IMG/VR virus record: IMGVR_UViG_3300041583_000090
Span: 1-56,021 of that record
Direction: 5' to 3' (one strand)
Length of the DNA stretch: 56,021 nucleotides
Source of the DNA: a virus
Lineage: Duplodnaviria > Caudoviricetes
In this document: piece after piece, positions 1-56,021 of the stretch
How positions within the stretch are numbered: position 1 is the first letter of the stretch
Layout of the letters: every line of letters starts with the position of its first letter
Notes under the pieces: generated by a model
The model's input: only the letters and a program-made list of their open reading frames with translations
Told to the model about the DNA's origin: nothing
Database searches by the model: none
Made by a program: the position numbers and the translations under genes

Positions 1-1
1 A

Positions 2-2521
2 TTTAAAATAGGGGAAGAGATCGGTTCATACTTTGTGGGTGAGTGGTATCGCCCAATGTTAGTAGACATCAGAATAGCCGTAAACTCTGCAAGCCTTCTT
101 GTAAACGGAGAAGAAGTCTTAAACATTGCTTATGAGACCTCAGAACTAGTTTTTGAAGACTTGGAAAGCGGAGAAGACTACTGGGGTGTATATGCTTATG
201 AAGATGTGCCAGTTGTTGAGATAGACTGTCCGGCATTCTACCCATACGTAGTCCCATCCCTCGTAGCAAAAAGACGATTTGGTTTCGGTCAAGCTGTGGA
301 GTCTCCAGATGGGTCAAACAAATCTTTTGGAGCAAGCACTGCATTCATAGATTACTCTGTTGCAGATTATACCAACAATTATCAATACCCCGACATGGGG
401 AAGTGGGAGCACGGAATATCTGAAAATATAGACACAGAAGGTCTCGCCCTGTCTTCCCCCTCAGTGAGCCTTCCAGACTTTGTCTTTCAAAACACGGACT
501 ATGACTCGTGGTACAGCGTTCAGAAGAACAATCCGGCCCCTTACTTTACCTTCTCAGATAACCCTGGTTTTATAAGATTTCAAACCCTAGACATAGATAA
601 CCAGCCCTCAAAAGCAGTATATGCCATATTCGAAATTGACAGCTTTAGCTCTGACTCCAAGATAATACTTAAGCTTGTAAACAAGGTTAATGGGGATAGC
701 TTTTCTGTGATCCTCTTGCAAGATGTCTTGAGCTATGAGTTAAAGATTAGAGGTCAAAGTTCTGTTATCAGCACGAAGCCGGGAATCACCCTTAATGAAA
801 AAGTTTTTGTGGGGGCATCCTTTACTTCGTTGAGCAATTACTTTGGCTCAGAAGTTTTATCATTCTTTAGCAATGCTCGCCAACTAATGATGTTCGTTGC
901 AGGAGACAATACCTATGACTCCCAGTTTGATGGAAAGATTTACAAGGTTGGTCTGTGCACACAGAGAAACGTAAATAAAGTACCAGAGTTTTTTGAGGTT
1001 GAAGAGTTAGGCTATGTTGACGCAGGATTTTATAACATGTCCGTTTGGTCTAATGTCTTGGACGGAGGAATTCCGTCCTCCTTTACGTTCCAGGAACTGT
1101 ACGACCATATAGCAACGTACACGCTAACGGCATCCATAGACTATGGGCTCTACAGTCTAGACGTAGACTGCGACTCTTACTGGCAGGACTACCTTCCCCT
1201 CTCATACTTTGCGCAGTACGTAAAAGACGCCTTTGATGAAGAGTATTATGACTTGTCCTTTATCCAGTTTAACGTAGACTATCCGTCTATCCCTAAGTTC
1301 CAGTTATCTTCGTATGATACAGGAGAGTCTCTCGTAAAGACTTACGTGAGCTTTCAGCTAATAGAGTCTGGGGCGACAAAGCAGCTATCTGAATTTTCAG
1401 AGGTAGCCACAGCTCAAAGAAACAACGTGGTGAACCCTACGGACATCAGGTATTCCTCAGGTTGGATAGATACCGCCTTTGAAGTGGTGGACGGAATGAT
1501 CATTTATCCTCCTAGGGATGTCCCCATGACATCCTATGCTCTTGTCACACATATAGAGATGAAGGTTAGAGGAGCTATAAGAAACAAGATTGGGCTAAGG
1601 AGTCTGCAGTATGCATCCCAAGCCTTTAACGATACCACCTCTAACCCAATTGGTACAAAGTTTAACATTCCCGTATTCCCTTACAAAAAGTACTCCCTAT
1701 TTTACGACTACAAGTCTAGAAACCCCTATAGGATTTATAAGGGTAGCACACCCTATCTTTACCTAACCAAAAGAAGCGGCATCGAGACTGTAGGAGACTA
1801 CGACCCACTGATCAACAGAGGCTTCTTAATCAATGTCAATGAGAAAACCGCAGAGAAATACAGCCTGATCGCAACACAGATGTTTATGTTTTTTGGTCAA
1901 GAAACTTTTCCAATAGGTGAAACAAAGATATTTGAGCTGGAATCAAACTACGTTTATATAAAAGTTTTTATGCAACCAACCGACAGCTCCAACAAGCGTG
2001 TAAGGCTTTACGCACTGAACGCAAGAACTGGCCAATTCCAGACCGGATTAGCCTTCTATATAAATGGAAAAATAGTCAAGACTCCTACAATTAACATTAA
2101 CGAGTGGACGACTCTAGGCATCAGGTTTGCAGAACCACTAAGATTTGACTCTGCTGTTGGGGCTATAAGGTTTACAGGACCGATGCTGGTAAACAACATA
2201 TCGTATTACGAGTCAAGTAGCTTGCAGGAGATAGAGCGCCAATCGGTAAGGCTCTGGGACGAGGTTGCCAGTGCCCAGGCTCCCTGGTCTTACTGGAAGG
2301 AGCGATTAACGGAGTCCGCCACCAGTTATCTCTGGAATGATGTCTTAGTCATATCTTCCACGCAGTATTACGGAGTAAATCCTTCGAATATCTACAAAGC
2401 TTATGCTGGAACAAATAAAATCATAGCTGGAGACGATTCTGTTCTATATATAGGAGGAATTCTGGGTTACAAGATCACAAACGGTCTTACTTGGTCATCT
2501 TCTATAGTCAAACCTCTATAG
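2..2521 (+). CDS. Large putative virion structural protein, 5'-truncated by the window edge (beta-rich, LamG-like segments)
   Basis: Frame is open from nt 2 (FKIGEEIGSYFVGEW...); aromatic/beta-rich, LamG-like 'FYINGKIV...NEWTTLGIRF'; lies just upstream of the portal region. Confidence 0.55.
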   Translation, partial: FKIGEEIGSYFVGEWYRPMLVDIRIAVNSASLLVNGEEVLNIAYETSELVFEDLESGEDYWGVYAYEDVPVVEIDCPAFYPYVVPSLVAKRRFGFGQAVESPDGSNKSFGASTAFIDYSVADYTNNYQYPDMGKWEHGISENIDTEGLALSSPSVSLPDFVFQNTDYDSWYSVQKNNPAPYFTFSDNPGFIRFQTLDIDNQPSKAVYAIFEIDSFSSDSKIILKLVNKVNGDSFSVILLQDVLSYELKIRGQSSVISTKPGITLNEKVFVGASFTSLSNYFGSEVLSFFSNARQLMMFVAGDNTYDSQFDGKIYKVGLCTQRNVNKVPEFFEVEELGYVDAGFYNMSVWSNVLDGGIPSSFTFQELYDHIATYTLTASIDYGLYSLDVDCDSYWQDYLPLSYFAQYVKDAFDEEYYDLSFIQFNVDYPSIPKFQLSSYDTGESLVKTYVSFQLIESGATKQLSEFSEVATAQRNNVVNPTDIRYSSGWIDTAFEVVDGMIIYPPRDVPMTSYALVTHIEMKVRGAIRNKIGLRSLQYASQAFNDTTSNPIGTKFNIPVFPYKKYSLFYDYKSRNPYRIYKGSTPYLYLTKRSGIETVGDYDPLINRGFLINVNEKTAEKYSLIATQMFMFFGQETFPIGETKIFELESNYVYIKVFMQPTDSSNKRVRLYALNARTGQFQTGLAFYINGKIVKTPTININEWTTLGIRFAEPLRFDSAVGAIRFTGPMLVNNISYYESSSLQEIERQSVRLWDEVASAQAPWSYWKERLTESATSYLWNDVLVISSTQYYGVNPSNIYKAYAGTNKIIAGDDSVLYIGGILGYKITNGLTWSSSIVKPL

Positions 2522-2523
2522 TA

Positions 2524-2532
2524 TGGTATACT
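2524..2532 (+). promoter_or_regulatory. Extended -10 promoter TGGTATACT, probable leaderless transcript
   Basis: TGn-TATACT ends 7 nt before ATG 2540; no SD sequence. Confidence 0.6.
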
Positions 2533-2539
2533 AGTGGTT

Positions 2540-2908
2540 ATGACAGACAAATTTCCAGGACAAATTGGTGAATCAAAAATTACAATGCTTGAAAAAGACT
2601 ACCCCTGGGGTATTTACTTTTGGAAAAAAGCTAACGGAAAGCCTCTCACAGATGGTCACGGGAGTGTATTAAACATTCCGTCGCACCGCGGGGACGCCTT
2701 GCAGATAGAAAAGCTTAAGCGCGAAGCGAACAACCTTGGACATGGCGATGGTTCATATGAGTTTATTCCAGGAGTTTCCAGGGTATCAGAAGACGAATAC
2801 CAAGAACAAAAAGAGAGAATGGCACAGGGGCTGATCCCTAACCTAAATGACCTTGGGGCAGTACAGGCAGCCAAGGATACTCTAAGACTTTACGGAGATG
2901 AAGGCTAA
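2540..2908 (+). CDS. Hypothetical phage protein
   Basis: ORF track 2534..2908; ATG 2540 fits the promoter; stop overlaps portal start (TAATG). Confidence 0.7.
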   Translation: MTDKFPGQIGESKITMLEKDYPWGIYFWKKANGKPLTDGHGSVLNIPSHRGDALQIEKLKREANNLGHGDGSYEFIPGVSRVSEDEYQEQKERMAQGLIPNLNDLGAVQAAKDTLRLYGDEG

Positions 2909-4539
2909 TGTCTGAAGAATATTTTATTAACGGAGCTCGACTTGACGAAGATAATGGGCCTGACGATACCTTTAAGAACCAAGATCCTTTCAATAGGTCA
3001 TGGGATGATCTTAAGGATCTGTCTGGATTAGAGAAGAACTTTAAGCGCAGATCAGAAAGAGCTGTAAAGCTATACGACTCGGTTCAGGCTAACCCCGATG
3101 TGGACTTAATGTCTCAGGGATACCTGGACTCCGCCTCTGCTACTAGCACAGGTAAAGAGGGGGTAAAGTCAAAGCAGATCAATTCAGGAGCGGTATACCG
3201 AAATGGATACGGACTCTTTGATGTAATCACCCCACCATGGAACTTATACGAACTAGCTAATTACTATGACACATCTTTTGCAAACCACGCCGCTATTGAT
3301 GCGAAGGTTCAAAACATTGTTGGTCTAGGTTATGACTTTAAGATTTCAGAAAGGACTCAGCTAAAGCTAGAATCAAGCCTCGATGAGGGGCAAAGAGACA
3401 GAGCCCGCAATCGAATTCAAAAAATGATGATTGAAATGAGAGACTGGGTAGAGACTCTTAACGATGACGATTCTTTGACTAACACTCTTAGTAAATTTTT
3501 TACAGATGTCCAGGCAACCGGGAACGGATACCTAGAAATTGGAAGAACTACCAAAGGTGAGATCGGCTATGTAGGTCACATTCCGGCCACTACCATGAGA
3601 GCTAGAAGGCTTCGTGACGGTTACGTCCAGATTATTGGTCAAAAGGTCGTATACTTTAGAAACTTTGGGGCAACCAACCTGAACCCTATTACAGGAGACC
3701 CTCGTCCAAACGAGATACTTCACTACAAAGAATACTCACCCCTTAACACCTTTTATGGAATTCCAGACATTATGGCAGCTATATCTTCTTTGCATGGAGA
3801 TCAGCTAGCCACTCAGTACAACATTGACTACTTTGGAAACAAGGGGGTACCTCGTTACATTATAACTCTTAAAGGTGCAAAGCTATCCTCTGAGGCAGAA
3901 GATAAAATGTTTAGATTCCTACAGACAAGCCTCAAAGGGCAGTCTCATAGAACTCTTTACATTCCCCTACCAGGAGACTCTGACAACAGCAAGGTAGAGT
4001 TCAAGATGGAGCCAATTGAAACCGGGGTTCAAGAAGCATCGTTTAACGAATACAGAATTCGCAATAGAGAAGACATCCTTGTAGCCCATCAGGTTCCACT
4101 ATCCAAGATTGGTGGAGGAGACAGCGCATCTATTGCAGCAGCTCTGTCACAAGACAGGACCTTCAAAGAGCAGGTAGCAAGGCCAGCTCAGCGCAATCTA
4201 GAGAAGATGCTTAATAAAATTATTAGAGAAAAGACAGATGTATTAGAGCTTAAGTTTAATGAGCTCACCCTTACGGACGAGATTTCTCAATCACAGATCT
4301 TAGAACGTTACGTAAAGATGCAGATTCTTACTCCTAACGAAGCTAGAGAGCAGTTGGGGCTTCCCCAGAGGCCAGACGGTGATGAAGTATTTGAGATGTC
4401 TCCACGTCAAGCAACAGATACCCGCGCTAACACAGCGGGGAATAGAGCAAGAGACGCAGAAAGAACCAATAACAATTCAGATAGTCCATCGACAGTATCT
4501 GGAAGGAACGCACAAGGAGAAGGTGCGGCATCATCATAA
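2908..4539 (+). CDS. Portal protein
   Basis: 543 aa; 'TGNGYLEI', 'YGIPDI', 'ILVAHQVP', 'LTPNEAREQLGLP' are typical HK97/PBSX-type portal motifs; precedes protease and capsid. Confidence 0.92.
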   Translation: MSEEYFINGARLDEDNGPDDTFKNQDPFNRSWDDLKDLSGLEKNFKRRSERAVKLYDSVQANPDVDLMSQGYLDSASATSTGKEGVKSKQINSGAVYRNGYGLFDVITPPWNLYELANYYDTSFANHAAIDAKVQNIVGLGYDFKISERTQLKLESSLDEGQRDRARNRIQKMMIEMRDWVETLNDDDSLTNTLSKFFTDVQATGNGYLEIGRTTKGEIGYVGHIPATTMRARRLRDGYVQIIGQKVVYFRNFGATNLNPITGDPRPNEILHYKEYSPLNTFYGIPDIMAAISSLHGDQLATQYNIDYFGNKGVPRYIITLKGAKLSSEAEDKMFRFLQTSLKGQSHRTLYIPLPGDSDNSKVEFKMEPIETGVQEASFNEYRIRNREDILVAHQVPLSKIGGGDSASIAAALSQDRTFKEQVARPAQRNLEKMLNKIIREKTDVLELKFNELTLTDEISQSQILERYVKMQILTPNEAREQLGLPQRPDGDEVFEMSPRQATDTRANTAGNRARDAERTNNNSDSPSTVSGRNAQGEGAASS

Positions 4540-4552
4540 CCCCCCAAATGTA

Positions 4553-4592
4553 TGTTATAATATTGTTATAATGTTTTAAAAGGGTGTATAAT
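4553..4592 (+). promoter_or_regulatory. Cluster of -10 elements upstream of the protease gene
   Basis: TGTTATAAT at 4553-4561 and 4564-4572 (11-nt period) and GTGTATAAT at 4584-4592. Confidence 0.55.
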
Positions 4593-4601
4593 TAGGATAC
4601 T

Positions 4602-6026
4602 ATGAGTATAGCAAAAGCAACATGGAGTACCCAGGGAGACGACCTGCGGCTTTCTATGCCATTCAGCAAGGTGGATGTAGAGAGAAGACTTGTCTCTGGA
4701 TTTGCCACACTCGATAACGTTGACAAGCAGCTAGACATCGTAACTTCTGGCGCAAGCGTAAAAGCCTTTGCAAAATTCCGTGGAAACATTAGAGAAATGC
4801 ACACCCCAACCGCTGTCGGTAAAATGGTTTCTTTTAGAGAAGATAAGTACTTTGACCCAGAGAGCAAGAAGTTTTATTCCGGAGTCTATGTTTCAGCATA
4901 TGTTTCTAAGGGTGCACAGAGTACTTGGGAGAAGGTTCTTGACGGAACTCTTTCAGGCTTTTCTATTGGCGGTAGAATGAACGACTGGGACGAGGGTTAC
5001 GACGAGAAGTCTGACTCCCCTATTCGTATCATTAAAGAGTATGACTTGGTTGAGTTGTCCCTGGTAGACAACCCCGCGAATCAGTTCGCAAATGTTATCT
5101 CTATTGAAAAAGTAGACGGCGTATCCGTAATAAAGGGGGATACAGCATCCCTAGAAATTGAAAATGTATTCTATGACGAAGAGTCTGGAATCGTGACAAT
5201 ATCCAAAGAAGATTCTCAGACGTCACCCGTTACAGGGTCACAGATGAAGAACATTGGTTTTGTTGAAAAGAATGACAATGAGAAATCAGAAATGATAAAG
5301 TTCTTAGTTGATAGTGCTAAAGGCATGAATCTTTCTAAGATGACAAAGGAGGAAGATCCTATGACTGAAACAACAAATGAAATCACAGAGAAGTCTGATG
5401 ATGTAGTTGAAGATGTAAAGGTCGCTCGAGAGGCAGATATCGCAACCGAAGCTGTTGACACAGCTAAGGTAGACGCTACCGGCTCCATGGCCGACGAGGA
5501 CGAGGATGACGAGGATGACATGGAGTCATCTTACACTTCCAAAGCCAAGTCAGGAGACATGGACGAGGATGACGAGGATGACATGGAGTCATCTTACACT
5601 TCCAAAGCCAAGTCAGGAGACATGGACGAGGATGAGATGAAGGCTGAGAAGTCTGACGATTCCGAGGTAGAAGAAGACGTATCAAAATCAGATGATGTAA
5701 CCGCAGCAGTCGCTGAGCTAAAAAACGGTATTGCATCAGCCTTTAGCGATCTATCAGTAGTCGTAAAGTCATTAAGTGACGAGATTATTGAACTAAAGAA
5801 GTCACTCGAAGCTACAAGCAATGACCTAAAGTCTGTAAAGGACGAGGTTGTTTCAGCTAAGAGTAACTTTGATGAATTTGGAAAGAGAGTTGACGCTGTG
5901 GAAGCTGACACCGCTTTTCGTAAATCTGGCGATCTAGGCGAGATCGTACAGGAAACTCAGATCCAAAAATCTGAGAAATCCCTATGGGGCGGACGTTTCC
6001 TCAAAACTGCCGACTTATTTAATTAA
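4602..6026 (+). CDS. Prohead maturation protease fused to acidic/coiled-coil scaffold region
   Basis: N-terminal 'NIREMH', 'GFSIGG', 'LVELSLVDNPAN' HK97-type protease motifs; acidic linker and C-terminal coiled coil. Confidence 0.9.
   Translation: MSIAKATWSTQGDDLRLSMPFSKVDVERRLVSGFATLDNVDKQLDIVTSGASVKAFAKFRGNIREMHTPTAVGKMVSFREDKYFDPESKKFYSGVYVSAYVSKGAQSTWEKVLDGTLSGFSIGGRMNDWDEGYDEKSDSPIRIIKEYDLVELSLVDNPANQFANVISIEKVDGVSVIKGDTASLEIENVFYDEESGIVTISKEDSQTSPVTGSQMKNIGFVEKNDNEKSEMIKFLVDSAKGMNLSKMTKEEDPMTETTNEITEKSDDVVEDVKVAREADIATEAVDTAKVDATGSMADEDEDDEDDMESSYTSKAKSGDMDEDDEDDMESSYTSKAKSGDMDEDEMKAEKSDDSEVEEDVSKSDDVTAAVAELKNGIASAFSDLSVVVKSLSDEIIELKKSLEATSNDLKSVKDEVVSAKSNFDEFGKRVDAVEADTAFRKSGDLGEIVQETQIQKSEKSLWGGRFLKTADLFN
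5498..5635 (+). repeat. Perfect 63-bp tandem repeat, about 2.2 copies, in frame
   Basis: Copies start at 5498, 5561 and 5624 (partial); encodes DEDDEDDMESSYTSKAKSGDM. Confidence 0.95.
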
Positions 6027-6053
6027 GACACAAATCACTTAGGAGGTGACATA

Positions 6054-7181
6054 ATGTCGGAAGAGATTATCAAGAACAACCCCGATGCCGCTGGCGATGA
6101 CAGCGGTCTGTTTAACGGCGAAGGTGCATTTGCATCCGGATCGAGCGCAGGGGCTAACATTCCTGGAAACTACGCTACAGGCGGAGTTATGGGAAACATT
6201 CCAACCGCAAACCTCGGTATAACTACCGGGCCAAACGCTGTAACTCCTTCTGGTGATGCAGGTGGTGGTATCCTACGCCCTGAACAGGCACGTCGTTTTA
6301 TTGACTACGTATGGGACGCTACTATTCTCGCCAAAGATGGCCGCAGAGTTACAATGCGGGCCAACACAATGGAACTTGAGAAAGTTAACGTTGGAGAGCG
6401 TGTAATCCGAGCAGCCGCACAGGCTGGTGGAGACTACACCAACACCGGAGCTACCTTTACCAAGGTAGAACTAACAACCAAGAAGATTCGTCTAGACTGG
6501 GAGGTCTCATCAGAGTCCCTAGAAGACGGTATCGAAGGTGCTGCACTAGAAGACCACCTAGTACGATTGATGACAAACGCTTTTGCGAATGACATCGAAG
6601 ACCTAGCCATTAATGGTGACGGTGCTACTGGAAACTTCTTGTCCATCATGGATGGTTTCGTTAACAAGGAAAAAACTGGAGACGCACACGAGGCAGCAGT
6701 TACTGTTGCATCCAATGCGTGGACTCCAGAGGTTATGCAGAAAATTATCTTGGCCATGCCACGTAAGTATCGTGCAATCAAGTCCAACTTGAAGTTCTAT
6801 GCGGGTACAGATGCATTCCAGGGAATCGTTAAGAACAACGGTACACTGGCTGACGCTATTGCCGAGGCATTTGCTGGTACTCCAGCAGGTACCCCAGCTA
6901 ACCGCCAGAGCTACCTAGATGGTGCAGCACAGACATTCGGTGCAGCACGAACCACTCGCGTTCTTGGCATTGACGTCCAGGAAGTTCCTTACTACCCTGA
7001 AGGCTTTGTAGATCTTACATTCCCCCAGAACCGTGTATGGGGTTTCCAGAGAGACATCACTGTTAACCGTGAGTACAAGCCAAAGAAGGACACCATTGAG
7101 TACACCGTATTCGTACGGTTCGGTCTTCAGTGGGAAGAAGAGGACGCTATTGCGTTCGCTGACGCTGCCGCAGATAGTTAA
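6054..7181 (+). CDS. Major capsid protein (HK97 fold)
   Basis: 375 aa after protease; strong SD AGGAGG; 'GGGILRPEQARRFID', 'EDLAINGDG'; followed by terminator. Confidence 0.9.
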   Translation: MSEEIIKNNPDAAGDDSGLFNGEGAFASGSSAGANIPGNYATGGVMGNIPTANLGITTGPNAVTPSGDAGGGILRPEQARRFIDYVWDATILAKDGRRVTMRANTMELEKVNVGERVIRAAAQAGGDYTNTGATFTKVELTTKKIRLDWEVSSESLEDGIEGAALEDHLVRLMTNAFANDIEDLAINGDGATGNFLSIMDGFVNKEKTGDAHEAAVTVASNAWTPEVMQKIILAMPRKYRAIKSNLKFYAGTDAFQGIVKNNGTLADAIAEAFAGTPAGTPANRQSYLDGAAQTFGAARTTRVLGIDVQEVPYYPEGFVDLTFPQNRVWGFQRDITVNREYKPKKDTIEYTVFVRFGLQWEEEDAIAFADAAADS

Positions 7182-7200
7182 TCTGTAGCAGTAACCTTTT

Positions 7201-7240
7201 AAAGAGAGGCAGGGGCAAAAGCCTCTGTCTCTTTTTATTT
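7201..7240 (+). terminator. Intrinsic terminator after the capsid gene
   Basis: AGAGAGGCAGGGGC-AAAA-GCCTCTGTCTCT followed by a T tract. Confidence 0.85.
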
Positions 7241-7270
7241 AATCTGATATAATTATCACAGGAGGATATT

Positions 7271-7717
7271 ATGACAAACGAAGAAATTAGCAAAGAAGTA
7301 GTCGAGACAGAGAATGTCTCTACTCTTCAAGATGAGGTCGTAGAGGCCGAGGTAGTAGAGGCCCCAAAGCCACGCTCCACCAAGAAGCCAGCAGTCGAGA
7401 AAGACGAAAGCCCCGTAGATGAAGCGGTAGTTTTATCTGAGGAATTAGAGGAAGACAAGACTCCAAGCAGCAATATCAATGCTGCTGGAACTTTTGTTTC
7501 TCCAGGAGCAGACAGGACTTCTAAAAAAGAAAAGACTCCAGAGCTTTCTGAAGACAAGGTCGCTCTTAAGTCAACAAAGAATGTTTTCTGGGAGGGTGTC
7601 GGTCGAGTCTACAAGGGCTACAACATTGTAACCAAGGAGCAGGCCGAGAGCTGGCTGCTTAGAAGTCACATCACACTTGCAACTCCAGAAGAGATCGCTA
7701 GAGAATTTAACGTCTAA
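7271..7717 (+). CDS. Hypothetical protein, acidic low-complexity N-terminus
   Basis: SD GGAGG, upstream TGATATAAT; position between capsid and neck genes. Confidence 0.7.
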   Translation: MTNEEISKEVVETENVSTLQDEVVEAEVVEAPKPRSTKKPAVEKDESPVDEAVVLSEELEEDKTPSSNINAAGTFVSPGADRTSKKEKTPELSEDKVALKSTKNVFWEGVGRVYKGYNIVTKEQAESWLLRSHITLATPEEIAREFNV

Positions 7718-8628
7718 TGGAGGTCTTGAGGGTTCCACCTTATCCTATCGTAACGATCTGGGATGTCCCAGACGCAAACACTGCCTATGTTATTTACATA
7801 GAGGATTTGGTGGACCACTCAAGCGAAACTGTGAATGTCACATCAGGAAGTAACTCTAAAATTGAGTATGCCTTGCCAAGAGTCAAGGTTCAGTTTGACA
7901 GAAAGTTCTTGTTCAAAGTTTTAGATGTCAACGGGAGTATCGTTGTAGACGATAACCTAGACGTATACCGACCTTACGTAATCCCAGAAAGTTTATCAAA
8001 AAACAAAATAGCCAGCGATATAGCAGAATACAAGATGCTAGAGATTGTGGCTAGATCAATCATTGACGAGTTCGTTGTTCGAGGGTTCTACAACAACAAG
8101 ACTGTGGTTCAGACTACGGGCACTGGAGCAGACTACATCCCAGTCTGGGAAGATACAAATAAGATCTTAAAGGCATACGAGAATGATGTTCTAGTTTACG
8201 ATATAGACTCTGAAGAAAACTTTTACAATTTTGGAATATCCCTGGACAAGTCAGCAATCTTTAAGTCAATTCACCCTGGGGCTGTTAACAGGTTAGAAGG
8301 AAGGGCAAATTTGCTTCCCATCACACGCGGAGATCTAGTGTTTGACGGAAGAAATTTTGGAGACTTTCCTAGAAGTTGGGACTACACTTTCGTATTAGAT
8401 ACTGGGTACAAAACAATTCCGCCAGAAGTCCAGTATGCAACGAGTCTACTCATTGAAGATATAAAGTGTGGAAAGCTAGAGTATTACAAGAGATACGTCA
8501 CAGCTTACAATACAGACCAGTACAAGATTCAGTTTGACAAGCAACTTTTCGGAGGAACAGGAAACCTAATAGTAGACAAGTTGCTTTCAAAGTATACTCA
8601 AACTATTACAAGACTCGGAGTGCTATAG
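7717..8628 (+). CDS. Putative head-tail adaptor/connector
   Basis: Gene order; C-terminal 'TGYKTIPPEVQYATSLLI' resembles connector YxAG..P..V..A motif. Confidence 0.65.
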   Translation: MEVLRVPPYPIVTIWDVPDANTAYVIYIEDLVDHSSETVNVTSGSNSKIEYALPRVKVQFDRKFLFKVLDVNGSIVVDDNLDVYRPYVIPESLSKNKIASDIAEYKMLEIVARSIIDEFVVRGFYNNKTVVQTTGTGADYIPVWEDTNKILKAYENDVLVYDIDSEENFYNFGISLDKSAIFKSIHPGAVNRLEGRANLLPITRGDLVFDGRNFGDFPRSWDYTFVLDTGYKTIPPEVQYATSLLIEDIKCGKLEYYKRYVTAYNTDQYKIQFDKQLFGGTGNLIVDKLLSKYTQTITRLGVL

Positions 8629-9080
8629 TGGCCTACACTTGCGAAACTGTAGATTTTATTTACCCCCTGCTAGCAGATATCTATTATCCCATAGTGGAGC
8701 AGACAGCTTACGGTAACGTAAAGAAGCAATGGATATTAGATAAAACAATTTCTTGCAATTTCTCCGCAGTTGGCGCAGCTGGTAAGGAAGAGATTAAGCC
8801 CAACGTAAACATCACAAAAGATATGGTTCTTATGGGCAGGACTAGGCAAGACGTCAGGGTATCAAGTCTAGAAGTTTCTCATGCCACAACAAACATACTA
8901 ATAACAAACATAAGAGACAGCAACAAGAACCCCATATACCTAGAGACCACTGGTCCAAGAGCTGGGAACTCTACCATCTTTGAGCTAGCAACACAAGAGC
9001 CAACCGTCGGTCCATTTGGGGTAGTGGAGCTTTACAAGCTAGTCATAAAGAGATCAGAAAACCAGGGGTCGGACGTATGA
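8628..9080 (+). CDS. Putative head closure/stopper protein
   Basis: 150 aa, gene order, beta-rich with 'YGNVKKQW'. Confidence 0.55.
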   Translation: MAYTCETVDFIYPLLADIYYPIVEQTAYGNVKKQWILDKTISCNFSAVGAAGKEEIKPNVNITKDMVLMGRTRQDVRVSSLEVSHATTNILITNIRDSNKNPIYLETTGPRAGNSTIFELATQEPTVGPFGVVELYKLVIKRSENQGSDV

Positions 9081-9754
9081 TCAATGCAAGCTACAACACA
9101 AAACTTTTTATGGAACAGATGAATAATGCTATGGAATACTCTTTAGGATTCCTGGATGGAATCCAGAAGGGCAAGAGGGGATTCCTTGATAATCTTGGTC
9201 GTTCAACAGTAGAAGCTATGAAGCAGTTCATAGACTCTATGGCCAGGGTAGATCCAGGAATGCTCCAGCACGTATATGAGTGGTCTCAATCCGGTAGTCC
9301 ATCTGCAAGACTCTACGATATAGACTATACGGTAAGCAACGTGGGGCTTTCTTTTAGGTCAAGCTTTAGACAATCCACCTCTGTAAAAGCTGGATCGAAG
9401 ACTCCTTTCTATGATAAAGCTAGGATTATGGAATCTGGAATACCCGTAAGGATAAAGCCAAGACTGGTAAAAGTTCTAGCCTTTAACGACAATGGGGAGC
9501 AGGTCTTTACCTCTAAAGAGATTCTGGTGAGTGACCCCGGAGGACCAGAGGCTCAGGGAGGGCTCGAAAGGGCCTTGGATATTTTTATAAATCAGTACTT
9601 TAGGCAATCTTTCTTAAACTCTAGTGGTATAATTAATTATCTTAACGATGTATCTATTTACAAGAAAAACTTTTCTGCTGGCTCACGTCAGGGAAAGTCC
9701 AAAGGTACTGATGTTGGATATAGGTGGATAATAAACGCAGGAGTTGCTCTCTAA
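9077..9754 (+). CDS. Putative neck/tail completion protein
   Basis: Gene order; 'ARIMESG...IKPRLVKVLAF' resembles HK97 gp10-like neck proteins. Confidence 0.5.
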   Translation: MINASYNTKLFMEQMNNAMEYSLGFLDGIQKGKRGFLDNLGRSTVEAMKQFIDSMARVDPGMLQHVYEWSQSGSPSARLYDIDYTVSNVGLSFRSSFRQSTSVKAGSKTPFYDKARIMESGIPVRIKPRLVKVLAFNDNGEQVFTSKEILVSDPGGPEAQGGLERALDIFINQYFRQSFLNSSGIINYLNDVSIYKKNFSAGSRQGKSKGTDVGYRWIINAGVAL

Positions 9755-10296
9755 TGGCTATACACTATCCACCAGTATTTATCAACGCATACCTTGCAGA
9801 CAAGATCTCTACAGAGCTTTCATCTAGGTTTAGTGGACCATTAAAGTTTTTCCCCACTGCCCCTACAGACATAGAAACACTTACTCAATCCTTCCCAGCG
9901 GCCGCAGGTGATGTCTTTGCAGTATTTGACAGAATGTTTAAGATGAGGAGAAGCCCCTTCCCTCACGTCAAGTGTGAGCAGCTTCTTTACTATTTCTACA
10001 AAACTGCAGGAGATCCAGAAGCCTTAATAGAGACAACACAAGTGGTTCAGGATTTATTGGACAACGGTGACGAATCAGCTCAAGACTTAAACCATTGGAT
10101 TTCTAATCTTCCAAGTGGCGAAATCGTTGGGGGTTGCCAGACCAAGAAAATAAGCGGAACAGACTTTCTTATGCCATTTTTTCATGAAATAAAAATTTAT
10201 CAACTAGAAGAAACAAGAGACATTGTTGACTTTGGAACAGCAAGGACCTTTGCTGGTAATAAAATAATAATTGATTATGAATGGCACAAATCTTAA
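9754..10296 (+). CDS. Putative tail terminator protein
   Basis: ATG 9754 coupled to previous stop (TAATG); directly precedes tail tube gene. Confidence 0.5.
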   Translation: MAIHYPPVFINAYLADKISTELSSRFSGPLKFFPTAPTDIETLTQSFPAAAGDVFAVFDRMFKMRRSPFPHVKCEQLLYYFYKTAGDPEALIETTQVVQDLLDNGDESAQDLNHWISNLPSGEIVGGCQTKKISGTDFLMPFFHEIKIYQLEETRDIVDFGTARTFAGNKIIIDYEWHKS

Positions 10297-10370
10297 TACT
10301 TTAAAAAGAGTGTTATAATTAGTCTGAGGAAACACCCCCCACCTATCTATAGAAAAAAGAGGTGAAATAA

Positions 10371-11045
10371 ATGGCATATACACGTGGTTCAAGTTCCAAC
10401 ATTATCGTTGGAGCAGCAGCTCTATTCACGTTTGAGTCAGGTCCAATCGGCCAGACCGCCGGAGCAATTACGGAGGCACAGGCAGAACTAGATCTTCCAA
10501 CTTTGGAAGTCGGAACAACCTACAGAAGCACTTTGTCTGACGGGTCCGGTTACCGTAACGTAGGTTACACTATGAACGGTTTAGAAATCCAGTTCCAGCC
10601 AGACTTTGGCGAGGTTCAGGTTGACCAGGTTCTCGACGTTGCTAAACTATACAAGCAGGGTATGCAGGTTAACCTGAATACTACCTTTGCTGAATCAACA
10701 CTAGAGAACCTATTGTTCTCTCTTGCTGCAAAAGACAGCGACTTGGCTGTTGGAGCCGTAGGAACTACCTTTGCTGCCCAGGACGTGCTAAACATGTCTG
10801 CTGGTAACATCGGAGAGTGCCCTGTTGAGCGTGGTTTGGTTGCCGTTGGTCCAGGTACAGGAGACTGTTCTGCATCAGAGACAATCGAGCGTATTTATGT
10901 TGCATACCGTGCACTTTCAATTGAAAGCGTTACAGTATCAGCTAAGCGTGACGAGGCAACAATGTTTGAGGTAAGCTTCCGCTTGCTTCCAAACGATGAC
11001 GCATCGTATGGTAAGATCGTAGATCGCACCATCCCAGCTGCATAA
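10371..11045 (+). CDS. Major tail (tube) protein
   Basis: 224 aa, SD GAGGTG, 'NVGYTMNGLEIQF', 'TTFAESTLENL'; own promoter (TGTTATAAT 10311) and terminator. Confidence 0.85.
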   Translation: MAYTRGSSSNIIVGAAALFTFESGPIGQTAGAITEAQAELDLPTLEVGTTYRSTLSDGSGYRNVGYTMNGLEIQFQPDFGEVQVDQVLDVAKLYKQGMQVNLNTTFAESTLENLLFSLAAKDSDLAVGAVGTTFAAQDVLNMSAGNIGECPVERGLVAVGPGTGDCSASETIERIYVAYRALSIESVTVSAKRDEATMFEVSFRLLPNDDASYGKIVDRTIPAA

Positions 11046-11058
11046 TTAATATAAGACA

Positions 11059-11094
11059 TCCCCTCTAGATTGAGTTCTAGGGGGGATTCTTTTT
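11059..11094 (+). terminator. Intrinsic terminator after tail tube gene
   Basis: TCCCCTCTAGA-TTGAGT-TCTAGGGGGGA followed by TTCTTTTT. Confidence 0.85.
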
Positions 11095-11108
11095 GGTATA
11101 CTTATAGT

Positions 11109-11804
11109 ATGGCAACTAAAATATATGAGTATGGTTACATACATCTTGTTGACGGAACATCCGTATATATTGCCCCACTTAAAATAAAATATTTAAGAGA
11201 GTTCATGGACGCTTTCGAAAACGTCAAAGCATCAGCAACAGAAGAAGAGTCTACAACACACCTACTAGAGTGCGTAAGGATATCCATGCAGCAGTACTAT
11301 CCACAAATAGAAACCATATTTGATGTAGAAGACAGCATGGATATCAAGACCCTATACAGAATACTGGATCTGGCGGCGGGCATAAAGATTTCTAATAAAA
11401 AGAGTGAAGAGGACAAGGAGCTGCCAGAAAAAGCCAAGGAAGCTTCTGAAGACTCTTCTTGGGAAAAGCTAGATTTAGCAACCCTAGAGTCTGAGGTTTT
11501 TCAGCTGGGCATCTGGAAAGACTATGAAGACCTGGAGAGATACATGTCATTGCCAGAACTTATGGCAACCCTAAATTCTAAGAGAGAGTCTGACTATGCA
11601 GAAAAGAAGTTCTTAGCTGCCATACAGGGGGTCGACCTAGAAAAGAATTCTGGCAAAAGTAATGAGTGGGAGGAAATGAAGGCTAGGGTATTTAGCAAAG
11701 GTCAGGCTTCAAACGCAAACGACATTACCGCACTGCAGGGCGCTAACGCTCAAAAGGCAGGCTTCGGTATTGGAATGGGCATGAGTTACCAAAAAATAGA
11801 GTAG
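11109..11804 (+). CDS. Tail assembly chaperone, long (GT-like) form
   Basis: Between tail tube and TMP; ATG 11109 lies 6 nt after TGGTATACT; N-terminal ~100 aa similar to the next gene. Confidence 0.7.
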   Translation: MATKIYEYGYIHLVDGTSVYIAPLKIKYLREFMDAFENVKASATEEESTTHLLECVRISMQQYYPQIETIFDVEDSMDIKTLYRILDLAAGIKISNKKSEEDKELPEKAKEASEDSSWEKLDLATLESEVFQLGIWKDYEDLERYMSLPELMATLNSKRESDYAEKKFLAAIQGVDLEKNSGKSNEWEEMKARVFSKGQASNANDITALQGANAQKAGFGIGMGMSYQKIE

Positions 11805-11856
11805 CTTTGTGGTATAATTAAATTAACCAAAAATTGGTTTAAATCAGGAGGAATGA

Positions 11857-12177
11857 ATGGCTACGACCATAAACGAGACAAAAGAAATCACACTTATAGA
11901 CGGAACAAAGATTTCGGTTAGGCCACTAAAGATTTCACTACTTAGAAACTTTATGAAAAAGTTTGAGGGAATCTCCAAGGTTGCAGATGACAATGACAAG
12001 TCTATGGATATTCTTATGGAGTGTGTGCAGATTGCCATGGAACAGTACAAGCCAGAGCTAGCTGTGGATATAAAGGCTCTTGAGGATGTGTTAGACTTGC
12101 CTACAGTTTACAAGATTGTAGAAGAAGCATCCGGAATCGCTATCGGTGATTCTCTTGCAGGCAACCTTAGTCGCTAA
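11857..12177 (+). CDS. Tail assembly chaperone, short (G-like) form
   Basis: 106 aa, SD AGGAGG, own TGGTATAAT near 11810; paralogous to N-terminus of previous gene. Confidence 0.7.
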   Translation: MATTINETKEITLIDGTKISVRPLKISLLRNFMKKFEGISKVADDNDKSMDILMECVQIAMEQYKPELAVDIKALEDVLDLPTVYKIVEEASGIAIGDSLAGNLSR

Positions 12178-12207
12178 GGTAAAAAATATAAATTAAGGTA
12201 CTAGTGA

Positions 12208-15200
12208 ATGGCTGATATTAACCCCAATATCGAAATCAATATTGACACGTCCAGTGCGATGGCGTCGATTAAGGCTCTTCAGAGTCAGATATCAGTCTTT
12301 CACCAGTCTCTTCGTGCATCTGGAGATGCATCCAGTATTCAAAAGTCAAACAACTATTCTAAAAACCTTGTAAACTCTATCAATGCCACAGGCAAGTTTT
12401 CTGCCTCTCTTGCAACGGTAGCAAAAGATACAAACACTTTCTCTAATGCATTAGAGCGCAACAAGCTTTCCATGGCAGAAACCTTTAAGTATGGAGCAGC
12501 ATCAAGCGGTAAGTTTGGAAGACTCTTTAAGACAGAGTTTGCCACCATTGAAAAGGTTACAAGGGAAAGAGTAAAGACTCTTCAGACGCAATTCGTAAAA
12601 CTAGGCTCTGACGCTAACGGAGCCATTGAAACAATCAAGGTTAGACCTCTTCGACTTGACATGGATAGTCTAGCAACTCAGACTGCGATTAACTCTCAAA
12701 AGCAACAAATCTTTAACAAGTTACTTAAGCAGGGTTCTACAAATCTTCTAAACTTTGGTAAGAACACACAGTGGGCTGGTAGGCAGCTTATGGTTGGTTT
12801 CACATTACCTCTGGCAGTGTTTGGGACTGTAGCAGGAAAAACTTTCATGGAGATGGAAGAAGCCGTAATCAAGTTTAGGCGTGTTTACGGAGAGCTCAGC
12901 ACTACTGTTTCCGAGACAGACAGCATGGTCAACTCGATTGAGCAGCTGGCAAAAAGCTTTACCAAATATGGAATAGCTATAAAAGATACCATGAACCTAG
13001 CCGCCGACGCAGCGGCCATGGGAAAGATGGGGGCGGACTTAACAGCTCAGGTAGCGGAAGCTACAAGGCTAGCAGTTCTTGGTGGAGTTGACCAGGCTAA
13101 GGCTCTAGAGACCACAATCTCTTTGACGAATGCTTTGGGTGTTTCTACAGAAGACTTGGCCAGCAAGATAGACTTCCTGAACGCTGTAGAGAACCAGACG
13201 GTTACTGCCATTGAAGACCTTACAATAGCTATTCCGAAAGCTGGACCGATCATTCAGCAATTGGGTGGCAGCGTAGAAGATCTAGCCTTCTTCCTAACAG
13301 CCATGAAAGAGGGTGGAATTAACGCCTCTGAAGGAGCTAACGCTCTAAAGTCTGGTCTAGCGTCTTTGATTAACCCCGCAGGTAAAGCTGTAGAAATGCT
13401 TCAAGGCTTCGGTATTAATGTTAATGCCATTGTAGAGGGAAATGCAGGTAACGTCAAGAACACCGTAATAGAGTTTGCTCAAGCCCTAGATACGTTGGAT
13501 CCACTAAACAGAGCAAGAGCTATCGAACAAATGTTCGGTAAGTTTCAGTTTGCCCGTATCTCAACCTTATTCAAAAACGTTGTTGACGAGGGTACTCAGG
13601 CAGGAAGAGTCTTACAGCTAACAAGAGCGACTACAGAAGAGTTAGCGATCCTGTCTCAACGAGAGCTGCAGCGCGTAGAAGACTCCCCTGGATACAAGTT
13701 TAAAAAGCAGATAGAGGACATTAAAAATGAGCTAGTTCCTCTGGGACGAGAGTTTCTGAAGCTAATAACCCCAATTATTGAATTTGCAAGTGGCCTTCTT
13801 AAGCAATTCAATAGCATGGACCAGGGAGTAAAAACCTTTGTTATGGGGCTCATAGGAGTCTTAGGACTCATAGCTCCTACTGTAATCATGTCGATCGGTC
13901 TTTTAGCTAACGGCTTTGCAAATATTATCAAGGGCTTCGGTATGGTCAATACCCTATTTGGCAGGATAGCAGGAGTATCAACCAGCGCAGCTGGAGCCAT
14001 GAACTACTTTACCCAAGAGCAATTGGAAGCCGCCGCCGTGGGAGCTTCCCTTGGTCAGATTCACTCTAACCTGGTTCAGGTGTTCTCTCTTGAGAAGGGC
14101 GCAGTAAATGCCTTGGCCGTAGCTTACAGACAAGCCGCAGCAGCAGCAGGAATTTTTGCATCTGTCCCAATGGTTCCTAGAGTATCTTCTCCTATCATTA
14201 CAAAATCTTCAACAGGAAGAAGAGCTTCTTCCCCAGGAGGGGTTCTGCCTCCGACCATACCGGGATATGCCAAGGGAATCTTAAGTCTACCTGGCCGAAA
14301 GGGTGCTGGAGATATTCTTCCAGCAATGCTAGCTCCGGGCGAAGCGGTCATTCCTGCGAAACAGTCTCAGAAGTATTCTGCGTTCCTACAAGCCATCATG
14401 AACGATGAGGTCCCAGGTTTTGCTAAGGGCGTCATGCTCGGGATGCCAGGATCTGGAAAATCCACTTCAAAAAATAGGGATGCTGGACAGCAAGTTTATG
14501 AGAGTTTCCTCCAGAGCAGCTACAGAAACGTTCCTCCAACAAACTATGGCCACCAGCTTTCACCAACATCTGGACACAGCTTTCCTATCTTTGGTCTTGG
14601 CGGAGTGTACATGGCTCCAGACGGGAAAAAAGTTTTCGTAAAGCCAGTAGTAGACGAAAACTCGGCAAACGCAGAGATGCGAGGAACACAGATTGCAAGA
14701 CAGGTTCACGGACTAAAAGCTCCAGAACAAAAAATTACTGTCATCGCTGACCCTAATGACCCAACCAGAACAAGAAGATTCTTGGCCCTAGAATCTAAAC
14801 TTGACTCAACCTTTATAAACAATGACCCCATGGCTTTGTTCAACGAGCCTCAATACTTTCAGCAACTAGTTGCATCTCTTTTGCGTGTAGACAAAGACCT
14901 TTCAGCAGGAAATGTGTTCGGCAACACCGTGGCTGATGTTGGTCCAGCTGGGGTTTTCAAGAGGGCATCGGGAATAAGAGCCTTCGAACCTAACCTTCCA
15001 TCAATGGAAGAGCAAGCTACAATAAACCTTCTAGGAATTAAAGGTGGAGCAAAGCGGGCATTTGCAGAGTCAACACTAGGCCTGATGGCAGGGATGACTC
15101 CACAACAGTATCACCAAAAGATGATTACTGAAATACAGCAAGTTCTTCCACTGCTAAAGAAAACTGTTGCTGGATTTGGATTAACGAATCCTCAAGAAGC

Positions 15201-18200
15201 AGACAGCTATCAGAATATGATCAAGAGACTTGAGTCTGGCTTGGGAGTAAACTGGTCAAGGTTCCATACCATGCACTCTGCTGTAAAAGTAGCCAAGCCA
15301 AGGCAGTCTACGAAACCAATTCCAGGCTTTGCAGACGGAGTCTTAAGTGTTCCAGGACCAAAGGGAGCAGGAGATGTTATTCCTGCAATGCTTTCTCCTG
15401 GAGAAGCTGTAATCCCTGCAGATAAGGCAAAGAAGTATCGTGGTTTTATAAGCTCTCTAATCGCCGGAAACGTTCCTGGATTTGAGCTAGGTACAGGAAA
15501 TGTGGGCGGAGCACCACAAAGGCTCAACGAAATCATGAGCTTCGTAGATCCAAGAAGAAGGTCTGCTACCGCAAGCTCGGGAATAATAGACCAGGCTGGA
15601 GGGAACTCTAAGGCTTTGGCTTCAGATCTTGCAGAGGCTGGAGTTTCTGCTAAAAACGCTATGAAGATTCTTTCCGAAGCAGCTGACAAGGCAAAGATGG
15701 GACTAGAGGAATTTAACTCTTACGTCTCCCTTGTCAAGAAATCTACCGCAGACGCTCCGAAAAACAAGCAGGGGCTCGTTCAGAATAGTCAGAAGCTGGT
15801 ATCGGACGTCCGGTCTAATTCTGGATTTAACCCAAAGAACCAGGGGGGCTCCTTTACTCATGTTGGTTCTGGAACTGAGCTCTCAGCCGGAGAAATCCTA
15901 AAAAGATCTGGTTCTGGCGACCTAAAACTTTCCCCAGGCCAAGCCAAGAACATTCAGTCTATGGACCCATCAAAGTTGGTTGGGGTCAAGTCCGGACTGG
16001 GGCTGTCCAATTTTGATCAAGAGACTAATAGGCAGCTTGACAAAGGCGGAGCAGATGTTAGCAGATTCTCCGAGGCCTTTGACGAGGCAGGATTAGAAAA
16101 ATGGAATGATTCAATAAGGTTTGGCGGGGGTAAGGTTGAAGACCTGGCTGGCCAAGCTCAGACATTGGACCAAGAATTTAGGAAACTAATATCGTCTTTG
16201 CCAGAGGGAACAAAAGTTTTCGATACAGATTCAAAGAGGCAGGACTATGAATCTGCTACAGGTAAAACGGGTGCCAGCGTTGAAAGCATGTATGGCACTG
16301 CGAGAGGCCAAGCTAAGGCTAAGGGTGCATCCAATCTGGCAGGAGTTATGGACACAGCACAGGCAACGCCAACAGAAATTCGTGACACGGGAACAAGTCC
16401 TGGTAAAAAACGTAGGGCACTCGGTCCAAAGATGGCAGAGTTACAGGTAACCCCAGCAAAAGATTCTATCAGTGATACTTCCATGTACACAGACAAAACA
16501 ATATCCGAAATGGAAGCTAGGGGGCAAGACCTTTACACTTTAGCAAGAGACAGGAATAGCCCACACAGACAAGCGGGCCCTGACGGGGAAGATGATGCCA
16601 AAGCTTATAACAAAGGATTTAACTCCAGCTCAGCTAAGGGACGATCCACTCCTCCTCCAATTCCTGAGGCTTCCGAAAAGCTAAAACAGTCTTCGACATT
16701 ACCAGACTCATTCCACGCCGCAATGGGTGCTTCACAATTTGAGCCTCCTAAAGAAGCTAAGAAAGAAATCAAGAGTGCCATCGGCGGAATGTTTAGAGAG
16801 ATGTCAGGCTCCGTAAAGAACCAGGCAAAGACTAAAGCTAAAGAGCTTGGCGAAAAAATGATCATGCCATTCGCTAAGCATCTTGCAAAGGGCACAGGCA
16901 ATATTCTTGTTAGCGAATATCAAAAAGAAAACGTTAACTACGACTCCGACACGGGGGTTACTACAAGTCAAGAGACAGGTCAAGTCCTATCTGACGAAGC
17001 TGGCTTTGACGCAGCTAACATAGCTACAGATGAACAGGGAAATCCTATCCTGACTCAAAATGGAGACCCTATGACCAGAGAGGCCTATGGCAAGGGTATA
17101 AAGAAACAAGCTTCGGCAATGAAGCGCCAAAGAATGGCAGGGAAAGCTTTTGGAGCCCTCTCAGTGGCCACTATGGGTGCTGGCATGATGTCTGGCCAAG
17201 AGGGTCCTGTAGGAGATGTCGCAAGGCAGGTTATGCCAATACTAGGTGCCTTGGCTATGATTGGTCCAATGCTTCTTGCACTAGCAGCACCTATCGCAAT
17301 ACTCGTGGGTGTTGTAGGTCTGGTTGCCTTTGGTCTGTTCAAGTATAACCAAGAACTTAATAAAGTCAGAAAAGAGTCTAGAGAGCTTGGGGAGTCCCTA
17401 GCTTCTGGCTCCAAGGCTATGGATAGGTTTGCACAATTTGCGGGAACTGTTTCTCCTACAGAGATAATGAACCAGAGAAGAGCTGGTTTAGGAACTCAAG
17501 TAACCGAGGTCCTAGGTAAAAGCGAATTTGCATCTAACTTTATAGCTAGCGACCAGGGTAAAGAGCTTGTTAAAACCGTAGAAGACGGATTAAAGACTTT
17601 GGGCAGATCAGATACAATGTCTAGAGTCTCTAATCAGTTAGCGATGGCTGTTGCCACGGGGATTCTAACTCAAGAGCAGGCCTCGAACATAGCCCTAGAG
17701 CTTGGAAGAACCCTAGAAGACTTTAGCTTTACCATGGGCGTAGTCGGAGAGCTTCAAGATCTTTTGGGTCCGAACGGAGAAAAGCTTCTAGACGGAGAAC
17801 CCATAGATTTGTTTATCTCAATGTCAAAGAGCAGCGCAAAGTCTTTTTCCAATACAGTAAAGGGGGCCCTAGAAAGTCTAAGCTCTGACGAAGGCTGGAT
17901 GAGCGCATTTGGCTTCGGAGAAGAGGCCAAGATTTCGTTTACGGCTGGTGCCATCACTGGTTTCTTTGAAGAGCAGCAAATGCAGCTGGACGGACTGGCA
18001 GTTGCTCAGCAAAAGTCAATAGACAAGATCCTGGAAGAGGCAAGAGCCCTAGAAGCTTCGGGTAAAGTCCAACAGGCTAATGCAAAATTTGCAGAAGCAG
18101 AGCTTTTGAGAGACAGTCAGCTTTCCGACAGAGTCTTAATGCAAAAAGAATATAGCTCTGCTCTAGAGGAAACCCTTGGCCTTCTGGATGCTGGCGACAG

Positions 18201-21200
18201 CAAATACGCCAATATGAGCGTTGCTCAGATTCAAGAAGATATACTTAGCCAAGACAGATTTGGAACTGTTTCTCCGGAAGATGCCCTAGGGCGTGCTGAA
18301 AGAATATTCGAGAACGATGGAGCAATCCTTGGAGACATAGACAAATACGCCCAAAGAACATTAGAGTCTATGACACAAGGCATTAAGGATAGGTTTGCAG
18401 AGGCTGACGAGTTCACAAAGAAAATGATAACCGGTGCTCTGAGCTCAATATCTTCTGGATCTGGACTTACCGTAAGGGCAAAGTTGTTGCTAACTTCTGC
18501 AATTGGATCTGGTGCCTTAGAACCAAAACAAATCGCAATGCTCGTAGACATGTTTGACCCAGATGTAGAAGAAGACGCAAAGCAATTAGAGATTATTGCA
18601 AACGTTGGCCTGTCTCTAGGTCAAGGCGGCATGCAACAAGCAGTCGTCGCAATCGACAGTCTCGTAAAGGACATCGTAAATGAAGCAGAAAGAAAGAAAA
18701 AAGCAGTAGACTTATTAAGCTTTATTGATCTGCAAGTAAAAAAGAGCCCAACAATGGCAAATCAAATTCTTGATTTGGTTTCAATGCTTGGCACTTACTC
18801 TGACCAGGTTGGTGGAGAAAATGTCATAGACTATATCGTTAAGCTAGACGAGAAGTCAATGAAAACCATGATGTCGAAACTGTCAAAGATGCAAAGACTT
18901 GTCGACAGAGCAACAGATCCAATAACAGTTGAGACACTAATTGAGCAAAAGGTAATCACAGACAAGTCAGCAATTGCTGCCTTTAAGGGTGATCAAGAGT
19001 ACTTCCAGCAGCTAGATCCCGTAAGTCAATTCCTTTACGTTCAAACTTTTCTTGCCGTGATTGGGACCATTACCGACGCCGAAGCCATTGCAAGTCTAAA
19101 AACAAAAGGAGTCGCCCAAGAGGGCGAATCTAGAACTATCTCTGGCCCTAAAGGTCGAGGATCAAGGACCCTGGCAAGTTATTCTCAACAACAGATAGAT
19201 GACTCAAGGGCTTCGATCGGCGCCGGAATTGCAGAAAGTGTGACAGATATCGTTGGTTCCTTTACCGGCGACAAAGGCACTAAAGAAGGAGCTGGCGGAG
19301 GGGGGTCTAAGTCGGACCCATTCGAAAACATTCTTAATAGATTAAAGCAAGTTCGAGATGCATCTATCAATGCAGCCGGAGGTGTTAAGGAGCTCATGAA
19401 ATTCCTTGGCGGCAAAAAGAGTATAACAATCTTTGACGGCATGGATCAGCAGATGCTTCTTAAGGGATACAACTCAGAATTCAGAAGCTTTGTAACTAGT
19501 CTCGATGAGGCAGCCAGAGGAGAGTTTGCTACATTCGAAAAAGGAGTCCTTAAAGTAACAGCAGCTGGAAAGGCAATGAATAAAGCCTTCTCAGAAGCAA
19601 CTCTCGGAGACTACCAGATTAGCCTGTCCCAGGGGCTTGCGGATGTAAACATGCAAATCAGGGCCATGACAAAGCTTACAGAAGCTGGAATGTCAAACAA
19701 AGATGCCTTCGAAGTTCTTGCAGATGCAAACTTAGCGTATGCTATTTCTATGGCGGCCACTACAGAAGAGGTTCAGAAGCTAATTAAAGATTTTAATGCT
19801 CTAACAACCGCAAAGAAAAAGCTTGCTAACTCAACAGTTGAGGGCATGGAAGCCGAAGTGTCCGAAGCCTTCTCTAAGATAAATGAGTTTTTCTCTGCTA
19901 AGGAGCAAGCGGTAACGCTCAAGTTTGAGGCAGATACTAAGTCTTTGACAAACGTTACAGACGGAGTCATTGCTCTTGCTCAAAAAGAGATTCAGGACTA
20001 CCAGTACACTATTGACGACCTTAGCTACGAGCTAGATCTTTTGGTGGAAAAAGAAACAGAGATTAACGACAAATACGATAAAAGAATTAATGCTTTAGAA
20101 AAGGTCCAGGAGATAAACCAATCCATCCTCGACCAGCAGAGTAGCCAGCTGAGTGTTGCGGAAGCTCTTTCCTCAGGAGACATAGCAGCAGCCGCTCGAG
20201 CAGTTCGGGAGCTTAGGTCCAAGCAAGCCTCTTCCAGAAAAGAATCATTCTCTAAAGACCTAGACCTCTCTCGTGAAAGGGAACTCGAGTCTCTTAGATC
20301 AACCAGCGGTAAGTCTAGGATTCAGCTTGAAAGAGAAATGAAGGACATCCAGGCACAGATTGCAATAATTGAGGAAACTCGATTAGAACCAGCTCAGAAG
20401 CTCCTGTCAAGTCTTGAAAGGGCCAGAGACGTAGCCTTGGAGGCTATTGGAGAGAATGGATACCTAGGAAAGACTAAAGCCGAGTGGGCTTTGGTTGAAA
20501 ACGGAGTAAGGCTTGCCAAGGTTGAGGCCGAGGGCTATAAAAAAGCTATCCTTGACGCACTAGACTTAATGGAAAAACTAAGGCTTGGGTACGCTGAAGG
20601 CACCAAAAAGGAAGAGTCTCCAGAATCTGGTTTACCAAAAGTAAAGACATCAGTATTCCAGGCCTCGCCCGTAAGCGTAGATCGCCCGACAGCAGAAAAG
20701 GCTGTCGCCTCCGCCATAAAATCTGGATCAGCCTCAGACCCCCTAAACTTTGCCAATCAAATTAAGAGTGCCGTTTTAGATAACCGCGCCGAGGCGGTTG
20801 CAATACGACAGGGAGTTGCTGCAGGAACAGCAACAGCTGCACAGAAGGCTACGCTAAAACAACTAGAAAAAACCAACATAGGCCTTATGACAAAATCTGG
20901 ATTAAAGTTTGCCAAGGGTGGGTTAGTTCCTAAATACTTTATGTCTGGTGGAACAGTCAAAGGCTACGCCTTCGGAGGTCTGGCTAGGGGAACAGACACC
21001 GTGCCAGCAATGCTAACCCCCGGAGAATTTGTTGTAAAGAGGAGTGCTGTAAATAGTTACGGGGTAGACAAGCTAAAGGCTATTAATAATGGACAAGCAC
21101 AAAGTCCTAATTCAGTGTATAATTATAGTCTAACAGTTAATACACAGAACGGCTCCAACCCTGATGATATAGCTAGAACAGTTATTTCAAGCCTAAAGAG

Positions 21201-21237
21201 GGTGGAGTCTCAAAGAATTAGGAGTAGTCGGTACTAA
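12208..21237 (+). CDS. Tape measure protein with inserted cargo domains
   Basis: 3009 aa after tail chaperones; TP901-type core ('GINASEGANALKSGL', 'AIEQMFGK'), hydrophobic segments, C-terminal 'FAKGG...GTDTVPAMLTPGEFVV'. Confidence 0.93.
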   Translation: MADINPNIEINIDTSSAMASIKALQSQISVFHQSLRASGDASSIQKSNNYSKNLVNSINATGKFSASLATVAKDTNTFSNALERNKLSMAETFKYGAASSGKFGRLFKTEFATIEKVTRERVKTLQTQFVKLGSDANGAIETIKVRPLRLDMDSLATQTAINSQKQQIFNKLLKQGSTNLLNFGKNTQWAGRQLMVGFTLPLAVFGTVAGKTFMEMEEAVIKFRRVYGELSTTVSETDSMVNSIEQLAKSFTKYGIAIKDTMNLAADAAAMGKMGADLTAQVAEATRLAVLGGVDQAKALETTISLTNALGVSTEDLASKIDFLNAVENQTVTAIEDLTIAIPKAGPIIQQLGGSVEDLAFFLTAMKEGGINASEGANALKSGLASLINPAGKAVEMLQGFGINVNAIVEGNAGNVKNTVIEFAQALDTLDPLNRARAIEQMFGKFQFARISTLFKNVVDEGTQAGRVLQLTRATTEELAILSQRELQRVEDSPGYKFKKQIEDIKNELVPLGREFLKLITPIIEFASGLLKQFNSMDQGVKTFVMGLIGVLGLIAPTVIMSIGLLANGFANIIKGFGMVNTLFGRIAGVSTSAAGAMNYFTQEQLEAAAVGASLGQIHSNLVQVFSLEKGAVNALAVAYRQAAAAAGIFASVPMVPRVSSPIITKSSTGRRASSPGGVLPPTIPGYAKGILSLPGRKGAGDILPAMLAPGEAVIPAKQSQKYSAFLQAIMNDEVPGFAKGVMLGMPGSGKSTSKNRDAGQQVYESFLQSSYRNVPPTNYGHQLSPTSGHSFPIFGLGGVYMAPDGKKVFVKPVVDENSANAEMRGTQIARQVHGLKAPEQKITVIADPNDPTRTRRFLALESKLDSTFINNDPMALFNEPQYFQQLVASLLRVDKDLSAGNVFGNTVADVGPAGVFKRASGIRAFEPNLPSMEEQATINLLGIKGGAKRAFAESTLGLMAGMTPQQYHQKMITEIQQVLPLLKKTVAGFGLTNPQEADSYQNMIKRLESGLGVNWSRFHTMHSAVKVAKPRQSTKPIPGFADGVLSVPGPKGAGDVIPAMLSPGEAVIPADKAKKYRGFISSLIAGNVPGFELGTGNVGGAPQRLNEIMSFVDPRRRSATASSGIIDQAGGNSKALASDLAEAGVSAKNAMKILSEAADKAKMGLEEFNSYVSLVKKSTADAPKNKQGLVQNSQKLVSDVRSNSGFNPKNQGGSFTHVGSGTELSAGEILKRSGSGDLKLSPGQAKNIQSMDPSKLVGVKSGLGLSNFDQETNRQLDKGGADVSRFSEAFDEAGLEKWNDSIRFGGGKVEDLAGQAQTLDQEFRKLISSLPEGTKVFDTDSKRQDYESATGKTGASVESMYGTARGQAKAKGASNLAGVMDTAQATPTEIRDTGTSPGKKRRALGPKMAELQVTPAKDSISDTSMYTDKTISEMEARGQDLYTLARDRNSPHRQAGPDGEDDAKAYNKGFNSSSAKGRSTPPPIPEASEKLKQSSTLPDSFHAAMGASQFEPPKEAKKEIKSAIGGMFREMSGSVKNQAKTKAKELGEKMIMPFAKHLAKGTGNILVSEYQKENVNYDSDTGVTTSQETGQVLSDEAGFDAANIATDEQGNPILTQNGDPMTREAYGKGIKKQASAMKRQRMAGKAFGALSVATMGAGMMSGQEGPVGDVARQVMPILGALAMIGPMLLALAAPIAILVGVVGLVAFGLFKYNQELNKVRKESRELGESLASGSKAMDRFAQFAGTVSPTEIMNQRRAGLGTQVTEVLGKSEFASNFIASDQGKELVKTVEDGLKTLGRSDTMSRVSNQLAMAVATGILTQEQASNIALELGRTLEDFSFTMGVVGELQDLLGPNGEKLLDGEPIDLFISMSKSSAKSFSNTVKGALESLSSDEGWMSAFGFGEEAKISFTAGAITGFFEEQQMQLDGLAVAQQKSIDKILEEARALEASGKVQQANAKFAEAELLRDSQLSDRVLMQKEYSSALEETLGLLDAGDSKYANMSVAQIQEDILSQDRFGTVSPEDALGRAERIFENDGAILGDIDKYAQRTLESMTQGIKDRFAEADEFTKKMITGALSSISSGSGLTVRAKLLLTSAIGSGALEPKQIAMLVDMFDPDVEEDAKQLEIIANVGLSLGQGGMQQAVVAIDSLVKDIVNEAERKKKAVDLLSFIDLQVKKSPTMANQILDLVSMLGTYSDQVGGENVIDYIVKLDEKSMKTMMSKLSKMQRLVDRATDPITVETLIEQKVITDKSAIAAFKGDQEYFQQLDPVSQFLYVQTFLAVIGTITDAEAIASLKTKGVAQEGESRTISGPKGRGSRTLASYSQQQIDDSRASIGAGIAESVTDIVGSFTGDKGTKEGAGGGGSKSDPFENILNRLKQVRDASINAAGGVKELMKFLGGKKSITIFDGMDQQMLLKGYNSEFRSFVTSLDEAARGEFATFEKGVLKVTAAGKAMNKAFSEATLGDYQISLSQGLADVNMQIRAMTKLTEAGMSNKDAFEVLADANLAYAISMAATTEEVQKLIKDFNALTTAKKKLANSTVEGMEAEVSEAFSKINEFFSAKEQAVTLKFEADTKSLTNVTDGVIALAQKEIQDYQYTIDDLSYELDLLVEKETEINDKYDKRINALEKVQEINQSILDQQSSQLSVAEALSSGDIAAAARAVRELRSKQASSRKESFSKDLDLSRERELESLRSTSGKSRIQLEREMKDIQAQIAIIEETRLEPAQKLLSSLERARDVALEAIGENGYLGKTKAEWALVENGVRLAKVEAEGYKKAILDALDLMEKLRLGYAEGTKKEESPESGLPKVKTSVFQASPVSVDRPTAEKAVASAIKSGSASDPLNFANQIKSAVLDNRAEAVAIRQGVAAGTATAAQKATLKQLEKTNIGLMTKSGLKFAKGGLVPKYFMSGGTVKGYAFGGLARGTDTVPAMLTPGEFVVKRSAVNSYGVDKLKAINNGQAQSPNSVYNYSLTVNTQNGSNPDDIARTVISSLKRVESQRIRSSRY
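14260..14430 (+). repeat. TMP internal ~57-aa repeat, copy 1
   Basis: PGYAKGILSLPGRKGAGDILPAMLAPGEAVIPAKQSQKYSAFLQAIMNDEVPGFAKG. Confidence 0.9.
15322..15492 (+). repeat. TMP internal ~57-aa repeat, copy 2
   Basis: PGFADGVLSVPGPKGAGDVIPAMLSPGEAVIPADKAKKYRGFISSLIAGNVPGFELG. Confidence 0.9.
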
Positions 21238-21863
21238 TGGCAACCTCAGCTTACATGAGCAACAGAAGTAAGTACGGCCGACCACAGGCCATGCTCTGGG
21301 CAGAGAACCCTGGAAGAATAGAGGCAGGGGCCTACATACCTAACGGATACGAGGTGGGGTATGACAACGAAGAAATCTCAGACCTTACCCAGTTAAACCA
21401 GTTTTTAATCTTGTCGGACCACAATCGGTCATCCCTCGAGTTTAGCATAGATAGAATAGAGCAAAGAGAGAGAATGGTTAACGGCAGAATGAGGTCATAC
21501 CATATTGCTGATAAACTGCAGGCTTCTTTATCCTGGAGCATGTTACCTTCTAGGTCTTTTAGGGACTCCCCCTCATTCTCAGAAACAGGAATTGCAAATT
21601 ACTCTACCGATGATCGTTACACTATAGACGGTGGTGCGGGAGGAGTTAGCTTGCTCTCCTGGTATGAGTCACACCCCGGACCTTTCTGGGTTTATTTGGC
21701 ATACGACAAGTTCAACAAAGATGGAGTTGAAGATTACTCCAAGTTGGCAGAGTATAACCAGGTTGTTGAGATGTACATCTCAGATTTTTCGTATAGCGTA
21801 GTAAAGCGAGGAACGAGCAATCACGATTTCTGGGATATTTCGGTATCTCTAGAAGAGGTATAA
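21237..21863 (+). CDS. Putative distal tail protein
   Basis: 208 aa directly after TMP; 'ERMVNGRMRSY', 'LSWSMLP', 'WDISVSLEEV'. Confidence 0.65.
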   Translation: MATSAYMSNRSKYGRPQAMLWAENPGRIEAGAYIPNGYEVGYDNEEISDLTQLNQFLILSDHNRSSLEFSIDRIEQRERMVNGRMRSYHIADKLQASLSWSMLPSRSFRDSPSFSETGIANYSTDDRYTIDGGAGGVSLLSWYESHPGPFWVYLAYDKFNKDGVEDYSKLAEYNQVVEMYISDFSYSVVKRGTSNHDFWDISVSLEEV

Positions 21864-24800
21864 TGTTTTTAAACGATGAACTAAATAATCACCTCTTAAC
21901 CTCTCCAACAGTAAAGAGCAACTCTAAGATAATTGTAGAGTGGAACCTTAATGCACACGACAACATATCCAAGATCGGGAACTACCGCTATCGACCACTG
22001 GAGGGGCCATCATCAGAGTTAGGGTACCTTCCTTCCTTCTTTGACGCAAACGATGAAGGTGGTTTTTACACGGGGGCAACAGGCTCGGATGTAGTTCTTG
22101 ACGGAGGCATCGATGAAGATGGAACGCCTCTCTTGCTACAGCAGCCCAAGCAGAAAGAAAAGCTTCTCTATTCTTTAGAGGACTGCTTTGCAAGGTTTAG
22201 GCCAAGGTCTGGAATCAACAAGGTTCGTTTTGGAATTACAGAGTTTGTTCATAATGCAAATCCTGATATGGCCAGAAGGCCAAGGTACTATATGTCACAC
22301 AAGGATGATAAGTTTAAGTACTGGTCGTCTTATCGTATAGAGAATGACGTAGAGTATGGAATAGCTAACGCGTCTCCACTTGGGATTAATCATATTAATG
22401 ACGCTGCACCTTTTGTTATTTACGAAGAGCCTGTAGCCACGAATAAGATAGTGGTAAAGGTTCAGACTAACGTAGGAACCATAAAGTCAGAGAGAGTGCT
22501 TAATATTTCTGGCGAAACTGGTGACCCACTCTTTGGAGATGAGAATAAAACTACTCCTTCAGACTGGGGAATAGATGTCTTGGTCAATGATCAATGGCAG
22601 AACGTGATTAACTTTTTCCCAGAAAGCACTAGAGCAGACGGCTCCCCCGTTATGGGACCAGATGGTTACCTAGAGATCTCGTACGGTCTGATCATACCCA
22701 AAAGGTACCAAGAAACTTTTAATTTTAACTATGTGTTATCCTCTTACACGGGCTTACCTAGCTCAGGCTTTGAGGGCGAGGCTTTTCTGGTCAAGGAGTC
22801 AGACTTAGATAAAGGGCTTTATTATATTTGGATAAACAATGGGTACGAGCAGTTTACCCCAGAGTACGGGTGGAAGCTTTCTGAACAGGAGGCTTCTCCA
22901 CAGTCAGAGTTTATTTCAAATATAGGCAATCCCGATTCGTTTGCTGTTCCGAATGAAACCTCTTTACAATTCAGAGAGTTTCAGTATATCTCTGGAATAA
23001 GACTTGCGGTCAGGAGAATGAACAAATTTAATTCGGTACTAGATCTAATAGAGATCTCTCCTAGGTTATGTGTAGACATAACAGATATAACAAATAGTTA
23101 CAGCGTATCAAAGATAGCGTCTGACTTGGGTAACACGGGGCTTCCCGTAGGACAGTTGCTCGCCTCCGTAGGCTCCTTAGAACTCTTTGACCCAGAGCAA
23201 GCTTTTAATAAAAGTAACGAGAAAGCTATCGTCCCCTTTAGCTCAATAAAGAACATGCAAGTAAGGATATATGATGTTATCTCTTATCAGCAAGACCTTT
23301 CTTCTAACCGTAAAAACATTTTTTATGTACCAATAAAAACAATGTACGCAGATTCATTCCCTGAAATATCTTCGGACACAAGGTCAGTATCTTTAGCTCT
23401 TAGAGATTTATACTTTTATTTCGAGTCTCTTCCAGCACCAGATATACTGCTTACCAATATATCCCTGTCCTCAGCAGTCTCAACACTGCTAGATTACATA
23501 GGGTTCTCTAACTATGTATTCAAAAGGTTGCCACAGGAAAGCGAAGATGTTATACCCTTTTTCTACTGTAAGTCAGACAAGACTGTTGCAGAGGTTCTCC
23601 AAGATCTAGCTGTCTCAACTCAAAGCGCGATGTTCTTTGACGAGAGCAACAACTTTATTGTGATGAGTAAAAACTATATGATACCATCATCTGCAGAGAG
23701 GCCTACGGATATGACCCTTCTAGGGGCAGAGGTCTCAGATCAGACAGAGGAAGAGATTCAAGAAGCAGCTGATTTTGGCATAGTTACTCCAGCTAATTTG
23801 CCTAACATTATTTCTATTTCATCTCAGAACGACTCTATTTTTAATGATGGAAAGATAGCTTATAAATCCCTGTATATTCAAAAGAGCCAGGCCAACTCCT
23901 CCCAATCATACAAGCTAGACTCTAGTAAGAGTTGGGTATACAAGCCGGTTCTTCTTTGGGAGGCAGCGGGGGAAGAGGCCTCGAAAGCCCGGAACGAGCA
24001 GATATCTACACAAAATGCATATAGCCTGACAGCAATACCTCTAAAATCAGATTTATCAAACTCTGTACCGCATGTAAGAAATGGAGTAGTGGTTTCTAAT
24101 ATCCTAGACCTAGGAGAAGCTGTTTACTGGCTTGGCCGTTACAACGGATACTTCTACGCCGCAGGAGAAATCATAAGGTTTGACGCTGTAGAATACAGTA
24201 TACCTAACATATCAGAATCAATCTGGCTAACAAGCATAGATGACTACCAGAACTATTTTTCTAAAATATCTTTTGGCGGCAAGATGTACCCCACTGGCAG
24301 GGTACGAATTTTTTCAGAGCCGAACTACAAAAACATTAATGACAGTTTGGTCTTGGTTGAGGGTGCTGTTTCCAAGCATGGTCGCGGCCAATTCGGCACT
24401 GCGATTACCAGCCATTATGCTGGGATAGATCTTTCTTGGACGGATGGATCTAGAATCAATGGTATCGGGATGAATTCTAAGTTCTTATTTGACAGTAGCG
24501 GGGAATCGGAAATAGAGTCTGCAGAAAGCCTCCCGCCAGACATAAGAGCAGTCTACAACAACATCCTAATCGCTAAGTCAGACATCAAGCAGCTCTATGA
24601 GAACATTAGCTCTTTGATCATAGGCGAACTTAGCACACCTATTGGGGGGGTGAACCAAGCTGTTTTGAGTCTACGTTCCCAGATTAATATAAAAGAAATT
24701 TTTGTAAAGTCCAAGATGTTAGAGTTAAAGTCATATATTGAAACATCTTCAAAGTACCCCAGCTCTTCCTCAGCTCTGTCTCAGGCTAGACGTACCCAAG

Positions 24801-26455
24801 TTACTGGCAAGATTAAAAACTTTATGGCATACTCTCATTCTTCAGAGAATCCAGAAAGCTCTTCCCTGTCAACAGATACCGAGATGGTTCAGGCTTCTGC
24901 TCTGATCATGGATGGGGCTAGTTCAACCGACCCCAACTACTCTGCCATAAATCACATAACCTATGCCTTTTCATCCCAAACAACAATTCCTGGACCTGGC
25001 ATATCTGCTATCAGAGACACCCTTCACACTCATTTTGGAACTAGAATGAGGATTATCGGTAGGGTGTCAGCTTCAAGCGAATCTGCTCAAGAAGCTAGCG
25101 GGGCAATGACATATGTCACGGTAGAGACGACATCTCCCGAGGATAAGGCAACCATAACAGGAGGCAGCGGAGGAATAGCTGGATTGCTTAACAGCAAAAC
25201 AGGAGAGGGGTATTATTTTGAGATAGCGGCGTTAGACTCTCTTAATATAGACAAGTACTCTGCTTCAAATATGTTTTTCTACAAAATTATTTCGAGTGGC
25301 TCAGACCAAGAGTCATCATCATTGCCTCAGCTTTTGTGGAAAGGTGTTTCAGATATTCTAGTAGACGGTGGAGATTTTGCTGGACAAAGCAGAGTCTTTG
25401 CACAAGAAAATCAAACAGTGTATGATCTTGCTTTCGAGTACGTTGAAAATATCGATGGAACTAGGACGTTCTTCCTTTATTTAAATGGAACACAGATAGC
25501 AACAGTTGTTGACACATCTCCAATTGTTGCTGGAAACTCCTCAGCATTGTTTATTCGGGGAACCTCGAAATGTATGTTTGAGAATATTTACAGCATGTCA
25601 AATAACTACGCGGACAGCCCATCATCAAAGCTGGATCCAGTAGTTAGTTCTGCCTTCGGCGTCGAGGACTTGACGATAAACTCCTCGTTTTCAAAGTATG
25701 CCATAAGCGGACTTGTCCAATCGACATACTTATCATCAATTGGTCCATCTAATGTTCCGAAGTATAACATATACTATGACGAGTTTGGAACTATAATGAG
25801 AGAGGCCGCTTACCTGAACGTCAAGTATGACAAAGCCTTCCCAGCTCTTTATTCTAGGATCATTCCATCTGCTAGCAAGATTCGAACATACTGCGTGTCA
25901 TCCTACTACGGAAGTCCCTATGGTGCAGAGTTCTTGGTCTTTAACGCTACTGATACAGTCATTAGCCTAGACTCAAGTACAAACTCAGCCCTTAGAATTC
26001 AGGGCATAGCCTTCACCCAAGAGTCTGGAAACGAGCTGACTGTTGACGACTTCTTTAATAAAAAGAGTGATCTTTCAAACCCTACAATAGAAGGCGGGGT
26101 AGTCGTTTCCTCACCATTATATTCTAAGGAAAAGTTCTTGAATATAAGGAACAGCAGATCTACATACGGAAGGCAAGAGTTTACCATAGACGCTCCGTAT
26201 ATACAAAGTAGAGACACTGCAAACTCTATGATGTCCTGGCTTGCCGATAAAGTTATGGTGCCAAGAAAGTCCTTGGGGCTAAGTGTATTCTCTATCCCAA
26301 CATTGCAGCTAGGAGACATCGTTAGTATAAACTATAGCTCAAATGAAATCGATCAGGTTGCAGAGAGTGACCGTTTTGTTGTTTACCAAATAGACTATGC
26401 CAGGTCTAGCGGATCTGTAGAAATGTCTGTATACTTAAGTGAGGTGAAGGCTTAA
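21863..26455 (+). CDS. Putative tail tip / baseplate hub protein
   Basis: 1530 aa; hub-like 'VAEVLQDLAVSTQSAMFFDE' and 'PTLQLGDIVSINY'. Confidence 0.7.
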   Translation: MFLNDELNNHLLTSPTVKSNSKIIVEWNLNAHDNISKIGNYRYRPLEGPSSELGYLPSFFDANDEGGFYTGATGSDVVLDGGIDEDGTPLLLQQPKQKEKLLYSLEDCFARFRPRSGINKVRFGITEFVHNANPDMARRPRYYMSHKDDKFKYWSSYRIENDVEYGIANASPLGINHINDAAPFVIYEEPVATNKIVVKVQTNVGTIKSERVLNISGETGDPLFGDENKTTPSDWGIDVLVNDQWQNVINFFPESTRADGSPVMGPDGYLEISYGLIIPKRYQETFNFNYVLSSYTGLPSSGFEGEAFLVKESDLDKGLYYIWINNGYEQFTPEYGWKLSEQEASPQSEFISNIGNPDSFAVPNETSLQFREFQYISGIRLAVRRMNKFNSVLDLIEISPRLCVDITDITNSYSVSKIASDLGNTGLPVGQLLASVGSLELFDPEQAFNKSNEKAIVPFSSIKNMQVRIYDVISYQQDLSSNRKNIFYVPIKTMYADSFPEISSDTRSVSLALRDLYFYFESLPAPDILLTNISLSSAVSTLLDYIGFSNYVFKRLPQESEDVIPFFYCKSDKTVAEVLQDLAVSTQSAMFFDESNNFIVMSKNYMIPSSAERPTDMTLLGAEVSDQTEEEIQEAADFGIVTPANLPNIISISSQNDSIFNDGKIAYKSLYIQKSQANSSQSYKLDSSKSWVYKPVLLWEAAGEEASKARNEQISTQNAYSLTAIPLKSDLSNSVPHVRNGVVVSNILDLGEAVYWLGRYNGYFYAAGEIIRFDAVEYSIPNISESIWLTSIDDYQNYFSKISFGGKMYPTGRVRIFSEPNYKNINDSLVLVEGAVSKHGRGQFGTAITSHYAGIDLSWTDGSRINGIGMNSKFLFDSSGESEIESAESLPPDIRAVYNNILIAKSDIKQLYENISSLIIGELSTPIGGVNQAVLSLRSQINIKEIFVKSKMLELKSYIETSSKYPSSSSALSQARRTQVTGKIKNFMAYSHSSENPESSSLSTDTEMVQASALIMDGASSTDPNYSAINHITYAFSSQTTIPGPGISAIRDTLHTHFGTRMRIIGRVSASSESAQEASGAMTYVTVETTSPEDKATITGGSGGIAGLLNSKTGEGYYFEIAALDSLNIDKYSASNMFFYKIISSGSDQESSSLPQLLWKGVSDILVDGGDFAGQSRVFAQENQTVYDLAFEYVENIDGTRTFFLYLNGTQIATVVDTSPIVAGNSSALFIRGTSKCMFENIYSMSNNYADSPSSKLDPVVSSAFGVEDLTINSSFSKYAISGLVQSTYLSSIGPSNVPKYNIYYDEFGTIMREAAYLNVKYDKAFPALYSRIIPSASKIRTYCVSSYYGSPYGAEFLVFNATDTVISLDSSTNSALRIQGIAFTQESGNELTVDDFFNKKSDLSNPTIEGGVVVSSPLYSKEKFLNIRNSRSTYGRQEFTIDAPYIQSRDTANSMMSWLADKVMVPRKSLGLSVFSIPTLQLGDIVSINYSSNEIDQVAESDRFVVYQIDYARSSGSVEMSVYLSEVKA

Positions 26456-26973
26456 TGAATCAGTCAAGAGCAAATCAAGCTTCAAGAATAGTAAATATAG
26501 GATCAGCCAATACATCGGTAAAGATTCCAGAACTTTATAACGTAGATATTAATTCTGATGTAGTTCCGGATTCTGTTTTAGAGTATTTACTTTTTGAACA
26601 GATAGCTGGGCAAGAGCTTCTTCTAACCTCTAGGACGGATCTCCTTAACGGACAGAATGTTTCTTACGGAGTGATTAGCAACCTCACTGACTTGCAGTTG
26701 GACTATTCTCCGTCAAACATACTAGCTGTGCCCAACACTTTGCCAGACTTGTTTAAAGTTTATGGCTTGGTTCTCGAGAGCTATGTCCCAATCTTGGAGA
26801 TAGAAGCCGGGGGTTCCCTTTCAGGCAACGAATCTCCCAATGCCTACATAGACTTGTCAGAAGAGTCTACTACAAAAAATCAGTTAGTGATAGAGTTTAA
26901 AAATATGCAGTCTAATTATGACGTAGAGATTCAGGTTCTTTTCTCTGGTATAATTAAAGACACCATAATATAG
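26455..26973 (+). CDS. Putative minor tail protein
   Basis: Translationally coupled in tail operon. Confidence 0.5.
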   Translation: MNQSRANQASRIVNIGSANTSVKIPELYNVDINSDVVPDSVLEYLLFEQIAGQELLLTSRTDLLNGQNVSYGVISNLTDLQLDYSPSNILAVPNTLPDLFKVYGLVLESYVPILEIEAGGSLSGNESPNAYIDLSEESTTKNQLVIEFKNMQSNYDVEIQVLFSGIIKDTII

Positions 26974-26989
26974 AATAAAGAGAGTTAAT

Positions 26990-28147
26990 ATGATCACAAA
27001 TAAAGGAAAAGAAATATTCGGAAAGTACCTGGTAGGTTCTGCTCCGGCATATGCTTCTTATATCGCTATTGGTTGCGGAGCTCCACCAAATCCGGGAGGG
27101 TACGTAACAACCCCAACAAATGTTGACGAGTGGTCTCAGAAGGAAAGCTTAGATTTTGAGATGTTTCGGGTACCAATAACTTCTCGAGGATTTGTTCAAG
27201 ACGAGAATGGAAATTCTCAAGTTGTATTCTCAGCAGAGGTTCCAACCACAGAGCGATATGAAATTACAGAGGTTGGCATATTTTCTGCATCTTCAAACCC
27301 ATCCTCTGTCGGCTATGACAGCAGAACTTTATACGCGTTTACACGGGAAGAGCCATGGAAGTACCAGGAGGCCGCTCTGTTTACAGAGGATCAGCCACTA
27401 GATAATCTGGCTCCTTCGAAGGATATGACTCTTGGAATTCGGGAGAACCCCGTCATCCAGACCAACGCCACTAATAGAATGTTTAGAGACGAGAGGATTG
27501 TTCGGTCAGAGCAATCCAGGTACTTTAATAACATGGTTATGTTGTCTAGTAACTTTTCTGATTTGTCAGATTCTTCGTCAATCGCTGGGGAGTGGAACTT
27601 GGTAGACCAAGACAACATATCCCTTGCAACATCTGTAGATCTATCCAGGAACTCCCCCCTAGATCAAATAAGACTAGCCCTATCAGTTGTTGACGTAGAC
27701 GGAACATCTGGCTTTGCTCCAAATAGAGTAAGACTTTCCTTAGAGTTTACAACCATTAACAATGGAGGATCCTTCAGGTTGGATTTCGAATCATCTCCCG
27801 GAGATTTCTCATCTCAAAGGTATCGAGTATTAGAACAAACTTTAGGAGAAGGCAAGATATCTGGAACTTTTCTTTGGTCTGCCGTAAATAACGTTAACAT
27901 TTATGCCGCCGCCGTGGATCAGTTTGGGGAAGTGATTGTCGAAGCAGGAACTGAATTGCCTTACTACTATATTGCCATAGATGCAATTCGTCTAGAAAAC
28001 GTTGGGTCTAAGAATCCGCTGTATGCCATGACAGGATATACTGTTATAGAAAATACGGAAAACGGTGTCGCTCGTCCGATAGTAAAGCTTCCCAATACCT
28101 CGGCTATGGTTGAGTTTAGGCTAGGTGTAGGGGTTTATAATGGCTAA
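26990..28147 (+). CDS. Putative minor tail/baseplate protein
   Basis: 'MITNKGK...YIAIGCG...ITEVGIF' resembles tail-collar/baseplate N-terminal domains. Confidence 0.55.
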   Translation: MITNKGKEIFGKYLVGSAPAYASYIAIGCGAPPNPGGYVTTPTNVDEWSQKESLDFEMFRVPITSRGFVQDENGNSQVVFSAEVPTTERYEITEVGIFSASSNPSSVGYDSRTLYAFTREEPWKYQEAALFTEDQPLDNLAPSKDMTLGIRENPVIQTNATNRMFRDERIVRSEQSRYFNNMVMLSSNFSDLSDSSSIAGEWNLVDQDNISLATSVDLSRNSPLDQIRLALSVVDVDGTSGFAPNRVRLSLEFTTINNGGSFRLDFESSPGDFSSQRYRVLEQTLGEGKISGTFLWSAVNNVNIYAAAVDQFGEVIVEAGTELPYYYIAIDAIRLENVGSKNPLYAMTGYTVIENTENGVARPIVKLPNTSAMVEFRLGVGVYNG

Positions 28148-28586
28148 CGGAAGAATAACTCTAAGCCCAGCTTCTTGGGTAGTAAACGAGGATCACGAAG
28201 TAAGCTTTAGGTATAGAATTGTTACTAACGACTTAAACGTTAGGTCTGCCTTTTCTCCAACCTATGTCGTAGCCGTTCCAGCAATTTCAGAAATATTTAA
28301 CACCATCAGTTCGGGTATAAGCTCTAGACTTGTTGGATCTCAAAACCTAGTAGATATCGTATGGTCTCTATCCCCCAGGTATGATAGCATGCCGTACTAC
28401 GTATTCATCAAAGCACCTGGAGCATTAGAGCCTTCTTATCTGAAAGTGACTTATGAGACATCTTTCTCCCACATCCTTCCAGCTTCTAGCCCCACAGGAT
28501 CCTATGAGTTTACGGTAACAATTCCAACAACTAGCAGAACAGTTTTAGCAAATGCAATAATTTTTTCAGCCACGGTAACGATTTAA
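28140..28586 (+). CDS. Putative minor tail protein (beta-rich)
   Basis: ORF track, overlap with previous gene, tail operon context. Confidence 0.45.
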   Translation: MANGRITLSPASWVVNEDHEVSFRYRIVTNDLNVRSAFSPTYVVAVPAISEIFNTISSGISSRLVGSQNLVDIVWSLSPRYDSMPYYVFIKAPGALEPSYLKVTYETSFSHILPASSPTGSYEFTVTIPTTSRTVLANAIIFSATVTI

Positions 28587-28604
28587 TGGTATACTAGGAG
28601 AACT

Positions 28605-29051
28605 ATGGCAAAGATTCCAACACCAGACAGAGGCCAGCCACTAGATGTTTCTTACATCTATCAGATGGCTACGGCTATCAATGAGCTATCTTCTCAGGTA
28701 TCATCTCCCACGTACAAGTATGCTTCTATCGATACTTCAAGTGGAACCCAGAATAGTCTAGTCTCAAACACAAAGATAGTTGCTGGAACAATAGACATCT
28801 ACTCAACCCTGACGGACGTGTCTCCAGGTCTTGCTATCGACAAGTCTTACTCCTTTAATACTGGAGAGTTTAAGTACCCACCAATCGTAACAGCAAGCCC
28901 AGTCCTGACCTCAAAGTCTGAGAATGGTTCTGACCTTAGCGTAACGATTAAGCAAATTACTACTTCTAGAGTTGACCTCACGGTAACATTTTTCGGAACA
29001 GGTAAGGCAGCCTTGAAGGTGAACCTTATCGCTATCGGGTTACCTCTTTAG
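28605..29051 (+). CDS. Putative minor tail protein
   Basis: SD GGAG, TGGTATACT upstream; C-terminal 'FKYPPIVTAS...VNLIAIG' resembles small fibre/lectin-like C-termini. Confidence 0.5.
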   Translation: MAKIPTPDRGQPLDVSYIYQMATAINELSSQVSSPTYKYASIDTSSGTQNSLVSNTKIVAGTIDIYSTLTDVSPGLAIDKSYSFNTGEFKYPPIVTASPVLTSKSENGSDLSVTIKQITTSRVDLTVTFFGTGKAALKVNLIAIGLPL

Positions 29052-29066
29052 AAGCTAAGCCCCTAT

Positions 29067-29615
29067 ATGGCTCCCAACCCAAAGCGTGGATACAGGACTC
29101 GAGAAGAGTACAACGAGGCACCCGTTATTCCTGGTAACAAAAAGGTATACTTCTTAAATGGCAAGCTGGTGAGGGCCCATCATATCAATAGGTCTAACGG
29201 CATTATGTCCGTATATAATATAATTGATGACCAAATAGAAAGTTGTCTTATTAGTGATTTTAAAAAGAATCGGGAGAAGGCATACACTGTAGGAGAAACT
29301 GCAGACCTAGTAAACAGGCATAAGAAATACATGCCGTCACTGATGAAGCGCGAGGAGATCCCAAGGCCTACTGGCAGTCAAAAAGGTGGGGCAACAGGAT
29401 GGCAAGTGAGAAGCTATTATTCAGAGTCACAGGTAAAAGAGATCCGAGACATCCTTGCATCTTACCACATGGGTAGGCCAAGGGGAGACAAACTACTTAC
29501 GAATAACATAACTCCGACATCTCCTGAACTGACAAGACGCATGGGGCATGGTATGCTTGCATATACGAAGACAGAAGATGGAAGATTCATTCCTACTTGG
29601 TCGGAGAGTATTTAA
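29067..29615 (+). CDS. DNA-binding protein with MerR-like HTH
   Basis: 'YTVGETADLVNRH...RSYYSESQVKEIRDI' fits the MerR/excisionase winged HTH pattern. Confidence 0.6.
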   Translation: MAPNPKRGYRTREEYNEAPVIPGNKKVYFLNGKLVRAHHINRSNGIMSVYNIIDDQIESCLISDFKKNREKAYTVGETADLVNRHKKYMPSLMKREEIPRPTGSQKGGATGWQVRSYYSESQVKEIRDILASYHMGRPRGDKLLTNNITPTSPELTRRMGHGMLAYTKTEDGRFIPTWSESI

Positions 29616-29628
29616 AGACATTTGGGTA

Positions 29629-29657
29629 TTGCATGTCTTACAGATCTGTGGTACCAT
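29629..29657 (+). promoter_or_regulatory. Sigma-A-type promoter for the replication block
   Basis: TTGCAT-17 nt-TACCAT with extended TG. Confidence 0.55.
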
Positions 29658-29688
29658 ATAATACAATAAGTTCTATGAGAGGGACATT

Positions 29689-29898
29689 ATGGAAATCGAA
29701 AGTACTAAAGTAACGGTAGCATTAGGCTACACATTAAACCTTGGAAACTTCCAATCACTTAGAGTGGACATTGGTGTTACGGACTCAAGGCGTGACTCAG
29801 AAAATATTGAACAGGCCTTTGACCGTATCTACGCATTCGTAGAGGGCAAGCTTGGGGAGAAAGTCACTGAGGCATCTCAGGAGTTAGAGACTAAGTAA
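29689..29898 (+). CDS. Small conserved-type phage protein
   Basis: SD GAGGG; 'GYTLNLGNFQSLRVD' pattern common in small phage proteins. Confidence 0.7.
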   Translation: MEIESTKVTVALGYTLNLGNFQSLRVDIGVTDSRRDSENIEQAFDRIYAFVEGKLGEKVTEASQELETK

Positions 29899-30206
29899 TG
29901 GCAGATCGCAAGGAAAGGTTTTCCTTGCTCAGCCGATACGGCAAGTATCATACTGCACGGTATGAGCAGAGACCTCAAATCAATTTAAACGTAGAGCAAT
30001 GGGCAGCAGACGCTCTAATAGAGTCTTATACCTTAGAGTATTGTTACGACCTGCTACAATACTATTTCGAAGTAGCCCAAAATCCAACATGGAAATATTT
30101 TGCTAACTACGCACATGACATTATTTCTAAGCGTGACATGTACAAGCAAGATTTATCCGAGAGACAGCAGCGAAGAGCTGCAGCAAAGAAGTGGTTGAGT
30201 GAGTAA
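29898..30206 (+). CDS. Hypothetical protein, possible helicase-associated factor
   Basis: Coupled between small gene and helicase; function by position only. Confidence 0.6.
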   Translation: MADRKERFSLLSRYGKYHTARYEQRPQINLNVEQWAADALIESYTLEYCYDLLQYYFEVAQNPTWKYFANYAHDIISKRDMYKQDLSERQQRRAAAKKWLSE

Positions 30207-31419
30207 CGTAGAGTCCAAACTAATATCCGCAGTCCTAGAGGACAAGCAGGTTCACGTCCTGTTACAGGCAAACGTGGAGAACCTGCTGAGAACGCACAAA
30301 GATATCTGGGAGTTTATTAGAACATACTCAGAAAGAAATGGATCGGTTCCTCCAACGACCTTGCTGGTTGAAAAATTCAGAGACTTCCAGCCAGTTCCTG
30401 GGGTAGGGACAACGAAGTACCACCTAGAAGAGCTACAGGCAGATTATCTCAATGACAGCCTGAAGGACATGATCAGAAACGCAGCAACAGACATCCAGAA
30501 CGGTGAGGGTGTCAAGGTCCTGGAGACCTTGATAAATGACACCTCAGCCTTAAAGAAGAACACTTCTGCTATTCGTGACATTGACGCCACAGACATTGAG
30601 GACGCCATTGCATATTACGAGCACGTTCAGCACCAGACTGCTCTTGGGGTGCAGGGAATTAGAACTGGCCTTCCAGGATTTGACGACTACCTCCCAGCAG
30701 GAATTACCGCAGGACAGCTAGGAGTGTTTCTTGCCTATCCAGGTATTGGCAAATCTTGGTTATCCCTATACTTTGCGGTACAGGCATGGAAGCTTGGAAA
30801 GACTCCTATGGTAGTAAGCCTAGAGATGAGTGAGACAGAAGTCCGTAACCGTGTATTTACAATTATGGGGGAGGGGCTCTGGTCTCACAGGAAGCTTTCT
30901 GCAGGAGACGTAGAGGTAGAGGATCTCAGACGGTGGCACAAGAGCAAGCTAGAGGGCAAGCCAGAGTTTCATATCATATCGAACGACTCTGGCGGAGAGG
31001 TAACCCCCTCGGTCATCAGAGGTAAGATCGATCAGTATAAGCCAGACTTTATTATTGTCGATTACCTACAGCTGATGTCTCCAAACCAGAAATCTGATAA
31101 CGAGACTGTTAGGATGAAGAACCTTTCTCGAGAATTAAAGCTAATGGCTATCTCAGAAGAGATACCTATCCTAGCCATATCCTCAGCGACCCCAGATGAC
31201 GTCACGAAGCTAGATACCGTGCCTACCCTAGGACAAACTGCCTGGAGCCGTCAGATCGCTTACGACGCTGACTGGGTACTTGCGCTGGGACGTGGCCCAA
31301 ACTCTGATGTAATCGAATGCGTCTTCAGGAAAAATAGGAATGGTTTTATGGGAGAGTTTATGATTCAGGCAGACTTTGATAAAGGTTGGTATAAATACCG
31401 TGCTTTCGAGGATATGTAG
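30199..31419 (+). CDS. dnaB: Replicative helicase, DnaB family
   Basis: Walker A 'AYPGIGKS', 'SLEM', Walker B 'IIVDYLQLM', 'YDAD', 'KNRNG'. Confidence 0.93.
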   Translation: MSNVESKLISAVLEDKQVHVLLQANVENLLRTHKDIWEFIRTYSERNGSVPPTTLLVEKFRDFQPVPGVGTTKYHLEELQADYLNDSLKDMIRNAATDIQNGEGVKVLETLINDTSALKKNTSAIRDIDATDIEDAIAYYEHVQHQTALGVQGIRTGLPGFDDYLPAGITAGQLGVFLAYPGIGKSWLSLYFAVQAWKLGKTPMVVSLEMSETEVRNRVFTIMGEGLWSHRKLSAGDVEVEDLRRWHKSKLEGKPEFHIISNDSGGEVTPSVIRGKIDQYKPDFIIVDYLQLMSPNQKSDNETVRMKNLSRELKLMAISEEIPILAISSATPDDVTKLDTVPTLGQTAWSRQIAYDADWVLALGRGPNSDVIECVFRKNRNGFMGEFMIQADFDKGWYKYRAFEDM

Positions 31420-31431
31420 TATACTGTATGT

Positions 31432-31764
31432 ATGGAAAGTTATCATCACAAAGTAATCAAAAGTTTCAATCTCGAGGGAGACATCTACGATGACTCCGCA
31501 ATAGTAAGGCTACGTAAAGACTACGCCATACTTTTGTACACAGAGATGAGGCTTTCTGGTTATGCTCCTAGAATAGATATATCTCAGGACTTCACAATAG
31601 AATACAACGAAAAATCAAAGATATTTAACTTTAAACTAACAATATATGGTTCATACATAGGAAAGAAAAAAAGCGAATGGGTGATGGGACTAGACGGATC
31701 AAATCCAATTTATACTCAGAAGAGCAAATCAAACGAGTTATCACGGGATCAGGCCTCACAATAG
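31432..31764 (+). CDS. Hypothetical protein
   Basis: 110 aa; TATACT (31420-31425) 6 nt before ATG; overlaps primase ORF. Confidence 0.6.
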   Translation: MESYHHKVIKSFNLEGDIYDDSAIVRLRKDYAILLYTEMRLSGYAPRIDISQDFTIEYNEKSKIFNFKLTIYGSYIGKKKSEWVMGLDGSNPIYTQKSKSNELSRDQASQ

Positions 31765-32621
31765 AGGGTGAAGTCGATGTTGACTTCTTGATGTTCTGCC
31801 CATTCCACCCAAACCACCGTACTCCAGCTGGAGAAGTTGACAAGTCTAAGGGAACTTTCTTTTGTTTTTCCTGCCACAAGGTTGCAGACTTGGAAGAACT
31901 GGTCATGCATACAACTGGCAGAACCTATTTCGAGTCAGCCAGATTTATTAAGAGCAAGCAAACAGAAACCAACATAAGCTTAGAAGTTGAGCGAAAGCTA
32001 ATAGACAAGCCTACCTACGTCTTGTTCGATGAAGTTACTATTCAGAGGCTTGCCTCTACGGCCTTGCAGTCCCAGAGAGCAAAGAACTATTATTCTGGCA
32101 GAAACATTTCCGTAGAGTCCATGGAAACTTTTAAGCTTGGCTATTCTGAAAAGCGGGACATGGTCACCATTCCAGTCCACGCCCCAAACGGAATGCCTCT
32201 TGGTTTTGTGGGCAGATCCGTCGAGGGTAAAGAGTTTAAGAACACCCCCGGATTGCCCAAAGCAAAGACCTTGTTCAACTTGCATAGAGTAAAGAATGCA
32301 GACAGAGTTTATGTTGTCGAATCCTCCTTCGACGCCATTAGGCTACACCAGTGTGGCTTTCCAGCGGTAGCTACCTTGGGATCAAACGTATCCAACATAC
32401 AAACAGACCTACTACAAAAATACTTCAATAACGTAATTGTTATTGCGGATAATGATGAAGCAGGCGGTAACATGAAAGACAGGATAATTAAAAAACTTGG
32501 CTCTCGAGTATCCGTAATACAACTAAGTGAAAAATACAAAGACATTGGCGACATGTCTGACGAAGATATAAAAAAGTTAGAGTATTCGTTTGACAAATCA
32601 ATAGCTAATATGCTAAAATAA
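31677..32621 (+). CDS. dnaG: DNA primase (CHC2 zinc finger + TOPRIM)
   Basis: 'CPFH...FFCFSC', 'VVESSFDA', 'DNDEAG', 'KDIGD'. Confidence 0.92.
   Translation: MGDGTRRIKSNLYSEEQIKRVITGSGLTIEGEVDVDFLMFCPFHPNHRTPAGEVDKSKGTFFCFSCHKVADLEELVMHTTGRTYFESARFIKSKQTETNISLEVERKLIDKPTYVLFDEVTIQRLASTALQSQRAKNYYSGRNISVESMETFKLGYSEKRDMVTIPVHAPNGMPLGFVGRSVEGKEFKNTPGLPKAKTLFNLHRVKNADRVYVVESSFDAIRLHQCGFPAVATLGSNVSNIQTDLLQKYFNNVIVIADNDEAGGNMKDRIIKKLGSRVSVIQLSEKYKDIGDMSDEDIKKLEYSFDKSIANMLK
32590..32619 (+). promoter_or_regulatory. Sigma-A-type promoter for SSB gene
   Basis: TTGACA-18 nt-TAAAAT with extended TG. Confidence 0.7.
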
Positions 32622-32645
32622 TATAAATAAAACAAGGAGAAAAAA

Positions 32646-33302
32646 ATGAGTATTACAAGAGGACTAAAAGAAATCAACGCGCTACTAGACAAGCCAAAGT
32701 ATGAGTCTGGCGGAGAAAAGGTTCGATGGCTAAAGCTTGCAGACGGACAGTCGGCAAAGATTAGGTTCATCGAAGAGCTTGACGAAGACTCTTCTAGCTA
32801 TTCAGAAGCTAGAGGTCTTGCAGTAGTTGTTAAGGAGCACACGAATCCTAAGGATTACAAGCGTAAGGCTTTGGACACCATGGATTCTGAAGGTCGTGAC
32901 TGGGCAGAAGAGATGTCTAGGAAAGACCCAAAGGCAGGATGGAAAGCTCGACTACGTTTCTACTGTAATGTTCTTGTAGATGATGGTCTTGAGCCTCCAT
33001 ACGTTGCAGTTTGGTCTCAGGGTATTGGTAAGCAGTCTGCGTTCAATAACCTACGAGAGTATGCTCTAGAAACTGGAAGCATTTCAAATATGTCGTGGAA
33101 GATTAAGCGTAATGGTCAGGGAACAGAGACTAGCTATACCCTGATCCCGACATCTCCAGACTCTGAGCCTTTCGACTGGTCTGGACACGACCCATTCAAT
33201 CTAGAAAAGGTTGTTCGTCACGTGCCATATGCAGAGCAGGAAAGCTTTTACCTGGGCTTTGACGCTCCGGCTTCGCTGACATCTACCAACATTGACTGGT
33301 AA
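32646..33302 (+). CDS. Single-stranded DNA-binding protein (gp32-like)
   Basis: 'LKLADGQSAKIRF', 'RFYCNVLV', 'KIKRNGQGTETSY', acidic/aromatic C-terminus; between primase and polymerase. Confidence 0.75.
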   Translation: MSITRGLKEINALLDKPKYESGGEKVRWLKLADGQSAKIRFIEELDEDSSSYSEARGLAVVVKEHTNPKDYKRKALDTMDSEGRDWAEEMSRKDPKAGWKARLRFYCNVLVDDGLEPPYVAVWSQGIGKQSAFNNLREYALETGSISNMSWKIKRNGQGTETSYTLIPTSPDSEPFDWSGHDPFNLEKVVRHVPYAEQESFYLGFDAPASLTSTNIDW

Positions 33303-33312
33303 GTAACACCTT

Positions 33313-33341
33313 GTGGGGGTAGCTAAGGTTACCCCCACTTT
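33313..33341 (+). terminator. Intrinsic terminator after SSB
   Basis: GTGGGGGTAGC-TAAG-GTTACCCCCAC then TTT. Confidence 0.8.
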
Positions 33342-33351
33342 GTCATTTCTA

Positions 33352-33380
33352 TTGACTTTTCACACTTCCCATGGCATACT
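33352..33380 (+). promoter_or_regulatory. Sigma-A-type promoter for dnaE
   Basis: TTGACT-17 nt-CATACT with extended TG. Confidence 0.65.
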
Positions 33381-33408
33381 TATTAAACACAAAAAAGAGG
33401 ATACTTAA

Positions 33409-36400
33409 TTGACGTATAACGGACTCCATGTTCACACACACTATAGTTTGTTTGATGGGATTGCCACGCCTCAGGAGTATGTCGACAGGGCAGAACTTCT
33501 AGGCATGAAAGCTTTAGCCATAACCGATCACGGATCTCTATCTGGACACAGAGAGTTTTATCGAATGGCTAAGGAAAAGGGAATTAAGCCTGTCCTAGGA
33601 GTAGAAGCCTACATCACTGCAGATAGATTTGACCAGCGAGGCAACGATGCCCGTGAAGGATTACTAGACTTAGTTTACAACCACGTTATCATCCTTGCTA
33701 AGAATCAGATTGGCTTAGAGAACTTAAACAAGTTAAATGAGATTGCTTGGACAGAAGGTTTCTTCAAGAAGCCACGCATTGACTATGAAGTTCTAGAGAA
33801 GTATGCAGAGGGGCTCATAGTGACCTCTGGCTGCCTCTCAGGAGCCCTCGCAAAGGCTATCGAAGCAGAAGAGCTGGCAGAAGCTAAGAGGATCATAGAG
33901 TGGCACAAGAGGGTCTTTGGGGACGATTACTATATTGAGATCATGCCACACAATCCCCCAGAAGTAAACATGCAATTGCTTGCATTAGCAGACCAGTATG
34001 GGGTTAAACCTATCGTTACCCCAGATTGCCACCACGCAGACGAAAGCCAGAAAGAGATTCAGGAATTAAAGCTTATTCTTAATAGCTATTCCAACAAAGT
34101 ATTAAAGGAGTCCACGTACGAAAAGTCACTAAAGCATGAGGGCCTAATGGATAGGCTCGACTACTTGTACGGTGAAAGGAAAATGTCTTTCGCTAACTTC
34201 GAGATTCACCTGCTTTCTGACGAAGAGATGCACAGTGCCATGAAGGCTCAGGGTATTGATAGAGAAGATATGTATGACTCTACTCGTGAAGTTGCAGATA
34301 AGGTGGAAGACTATGAAATCCAAGATCATTTAGACCTCTTGCCTGTTCAGTACCAGAACCCTAACGGAGAGCTTAAAGAGCTTGCCTTAGCTGGACTAGA
34401 GCTTAGAGGTGTGAACACGGAGGAATATCGGGACAGGCTAGACGAAGAGCTAGAGATTATTCAGAACAAGAACTTCGGTCCTTATTTTCTGGTTGTTCGT
34501 TCTATGATCGCTTGGGCAAAGAAACAGAACATTATGGTTGGACCAGGAAGAGGCTCTTCCGCAGGGTCATTGCTCTGCTACGCCTTGGAAATTACGGACA
34601 TTGATCCTATTCAGCATGGACTCCTGTTCTTTAGGTTTATCAATCCAGAGCGTAATGACTTTCCAGATATCGATACCGACATTCAGGACACAAGGCGTGA
34701 AGACGTCAAAGATTATTTAGTTAGACAGTACAAGCATGTCGCATCCATCGCTACATTCCTACAGTTTAAAGATAAGGGTGTTGTCAGAGACATAGCTCGA
34801 GTCTTGCACATTCCTCTGACAGACGTGAACAAGGTTCTAAAAGTAATTGATACCTGGGAAGATTACTGCCGCTCCAAGCAGTCTCAATGGTTTAGGGACA
34901 AGTACCCAGAGATTGAACACTACGGAGAGCAGTTGAGAGGCCGAATCAGGGGCACTGGTATCCACGCAGCAGGCGTTGTAACATCCAAGCAGCCTATCTT
35001 CAAGTTTGCCCCTATGGAGACTAGGGTCTCTCCTGGAAACAAGGAGAGGATCCCCGTAGTCGCGGTAGACATGGAGGAGGCAGAGCGTATTGGTCTGATC
35101 AAGATAGACGCACTAGGTCTAAAAACACTATCTGTTCTAAAAGACACCCTAGACATAATCGAAAGTCGCCATGGGAGAAAGATAGATCTCCTTAAGACAG
35201 ATATGGAAGATTCCAAGGTGTATCAAATGCTGTCTGACGGATACACTAAGGGTGTGTTCCAGTGTGAAGCAACACCTTACACAAACCTTCTCGTAAAGAT
35301 GCGTGTTAAAAACTTTGCAGAGCTTGCGGCATCCAATGCTTTAGTCCGTCCAGGAGCTGCGAACACTATTGGTAAAGACTACATTGCTCGCAAGCAAGGC
35401 CGTCAAAGCATAAGCTACCACCACCAGGTATTCAAGCAGTTTACTGCTGAAACCTACGGCTGTGTCCTGTATCAAGAGCAGGTTATGCAAGCTTGTGTTC
35501 ACTTGGGTGGGATGTCTATGGCCGAAGCCGACAAGGTTCGTAAGATTATTGGAAAGAAGAAAGACGCAAAAGAGTTTGACGTTTTCAAGGACAAGTTTAT
35601 TGCTGGAGCTTCCCAGTATCTTAGCCCTAACGTAGCTGCCGAGCTGTGGCATGACTTTGAGGCCCACGCAGGGTATTCTTTTAACAAGTCTCACGCCGTA
35701 GCCTACTCCACGCTTTCATACTGGACAGCATGGCTAAAGACACACTATCCCCTAGAGTTTATGTATTCCATTCTAAAGAATGAGAAAGACAAGGATGCCA
35801 GGACAGAGTACCTTATCGAAGCTAAGCGTATGGGGATTGCCATTAAGCTTCCTCATGTCAACGACTCTGACGGTGACTTTAAGATTGAAGGCAAGGGTAT
35901 TCGTTTTGGGCTAACAGGAATCAAGTACATCTCAGATAATATTGCAGCTAAGTTCATGGCTTCCAGACCGTTTGGATCTTACCAAGAGCTGGAGAAGTTC
36001 TGTCTGACCAAAGGTAGTGGCGTGAACAGCAGGTCCTTGCAAGCACTACGTGTAGTGGGGGCAGCAACATTTCAAGACAATCCCCGTAACGACCAAGAGA
36101 TTAAGGAAAACCTCTATGACTTCTTAAATCTACCAGAGTTCAATATATCAGTTCCGCAACACTTCCACGCATTCATAAGCGACGTTGAGGAGTTCGAGGA
36201 AAAGGGATCCTACATCTTAATGGGCATGGTCAAGAGTATTAAGCGTGGACCGGGATGGTCTCGGGTAGAGCTATTGGATAAGACTGGTAGCACTGGAATC
36301 TTTGATGACGAGCAAACAACTATAGAGCCAGGAAAGACTTACCTTCTTCTGGCTAGTGACAACAGGGTGTTGAATGCTATTCAGATTGACGATATCGGCA

Positions 36401-36684
36401 AGGTAGAGTCATCACTAACTAAATACCTTAACTACAAGACTCTCCCTTTTAAGGATGAAGAAATGTATGTGGTATCGTTTAAGCCGAGGATAACCAAAAC
36501 CGGAAAGAAGATGGCATACTTAACACTGGCAGATGCTGCCAGAGAGCTTCACCCCGTAACAGTTTTCCCTACGCAATTTGCTAAGGCATACATGAAGATA
36601 AAAGAAGGCAACTCATACAAATTTAGTTTTGCAAAAACTAAGGACGGAACAGTAATTATGGAGGATGTAAATGACAACAATTGA
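33409..36684 (+). CDS. dnaE: DNA polymerase III alpha subunit
   Basis: PHP 'HVHTHYSLFDG', 'AITDHG'; 'GPGRGSSAGS', 'PDIDTD', 'HAAGVV', 'KIDALGL', 'YSFNKSH'; TTG start with SD GAGG. Confidence 0.97.
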   Translation: MTYNGLHVHTHYSLFDGIATPQEYVDRAELLGMKALAITDHGSLSGHREFYRMAKEKGIKPVLGVEAYITADRFDQRGNDAREGLLDLVYNHVIILAKNQIGLENLNKLNEIAWTEGFFKKPRIDYEVLEKYAEGLIVTSGCLSGALAKAIEAEELAEAKRIIEWHKRVFGDDYYIEIMPHNPPEVNMQLLALADQYGVKPIVTPDCHHADESQKEIQELKLILNSYSNKVLKESTYEKSLKHEGLMDRLDYLYGERKMSFANFEIHLLSDEEMHSAMKAQGIDREDMYDSTREVADKVEDYEIQDHLDLLPVQYQNPNGELKELALAGLELRGVNTEEYRDRLDEELEIIQNKNFGPYFLVVRSMIAWAKKQNIMVGPGRGSSAGSLLCYALEITDIDPIQHGLLFFRFINPERNDFPDIDTDIQDTRREDVKDYLVRQYKHVASIATFLQFKDKGVVRDIARVLHIPLTDVNKVLKVIDTWEDYCRSKQSQWFRDKYPEIEHYGEQLRGRIRGTGIHAAGVVTSKQPIFKFAPMETRVSPGNKERIPVVAVDMEEAERIGLIKIDALGLKTLSVLKDTLDIIESRHGRKIDLLKTDMEDSKVYQMLSDGYTKGVFQCEATPYTNLLVKMRVKNFAELAASNALVRPGAANTIGKDYIARKQGRQSISYHHQVFKQFTAETYGCVLYQEQVMQACVHLGGMSMAEADKVRKIIGKKKDAKEFDVFKDKFIAGASQYLSPNVAAELWHDFEAHAGYSFNKSHAVAYSTLSYWTAWLKTHYPLEFMYSILKNEKDKDARTEYLIEAKRMGIAIKLPHVNDSDGDFKIEGKGIRFGLTGIKYISDNIAAKFMASRPFGSYQELEKFCLTKGSGVNSRSLQALRVVGAATFQDNPRNDQEIKENLYDFLNLPEFNISVPQHFHAFISDVEEFEEKGSYILMGMVKSIKRGPGWSRVELLDKTGSTGIFDDEQTTIEPGKTYLLLASDNRVLNAIQIDDIGKVESSLTKYLNYKTLPFKDEEMYVVSFKPRITKTGKKMAYLTLADAARELHPVTVFPTQFAKAYMKIKEGNSYKFSFAKTKDGTVIMEDVNDNN

Positions 36685-37681
36685 GGAAGCTCTAGCTTTG
36701 CTAGATCCTAAACTAAGAAAGAAAGTATCGGCAGCAGTGGGCATAAAGACAGAGTTTCAGCCTACTCCCAGTCCTGGGCTTAATAAAGCATTGGGTGGAG
36801 GATTCCCCTATGGAAGGCAGGTTCTTCTTTGGGGAAGCAAGTCAAGTGCAAAATCTTCTCTGTGCCTGCAGACAATTGGCTTGGCACAAAAAGAAGGTAA
36901 GCTTTGTGCTTGGGTAGATGCGGAGATGTCCTACGATGCAGAGTGGGCTGAGAGGCTGGGGGTAGACCCTGCACAGTTGATCTACTCGGAGGCCAGGAGT
37001 ATCAATGACATGGTAGACGTCGTAGTAGCCTTGCTGCATGCGGGTGTAGACATGATTGTGATAGATAGTATAAGCTCTCTTCTCCCAGCGGTATACTTTG
37101 AGAAAGACTCCACAGAGCTAAAGCAATTAGACGGCACTAAGCAGATCGGAGCAGAGTCGAAAGACTTAAAACATGCTTGGATGATGATTAACTATGCAAA
37201 CAACCAGGAGAAGCCAGCTCTGATTGTGGCTATCTCTCAAGCTAGGAATAACATTACGGCAATGTACACCCAATCTGTTCCTACTGGGGGTAATGCAACT
37301 CAGTTCTTCTCCTCCACCATCGTAAAGCTATTCTCCTCATCCTCTGATGGCCAGTCCATCAAAGGCAAAATTAAGGTTGGGGACAAGCTTATAGAGCAGA
37401 AACTAGGAAGAACCGTCAGGTGGGAGGTCCAAAACTCAAAGACATCAGCACCAGGAGAGTCTGGAGAGTACGGCTTCTACTATAAGGGAGATATGATCGG
37501 TATTGACGTAATCGGAGACCTTGTGGACACCGCAGAGATGATGGGGTACGTTGAAAGAACAGGAGCTTGGTATATCTTGCCAGACGGAAGCAAGGTTCAG
37601 GGAAGAGATTCATTCGTAAACCGTGTTAGAGAGGATTCTGAATTGCAAGAGCAGCTTAGGAGTAAGGTTAATGGCCAGTAG
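36671..37681 (+). CDS. recA: RecA-like recombinase
   Basis: 'LNKALGGGFPYGR', 'WVDAE', 'VIDSIS', 'TGGNA..F', 'GAWY...QGRD'. Confidence 0.92.
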   Translation: MTTIEEALALLDPKLRKKVSAAVGIKTEFQPTPSPGLNKALGGGFPYGRQVLLWGSKSSAKSSLCLQTIGLAQKEGKLCAWVDAEMSYDAEWAERLGVDPAQLIYSEARSINDMVDVVVALLHAGVDMIVIDSISSLLPAVYFEKDSTELKQLDGTKQIGAESKDLKHAWMMINYANNQEKPALIVAISQARNNITAMYTQSVPTGGNATQFFSSTIVKLFSSSSDGQSIKGKIKVGDKLIEQKLGRTVRWEVQNSKTSAPGESGEYGFYYKGDMIGIDVIGDLVDTAEMMGYVERTGAWYILPDGSKVQGRDSFVNRVREDSELQEQLRSKVNGQ

Positions 37682-37853
37682 ATATACCATTTACGCTGGT
37701 AAGTTTATTTGTCAAGCATGTAAAGAAGAGGTCGCATCTATGAGGCACTATCCAGAAGACGAGAAACTTACCTGGATGTGTAGACAAAACCACATGAGTG
37801 CGGTACAATTGACTATTAAGAAAACAAAGAGAGATTATGAGCGAGAGAAGTGA
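37671..37853 (+). CDS. Small zinc-ribbon protein
   Basis: ATG 37671; CQAC...CRQNH motif. Confidence 0.65.
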   Translation: MASRYTIYAGKFICQACKEEVASMRHYPEDEKLTWMCRQNHMSAVQLTIKKTKRDYEREK

Positions 37854-38127
37854 AGCTAAGAGAATGGGTGCCAAGCTTGGTAAAAATTCTGGAAGAGGCC
37901 AAACAAAAGGTGACGCATTCTGGAAAGGCTTCACTGTTGATTTTAAAGAAGTCGGAAAAAGCTTCACCATCAATAAAGACGTTTGGGCCAAGGCCTCTAC
38001 GGATGCAGTCAAGAATAAGAATGATCCTGCAATAATTGCAGTTATAGGAACAGATTCATTTAAGACAAGGCTAGCCATCATAGAGCTATCGTTATTAGAA
38101 CAACTATTGGAAGAGAGAGAACAATGA
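37837..38127 (+). CDS. Small PD-(D/E)xK nuclease, Holliday junction resolvase-like
   Basis: 'SE...SGRG..KGD....FTVDFKE..KSFTI'. Confidence 0.6.
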   Translation: MSERSEAKRMGAKLGKNSGRGQTKGDAFWKGFTVDFKEVGKSFTINKDVWAKASTDAVKNKNDPAIIAVIGTDSFKTRLAIIELSLLEQLLEEREQ

Positions 38128-38747
38128 AGACACTAATGCTAGATATAGAAACAACACCCCTGCAAGTTTATACTTGGGGGCTTTGGGATCAGAACATTGG
38201 AATTAACCAGATTATTAAGAACACGGAGATGATGTGCTTCGGCGCTCGTTGGTATGGGCAAAAGAAAACGACCTTTCAGTCTATTCATCACGATGGCAAG
38301 AAGAGCATGCTAGAGTCTCTCTGGAGCCTGATGGATGAAGCGGATGTCCTTGTTGGCTGGAACTCAGCTGCATTTGACCACAAGCACATTAACAGAGAGT
38401 TTCTCGAAAACGGATTGGCAGCTCCAGAACCTACAAAAGATCTGGACCTTATGAGTATTGTAAAAGCCAACTTCAAGTTCCCATCTAACAAGCTAGACTA
38501 CGTAGCTCAGACTCTGGGGGTAGGCTCAAAGGTTAAGCACTCCGGATTTGACCTATGGATAAAGTGCATGGCTGGAGATCCAAAAGCTTGGGTAGAGATG
38601 AAGAAGTACCAGATTCAAGATGTTAACCTGCTAGACGAGCTCTACGATATCCTTGTGCCTTGGTTTCCAGCTTCTGGAAGCGTCACTAGCAAGGAGAGAC
38701 AAGACATAGCTGATTCCATTAAAGAGAACCCTATTGACGCAGCTTAG
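38124..38747 (+). CDS. RNase H-fold DEDD 3'-5' exonuclease
   Basis: 'LDIET', 'GWNSAAFD', 'KLDYVA', 'YQIQDV'. Confidence 0.85.
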   Translation: MKTLMLDIETTPLQVYTWGLWDQNIGINQIIKNTEMMCFGARWYGQKKTTFQSIHHDGKKSMLESLWSLMDEADVLVGWNSAAFDHKHINREFLENGLAAPEPTKDLDLMSIVKANFKFPSNKLDYVAQTLGVGSKVKHSGFDLWIKCMAGDPKAWVEMKKYQIQDVNLLDELYDILVPWFPASGSVTSKERQDIADSIKENPIDAA

Positions 38748-38782
38748 AGCTGAGATGGTGTATACTAGAGTAAAGGTATAAT

Positions 38783-39097
38783 ATGGAAAACAGTACACAG
38801 GACAGAAGCACTTTAGACCAGGTAAACGGTCTGGCCGAGATAGCAGACTTCATGCAAGATGATGAGCTAACGGCTGCACTTGTTATGGTTGCTAAATTAA
38901 TTATTAAGCCAGACATTCCTTTGCAGGTTGCAGTGGTAGAGATTGTAAGGCTACAGGCAATCGCAGCAAAAATGTCTTTTCGTGCAACTTGGATGGTAAA
39001 CGTAGAAAAAGGAGATAGAGCGAAGAAAAACATATACTTTACAGCAGCAGAGTCTATTAATAGCCTCGTAGCAGCTTTAAAATATATCATTCGCTAG
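38783..39097 (+). CDS. Hypothetical helical protein
   Basis: ORF track; fills gap in operon. Confidence 0.7.
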   Translation: MENSTQDRSTLDQVNGLAEIADFMQDDELTAALVMVAKLIIKPDIPLQVAVVEIVRLQAIAAKMSFRATWMVNVEKGDRAKKNIYFTAAESINSLVAALKYIIR

Positions 39098-39104
39098 TAT
39101 TGAT

Positions 39105-39902
39105 ATGGTAAAGAATTTATTGAGTCAAGTAATGGTAAGAGCAGCGCAAGAGCGTTCATTCCTTAATAAGGATGAGCTTGTAGCAAAGATTAACTCTGGC
39201 TATACTATTAAGCGTGTAGCTAAGCACCAGCAGAAGAAGTCTTTTGCTCCCTCTACTATCGCATACTCTCACGGAGAGTGTCCTCGTTACTGGTACCTTG
39301 CTTTTGATGGTACCACTTTCGAAGACAATGCAGATGCTTATGGTGGAGCTAATATGACTGCTGGGACTAAGTCTCACGAACGCATCCAAGAAGCCATGGG
39401 TAATGTCCCAGGTTTCTTGGTAGACTCAGAGTTTAAAGTCATTGCTCAAGACCCTCCTATCTTCGGTTACGGAGATGTTATGCTTAGCTGGGATGGAGAA
39501 GATCTTCTTGGAGAGATTAAGACCATGCCAATGGAAGGCTTTGAGTACCGAAAGAAGGTGGGCAAGCCAAAGGCAGGACACCTCATCCAGCTTTTGATCT
39601 ACATGAAAATTCTGAATAAGACAAAAGCTGTCCTTATTTATGAAAACAAAAACAATCACGAACTACTGATTTTACCAGTAGAGATTAGTGATCACTACAT
39701 TAAGTGGGTTAATGAAGCATTTGACTGGATGAAAACTGTCCGTAAAGCTTGGGAGAATAAAACTCTTCCCGAGAAGAACTACAGATCCAACTCAAAGATT
39801 TGCAAGACATGTCCTGTTCGGGCAACTTGTGATTTGGCTGCTAAGGGAGACATAAAACTACTATCCCTGGAGCCCTTAAATGAAGCCGTGCAGCAAGTGT
39901 AA
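39105..39902 (+). CDS. Cas4/RecB-like PD-(D/E)xK exonuclease
   Basis: 'ECPR..Y', 'GT..H', 'GYGD...EIKT', 'QL.IY', C-terminal 'CKTCPVRATC' (four-Cys Fe-S pattern). Confidence 0.85.
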   Translation: MVKNLLSQVMVRAAQERSFLNKDELVAKINSGYTIKRVAKHQQKKSFAPSTIAYSHGECPRYWYLAFDGTTFEDNADAYGGANMTAGTKSHERIQEAMGNVPGFLVDSEFKVIAQDPPIFGYGDVMLSWDGEDLLGEIKTMPMEGFEYRKKVGKPKAGHLIQLLIYMKILNKTKAVLIYENKNNHELLILPVEISDHYIKWVNEAFDWMKTVRKAWENKTLPEKNYRSNSKICKTCPVRATCDLAAKGDIKLLSLEPLNEAVQQV

Positions 39903-40179
39903 TTCTCAGTTCAAGCCAAAGGTAAGCTACCAGATATACTGTTCTGCAGAATGTCGTGAAGAAGCTACCCGAGAGAAGATTGCTGACAGGTATCAGATCA
40001 CTAAAAGATCTAAGAGAAGTGCCAAGGGCAGAACTTGCAAAAGCTGCAAGTCAAGGCTCTCCATTTATAACGATACCATATTCTGTGACAACTGCACAGT
40101 TGACGCCACGGATGTTAACAGAGCCCTTAGAGAGATTAGGGGGATAGCAAATGGTAGACCTTTCGAAGATGATGAATAA
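39880..40179 (+). CDS. Zinc-finger protein
   Basis: CSKC, CSAEC, CKSC, CDNC. Confidence 0.7.
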   Translation: MKPCSKCNSQFKPKVSYQIYCSAECREEATREKIADRYQITKRSKRSAKGRTCKSCKSRLSIYNDTIFCDNCTVDATDVNRALREIRGIANGRPFEDDE

Positions 40180-40726
40180 GCCCAGAAGGGTTTGCTCCAT
40201 AGACGCTAGTACTAATAGCCTAGCCTTCGCAATCTTTGATGGAGAGACCTTGACCCATACGGGCAAGATTAACTTCAAAGGAATAACGACTTACTCCAAG
40301 GTAGCAGATGCTGCAAAGAAATGCGTATCATTCTTTAAACTGTTTGAAATAGATGCAATAATTATTGAGCATACTGTTTTCATGAACTCCCCCAAGACTC
40401 AGGCAGACTTAGCTTTGGTTCAAGGAGCACTACTAGGGGCTGCAGCTCAAAACGGTATAAGGCTAGCTGGATCGATCAATCCAATAACTTGGCAGATATT
40501 TCTGGGCAACGGAAAGCTAACCAAAGAAGATAAGTTTAAGTTAAGAAAAGAACACCCAAAGAAGTCTGACTCCTGGTACAAGAACCAGGAACGTGACTTT
40601 CGAAAGCAAAGAACAATTAACTTAGTTAATATTATTTATGATAGAGACATAGATGATAACGACGTAGCCGATGCTGTTGGCATTGGCCACTATGCAATCA
40701 ACAACTGGATGAAGGTTGACAAGTAA
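40151..40726 (+). CDS. RuvC-like Holliday junction resolvase
   Basis: 'SIDAST', 'IIIE', 'DVADAVGIG' acidic catalytic pattern. Confidence 0.8.
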   Translation: MVDLSKMMNKPRRVCSIDASTNSLAFAIFDGETLTHTGKINFKGITTYSKVADAAKKCVSFFKLFEIDAIIIEHTVFMNSPKTQADLALVQGALLGAAAQNGIRLAGSINPITWQIFLGNGKLTKEDKFKLRKEHPKKSDSWYKNQERDFRKQRTINLVNIIYDRDIDDNDVADAVGIGHYAINNWMKVDK

Positions 40727-40744
40727 TATGGCGTCTGCTAAACT
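40716..40744 (+). promoter_or_regulatory. Sigma-A-type promoter overlapping the start of the small HTH gene
   Basis: TTGACA-17 nt-TAAACT with extended TG. Confidence 0.55.
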
Positions 40745-40886
40745 ATATACATCAGAAAACTGGCTTCGTAAGCGTTATCATATAGACAAGAAGTCACCAG
40801 AAGAAATTGCAAAAGAATGTGGTACAAGCGTAGAGACTATCTACGTATATCTTTCAAAATTTAAACTAAGGAAGTCACGCAGATGA
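40728..40886 (+). CDS. Small HTH protein, 52 aa (below ORF track cutoff)
   Basis: Translated by hand: MASAKLYTSENWLRKRYHIDKKSPEEIAKECGTSVETIYVYLSKFKLRKSRR; stop overlaps next start (ATGA). Confidence 0.75.
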   Translation: MASAKLYTSENWLRKRYHIDKKSPEEIAKECGTSVETIYVYLSKFKLRKSRR

Positions 40887-41146
40887 GCGTACAGACAGAG
40901 CAAGACATTGAGCGCATATCTAATCAGGTTAAAGATCTTTTGATAGCTAAGAATCGATCCTATGGAGACTCAGCCCTACATCCTAGTAGAGTCTTCTCCA
41001 AGTCAGACAACGTTGAGCAGATCTTGGTACGCATTGATGACAAGCTATCCAGGATTCAGAACGGTCATGAGTGGCCGGGGGACAATGAGATTGATGACCT
41101 AATAGGATACCTTGTATTGTTAAAGATTGCTAAGGAGAGAGTATAA
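40883..41146 (+). CDS. DUF1599-like (nucleotide-modification-associated, MazG-like helical) protein
   Basis: 'KNRSYGDS...RIDDKLSRI...DDLIGYLVL'. Confidence 0.7.
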   Translation: MSVQTEQDIERISNQVKDLLIAKNRSYGDSALHPSRVFSKSDNVEQILVRIDDKLSRIQNGHEWPGDNEIDDLIGYLVLLKIAKERV

Positions 41147-41433
41147 TGTCTAGACGTAAGAATACAGCTCATGTTTCTAAAAGTATTTTCAGTATGGAGC
41201 CAAGCTTTGAGCTTAATGGTTTTGTCATTGAAGCAGGAGACATTATTAAGATTCAGGGTGAGTACGGTTGCAGGTTTAAGGTTCGTGGCTTAACCACTAA
41301 CACCGAGACTGGGGCTCAGTGGGTAGACACCTTCGAGATGATCAAGGGTACCCCAGCTGCCTATCGTGCCTTCAAGATTGAGCGTGTAAAGCGTGTTCCA
41401 AAGCGCGGGAAGAGAGCCAAGCGTGTCGTTTGA
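41146..41433 (+). CDS. Hypothetical basic protein, SH3-like
   Basis: 'GDIIKIQGEYG.RFK...WVD...RAF'. Confidence 0.6.
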   Translation: MSRRKNTAHVSKSIFSMEPSFELNGFVIEAGDIIKIQGEYGCRFKVRGLTTNTETGAQWVDTFEMIKGTPAAYRAFKIERVKRVPKRGKRAKRVV

Positions 41434-41953
41434 AGATCTTACAGTAGAGCATCTCGATACAGTAAATAAGGTAGTTGAGAAATATTTAGCTGGAACTCCA
41501 GAGACTCAGATATCCAAAGAGCTTGCCATGCCAAGACAAAAAGTTGTTGGCTACATCAACGAGTGGCGATCGATGGCAGCAGACAACGCTGCTATACGAG
41601 CTAGAGCCAAGGAAGCCTTAGTCGGTGCCGACACTCACTACAGCATGCTAATTGCAAAAGCCTACGAAGTTATCGACGAGGCAACTGTCCTTTCTAACCT
41701 TGGAGCAAAGACTGCGGGTATTAAGCTGGTAATGGACTTAGAGAAAACAAGAATTGACATGTTGCAAAAAGCTGGTCTTCTGGAGAACAAGGAGCTCGCT
41801 GATGAGATGGTTGAGATTGAGGAAAGACAGAACGTCCTCGTTCAAATACTAAAGGATATAGCTTCAGAGCATCCCGAGATTAGGGATAAGATTATGAATA
41901 GACTTTCCAAGGCATCGAAGCCAGGAGAGACCATTACGATTGTGAATGTATAA
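41423..41953 (+). CDS. Putative terminase small subunit
   Basis: N-terminal HTH ('ETQISKELAMPRQKV'), helical; coupled to large terminase; GTG 41423 is the likely start. Confidence 0.65.
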   Translation: MSFEDLTVEHLDTVNKVVEKYLAGTPETQISKELAMPRQKVVGYINEWRSMAADNAAIRARAKEALVGADTHYSMLIAKAYEVIDEATVLSNLGAKTAGIKLVMDLEKTRIDMLQKAGLLENKELADEMVEIEERQNVLVQILKDIASEHPEIRDKIMNRLSKASKPGETITIVNV

Positions 41954-43734
41954 TGTTTGATGACTTCCTGGAAGCTCTTCAGGACAACCCCTTTGAGGAA
42001 TTGCCTGTAGATGTCGTAACGTTTGTTACTTCTGCCGAGTTCTTGGGGCAACCGGAGTTATCTGAAATGCAGTACGAAACTGTAAAAGCTATGAGCCAAA
42101 TATTAAAGCAACCTGAGCTATCCCTAATCTATGGAGACACTGAGGGTGCTAGGTATTACAAAAAGTATACTAAGAATGAAATTATTTTACAGTGGGGCAA
42201 GGGTAGCGGTAAAGACTTTACTTCTACCGTAGCTGTAGCTTACATCGTATACGTTTTACTATGCTTAAAGGATCCCGCTAGGTATTATGGCAAGCCTCCT
42301 GGAGACGCTATCGATATTATCAATATTGCTATTAACGCCCAGCAAGCAAAGAACGTTTTCTTTAAGGGACTTAAGGTAAAGGTTGAACGCTCCCCATGGT
42401 TTGCTGGAAAATACAATCCTAAGATAGATAGCATTGAGTTTGACAAGTCCATAACAGTTTACTCAGGACACTCCGAGCGTGAGTCTCACGAGGGGCTTAA
42501 CCTTTTGGTTGCTATCCTAGATGAGATATCCGGATTTGCTCAAGAGGTGGGGACAGGTAACGAGCAGGGGAAGACGGCAGATAACATCTACAAAGCTTTC
42601 CGTGCTTCGGTAGACTCTCGTTTCCCAGATCTAGGTAAGGTTGCTCTCTTGTCTTTTCCTCGCTACCCCGGAGACTTTATCTCTCAAAAGTATGACGACG
42701 TCGTTATGGAAAAAGAGGTTGTTACAAAGTATCATACCTTTGTTATGAATGATGAGCTGCCAGCTGACGCAAAAGGCAATAGCTTGGAAATATCCTGGGA
42801 AGAGGACACCATTCTTAGCTACAAGCTCCCAGGAATGTTTGCTTTAAAGAGACCAACATGGGTAGTAAACCCTACTCGCAAGATTGATGACTTTAAGTTA
42901 GCCTTCTACACAGATATCGGGGATGCTATGCAAAGGTTTGCCTGTATACCAACGTTTGCTTCTGACGCCTTCTTTAAGCAAAGAGACAAGGTTCAGAACG
43001 CAATGACGATTAGGAACCCCATAGACGGTTTTAAGAGGTTCGAAGAAACCTTTAAGCCAGACCCTACTAAGAAGTACTATGTTCACGCGGACCTTGCACA
43101 GAAGCATGACAAGTGTGCTGTTGCTATTGCTCACGTAGATAAATGGGTAAACATTCAGGTAATTAAAGACTATGAGCAGGTAGCCCCAGTTGTTGTTGTA
43201 GACGCTGTAGTCTATTGGGAGCCCAGGACTGAGGGTCCTGTCGATCTTTCGGAAGTGAAGCAATGGATTCAGAACTTGCGCAGGGTAGGATTTGATATTG
43301 GGATGGTCTCCTTTGACCGCTGGCAGTCCTTTGACATTCAGAATGAGCTAAAGGCTGTTGGAATTAGAACTGAGACGGTATCGGTAGCAAAGAAGCACTA
43401 CGAGGACATGGCCATGCTGATCTATGAAGAGCGTTTGGTTATGCCTATGATAGATCTTTTATTTGAAGAGCTAACAGAACTTAAGATTATGAAAGGTAAT
43501 AGGGTAGACCACCCTAGAAAGTCTTCTAAGGACCTTGCAGACGCTGTCTGTGGGGCTATCTATGGGGCGATATCTCATACTCCCAAGAATATGAACCAGG
43601 AAATTGAGGTTCATACCTTTAAAGATAAGCCAAAAACTCAAGAGGAAGCTTTTAAAGAGTCGCAAAATGTGATACACTATAAGCCATCCCAAAAAGACAT
43701 TGACGAGTATCTCGGTCAATTCAATTTGATTTAG
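41953..43734 (+). CDS. Terminase large subunit
   Basis: Walker A 'WGKGSGKD', Walker B 'AILDE', nuclease 'HADLA..HD', 'DH..KSSKDLADA'. Confidence 0.92.
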   Translation: MFDDFLEALQDNPFEELPVDVVTFVTSAEFLGQPELSEMQYETVKAMSQILKQPELSLIYGDTEGARYYKKYTKNEIILQWGKGSGKDFTSTVAVAYIVYVLLCLKDPARYYGKPPGDAIDIINIAINAQQAKNVFFKGLKVKVERSPWFAGKYNPKIDSIEFDKSITVYSGHSERESHEGLNLLVAILDEISGFAQEVGTGNEQGKTADNIYKAFRASVDSRFPDLGKVALLSFPRYPGDFISQKYDDVVMEKEVVTKYHTFVMNDELPADAKGNSLEISWEEDTILSYKLPGMFALKRPTWVVNPTRKIDDFKLAFYTDIGDAMQRFACIPTFASDAFFKQRDKVQNAMTIRNPIDGFKRFEETFKPDPTKKYYVHADLAQKHDKCAVAIAHVDKWVNIQVIKDYEQVAPVVVVDAVVYWEPRTEGPVDLSEVKQWIQNLRRVGFDIGMVSFDRWQSFDIQNELKAVGIRTETVSVAKKHYEDMAMLIYEERLVMPMIDLLFEELTELKIMKGNRVDHPRKSSKDLADAVCGAIYGAISHTPKNMNQEIEVHTFKDKPKTQEEAFKESQNVIHYKPSQKDIDEYLGQFNLI

Positions 43735-43740
43735 GAAAAG

Positions 43741-44134
43741 ATGTCTATAAAGATTGTATATTTTTCAAATTATTCGGGCAACACTAAAAGATTTGTGGAG
43801 AAGATAGATGGAAACGCTATTCGTATACCTATTGATTCTGGCAGGAGTGGGTACCCTATTATGGATGCTAGCTATGTACTTTGTGTACCAACTTATGGTG
43901 GTGGTAGCGACTCACACGCTATCCCAAGACAGGTTCGAAAGTTCTTAAACGAACCAGCAAATAGAGAAAACCTTCAGGGTGTTGTTGGATTCGGCAATAT
44001 GAATTTTGGAGAAGACTTTTGTAAGGCCGCACACCTTATATCTAGCAAAGCCGGAGTACCACTGGTCGCTAGAATAGAAATTTTTGGTACACAAGATGAC
44101 GTAAACAAAGTAAAGAATAGGTTGGAGATGCTAT

Positions 44135-44145
<11 letters not shown>
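43741..44145 (+). CDS. nrdI: Class Ib RNR flavodoxin NrdI
   Basis: '[15 protein letters not shown]', 'PTYGGG', '[10 protein letters not shown]'. Confidence 0.95.
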
Positions 44146-47248
<3,103 letters not shown>

Positions 47249-47249
<1 letters not shown>

Positions 47250-48484
47250 TGACGTTCTATCAGACACTTGAAGAGGCAGACTCTGAGGTATTTGATTTCA
47301 TACAACAAGAAAAGTCAAGACAAAACAACACTCTTGAGATGATTGCAAGTGAAAACTTTGTACCATTGTCTATCATGGAGGCACAGGGTTCAGTCCTCAC
47401 CAATAAGTACGCTGAGGGTTATCCAGGCAAGCGTTACTACGGTGGTTGTGAGTTTGTAGATGAGATAGAGAACCTAGCAATCTACAGGGTAAAACAACTC
47501 TTTGGTGCAAAGTATGCAAACGTTCAACCTCACTCTGGCTCAAGTGCTAGTGCAGCTGTGCTTCATGCGTTGGCTTCACCAGGAGACACTATTCTCGGGA
47601 TGGAGCTGTCTCACGGTGGTCACTTAACCCACGGGATGAAGCTCAACTTTTCGGGTAGAAACTATAAAGCTACATCATACGGTGTAGATCCATTAACTAA
47701 CTTAATAGACATGGATGAGGTAAGAGACAAAGCTCTAGAGCACAGGCCTCAAGTTCTAATTGCTGGCTGGTCTGCATATTCTAGACACCTTGATTTCGAT
47801 GCCTTTAGAAGCATCGCTAATGAGGTTGGAGCAAAGTTATGGGTAGACATGGCTCACTTTGCTGGCCTAGTTGCAGCTGACTTGCACCCAAGCCCCTTCC
47901 CCTTTGCTGATGCAGTTTCTACAACAGTTCATAAAACATTGGGAGGGCCAAGGTCCGGAGTAATCCTTAGCCAGGATGCAGACATTGCCAAAAGAATAAA
48001 CTCCGCAGTGTTTCCTGGACAACAGGGCGGTCCTCTAATGCATGTGATAGCTGCCAAGGCCGTAGCTTTTAAGTTAGCCATGCTTCCAGAATTTAAAGAG
48101 CGTCAAGAGAGAACAATCTCTGGAGCCAAAGTTATAGCAGAGACGCTGGTAGATCGAGGAATAGATGTCTTAACTGGGGGAACAGATGTGCACCTCTTAA
48201 TAGTAGACTTGTCTAACTCTAGTATTAGTGGCAAAGAAGCAGAAGATCTTCTTCATAGCTCTGGCATCACAGTTAACAGAAACTCAGTACCTTTTGACAG
48301 CAGATCGCCTATGATCACTTCTGGACTTAGAATCGGAACTCCTGCTTTAGCTACAAGAGGCTTTGGGGATGAGGAATTCCAAGAGGTAGCAGACGTTATT
48401 GCAGACCTTCTGACAAGCAAGATGTCACCTAGCTCTGCAATGGATAGAGTAAGGCGTCTGACTCAGGCTTATAAGCTTTATTAG
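47249..48484 (+). CDS. glyA: Serine hydroxymethyltransferase
   Basis: 'IASENF', '[15 protein letters not shown]', 'GGHLTHG', PLP-lysine '[11 protein letters not shown]', 'FPGQQGGP', 'SGLRIGTPA'. Confidence 0.97.
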
Positions 48485-48496
48485 TCTCAACTTTGC

Positions 48497-48525
48497 TTGA
48501 CAATCCCTTCTAGTTCCTGTATACT
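48497..48525 (+). promoter_or_regulatory. Near-consensus sigma-A promoter upstream of small gene and tRNA cluster
   Basis: TTGACA-17 nt-TATACT. Confidence 0.8.
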
Positions 48526-48552
48526 TAGTATACTATCTAGGAGGGATTAAGC

Positions 48553-48726
48553 ATGAGTGAAGATCTGGGAATCAGAGATTGGTTAAAGATCGGAATTGAT
48601 AAAGGCTGGGTAACCGAGGCATTTTGCAACACTCATGACGGAGACCCCTACATGACAGATGAAGAGGCAGCAGATTGGGAAGACGGTGGAGACCCATGTA
48701 TGCATGTAGTAAAGTTTATTAGTTAG
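48553..48726 (+). CDS. Small acidic Cys/His protein, 57 aa (below ORF track cutoff)
   Basis: SD GGAGG; MSEDLGIRDWLKIGIDKGWVTEAFCNTHDGDPYMTDEEAADWEDGGDPCMHVVKFIS. Confidence 0.75.
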   Translation: MSEDLGIRDWLKIGIDKGWVTEAFCNTHDGDPYMTDEEAADWEDGGDPCMHVVKFIS

Positions 48727-48736
48727 TAATTTACCT

Positions 48737-48809
48737 TGCCCCATAGCTCAATTGGCAGAGTGCAGAGCTGTTAACTCTGATGTTCCTGGTTCGAGTCCAG
48801 GTGGGGCAG
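48737..48809 (+). tRNA. tRNA-Asn(GTT), no encoded CCA
   Basis: Acceptor TGCCCCA/TGGGGCA, anticodon arm CAGAG-CTGTTAA-CTCTG, T loop TTCGAGT. Confidence 0.92.
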
Positions 48810-48812
48810 CAA

Positions 48813-48995
48813 TGAGAGTGACTTCTCAGATTAGGTGCTAGTGTCGAATCACTAGATGGTAGGTTTTTTGCCAAATAAATAAGAACGGGCATACCAAAGC
48901 CTTCAGCAGGTAAAACACCTGTAATGGTGCTGTTACTCGCAGGTTGTGAAGTAAAGAGTCGGTGATGGTAGTTTAGTCAACTATGCATCACACAA
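48813..48995 (+). ncRNA. Candidate structured ncRNA(s) between tRNA-Asn and tRNA-Asp
   Basis: Closing stem with four internal hairpins plus a further long hairpin; no ORF in the track; family not recognised. Confidence 0.5.
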
Positions 48996-49068
48996 GTCTA
49001 CGTAGCTTAGCGGTTAAAGCACCTGGTTGTCAGCCAGGGGATCGTCAGTTCAAATCTGATCGTAGACG
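48996..49068 (+). tRNA. tRNA-Asp(GTC), no encoded CCA
   Basis: Acceptor GTCTACG/CGTAGAC, anticodon arm CCTGG-TTGTCAG-CCAGG, T loop TTCAAAT. Confidence 0.88.
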
Positions 49069-49122
49069 CTAATGGTATTGTCCAAGCCACTCCCACGGGT
49101 ATAGGGATAAAGTTGGACGCTA

Positions 49123-49197
49123 GCCTCCTTAGCTCAGCGGTAGAGCAACGTTCTTGTACAGCGTAGGTCGTCAGTTCGATCCTGACAGGTGGCTCCA
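49123..49197 (+). tRNA. tRNA-Thr(TGT) with CCA
   Basis: Acceptor GCCTCCT/AGGTGGC (one U-U), anticodon arm ACGTT-CTTGTAC-AGCGT, T loop TTCGATC. Confidence 0.88.
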
Positions 49198-49282
49198 AAA
49201 AATATAATGAAAGCAAGTTGTTGGCGGGTTCGATTCCTGTTTGAGGCTCTATGCTATAATAGAGGTAAGGAGGATTACAAAC

Positions 49283-50050
49283 ATGTCAAACTTATTCGCA
49301 TTACCTGTGCAGGGAGAGTACAGAGTCACCTCGCCATTCGGTTGGAGGATAGACCCCGTAACAAAAAAAGCTACTAGGCACCATAACGGTGACGATATCA
49401 TTACTGGTAGGAAAAATGAAAAAGTCTATGCCGTTATGAATGGCAAAGTTCTTAAATCTAGGAAGTCTACCGCCAAAGGCGGTGGTTTCGGTAACTACAT
49501 TGTTATTAGACATTTCATCAGTGGCAAATACTACACATCACTTTACGCTCACCTACAGGATGGTTCCTCGAAGGTACGTCAGGGTCAGATGGTTAAGGCT
49601 GGAGACCAAGTCGGCGTAATGGGTGACACAGGCTACGTAACAGGACTTCATTTACATTTTGAAATATGGAAGGGAAGAACGCACGGCTGGTCACAAGATG
49701 GCAGGGGTTTTCTAGAGCCATTAAAGTTTATTCTTTCTATGATAGCTCTTAATGAAGTAAAAGTTAGCACTCCAAAGGCTACCCCAAAGCCACAGAAACC
49801 TGCCGAGCCTGAGAGTAGGAAAGTCCCAAGGACAAAGAGAGTGGCTGTAAAGGTGTCCAAGCCTTTGCCTGTCGTAGCTCCTGTCAAAAAGCCAACGGTA
49901 TCTAAGCCAAAGACCCATACAGTAAAATCTGGAGATACACTAGGAGCAATAGCTAGAACATACAAGACAACTGTGGCAATACTTGCAAAGCTTAATAAAA
50001 TTGACAACGTTAATCTAATTAATGTTGGACAAGTAATTAGGCTACCTTAG
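49283..50050 (+). CDS. Endolysin: M23 peptidase + LysM
   Basis: 'TSPFGWR', 'HNGDD', 'YAHL', 'HLHFE'; Lys/Pro linker; LysM 'HTVKSGDTLGAIA...NLINVGQVIRLP'; SD AGGAGG before ATG 49283. Confidence 0.92.
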   Translation: MSNLFALPVQGEYRVTSPFGWRIDPVTKKATRHHNGDDIITGRKNEKVYAVMNGKVLKSRKSTAKGGGFGNYIVIRHFISGKYYTSLYAHLQDGSSKVRQGQMVKAGDQVGVMGDTGYVTGLHLHFEIWKGRTHGWSQDGRGFLEPLKFILSMIALNEVKVSTPKATPKPQKPAEPESRKVPRTKRVAVKVSKPLPVVAPVKKPTVSKPKTHTVKSGDTLGAIARTYKTTVAILAKLNKIDNVNLINVGQVIRLP

Positions 50051-50059
50051 GAGAATACT

Positions 50060-50398
50060 ATGGCTACAAAAAAGAAGAAAAGTGTTTGGACATCTTTTAA
50101 AGAGAATATGCCGAAGCATGTAGACAATCTTTTTTTCTTGAAAGAAGATGATGGGGGCGACTCGTCTTATGGTCCTTCCTGGAAGTTCAGAAGGAAGCTG
50201 ATCTACGGGGCTTACCGTCTTTCTTTTGCCATGATAATCTTTGGAGCCATTACCTATGTATCCGATACCTCTGTGGGCTCTGGCCTCGTAGCTGGTGGTG
50301 TTAGCCTCCTGGGGATCATTCTGACAGCTTATACGGCTGCCAGCACCTATCAAGACGTGAAGCTCTGGAGGCCTGAAGATGAAAACCCAATGGAGTAA
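50060..50398 (+). CDS. Membrane protein, putative holin-like
   Basis: Two hydrophobic segments, directly after endolysin. Confidence 0.6.
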   Translation: MATKKKKSVWTSFKENMPKHVDNLFFLKEDDGGDSSYGPSWKFRRKLIYGAYRLSFAMIIFGAITYVSDTSVGSGLVAGGVSLLGIILTAYTAASTYQDVKLWRPEDENPME

Positions 50399-50400
50399 TT

Positions 50401-50604
50401 ATGTTTAAAATAAGTTTTTGGAGTTACTCAGGAGAACGAGCTATTAAAACTTTTGCGCAAACAGCTATAGCTATGATAGGAACAAACAGTGTGGGACTCT
50501 TTGACTTAAACTGGCTATCCATTATTGGTGTATCAGGAACTGCAGCACTGTTATCCATACTAACATCCATTGTTTCTGTAAATACAACTAATCCAAATCT
50601 ATAG
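50401..50604 (+). CDS. Holin, r1t-like
   Basis: 'ERAIKTFAQT...LLSILTSI' typical of r1t-family holins. Confidence 0.8.
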   Translation: MFKISFWSYSGERAIKTFAQTAIAMIGTNSVGLFDLNWLSIIGVSGTAALLSILTSIVSVNTTNPNL

Positions 50605-50614
50605 GAGTCTTAGC

Positions 50615-50794
50615 TTGGCACTTTACGAATATGTATGTAAAAAATGTAACCTATCTGTTTTGATATCAAGAAGCATTTCGGAACCAGAAGGAAAGAGTCG
50701 CTGCGAACATTGCAGTATTGCCCTGGATAGGGTATACTCTAGTATAGGAGTTGCCTTTAAGGGTAGCGGATTTTACAGCACAGATAAGGCATAG
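50615..50794 (+). CDS. FmdB-family zinc-ribbon protein, 59 aa (below ORF track cutoff)
   Basis: TTG start after SD AGGAG; MALYEYVCKKC...CEHC...RVYSSIGVAFKGSGFYSTDKA. Confidence 0.85.
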   Translation: MALYEYVCKKCNLSVLISRSISEPEGKSRCEHCSIALDRVYSSIGVAFKGSGFYSTDKA

Positions 50795-50796
50795 CA

Positions 50797-51039
50797 TTGG
50801 AAGTATTAAAAGATAAATCTGAGTGGACGCTCACAACGATAGAACGTTGCGACTCTGACTGCTCTGCGCAAGCTTATGTAAGAGCTATTGGGGTGACAGG
50901 AGAGCTACTTTTCTGTTCCCATCACTATAACATGGTGTTAAACAACCCTATTGGGTATCATAACTTAGAAAAATTTGCTTATCAGATCATAGACGAAAGA
51001 GAAAGATTAGTTGAGAACAGGCTTCAGGGCGAAGACTAA
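50797..51039 (+). CDS. Small Cys/His protein resembling a conserved actinobacterial family
   Basis: 'ERCDSDCSAQAYV...GELLFCSHH...IIDERERL'. Confidence 0.75.
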   Translation: MEVLKDKSEWTLTTIERCDSDCSAQAYVRAIGVTGELLFCSHHYNMVLNNPIGYHNLEKFAYQIIDERERLVENRLQGED

Positions 51040-51065
51040 TCAATTAATTAGTATAGGAGATTCTT

Positions 51066-51401
51066 ATGGACATGAGCGATGAACTAATAAGCAAGCTAAT
51101 ACTCGATGGAGCTGTTGAGTTTTCGGGATTAAGCTTTGATGGACAGATGCTGTATAGCTTTACTGAAAAGCTGGAAAAGCTTGCCCCAGATCTGTATGCC
51201 GCAATCATGAGTAATTACCAGGCAGACATATACAAGCTATGGGAGCTAGGATTTTTACAGATAGATATGCAATTAGAGAATCCTCCGGTTGCTCCGACCG
51301 TACTGGCTCATGACGAAAGGGCCTTGGGCGATCTCTCAGAACACTTAAGGCTCACCCTTTCCCAGATTGTTTCTGAAACAAAAAGACGACTGGAGCTTTA
51401 G
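51066..51401 (+). CDS. Hypothetical protein
   Basis: SD AGGAG; 111 aa. Confidence 0.7.
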   Translation: MDMSDELISKLILDGAVEFSGLSFDGQMLYSFTEKLEKLAPDLYAAIMSNYQADIYKLWELGFLQIDMQLENPPVAPTVLAHDERALGDLSEHLRLTLSQIVSETKRRLEL

Positions 51402-51402
51402 T

Positions 51403-51828
51403 ATGGAATACTTGATAGGATCATTACTAACTATTGCCATAATCTTTTTTACAAGGCGGTACTTAGAGCCACATCAAGACATAAAGTCTGAGTTTATTAA
51501 GATTAAGTATAGCCAAAGCTACATTCATGACATGGTAGCTCCTTTCCAGAATATTGTATTCCTGGATCGTTACCCACAGCACACGCAGTCTTCCAAGCAT
51601 CTAGAAGCCAGTCAGCTTAGGATTATCATGACTGGAAAGAATGCTTACTGGATTAAAGATAGCAAGGTCTACAGGGCAGATCTATTAGAAGGAAGAGTTC
51701 AAGAAGATTCTGCGAAAGTACTTGACATGATGGCACTTGATAGGGTAGAATTAGAGGAAGTAATATTTATCGTTGACAAGTTAACAGAAGGAAAATCTAA
51801 TGATAATGGCAATCCAAGGAACTCGTAG
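51403..51828 (+). CDS. Hypothetical protein with N-terminal membrane anchor
   Basis: ATG 51403; 'YLIGSLLTIAIIFF'. Confidence 0.65.
   Translation: MEYLIGSLLTIAIIFFTRRYLEPHQDIKSEFIKIKYSQSYIHDMVAPFQNIVFLDRYPQHTQSSKHLEASQLRIIMTGKNAYWIKDSKVYRADLLEGRVQEDSAKVLDMMALDRVELEEVIFIVDKLTEGKSNDNGNPRNS
51722..51751 (+). promoter_or_regulatory. Gene-internal sigma-A-type promoter
   Basis: TTGACA-18 nt-TAGAAT upstream of the SLOG-like/whiB genes. Confidence 0.5.
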
Positions 51829-52150
51829 TTTTGATGAGTATCAGATTTTTCTAAGGGCAATGGGCACAGCTCTTTCTTCTTTGGAAAAAGGCGACACCGA
51901 ATTTATTATATACTCAGCTGGCTCGGCAAACATAAACTCTATGGGGCTTGAGTTCTCTAACGTTTCTGAGAGAGGTCTTAAGGCCAGAGGAGTAAGGATT
52001 CGACTGATAAAGGTTCCCGCAAAGTGGATCGCTACAAACATTCATAAAATAGATTACCTTGCATATTTCAGTAAGCCAAAGGAGCCAGTCTCTGAACTGG
52101 TAGACCTAGCAGAGGCCAAAGACATCGAAGTCGGAGTCTACAGATACTAG
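51800..52150 (+). CDS. SLOG-superfamily-like (YspA/DUF2493-like) protein, divergent
   Basis: 'MAIQGTRSFDEY', Rossmannoid pattern, C-terminal 'VDLAEAKDIEV'. Confidence 0.5.
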   Translation: MIMAIQGTRSFDEYQIFLRAMGTALSSLEKGDTEFIIYSAGSANINSMGLEFSNVSERGLKARGVRIRLIKVPAKWIATNIHKIDYLAYFSKPKEPVSELVDLAEAKDIEVGVYRY

Positions 52151-52212
52151 CATCTCATAGATATTTGAGATGTTATCTACATAAAGGGCAACAGAGAGAG
52201 AAAAAAAATAAA

Positions 52213-52425
52213 ATGGCAACCGTAACTTCCGTGAGTGAAATGGAAAAAATCGTAAGCCGTAACAGGTCTTTGTCATGGGATGGTTGGACGGTATTAAATA
52301 CTTACCCAAATCCTGTGGCATGGAGATACACTAACGGAGCTTATATTAAAAATAAGTGGCACGTTCAGCAACGTTTTGAGATTACAGAAACTGGCTGGGA
52401 GATCCCGAATAAGCTTGTGAGGTAG
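52213..52425 (+). CDS. Small Trp-rich hypothetical protein
   Basis: Likely ATG 52213; 'LSWDGWTV...GAYIKNKW...GWEIP'. Confidence 0.65.
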   Translation: MATVTSVSEMEKIVSRNRSLSWDGWTVLNTYPNPVAWRYTNGAYIKNKWHVQQRFEITETGWEIPNKLVR

Positions 52426-52428
52426 CCC

Positions 52429-52710
52429 GTGGATAAGAATGCCTGGAAAGACCAAGGCTCTTGCGTAAGCTACGATGTTAACCTCTTCTTCGATAAGTAT
52501 GAAGAAAGCGAAAAGCTTAGACCAGCTGTAGAAAGCATTTGTGCAGCTTGTCCTGTGGCTAGGATGTGTTTTGCTGTGGGTATATCTCAAAAAGAATATG
52601 GAATTTGGGGAGGCGTTTACTTGGAAAAGGGTAAGGTCTCCAGAGAATTCGGAAGACACCGATCAAAATCTGATTGGGCAGAAACATGGAAGAATTTGAC
52701 TACGGATTAA
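52429..52710 (+). CDS. whiB: WhiB-family Fe-S transcription factor
   Basis: 'W..QGSC...LFF...ICAACPVARMC...EYGIWGG' four-Cys plus GIWGG signature. Confidence 0.92.
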   Translation: MDKNAWKDQGSCVSYDVNLFFDKYEESEKLRPAVESICAACPVARMCFAVGISQKEYGIWGGVYLEKGKVSREFGRHRSKSDWAETWKNLTTD

Positions 52711-52711
52711 T

Positions 52712-52957
52712 ATGTATACAGACAACATGAGACGAGCAGTTCGCTCACTTGCACATCTTTCTCCAAAGGGGTTTTACCTTGAGATCAGAGACAATGATAA
52801 CTTTTTGTCCGTTAGGGCAAGCGAGCCATTGTTCATGAAGCTAACTGGAGAAGACAAAAGAAAAGCTGTTGAATATATGGCTAAAATAAAAGATGCCCTG
52901 GAGCAAAATGGAGCCATGGTGTTGCTAGTTAGAGAGGGAGGTGTAGAAGATGCCTGA
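52712..52957 (+). CDS. Hypothetical protein
   Basis: ORF track, tight packing. Confidence 0.7.
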   Translation: MYTDNMRRAVRSLAHLSPKGFYLEIRDNDNFLSVRASEPLFMKLTGEDKRKAVEYMAKIKDALEQNGAMVLLVREGGVEDA

Positions 52958-53321
52958 TGTGTTAAACCTAATAGCCTTCGCTGTATACCTTGTATCCTTC
53001 TTTTTTATTTTAGCTTTGTACCTTAGGCTTTATAGACGTAATCAAAAGTCAATAATGTCTATCGGTCAATTAATATTAGATAAGGCTGCCCTGTTATCCA
53101 AGATCGAATCTATGGAATTACAGAAGTCTCCAGAAGCAAATGAAAACTTCATAAAGTTTTTATCTGAATCTAGGGAGCATGCCTTCAAGTATATTGAGGA
53201 TGTCCAGCTCGCGGTGCAGAATTACCTTATTGCAATTGAGAACAAGGACAATGATCAGATACAGTTAGCTCGCATAGAGCTATTCAACCACTTGCCAGAA
53301 GAGCCCGAGACTGGCAACTAA
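52950..53321 (+). CDS. Hypothetical protein with N-terminal TM and coiled coil
   Basis: SD GGAGG; 'LIAFAVYLVSFFFILALYL'. Confidence 0.7.
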   Translation: MPDVLNLIAFAVYLVSFFFILALYLRLYRRNQKSIMSIGQLILDKAALLSKIESMELQKSPEANENFIKFLSESREHAFKYIEDVQLAVQNYLIAIENKDNDQIQLARIELFNHLPEEPETGN

Positions 53322-53420
53322 AAGCGGGGGTACATATATACACCCCCTAAACGCAAATAAGGATTATCTAACATAATCCATAAACATAAAACTAAAAATA
53401 CACTAATAGGAGAAACAAAA

Positions 53421-53777
53421 ATGAATAAAGCTATTATAAAATCATATCTAGAAAACTTGCTGGCTGTTGTCTTGGCTTTGATTGCCACAACCATCGCCGG
53501 TGCCGGAGTGTCTTCACCATTTGAACTCGCGTTGAGTGATTGGCTAGGAGTTGCAAACGGCTTGTGGGCAGCAGCAATCCCAACCTTGCTTCGCTATTTC
53601 AATGGCAAGGACCCAGCGTTCGGTAGAGTCTTCAAGACCGTATCCGATGAGGTAACAAAGAAATTAGAAGAAGCAGCAGAGGAAGCTAAGAAGGCAGCAA
53701 CAAAAGCTGTGGCTAAGACAGCTCCTAAAAAAGCAGTTGCTAAGGTAACCCCGAAGCCACCTGTTACTAAAAAGTAA
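53421..53777 (+). CDS. Membrane protein (holin-like) with Lys/Ala-rich tail
   Basis: SD AGGAG; two hydrophobic segments, 'LLRYFNGKDPAFG', KA-rich C-terminus. Confidence 0.65.
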   Translation: MNKAIIKSYLENLLAVVLALIATTIAGAGVSSPFELALSDWLGVANGLWAAAIPTLLRYFNGKDPAFGRVFKTVSDEVTKKLEEAAEEAKKAATKAVAKTAPKKAVAKVTPKPPVTKK

Positions 53778-53793
53778 TTAAATAAATATAGAT

Positions 53794-53825
53794 AAGCGGA
53801 TCACTCTTGTGGTCCGCTTTCTCTT
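53794..53825 (+). terminator. Intrinsic terminator
   Basis: AAGCGGATCAC-TCTT-GTGGTCCGCTT then TCTCTT. Confidence 0.75.
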
Positions 53826-53841
53826 ATGCTATAATAGTAGT

Positions 53842-53940
53842 GTCCCCATACAGGGCAAGGATTTTGTTTTCTTAGGATGACTAGTTACCATTTTTCTGGG
53901 CAACTCCTTCAGGTTACTGTGTGGGGACTTAATCTTGCTC
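53842..53940 (+). ncRNA. Candidate small structured RNA with its own promoter
   Basis: TGCTATAAT at 53827-53835; 12-bp stem 53842-53853/53917-53928 begins at the predicted start site. Confidence 0.55.
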
Positions 53941-53966
53941 AAATACAAACAATAAAGGAATCATTA

Positions 53967-54243
53967 ATGTTAAAGAAAACCCCCCAAATCTAATCGCGCA
54001 ATGCTTTTGTTATCGTCTGTATCTGTGGCATTGTCCCTTGCATTGCTTTCGATTGTGCCCAGTCAAGCCTCTACTCTACCTAGAATCAATCTAGGTGGTG
54101 CTGGCGGCGTCCCTGCAATCCCTTTATCAAGCCTTGAATTGATAGGAGACTTTTTGGTATCAGCTACTTCAGAATTCACAAGAACTGTCAGGGGGTTGGC
54201 TAACTGCACCTCTGATAAACTTAGAGATTCCTATGTGATATAA
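53967..54243 (+). pseudogene. Possible frameshifted gene for a small secreted/membrane protein
   Basis: SD AAAGGA and ATG 53967 stop after 8 codons; removing one C from C6 (53980-53985) joins it to ORF 54001..54243 and gives a signal-peptide-like N-terminus. Confidence 0.35.
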
Positions 54244-54250
54244 TATATTT

Positions 54251-54769
54251 ATGACTAATTTTATTCAGGAAGATAGCAACGAGATTAACAAGCAATCCCC
54301 CTGCTGGGACGGATACGTTCAAAGGGGAATGAAACCTGGACAGGATGGTGGCCCAGTACCGAACTGTGTTCCTGCGACAAAGTCAGACGGCTTTATGGAT
54401 GAGCGCGAGGCTCCCGAGGGATACCACTACATGCCAGACGGGTCTCTGATGGCCGATGAGGAGCATGAAAAGGAAAAGTCAATGTTTGAAAACTTTGGAA
54501 AAGACTTCACAAGAGCTACGAGACTGACAGATGTATTTAAGGCAGATAGTGTTCGTGTTGGACAAATGGTTTCCTGGAACTCTTCTGGAGGACGGGCTAC
54601 CGGAAAAGTTAAAAGAGTAATCCGCAGCGGTTCTTATAAAGTTCCAGGTACAGATGTAACAATTAATGCCAGCGAAGAAAGTCCTGCAGTCGTAATCACA
54701 TTATATCGTAATGGAGAAGCTACAGACACGACAGTAGCACACCGCATGGGGACACTGAGAGCCCTGTAG
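54251..54769 (+). CDS. Mosaic protein of short phage motifs with C-terminal Tudor/SH3-like (DUF2945-like) domain
   Basis: 'PCWDGYVQRGMK...VPNCVP', 'APEGYHYMPDGSLM', 'VGQMVSWNSSGGRATGKV'; TGATATAAT 6 nt before ATG. Confidence 0.7.
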   Translation: MTNFIQEDSNEINKQSPCWDGYVQRGMKPGQDGGPVPNCVPATKSDGFMDEREAPEGYHYMPDGSLMADEEHEKEKSMFENFGKDFTRATRLTDVFKADSVRVGQMVSWNSSGGRATGKVKRVIRSGSYKVPGTDVTINASEESPAVVITLYRNGEATDTTVAHRMGTLRAL

Positions 54770-54775
54770 AGCCAC

Positions 54776-54943
54776 TCAAATATCTTTAGGAACTTTTACG
54801 TAGTCCTCCAGGATAGCCTTGATCTGAAGGGTATACCTATCATACTCCATCTCAATAACCATATTGTCCTCATCGATCTTATGAACTTTAATCTCTTTAG
54901 CTATGTCAAATAAGACAGCTTTAATTCTTTGGTCAATGTTCAT
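54776..54943 (-). CDS. Hypothetical protein, 55 aa (below ORF track cutoff)
   Basis: Translated by hand: MNIDQRIKAVLFDIAKEIKVHKIDEDNMVIEMEYDRYTLQIKAILEDYVKVPKDI; follows HNH gene. Confidence 0.65.
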   Translation of the reverse strand: MNIDQRIKAVLFDIAKEIKVHKIDEDNMVIEMEYDRYTLQIKAILEDYVKVPKDI

Positions 54944-54946
54944 CAC

Positions 54947-55222
54947 TTACCCCCCATACTCACGTTGATAAGTTCTCATCTTGTGACAGTTGGCACACAC
55001 CACATCACACTTAGAAACTTCCTTCCAAGCAGCAGCCTCACCATAATTACGAAGAACCCGGTATACGACGTCTATCTTCTGATGCTCTGGCTTGTGATCA
55101 AACTCTAAGATGTAGTGGGGGAATATGTTCCTGCAATCAAAACACCCGTGCTTCTCTTTGTAGAGATGAAGTTCTTCAAGCACTAGGGACATCGCCTTAC
55201 GATGTTTTGCAGTCTTTACCAT
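54947..55222 (-). CDS. HNH endonuclease-like protein
   Basis: 'CFDC...LEFDH...KCDVVCANCHKMRT'; TGGTACAAT 8 nt upstream of ATG 55222. Confidence 0.8.
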   Translation of the reverse strand: MVKTAKHRKAMSLVLEELHLYKEKHGCFDCRNIFPHYILEFDHKPEHQKIDVVYRVLRNYGEAAAWKEVSKCDVVCANCHKMRTYQREYGG

Positions 55223-55326
55223 ATAGTATAATTGTACCACTATCTTTTTAATGGTACGAGATTATATGCTATAAATATAAAGAATTAAATATTAAAAGAT
55301 AGACTGAAAGATTTTTAAAGGATCAA

Positions 55327-55938
55327 TTAAAGAATAATAGCTTTAGCGAATACAACCCTAGAAGCCATCTTGCTTGCAGCAATGATCGCAATCGGAGCTG
55401 CTATTCCAAGTACTGTACCAGCCCACATACGAGGCTCCAGCCAGTTCCAATCCCAGTAGTCAAAGGTGTGGAATGCGTTTGCTAGAACAGCTAAGCCACC
55501 GAAGGCAACCATTCCAATAATTGCTCCAGATGTTTTTTCTGGCTTGCCATTGTCACTAAGTCTAGATGATAGCACTAGGTATGCTACTAAGAAAAGAAGG
55601 TACATGAGTTCGATAAAGAAGAAGAACAGCCCGGCCATCCACTCTTGGGACAGGCCTACAAAGGTTGCTACAGATGTTATACCATTAAAAGATACTATGG
55701 CTGAAGAGATAAAGGCTAAGCCAATGCCGACTAACCAGGTCCAAAGAATTACCTTCTGGTCAACCTGTATTTTTGGTGCACGTTTAGATTCTTGAAGCTC
55801 ATAGCGTTCACGCTTTTGATCCTCAATTTTAAGTTTAGTCGATTCTTCCGAGGTAGTTTTATTAATGGAAGCCATAGCATCCATCTTCTCTCGCCTTTGC
55901 GGACTTATTCCAGTCCGACCATTATCATAAATACTCAT
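55327..55938 (-). CDS. Four-TM membrane protein, DUF2637-like
   Basis: Four hydrophobic segments, 'AIVSFNGI', 'LANAFH', 'AAPIAI'; TGGTATAAT upstream on minus strand. Confidence 0.65.
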   Translation of the reverse strand: MSIYDNGRTGISPQRREKMDAMASINKTTSEESTKLKIEDQKRERYELQESKRAPKIQVDQKVILWTWLVGIGLAFISSAIVSFNGITSVATFVGLSQEWMAGLFFFFIELMYLLFLVAYLVLSSRLSDNGKPEKTSGAIIGMVAFGGLAVLANAFHTFDYWDWNWLEPRMWAGTVLGIAAPIAIIAASKMASRVVFAKAIIL

Positions 55939-55965
55939 AGTTATCTAGATAATTATACCATAAAG

Positions 55966-56021
55966 TAGGGAGTGCAGGACTCGAACCTGCGACTAAGAGC
56001 TTAGAAAGCTCCTGCTCTATC
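55966..56021 (-). tRNA. tRNA-Arg(TCT), 5' part beyond window edge
   Basis: Reverse complement: ...GATAGAGCA-GGAGC-TTTCTAA-GCTCT-TAGTC-GCAGG-TTCGAGT-CCTGC-ACTCCCT-A. Confidence 0.85.

Follow-up and report, generated by a model that had tools for sequence, protein, structure and literature searches.

A Swappable, Probably Kinase-like Cassette in the Tape Measure Protein of an Uncultured Actinobacterial Phage

In the giant tape measure protein (TMP) of an uncultured actinobacterial phage, a domain that follows closely on the conserved N-terminal core and hydrophobic stretch 1 is a cassette. What is new here is that this cassette is bracketed by two copies of a TMP repeat of about 60 aa. It has been gained and lost several times, and in some related phages its slot holds a DUF3626-family module instead. 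The domain is probably kinase-like, a reading that is supported but not proven by sequence comparison. More specifically, we consider it about an even bet (probability near 0.5) that aa ~785–1035 make up a phosphotransferase domain that belongs to the protein-kinase-like superfamily, is highly divergent and comes closest to the HipA/PI3-PI4-kinase-like branch, and that this swappable cassette would be injected and phosphorylate a host target.

Results

The window, i.e., the whole stretch of 56,021 nucleotides analysed (IMG/VR record IMGVR_UViG_3300041583_000090), belongs to a phage that has genes for head, replication and tail. Ten PHROG tape-measure families match the N-terminal part of its TMP (about aa 8–650), and the N-terminal 680 aa are about 30% identical to the TMPs of Streptomyces and Gordonia phages. 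The second of the two genes 5' of the TMP gene matches phrog_1932, 'tail assembly chaperone' (E 3e-4), and phrog_10359, a minor tail protein family, is matched (E 1.3e-61) in the tail-tip genes downstream of the TMP gene. The features are collected in Table 1.

Table 1. Coordinates of the TMP gene, its neighbours and the elements of the cassette in the window.
Feature	Position	Strand	Remarks
Two tail-assembly-chaperone-like genes, just upstream of TMP	11070..12177	+	phrog_10504 in both; second also phrog_1932
TMP gene, P0001, 3009 aa	12208..21237	+	One uninterrupted ORF; PF10145 and PHROG TMP families
PhageMin_Tail (PF10145) core, aa 247–444	12946..13539	+	Pfam match, E 8.6e-22
Hydrophobic stretch 1, aa 540–571	13825..13920	+	Kyte-Doolittle 19-aa mean up to 2.36
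Repeat copy 1, aa 681–746 (...GAGDILPAMLAPGEAVIPA...VPGF), left border of cassette	14248..14445	+	
Kinase-like cassette domain, aa 742–1038	14431..15321	+	Invariant catalytic-type residues; HipA_2/HipA_C best profile matches
Gly-rich loop GLGGVY, aa 796–801	14593..14610	+	G799 105/105, Y801 101/105
K812 (VFVK), candidate ATP-anchoring lysine	14641..14643	+	105/105
E823 (AlAE), candidate helix-C glutamate	14674..14676	+	105/105
Catalytic-loop-like D895-K-D897-L-S-A-G-N902	14890..14913	+	D897 104/105, N902 105/105, D895 99/105
D910-V-G912, DFG-like candidate metal-binding motif	14935..14943	+	D910 105/105, G912 102/105
Repeat copy 2, aa 1035–1100, right border of cassette	15310..15507	+	
Hydrophobic stretch 2, aa 1674–1714	17227..17349	+	Kyte-Doolittle mean up to 2.71
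C-terminal copy of repeat core (D..PAMLTPGEFVV), aa 2905–2970	20920..21117	+	36% identity to copy 1
Tail-tip genes downstream of TMP: 208 aa and 1530 aa minor tail protein	21237..26455	+	phrog_10359

The original prediction described the domain as an insert between two TMP repeats. This is borne out, with PAMLAPGEAVIP at aa 705–716 and PAMLSPGEAVIP at aa 1059–1070, and is extended by relatives that have one repeat and no domain. The two copies share 52% of residues over 66 aa; their DNA is identical at only 123 of 198 positions, and thus the duplication is not recent. A weaker third copy lies near the C-terminus of the TMP (aa 2933–2943). By a strict pattern, a repeat copy occurs no more than 150 aa from the C-terminus in 41 of the 105 representatives introduced below. 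To follow the slot, we used 70 close relatives, i.e., TMP ORFs of at least 1400 aa with a core 71–99% identical to that of the window TMP. The domain is present in 29 and absent from 41. In the relatives lacking it there is only one repeat, and the two repeats of the window TMP both align to it; therefore, the domain is a true cassette. Its presence on the core tree requires at least seven gains or losses.

In 7 of the 41 domain-lacking relatives, the slot is filled by another module, which we call module B. Using hhalign, we matched module B to DUF3626, the SopF-family ADP-ribosyltransferase family, at 95.4% (P 1.8e-8, 173 columns, four actinobacterial DUF3626 proteins; controls at most 21.8). 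The Pfam DUF3626 model was found in two of the five module B members scanned, at 26.4 and 18.6 bits, both under the family cut-off of 27 bits. SopF, a holder of DUF3626, is described as an ADP-ribosyltransferase. One relative (L268) carries a CTP_transf_like (cytidylyltransferase-like) domain in the slot, scoring above the Pfam cut-off. One related TMP has a peptidoglycan-binding OmpA domain. Thus, the idea that the domain is one cargo of a shared delivery platform is better supported than expected, by the DUF3626/SopF-family module in seven relatives and the cytidylyltransferase-like domain in one.

The motifs of the domain lie at aa 796–801 (GLGGVY), 807–812 (KKVFVK), 835–840 (GLKAPE), 891–902 (LLRVDKDLSAGN) and 909–912 (ADVG). 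All motif residues are at the TMP positions originally claimed for them, those of E823, D897, N902 and D910 following from the motif positions. Conservation was assessed in 105 near-full-length domain copies, which represent clusters at 50% identity and go down to about 30% identity. It turned out that G799, K812, E823, N902 and D910 are identical in all of them, and in a 36-sequence alignment these make up five of the 10 invariant columns. D897 and L898 (104/105), G912 (102/105) and D895 (99/105, with N in the other six) are nearly invariant. The conservation expected for K812, E823, D897, N902 and D910 was therefore found in every copy, save one for D897. We found the domain in 350 proteins of TMP length and in 166 representatives of clusters, solely within TMPs or TMP fragments and never as a free enzyme. 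It is also the best conserved part of the TMP: across 113 close homologues its identity is 69–72%, as compared to 57–63% for the N-terminal core and 9–30% for aa 1101–2900, a contrast somewhat inflated by the choice of these homologues by similarity to the domain.

The domain of the window has no match in Pfam, NCBIfam or PHROGs, and searches of the PDB by sequence and by profile gave no relevant match to it. One of 36 domain members matched HipA_2 (E 0.016), amid equally weak unrelated matches. We compared the 105-sequence profile by hhalign with five kinase-type families from Actinomycetota genomes. With the whole domain, the top two families are HipA_2 (score 23.5–26.2, P 0.0085–0.024) and HipA_C (20.8–24.4, P 0.019–0.06). 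The nine domain controls (five reversed kinase profiles, SHMT halves and two other TMP regions) score 10.3–16.0. The corresponding probabilities are just 2–5%, and control scores for other families reach 23.7 (HipA_C versus its own reverse) and 26.0 (PI3K versus reversed APH). Pkinase, APH and the SCO1664/PI3_PI4 family gave no hhalign signal, nor did E. coli HipA when its sequence was used alone. Kinases could not be told from decoys by a generic count of coinciding conserved letters. When the lobes were compared separately, HipA_2 scored 25.9 for the N-lobes (P 5.8e-4) and 16.9 for the C-lobes (P 0.083), and HipA_C scored 20.2 (P 0.01) and 24.0 (P 0.0046), respectively. Four cross-lobe controls gave 11.2–13.3 and twelve unrelated ones at most 18.4. 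Accepted relatives score alike in this comparison: 23.7 for the N-lobes of HipA_2 and APH, 18.4 and 17.5 for HipA_C and APH.

The alignments are co-linear and place the conserved residues of the domain on functional residues of kinases. HipA_C 'GN.D.H.KN' falls on 'gDKDL...N' of the domain, with D on D897, H on S899 and N on N902. The remark that the usual His is Ser here is correct for this phage; it does not extend to the family, in which position 899 varies and holds S in 35, Q in 27, G in 20, A in 9 and K in 9 of the 105 copies. HipA_2 'YVlKF...LVAE...AR..gL.vP' aligns with 'VFVKP...AlAE...aR..GL.aP' and 'IDHGAaly' with 'aDvG.AGVF'. The Gly-rich loop is aligned to the Pkinase G-loop and to the 'SL.G.Q.K' loop of HipA_C. 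K812 is aligned to the VAIK lysine of Pkinase and to the lysines of 'YVlKF' (HipA_2) and 'IlKP' (HipA_C), and E823 to the glutamates of 'LVAE' (HipA_2) and 'NE' (HipA_C). In the low-scoring Pkinase alignment (203 columns), VAIK-K, HRD-D, N and DFG-D fall on K812, D897, N902 and D910, so that the catalytic-loop-like segment is in register with 'HRDIKP.N'.

The ESM-Atlas feature neighbours of a 234-aa homologue (P0251) are PI3_PI4_kinase (SCO1664 family, 0.86), HipA_C (0.86), HipA_2 (0.83) and LepB_N (0.83, twice). These are the only families named, and eight of the ten best family-bearing matches share a family or clan. All these scores are below 0.9, the trust level of the tool, and serve as leads only. 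Thus, all the evidence obtained here points to the HipA/PI3-PI4-kinase/LepB-like group that had been proposed; with modest hhalign scores and language-model scores under 0.9, none of it is decisive.

Discussion

For the cassette domain we infer the fold, catalytic activity, delivery, topology and target, and delivery is taken to lead into the host cytoplasm. The kinase would be built from a Gly-rich loop (G796–Y801), K812 to anchor ATP, paired with E823, a catalytic loop (D895-K-D897-L-x-x-x-N902) and D910-x-G912 to bind metal. The cassette is not part of the TMP ruler proper; in sister phages the slot is empty or holds a DUF3626/SopF-family ADP-ribosyltransferase-type or cytidylyltransferase-like module. 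The tail would hold the TMP with its cargo until infection, when both would be expelled. The hydrophobic stretches of the TMP may enter the cytoplasmic membrane, and the cassette would arrive on the cytoplasmic side. With the ATP available there, it would phosphorylate a protein, lipid or small molecule of the host ahead of phage gene expression. It counts against this reading that a folded domain of 300 aa should not fit the lumen of a siphovirus tail, so that the domain would have to travel unfolded. We count in favour of an injected kinase that the other slot cargo (DUF3626/SopF-family, CTP_transf_like) needs cytoplasmic co-substrates. The exchange of a probably kinase-like cassette for a toxin-type ADP-ribosyltransferase-family module or for nothing suggests that these phages deliver ready-made enzymes with the tail.

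It is somewhat unlikely that the domain is not kinase-like at all, i.e., that it has another fold and is a TMP module specific to this lineage, e.g., a channel, a plug, an unknown enzyme or an element for docking at the tip; the kinase pattern would then only be mimicked by its conserved G, K, E, D, N and D residues. The lack of a significant family or PDB match, hhalign scores at the upper edge of the control range, the failure of the letter count to tell kinases from decoys and the confinement to TMPs or their fragments would all fit such a module. However, HipA_2 and HipA_C match each of the lobes in the correct order and outscore the cross-lobe and unrelated controls, the catalytic loop is aligned residue for residue to HipA_C, and the unrelated language-model method points to the same clan. 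Moreover, a structural plug would not be missing from 41 of 70 close relatives. We regard as unlikely a domain that has a kinase-like fold, and so shares all the fold evidence, and is not an injected host-takeover kinase. It could work inside the producing cell on the TMP, its chaperones or tail assembly, carry out other ATP-dependent chemistry, or be a nucleotide-binding pseudokinase that works as a sensor or switch during ejection. The kinase-like fold is also used for AMPylation (SelO) and glutamylation (SidJ), and altered chemistry would agree with the lack of conservation of the His/Lys that HipA and protein kinases have beside the catalytic Asp. Against a pseudokinase stands the complete invariant set K, E, D, N and D, which is typical of active transferases. 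An exchangeable, dispensable effector fits better than an assembly factor, because 41 of 70 close relatives build a TMP without the domain and the slot, often empty, is shared with SopF-family and nucleotidyltransferase-like modules.

Very improbable is extracytoplasmic action of the cassette on the cell wall or the membrane surface at penetration, in the manner of TMP peptidoglycan hydrolase domains. The enzymatic TMP domains described in TM4, T5 Pb2 and phiIPLA35 degrade the wall, and the OmpA domain of the related TMP agrees with this role. However, the domain has no similarity to any lysin family in Pfam, PHROGs and further family scans, and its residue pattern and best matches are those of transferases that depend on nucleotides. 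NAD+ or NTPs, to our knowledge not available outside the membrane, are also required by the alternative cassettes.

Comparison with Known Systems

The best profile matches of the domain, in both lobes, are the HipA kinases (HipA_C, PF07804; HipA_2, PF20613), with which it shares the layout loop - hhhK - (8–11 residues) - AE - ..AR..GL..P - hinge - D-x4-N - D-x-G. Unlike HipA, which is a free protein of 250–440 aa, the domain forms part of a virion protein and is surrounded by no HipB-type partner or toxin-antitoxin setting. It also lacks the catalytic-loop His, its whole-domain match is not significant, and its N-to-D hairpin is shorter, with a spacing of 8 between N902 and D910, as compared to 13–18 in known kinases. 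The PI3/PI4-kinase-like SCO1664 family (PF00454) and LepB_N (PF18640; LepB is a lipid kinase) are close to the domain as language-model neighbours. The SCO1664 family has a clear relationship to HipA_2 (hhalign 93–96%), but has no direct hhalign signal with the domain (12.7–15.6), in which its D-R-H-x-x-N is absent.

The T4 Alt ADP-ribosyltransferase and the N4 virion RNA polymerase are separate proteins, packaged in the head and injected with the DNA. The cassette would likewise be a ready-made enzyme acting ahead of phage gene expression, but as a segment of the tail ruler protein. According to a review, virion-carried catalytic modules within TMPs include the Rpf-like motif of TM4, T5 Pb2 and the muramidase of phiIPLA35. 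These act on peptidoglycan outside the membrane, whereas the cassette and its slot-mates resemble nucleotide-dependent transferases; furthermore, the slot is exchangeable between close relatives. Module B, which matches the profile of DUF3626, is embedded in a TMP and is not a secreted effector. The original prediction mentioned ADP-ribosyltransferase domains from freshwater actinophages, and this was only half right: 24 freshwater phages are described as encoding VIP2-like ADP-ribosyltransferases, a 'Trojan horse' directed at grazers, in passages that do not mention TMPs (Kavagutti et al. 2019). By their description, the Sle1-type effectors of actinobacterial contractile injection systems are similar to the protein studied here, since they are TMP-related, modular, ejected and membrane-associated, with a variety of exchangeable functional domains (J Bacteriol 2026, PMC13277306). 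They are relatives of TMPs in cellular phage-tail-like particles, whereas here the cassette is carried by the TMP of a real phage.

Results

Tape measure protein of the phage and its probable host

The record belongs to an uncultured siphovirus-type phage (56 kb, IMG/VR class linear, completeness estimate 52), and the structural genes in the window encode portal, prohead protease, major head protein, Ig-domain tail protein and minor tail proteins. The long protein under study carries the PF10145 core at aa 247-444 (E 8.6e-22), and PHROG tape measure families span its aa ~8-650 (phrog_10030, E 1.7e-95). By both of these criteria it is a phage tape measure protein (TMP). Its gene lies between chaperone-like genes on the upstream side and a gene for a minor tail protein on the downstream side. 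The first 680 aa are ~30% identical to annotated Streptomyces and Gordonia phage TMPs (338 records), and the best matches among cultured phages are annotated actinophage TMPs. The two upstream genes look like duplicated chaperone-like genes, not like the usual G / G-T frameshift arrangement. The ORF at the start of the record, where the large terminase is expected, matched neither Pfam nor PHROG families at E up to 1e-3. The phage encodes both the large subunit (with an RNR_N domain) and the small subunit of class Ib ribonucleotide reductase. The positions of the features are collected in the table.

Features of the phage genome and of related TMPs (nucleotide positions in the window unless TMP residues are indicated)
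Feature	Position	Details
ORF at record start	2-2521	828 aa or longer, 5'-open; followed closely by a small ORF and the portal gene
Chaperone-like gene pair	11070-12177	both match phrog_10504, E 1.3e-16 and 4.1e-20
TMP gene	12208..21237	one ORF, 3009 aa
Hydrophobic stretches of TMP	aa 540-571 and aa 1674-1714	on either side of the kinase-like domain
Repeat copies in TMP	14248-14445, 15310-15507, 20920-21117	core D..PAML.PGE.V, ~60 aa
Pol III alpha (PHP, NTPase, finger, HhH domains), RecA, class Ib ribonucleotide reductase subunits	33409-37681 and 44135-47249	
Serine hydroxymethyltransferase (SHMT) gene	47249-48484	
tRNA cluster (Asn-GTT, Asp-GTC, Thr-TGT)	48737-49197	after the SHMT gene
Module B in loci L196, L200, L203, L205, L220, L222, L224	TMP aa ~717-1076 each	

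Identity between the phage SHMT and those of Micrococcales is 66-73% (best 80 of 598 confirmed stretches); most of the latter come from Microbacteriaceae, aquatic genera included. The similarity of this one gene indicates that the host is probably an actinobacterium. The hosts of the whole phage group are likely actinobacteria, possibly aquatic Microbacteriaceae. The G+C content of the window is 41-48%, which looks low beside most Microbacteriaceae.

Conservation and distribution of the kinase-like domain

The original prediction placed a kinase-like effector domain inside the TMP (aa 742-1038), and all of the motifs it named were found at their TMP residues. Conservation was assessed in 105 near-complete copies from cluster representatives. 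The putative catalytic residues proved to be almost fixed: K812, E823, N902 and D910, together with G799, are identical in all 105 copies, D897 and L898 in 104, G912 in 102 and D895 in 99. Their order is that of kinases (Gly-rich loop, strand-3 Lys, helix-C Glu, D-x4-N, D-x-G), with compatible spacing. The prediction also held that Ser replaces the usual His of the catalytic loop. This is true of S899 in this phage, but the position is variable across the copies (S 35, Q 27, G 20, A 9, K 9). The 'GG...DxD' pattern was considered as a Pol-beta-type nucleotidyltransferase motif and rejected, as its spacing of ~96 residues is far too long for that family. No other stretch of the TMP is as well conserved among 113 close homologues: the domain shows 69-72% identity, the core 57-63% and the greater part of the C-terminal two thirds 9-30%. 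This contrast is inflated, because the homologues were selected through the domain itself.

Among 1614 candidates, at least 350 TMP-length proteins match the domain (E up to 1e-3), with 67-100% identity among the 120 matches listed. The domain also occurs in 166 clusters at 50% identity from a library of 1.84 billion representatives, and for 133 of these the E value is 1e-30 or lower; most of the 150 library matches listed are very long proteins, and in the short ones the sequence begins or breaks off within the domain. A search for a stand-alone form among proteins of 143-546 aa returned only seven fragments, on contigs of 778-5101 bases. In these searches the domain is found only inside TMPs or in fragments at contig ends. 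None of 50,697 GenBank phage records contains it, and the group has no cultured member among GenBank phages. A search for it in prophages and hosts gave 62 pattern matches in genome contigs, none of them confirmed, and five aquatic Microbacteriaceae genomes gave no match; neither result is evidence of absence.

Exchange of modules between the flanking repeats

We surveyed the TMPs of 80 IMG/VR loci, all with a TMP core that shares 71-99% identity with that of this phage; near-duplicate loci were counted individually. Where the TMP ORF is at least 1400 aa long, the domain is present in 29 of 70 cases and absent in 41, and 36 of the latter have an ORF with a complete 3' end. In the domain-less TMPs, similarity to this TMP ends after aa ~741, and both repeats that flank the domain here (aa ~684-741 and ~1041-1095) align to a single repeat. 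The domain together with one repeat is thus inserted as a unit, with direct repeats on both sides. These two repeat copies share 52% protein identity and 123 of 198 DNA positions, so the duplication is old and has been maintained at the protein level. Related TMPs carry up to four copies of this repeat, often less than 150 aa from the C-terminus. The repeat could serve in docking, processing or recombination.

A FastTree phylogeny of the N-terminal 660 aa of the TMP (70 rows, 61 of them different) requires at least seven changes to explain the presence of the domain, versus a mean of 22.5 in shuffles (0 of 500 as low). The locus L193, whose TMP is a near-identical copy of that of this phage, groups with three TMPs with an empty slot (support 99), and in two cases a kinase-bearing TMP has as its sister a TMP that carries another module (supports 94 and 95).

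This other module, which we call module B, occurs in seven of the 80 loci and never together with the kinase-like domain. It lies between two repeats at the same slot. Pfam gave DUF3626 matches in two of the five members scanned, with 26.4 and 18.6 bits, both under the 27-bit cut-off. When six module B sequences were compared by hhalign with four actinobacterial DUF3626 proteins, the probability was 95.4% (P 1.8e-8, 173 columns), and controls scored up to 21.8. By profile similarity, module B is assigned to DUF3626, which is described as the domain conserved in SopF, an effector of Salmonella. A passage citing Xu et al. (2019) states that SopF ADP-ribosylates a V-ATPase subunit. The suggestion that the kinase-like domain is one cargo of a shared delivery platform is borne out to the extent that seven relatives hold a DUF3626/SopF-family module in its place.

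In one related TMP (L268:5262-6572, aa 725-1161) there is a full-length CTP_transf_like match (PF01467, 25.7 bits versus a cut-off of 21) between the repeat and a downstream kinase-like domain, so two nucleotide-dependent enzyme modules appear to stand in tandem. The further slot modules scanned gave no Pfam match, and PDB searches with two alternative cassettes gave none either.

Two more arrangements were observed in relatives. In many of them (L245, L253, L198 and similar loci) the kinase-like domain starts near aa 1000 and is preceded by an extra module of ~250 aa (aa ~720-990), which is 43% identical between L245 and L253 and has no Pfam match in these loci. A related TMP of 3892 aa (P0152) carries, at aa 2678-2771 and 3118-3156, an OmpA peptidoglycan-binding domain (E 1.7e-18) and a weak ABC1 atypical-kinase match (E 0.0034, below the cut-off), which is far from the main kinase-like domain of this TMP at 1242-1538.

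Relation of the domain to kinase families

Direct searches assigned the domain to no family. The window's copy (aa 742-1038) has no Pfam match, HipA_C and HipA_2 at their cut-offs included, and no PHROG match. In 36 alignment members Pfam gave a single HipA_2 match (E 0.016) amid unrelated weak ones, and NCBIfam gave nothing kinase-like. The PDB yielded no match to the sequence and nine to the profile at E up to 10, none of them a kinase domain; the rows named 'protein kinase C' were rejected, being chains of 137-194 residues matched at query positions 88-130. The single sequence of E. coli HipA did not match the domain profile.

The profile of the 105 copies was aligned by hhalign with family profiles built from Actinomycetota genomes (HipA_2, HipA_C, Pkinase, APH and SCO1664-type PI3_PI4). 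Reversed profiles and unrelated ones (two SHMT halves and two other TMP regions) served as controls. Over the whole domain HipA_2 scored 23.5-26.2 (P 0.0085-0.024, the best values, at a probability of 2-5%) and HipA_C 20.8-24.4 (P 0.019-0.06). Pkinase, APH and PI3_PI4 scored 12.7-17.6, not above the controls; the SCO1664-type set of nine proteins gave 12.7-15.6 (P 0.27-0.61). The domain's own controls scored 10.3-16.0. For scale, accepted distant pairs gave 21-25.5 (HipA_2-APH), 20-30 (HipA_C-APH) and 12.6-18.4 (HipA_2-Pkinase). Two comparisons that served as controls for other families came out at 23.7 and 26.0, and therefore the whole-domain score is not significant alone. Addition of 120 homologues hardly changed the HipA_2 score, because the added sequences were mostly close Streptomyces relatives. 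After a split of each profile at the hinge, HipA_2 gave 25.9 (P 5.8e-4) and 16.9 (P 0.083) for the matched lobes, and HipA_C 20.2 (P 0.01) and 24.0 (P 0.0046). The four mismatched-lobe comparisons gave 11.2-13.3, and twelve comparisons of domain lobes with unrelated profiles gave at most 18.4. A count of consensus-letter coincidences was dropped, since it did not separate kinases from decoys.

The alignments with HipA are co-linear and superpose the functional residues, including the loop before strand 2. In them 'VFVK' of the domain falls on 'YVlKF' (HipA_2) and 'IlKP' (HipA_C), 'AlAE...IaR..hGL.aP' on 'LVAE...lAR..gL.vP', the hinge 'aLES' on 'LvVeR', and 'aDvG.AGVF' on 'IDHGAaly'. The segment 'gDKDL...N' falls on 'GN.D.H.KN', with D897 as the catalytic Asp, S899 in place of the His and N902 as the Asn. 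The low-scoring Pkinase alignment (203 columns) also sets the VAIK-Lys, HRD-Asp, Asn and DFG-Asp on K812, D897, N902 and D910. In an ESM-Atlas feature search with a 234-aa homologue (P0251), the only named neighbours were PI3_PI4_kinase (SCO1664 family) at 0.86, HipA_C at 0.86, HipA_2 at 0.83 and LepB_N at 0.83 twice. Scores below 0.9, as all of these are, count as leads only; as leads, they point in the same direction as hhalign by a separate method.

The domain was predicted to have the layout of the HipA / PI3-PI4 / LepB-like group. The residue order and the co-linear HipA alignments agree with this, but membership in HipA or PI3/PI4 does not follow. HipA proteins have a D-x-H-x-x-N loop with a conserved His, where S899 stands here, and they are free toxins with an adjacent HipB-type antitoxin; the domain lies midway in an ORF of 3009 aa, and no HipA-type Pfam match was found elsewhere in the record. 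The loop of PI3/PI4 kinases (PF00454) is D-R-H-x-x-N, and the domain reads D-K-D-L-S-A-G-N; what speaks for this family is the language-model neighbours at 0.86. Since there is no His, no model match and no toxin-antitoxin setting, the domain is best called a putative new, TMP-restricted branch of the HipA/PI3-PI4 part of the kinase-like superfamily. We put the probability of a kinase-like fold at about 0.7, judging from sequence comparison, and that of an active transferase somewhat lower.

Discussion

The domain described here is conserved and exchangeable and has kinase-type invariant residues; the other modules in its slot come from NAD+- or NTP-using families. TMPs fill the tail lumen, exit at infection and help to form the passage through the envelope. 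HipA-type kinases act on translation factors, and LepB/PI-kinase types on lipids. In a review, in the part available, the TMP is described as a conduit. We suppose that the cassette would travel in the tail unfolded or loosely folded, because a globule of 300 aa should not fit the lumen, and would refold at the cytoplasmic face. There it would use ATP to modify a host target before phage gene expression. By analogy, the target could be either a translation factor or a lipid.

A wider reading is tentative, and we consider it rather unlikely as a whole: the slot may be a polymorphic bay for ready-made effectors that deliver a first strike, for counter-defence or takeover. A HipA/PI-kinase-like kinase, a SopF-family ADP-ribosyltransferase and a cytidylyltransferase-like enzyme would be inserted and removed by recombination at the repeats on either side and would ride in the tail within the ruler protein. 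The two hydrophobic stretches would tether them at the cytoplasmic face of the entry pore, where they would modify host targets only seconds after adsorption, earlier than DNA entry or gene expression. Such a bay would belong to a large group of uncultured actinophages. Bolder still is the idea that the kinase might be a lipid kinase acting on phosphatidylinositol and remodelling the membrane around the pore. To our knowledge, few bacteria other than actinobacteria make this lipid.

Phages are known to inject ready-made enzymes in the form of separate head proteins. Enzymes that are part of a TMP have so far been described, in the sources available in part, as wall hydrolases, that is, as wall-degrading aids to penetration. 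The modules found here are exchangeable and widespread, and by sequence the kinase-like, ADP-ribosyltransferase-family and nucleotidyltransferase-like ones look like transferases of the cytoplasmic type. In phage TMPs, neither a kinase-like domain nor a slot for exchangeable transferases was described in the literature we searched, judging mainly from titles and abstracts. The ADP-ribosyltransferases of freshwater phages mentioned in the original prediction are indeed reported and are VIP2-like (Kavagutti et al. 2019), but the passages available do not place them in TMPs.

The family lends itself to testing: five residues can be point-mutated, and sister phages whose slot is empty or holds another module are natural controls. 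Its ecological reach may be large, given the likely actinobacterial and possibly aquatic Microbacteriaceae hosts. If the modules are delivered active, the siphovirus tail would also be a protein-injection device with swappable warheads, and the TMP would be a new place for counter-defence and takeover functions that act before phage transcription. TMP-related proteins with exchangeable functional domains have been described, in the passages available, for actinobacterial contractile injection systems (2026, PMC13277306). With active delivery, the slot would have its parallel in polymorphic toxins and in the effectors of contractile injection systems.

Follow-up and report, generated by a model that had tools for sequence, protein, structure and literature searches.

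Enzyme domains inside tape measure proteins (TMPs) have been described for TM4 gp17 (Piuri and Hatfull 2006, PMC1796659) and Douge gp16 (PMC13033339). Mycobacteriophage TMPs of this kind (1699 aa) carry one cassette, whose cargo acts on peptidoglycan, and a repeat bracketing it goes unmentioned in the available parts of the two papers. The TMP of Thermus phage P23-45, gp96, is a giant of 5,002 aa with an enzyme that must act on the cytoplasmic side after ejection, in this case an N-terminal two-barrel RNAP (PMC10770324); the available part of that paper describes neither a repeated joint nor cassette exchange for it. T5 pb2 is cleaved such that a hydrophobic stretch ends up on one side of the cut and the C-terminal enzyme motif, together with the hub-bound end, on the other (PMC10038345). 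Several unrelated conflict-type domains, kinases included, are also found in one virion-associated chain in polyvalent and MuF-type polymorphic virion proteins, whose recombinational variability was suggested by Iyer et al. 2017; there, the carriers are head or ejection proteins (PMC5512222). The term 'tape measure' occurs 0 times in the main text of PMC5512222.

Here, we analysed a window of 56,021 nucleotides from the record of an uncultured tailed phage (IMGVR_UViG_3300041583_000090) that encodes a giant TMP with a kinase-like domain, K, placed between copies of a repeated module. We found no description in print of a TMP with repeated-module cassettes. The TMP of phage lambda, gpH, has one module-like stretch (FATGG ... 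PAGIVHRGEFVF ... GYATGG, aa ~728-785 of 853) shortly before its hub-bound C-terminus. The pattern, which contains GEFVF, is common to both by eye, but the profile similarity is weak (hhalign probability ~3%), and gpH is a protein of 853 aa with a single copy and without an embedded enzyme. T5 pb2 differs in having no detectable module, only an AEGG past the cut that is attainable by chance. In the window TMP only K is enzyme-like, the segment that we call X and the rest being without assignable fold; K has a helical C-terminal half in its AF2 model, whereas a kinase clade of polyvalent proteins lacks the C-lobe (PMC5512222). Finally, polymorphic toxin systems vary at a C-terminal toxin tip and have a neighbouring immunity gene and spare cassettes, whereas in TMPs of the type described here the variable segments are internal. 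The gene is organised as follows:

12208-21237, + strand: tape measure protein gene (P0001), 3009 aa, from the ORF list, PF10145, TIGR01760 and PHROG
12838-13872, + strand: conserved TP901-type TMP core, aa 211-555, from PF10145 and TIGR01760
13825-13920, + strand: hydrophobic stretch 1, aa 540-571, Kyte-Doolittle mean over 19 aa peaking at 2.36
14248-14436, + strand: module copy A, aa 681-743, edges PGYAKG and PGFAKG, 74 bits
14437-15309, + strand: kinase-like cargo domain K, aa 744-1034, from AF2, Foldseek, BFVD and conserved columns
15310-15498, + strand: module copy B, aa 1035-1097, edges PGFADG and PGFELG, 82 bits
15499-16407, + strand: cargo segment X, mobile, aa 1098-1400, from homologue positions
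16408-17226, + strand: hypervariable stretch, aa 1401-1673, with few alignable homologues
17227-17349, + strand: hydrophobic stretch 2, aa 1674-1714, Kyte-Doolittle maximum 2.71
17350-20907, + strand: long proline-poor region (P 1.4%), presumed ruler part, aa 1715-2900
20908-21135, + strand: module copy C, C-terminal type, aa 2901-2976, 61 bits
21136-21234, + strand: last 33 aa, presumed from solved tails to be the hub-anchoring C-terminus

By its profile matches, the ORF is a giant TP901-type TMP: PF10145 aligns at aa 247-444 (E 8.6e-22) and scores 78.4 bits, its curated cut-off being 33.2; TIGR01760 (tape_meas_TP901) aligns at aa 211-555 with E 8e-26 and 90.9 bits, where the cut-off is 28.8; and PHROG TMP families cover aa ~8-653. 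Upstream are genes for the portal, protease and capsid. The TMP gene is flanked on that side by two ORFs that match phrog_10504 alone, a family without assigned function, and on the other side by tail genes, namely a 208-aa ORF with phrog_1194 as its sole match and a 1530-aa minor tail protein (phrog_10359). Gene position suggests tail-chaperone and distal-tail roles for the flanking ORFs. The tail length of ~450 nm proposed in the sequence-only reading of this DNA is plain arithmetic (3009 x 0.15 nm = 451 nm). That reading also had both cargo regions lying between two hydrophobic stretches, as they do, although the start given for the second (~17149) was ~80 nt too early, the stretch being at 17227-17349. 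These two stretches are the only parts of the TMP to reach a Kyte-Doolittle mean of at least 1.6 over 19 aa.

The module spans ~60 aa and comprises [FY]AxG(G), a beta-hairpin core with D..PA.L.PGE.V, a short helix and PG[FY]xxG; in the monomer model its pLDDT is 33-57, i.e. low confidence. Three copies of a motif of ~57 aa had been noticed beforehand, and our searches bear them out. The pattern PA[ML]L.PGE matches at aa 705, 1059 and 2933, and PG[YF]..G at aa 685, 736, 1039 and 1090 (nt 14260, 14413, 15322 and 15475, exactly as given earlier), so that both internal copies start and end with the latter pattern (685/736 and 1039/1090). In BLASTP comparisons, copies 1 and 2 have 34/59 identical residues (E 8e-25), copies 1 and 3 24/67 (E 9e-7). 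An HMM built from the family alignment, with the three window copies included, detected no fourth copy when run on all six reading frames of the window (next-best match i-E 5.1). As was also proposed, a different domain follows each internal copy: the two segments are unrelated (best BLASTP E 1.1).

With one copy as the query, tblastn identified 1352 matching places spread over 1248 records of cultured phages; annotated TMP genes underlie nearly all of the 60 module matches listed. Judged from these matches, the module is widespread among TMPs, mostly in single copy and shortly before the hub-anchoring C-terminus, as the sequence-only reading had it. The last module ends 31-35 aa from the C-terminus in most relatives. 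What is resolved of the TMP in the solved tails of JBD30 (PMC11445458), T5 (PMC10038345) and Douge (PMC13033339) is confined to its last 33-42 residues, which lie inside the hub. Among PDB sequences, JBD30 gp46 has one copy (E 4.9e-4) and Douge gp16 two (E 1.6e-21), which at aa 954-1026 and 1407-1474 bracket its NlpC/P60 domain (aa 1295-1331).

K, of ~290 aa between copies 1 and 2, occurs only in giant TMPs. Its AF2 model (pLDDT 87.6, pTM 0.86) predicts a bilobal kinase fold, with an order of strands and helices that fits beta1-3, alphaC, beta4-5, alphaE and the catalytic loop. All 48 PDB matches listed by Foldseek are kinase or kinase-fold entries, including haspin, Vps34, LepB, PI4KII and HipA; the best is CtkA (E 4e-4, TM 0.35-0.39), and the PDB TM-scores are all <=0.40. 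Against BFVD, with E-values down to 8.7e-6 and TMq up to 0.52, the matches include large phage proteins annotated as ART, portal or head-morphogenesis, or PI3/4-kinase. The landmarks are a G-x-G-G-V-Y loop (aa 796-801), Lys812, D895-K-D897-L-S-A-G-N902 and D910-V-G912. Across 49 K sequences, down to 39% identity, D895, D897, N902, D910 and G912 are invariant, the motifs retained being a D-x-D-L-S-x-x-N loop and D-x-G, and conservation is 90% or higher at K812, G798 and G799. The beta3 Lys, the catalytic-loop Asp and Asn and the metal-binding D-x-G Asp are predicted to be present, their roles being assigned by position in the predicted secondary structure and not by superposition. Such invariance of catalytic residues is unusual for pseudokinases. 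Sequence profiles do not place K in a curated kinase family: the window's K has no Pfam match at E<=10, the 22 families matched at E<=1 by any of the 49 members include no kinase family, and no kinase appears at E<=10 in a PDB-sequence profile search. The kinase assignment is one of predicted fold and motifs only.

The family comprises 1464 proteins at E<=1e-3 (7986 candidates scored). The best 120 relatives range in length from 1769 to 4035 aa, and their identity over aa 660-1110 is 63-100%; in the set of TMPs of at least 2000 aa, lengths run from 2000 to 4468 aa. Among 256 non-identical TMPs of this set, 20 have one module copy, 36 have two, 137 three, 59 four and four have five, and the inter-module segments of 120 proteins fall into 19 clusters, 10 of which are singletons. 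The N-terminal flank is conserved, with aa 1-1100 alignable in about 180-220 of 225 homologues. Just past module B their number drops from 188 to 56, and aa 1401-1650 are alignable in only 3-20; within the proline-poor region, aa 2450-2750 are conserved in about 110-170.

Comparison of related TMPs shows that, next to modules, segments have been gained or lost, exchanged for others or put in a different order. At the site of K, two relatives have different cargo, of 253 aa (L013) and 385 aa (L014), and in two others (L016, L017) cargo and second module are both absent. P0005 has an insertion of ~940 aa relative to P0011, and its two flanking modules each match part of P0011's single one; a tandem module duplication is found in P0008. 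X follows K in the window but precedes it in P0007 (41% identity, E 2.8e-63); of 27 rows with X homologues, 13 have it after K and 14 before, and in all 27 its start falls between -32 and +40 aa relative to where a module ends. Searches of Pfam, PDB sequences and the Atlas gave no fold lead for X. Other cargo from relatives includes a HAD-IIIB phosphatase domain (59 bits) and NlpC/P60 (26.7 bits), both above Pfam cut-offs, and L051 and L065 combine K with the HAD-IIIB domain; 7 of 9 segments from relatives matched no family. Of 198 full-length relatives, 192 have K between hydrophobic stretches. Fixed, colinear content, named beforehand as what would speak against a cassette carrier, is seen only in the first interval of close relatives; a module stands on both sides of K in only 131 of 252 proteins and on neither side in 54. 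The homologue comparison proposed in the sequence-only reading yielded a conserved flank, a variable repeat number and unrelated adjoining segments. Its notion of a polymorphic effector carrier is supported in part, as regards these features and one enzyme-like cargo with a predicted kinase fold and intact catalytic motifs, alongside the HAD phosphatase of relatives and the NlpC/P60 of Douge.

A role of the repeats as DNA recombination anchors is not supported. Synonymous-codon identity is equal in the modules (0.537 and 0.533) and in K (0.543), and between the three copies in the gene, DNA similarity is confined to 24 nt at 79-83% identity. The module is therefore conserved at the protein level only and does not act as a recombination signal in the DNA. 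Against the nearest relative, 99% DNA identity is lost three to five codons past copy 2, a 320-nt identical run ending at aa 1100 and giving way to 69-77% identity. A mini-joint, GYAEG (aa 2794-2798, nt 20587-20601, inside the proline-poor region), lies where a tract divergent from the same relative has its left edge, and further tract edges (about aa 1850 and aa 2371-2390) lie away from modules. In four near-identical gene pairs with usable data, one of eight sharp identity breakpoints falls at a module, and two of eight fall at a module or within 3 aa of an [FY]A.G mini-motif. HSP boundaries fall within a module +-10 aa in 379 of 963 cases against 8.7% expected, an excess that is inflated because the query used to gather the proteins was aa 660-1110 or aa 742-1038 itself, and because they are related, hence not independent.

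We think it rather likely that this TMP is built from module-headed units and that its kinase-like cargo, delivered at ejection, acts in the host. Unit 1 would consist of module A and K; unit 2 of module B, X, the hypervariable stretch, hydrophobic stretch 2 and the long ruler-like part; and unit 3 of module C and the 33-aa C-terminal anchor. The module itself would not attract recombination; rather, recombinants joined at modules may survive because it is a structurally permissive, functional joint. At infection, the TMP would be expelled from the tail and insert via its two hydrophobic stretches, and the cargo between them, including a putative active ATP-using kinase, would reach the host and act there. 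Since segments are added, dropped, reordered and replaced at the joints in related phages, the tail probably brings enzymes into the host ready-made. The HAD-IIIB family is typically periplasmic, which would fit the envelope rather than the cytoplasm as the site of action. Counting against delivery, three copies of a folded 33-kDa domain would be hard to fit in a tail lumen of ~4 nm.

It is conceivable, if only tentatively so, that the TMP is a polyprotein, in which the modules are proteolytic signals and cuts at each [FY]AxG(G), or shortly ahead of it, release a module-plus-kinase product of ~39 kDa and other fragments, as lambda gpH yields gpH* and gpHC and T5 pb2 yields pb2* and pb2C; such processing would be compatible with the explanation that we prefer. 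A module heads every unit of the window TMP, and [FY]A.G occurs 7 times against 1.7 expected, a number reached in 0 of 500 shuffles. TMP processing, even with loss of an internal segment, is termed common in PMC1796659. The module-like stretch of gpH (aa ~728-785) directly follows the glycine-rich region to which PMC12617516 assigns the cleavage, without an exact site or a protease, and the match itself is weak (hmmsearch i-E 0.003 at 4.4 bits; hhalign E 0.014, probability 3.2%). The cut in T5 pb2 comes after R1127, which places it between the hydrophobic stretch and the enzyme motif (PMC10038345), and AEGG are the next residues; but pb2 has no module (best i-E 0.25-0.5; hhalign E 0.24), and A.GG occurs in it twice against 0.6 expected, as in 77 of 500 shuffles. 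No protease domain was seen in the window TMP in Pfam and TIGR01760-type profile searches.

The middle domains might instead serve assembly, lumen packing or wall or receptor binding, K being a pseudo-enzyme or a ligand-binding fold. The low TM-scores of K, its lack of sequence-level kinase membership and the absence of a family for most cargo classes (7/9 segments from relatives) would suit such a structural role, which we nevertheless regard as unlikely: the candidate catalytic Asp, the Asn and the Asp of D-x-G in K are invariant and the beta3 Lys nearly so (49 sequences, to 39% identity), and other cargo in relatives belongs to true enzyme families, HAD-IIIB and NlpC/P60. We give very little credence to the idea that internal modules are former C-termini, behind which the TMP grew by fusion, and are now merely tolerated linkers. 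This would account for the usual place of the module near the C-terminus, for the extra segments found most often between the penultimate and last copies (47 TMPs) and for the low confidence of modules in the monomer model. However, the internal copies are about as conserved as K (amino-acid identity 0.70 against 0.76, 19 genes) and form a sequence type of their own by class consensus, distinct from the C-terminal type, both of which argue for purifying selection, and tandem copies and reordered units require more than serial fusion at the end.

If the delivery of module-headed cargo that we favour is true, this TMP would resemble the TMP-fused virion RNAP of P23-45 or the wall hydrolases of the T5 and mycobacteriophage TMPs.

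Judged by its sequence, the product of the ORF at 12208-21237 is a siphophage tape measure protein (TMP). Beyond its PF10145 match, it is recognised by TIGR01760 tape_meas_TP901 over aa 211-555 (E 8e-26) and by PHROG TMP families over aa ~8-653. Nearly every gene of the window lies on the + strand. Portal, head protease and capsid genes and then two phrog_10504 ORFs in chaperone position precede the TMP gene, and a 208-aa ORF and a gene for a 1530-aa minor tail protein follow it.

Features of the window
35-2521, + strand: 828-aa ORF, directly upstream of the portal region
11070-11804, + strand: first of two adjacent phrog_10504 ORFs before the TMP gene
11857-12177, + strand: second phrog_10504 ORF
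12208-21237, + strand: TMP, 3009 aa, PF10145 at aa 247-444 (E 8.6e-22)
21863-26455, + strand: minor tail protein, 1530 aa, phrog_10359 in four matched stretches
30199-31419, 33409-36684, 44135-47249 and 47249-48484, + strand: genes for a DnaB-like helicase, DNA polymerase III alpha, ribonucleotide reductase and serine hydroxymethyltransferase (respective order not stated)
36671-37681, + strand: RecA-like recombinase, PF00154 (E 4.7e-30)

The function of phrog_10504 is unknown; from their position, the two ORFs occupy the place expected for the tail assembly chaperone pair, and the first also matches phrog_10474. The minor tail protein has no Pfam family at 1e-3. The 828-aa ORF, which has neither a PHROG match at 1e-5 nor a Pfam match at 1e-3, sits where a terminase would be expected. 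The phage also encodes a complete DNA polymerase III alpha (PHP, NTPase, finger and HhH), a class I ribonucleotide reductase with large and small chains, a serine hydroxymethyltransferase and a RecA-like recombinase, which may bear on the mosaicism of the TMP. Neither megablast of the whole TMP gene nor tblastn of TMP aa 655-1711 found a match among cultured phages.

The TMP is built from units joined by a conserved peptide module of about 60 residues, present as copies A (aa 681-743), B (aa 1035-1097) and C (aa 2901-2976). PA[ML]L.PGE recurs at aa 705, 1059 and 2933, and PG[YF]..G at aa 685, 736, 1039 and 1090, the very places where the sequence-only reading had put it at the nucleotide level. 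As self-BLASTP of the TMP gave the identity match alone, we compared the copies pairwise: the first shares 34/59 identities with the second (E 8e-25) and 24/67 with the third (E 9e-7). On a six-frame translation of the window, the module HMM gave exactly three matches (74, 82 and 61 bits), all in the TMP ORF, and no fourth copy, the next best match having an i-E of 5.1. Strongly hydrophobic stretches occur at just two places in the TMP, aa 540-571 and 1674-1714; the internal copies and both cargo regions do lie between them, and a different domain does stand behind each internal copy, as had been read from the sequence. The two cargo regions, a kinase-like domain between A and B (K, aa 744-1034) and a segment behind B (X, aa 1098-1392), are unrelated to each other, and the cargo pieces gave nothing relevant by Pfam at E<=10 or by phmmer against PDB sequences. 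In the AlphaFold2 monomer model each module adopts a small hairpin with two short helices at pLDDT 33-57; the module-K-module model contains neither docking of the two modules nor a confident module fold, and the modules may need partners to fold. A complex prediction for three copies, run without controls, scored 0.04 and bears neither way on oligomerisation.

Among related TMPs, such units have been gained, lost, replaced and reordered. Of 7986 candidates scored in a word-indexed search with aa 660-1110, 1464 proteins reached E<=1e-3; the top 120 measure 1769-4035 aa and share 63-100% identity over the query region. In a sample of 256 non-identical TMPs of at least 2000 aa (proteins plus 75 viral loci), gathered with biased queries, the module occurs once in 20, twice in 36, three times in 137, four times in 59 and five times in 4. 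In the first 120 proteins, inter-module segments shorter than 1200 aa form 19 clusters, namely K (120 members), an X type (11 members) and 17 others including 10 singletons; most of the clusters other than K and X fall in the interval between the C-terminal copy and an additional copy next to last. The content of the A-B interval also varies, with a different 253-aa segment in the viral locus L013 and a different 385-aa segment in L014. Two further loci, L016 and L017, have no A-B cargo and a single module, and their N-terminal 740-770 aa are still 56-64% identical to the window TMP. Compared with the related protein P0011, P0005 has ~940 extra residues flanked by two modules, each of which matches part of the single module of P0011, and P0008 carries a tandem duplication of the module alone.

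Reordering is best illustrated by X, which follows K in the window and is homologous to a segment before K in P0007 (41% identity, E 2.8e-63). X stands after K in 13 of 27 aligned rows and before K in 14, and in all 27 it starts within -32 to +40 aa of a module end. Given this position relative to the modules, the unit looks like a module plus the cargo behind it. X had no match in proteins shorter than 1654 aa by word-indexed search, and in an ESM Atlas search its only matches were unnamed viral clusters and a single TMP cluster, recognition falling short of the useful mark. The expectation of conserved flanks with variable numbers of repeats, each followed by an unrelated enzymatic domain, is supported by the conserved N-terminal part, the variable copy number, the unrelatedness of the segments and the enzyme or enzyme-like domains among them. 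Seven of the nine cargo segments sampled from relatives have no Pfam family. In the other two, Pfam recognised PF03767, a HAD-IIIB acid phosphatase domain, at 59-60 bits (cut-off 27).

TMPs with a HAD-IIIB domain behind K, between the first two modules
Viral locus L051, 9887-13888 (strand not given)
Viral locus L065, 9920-15580 (strand not given)

K lies between hydrophobic stretches in 192 of 198 relatives. Its AlphaFold2 model, from a 49-row alignment, reached pLDDT 87.6 and pTM 0.86, and all 48 Foldseek matches listed from the PDB are kinases or kinase-fold proteins, with Helicobacter pylori CtkA first (E 4e-4, TM 0.35-0.39), followed by haspin, Vps34, LepB, PI4KII-alpha and HipA. The top matches among predicted viral structures (E as low as 8.7e-6, TMq at most 0.52) are large phage proteins that carry the annotation ADP-ribosyltransferase, portal/head morphogenesis or PI3/4-kinase. 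They resemble the polyvalent virion proteins described by Iyer et al. 2017, whose domains reportedly include kinases (PMC5512222). The conserved positions follow the predicted kinase topology: G-x-G-G-V-Y, V-F-V-K812, D895-K-D897-L-S-x-x-N902 and D910-x-G912. Across the 49-row alignment D895, D897, N902, D910 and G912 never vary, and conservation of K812 is 90% or more. Neither Pfam nor a K profile run against Pfam and PDB sequences assigned K to a curated kinase family. From alignment and model, K is described here as a kinase-like domain with an intact catalytic set and putative activity.

A HMMER pass over 1.84 billion representatives found K in 166 proteins at E<=1e-3. Among the 150 listed, the matches are giant TMPs or pieces cut from them, with K at positions 1 to 2862, and no cellular or stand-alone relative appears. 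We did not count the short matching proteins (144-863 aa) as stand-alone kinases because several start inside a module; they look like cut TMP gene calls. K also occurs, 51% identical, in a different TMP backbone, at aa 1310-1613 of the 3625-3693-aa TMPs of five loci (L008-L012). There it has no full adjoining modules, only short G[FY]xxG-like strings, GKFNYG before and NGFNGGG after.

The module extends well beyond this group and is, from sequence searches, a general TMP element. By tblastn against 50,697 cultured-phage records, one 68-aa copy matched 1352 places in 1248 records, mainly from phages of Mycobacterium (440), Gordonia (315), Pseudomonas (166) and Vibrio (93); among the 60 matches listed, nearly all fall under TMP genes. 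Most records have one place each, in agreement with the earlier view of the motif as usually a single TMP copy. A profile of 28 copies, searched against PDB chain sequences, identified one module in JBD30 gp46 (1158 aa; aa 1016-1054, E 4.9e-4) and two in Douge gp16 (1699 aa; aa 963-1013 and 1409-1472, E 1.6e-21), where the nearly identical copies span aa 954-1026 and 1407-1474. As the solved tails of both phages reportedly resolve just the last 33-42 TMP residues (PMC13033339, PMC11445458), no module structure exists. Pfam places NlpC/P60 at aa 1295-1331 of Douge gp16, between its modules, so that the pattern of modules bracketing an enzyme is also found in a cultured, distantly related phage. 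The accessible part of the Douge structure paper (PMC13033339) makes no mention of this arrangement. The TMP of Halo (1337 aa) is uninformative on this adjacency, since it has one module (aa 858-937) and no enzyme family.

TMP gene of Douge
Viral locus L076, 774-5873 (strand not given): two modules around NlpC/P60

Along the window TMP, ~180-220 of 225 homologues can be aligned up to aa 1100; the number drops to 56 and then 3 over aa 1100-1600 and rises again at aa 2450-2750 and 2900-3009. Boundaries of HSPs of at least 80 aa fall within a module +-10 aa in 379 of 963 cases, against 8.7% expected, a figure inflated because the proteins were gathered with queries from the same region and are not independent. 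An unbiased case is the nearest relative, L001, which is 93.5% identical over 14 kb. Over aa 451-1100 its DNA is ~99% identical to the window, with a 320-nt run of exact identity that stops at aa 1100, 3-5 codons past module B, to be followed by 69-77% identity over aa 1101-1250. Another divergent tract, aa ~2790-2930, is bounded by a GYAEG mini-motif on the left and the core of module C on the right, and other tract edges (about aa 1850; 2371-2390) are away from modules. L001 further differs over aa ~1850-2390, a long tract of 70-85% identity with no motif seen at its sharp right edge (aa ~2388), and in indel-rich patches at aa ~1999-2045 and ~2295-2339. In a set of seven near-identical gene pairs, too few for a verdict, three were identical or cut by contig ends, and the four informative ones placed one of eight sharp breakpoints at a module. 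Of 252 cases of K, 194 have a module immediately in front and 135 one immediately behind; in 54, neither neighbour is a module. From these counts, modules are frequent but not obligatory junctions.

The sequence-only reading had proposed that the repeats serve as recombination anchors. At the DNA level this did not hold: in 19 genes, the fraction of identical codons among identical amino acids is 0.537 for module A, 0.533 for B and 0.543 for K, that is, no excess synonymous conservation in the modules relative to K, and no long DNA repeat was found between the copies, which share just one stretch of 24 nt (79-83% identity). The module thus owes its conservation to the role of the peptide; recombinants joined at modules are probably just those that remain functional. 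The main rival to a modular TMP carrying exchangeable units, or an extension of it, is that the window TMP might be cut at its joints, by analogy with lambda and T5. Lambda gpH is reported to be cut into gpH* and gpHC in a Gly-rich region (PMC12617516), and just behind that region, at aa ~728-785, lies a stretch with the module pattern (FATGG ... PAGIVHRGEFVF ... GYATGG), whose match is statistically weak (i-E 0.003; hhalign E 0.014, probability 3%). T5 pb2 (L078), reportedly cut after R1127 (PMC10038345), has AEGG behind the cut (aa 1127-1131), resembling a module start; A.GG is not enriched in pb2, the likeness is within chance, and neither profile search nor hhalign found a significant module match. 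In its broadest form, which we consider rather improbable, siphophage TMPs would be a general polyprotein delivery system. The module, also behind the gpH*/gpHC products of lambda, would be an ancient shared signal for processing and hand-over heading each unit, any enzyme behind it would travel in the tail and be set free in the host envelope or cytoplasm before the DNA arrives, and units would be traded among lineages like cassettes. The enzymes so far seen as TMP cargo in the window, its relatives and Douge are the kinase-like domain, the HAD phosphatase and NlpC/P60.

For the modular TMP with exchangeable units, we infer that at infection the protein probably exits the tail and inserts through its hydrophobic stretches, in line with the general model (PMC11445458, PMC13033339), and that the cargo would then act in the host. 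Precedents in which such action has been proposed are P23-45, with its TMP-fused RNA polymerase (PMC10770324), T5, with the muralytic motif of pb2 (PMC10038345), and TM4, with motif 3 (PMC1796659). Full-text searches brought up hydrolases embedded in TMPs, the fusion of P23-45 and polyvalent proteins; in this literature, mostly without subscription papers and supplements, we came across neither a repeated TMP joint around exchangeable cassettes nor a kinase-like TMP domain, and the module motif strings gave irrelevant matches only.

The modular TMP is a real and substantial feature. The usual picture of a TMP is a ruler and channel former that has, at most, a small motif of the wall-hydrolase kind. 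In contrast, a very large environmental family of at least 1464 proteins carries a kinase-fold domain with intact catalytic motifs and many unrelated segments, and the joint heading these segments is also found in the cultured model phages Douge, JBD30 and possibly lambda. The family offers a testable handle on the proteolytic processing of TMPs, its mechanism and its purpose, and on whether TMP length equals tail length when the chain is partly globular. If the cargo is delivered, the tail lumen would be a second route for pre-made effectors, beside the capsid ejection proteins, and the effectors would form a polymorphic set open to rapid exchange, with a bearing on host takeover and counter-defence.
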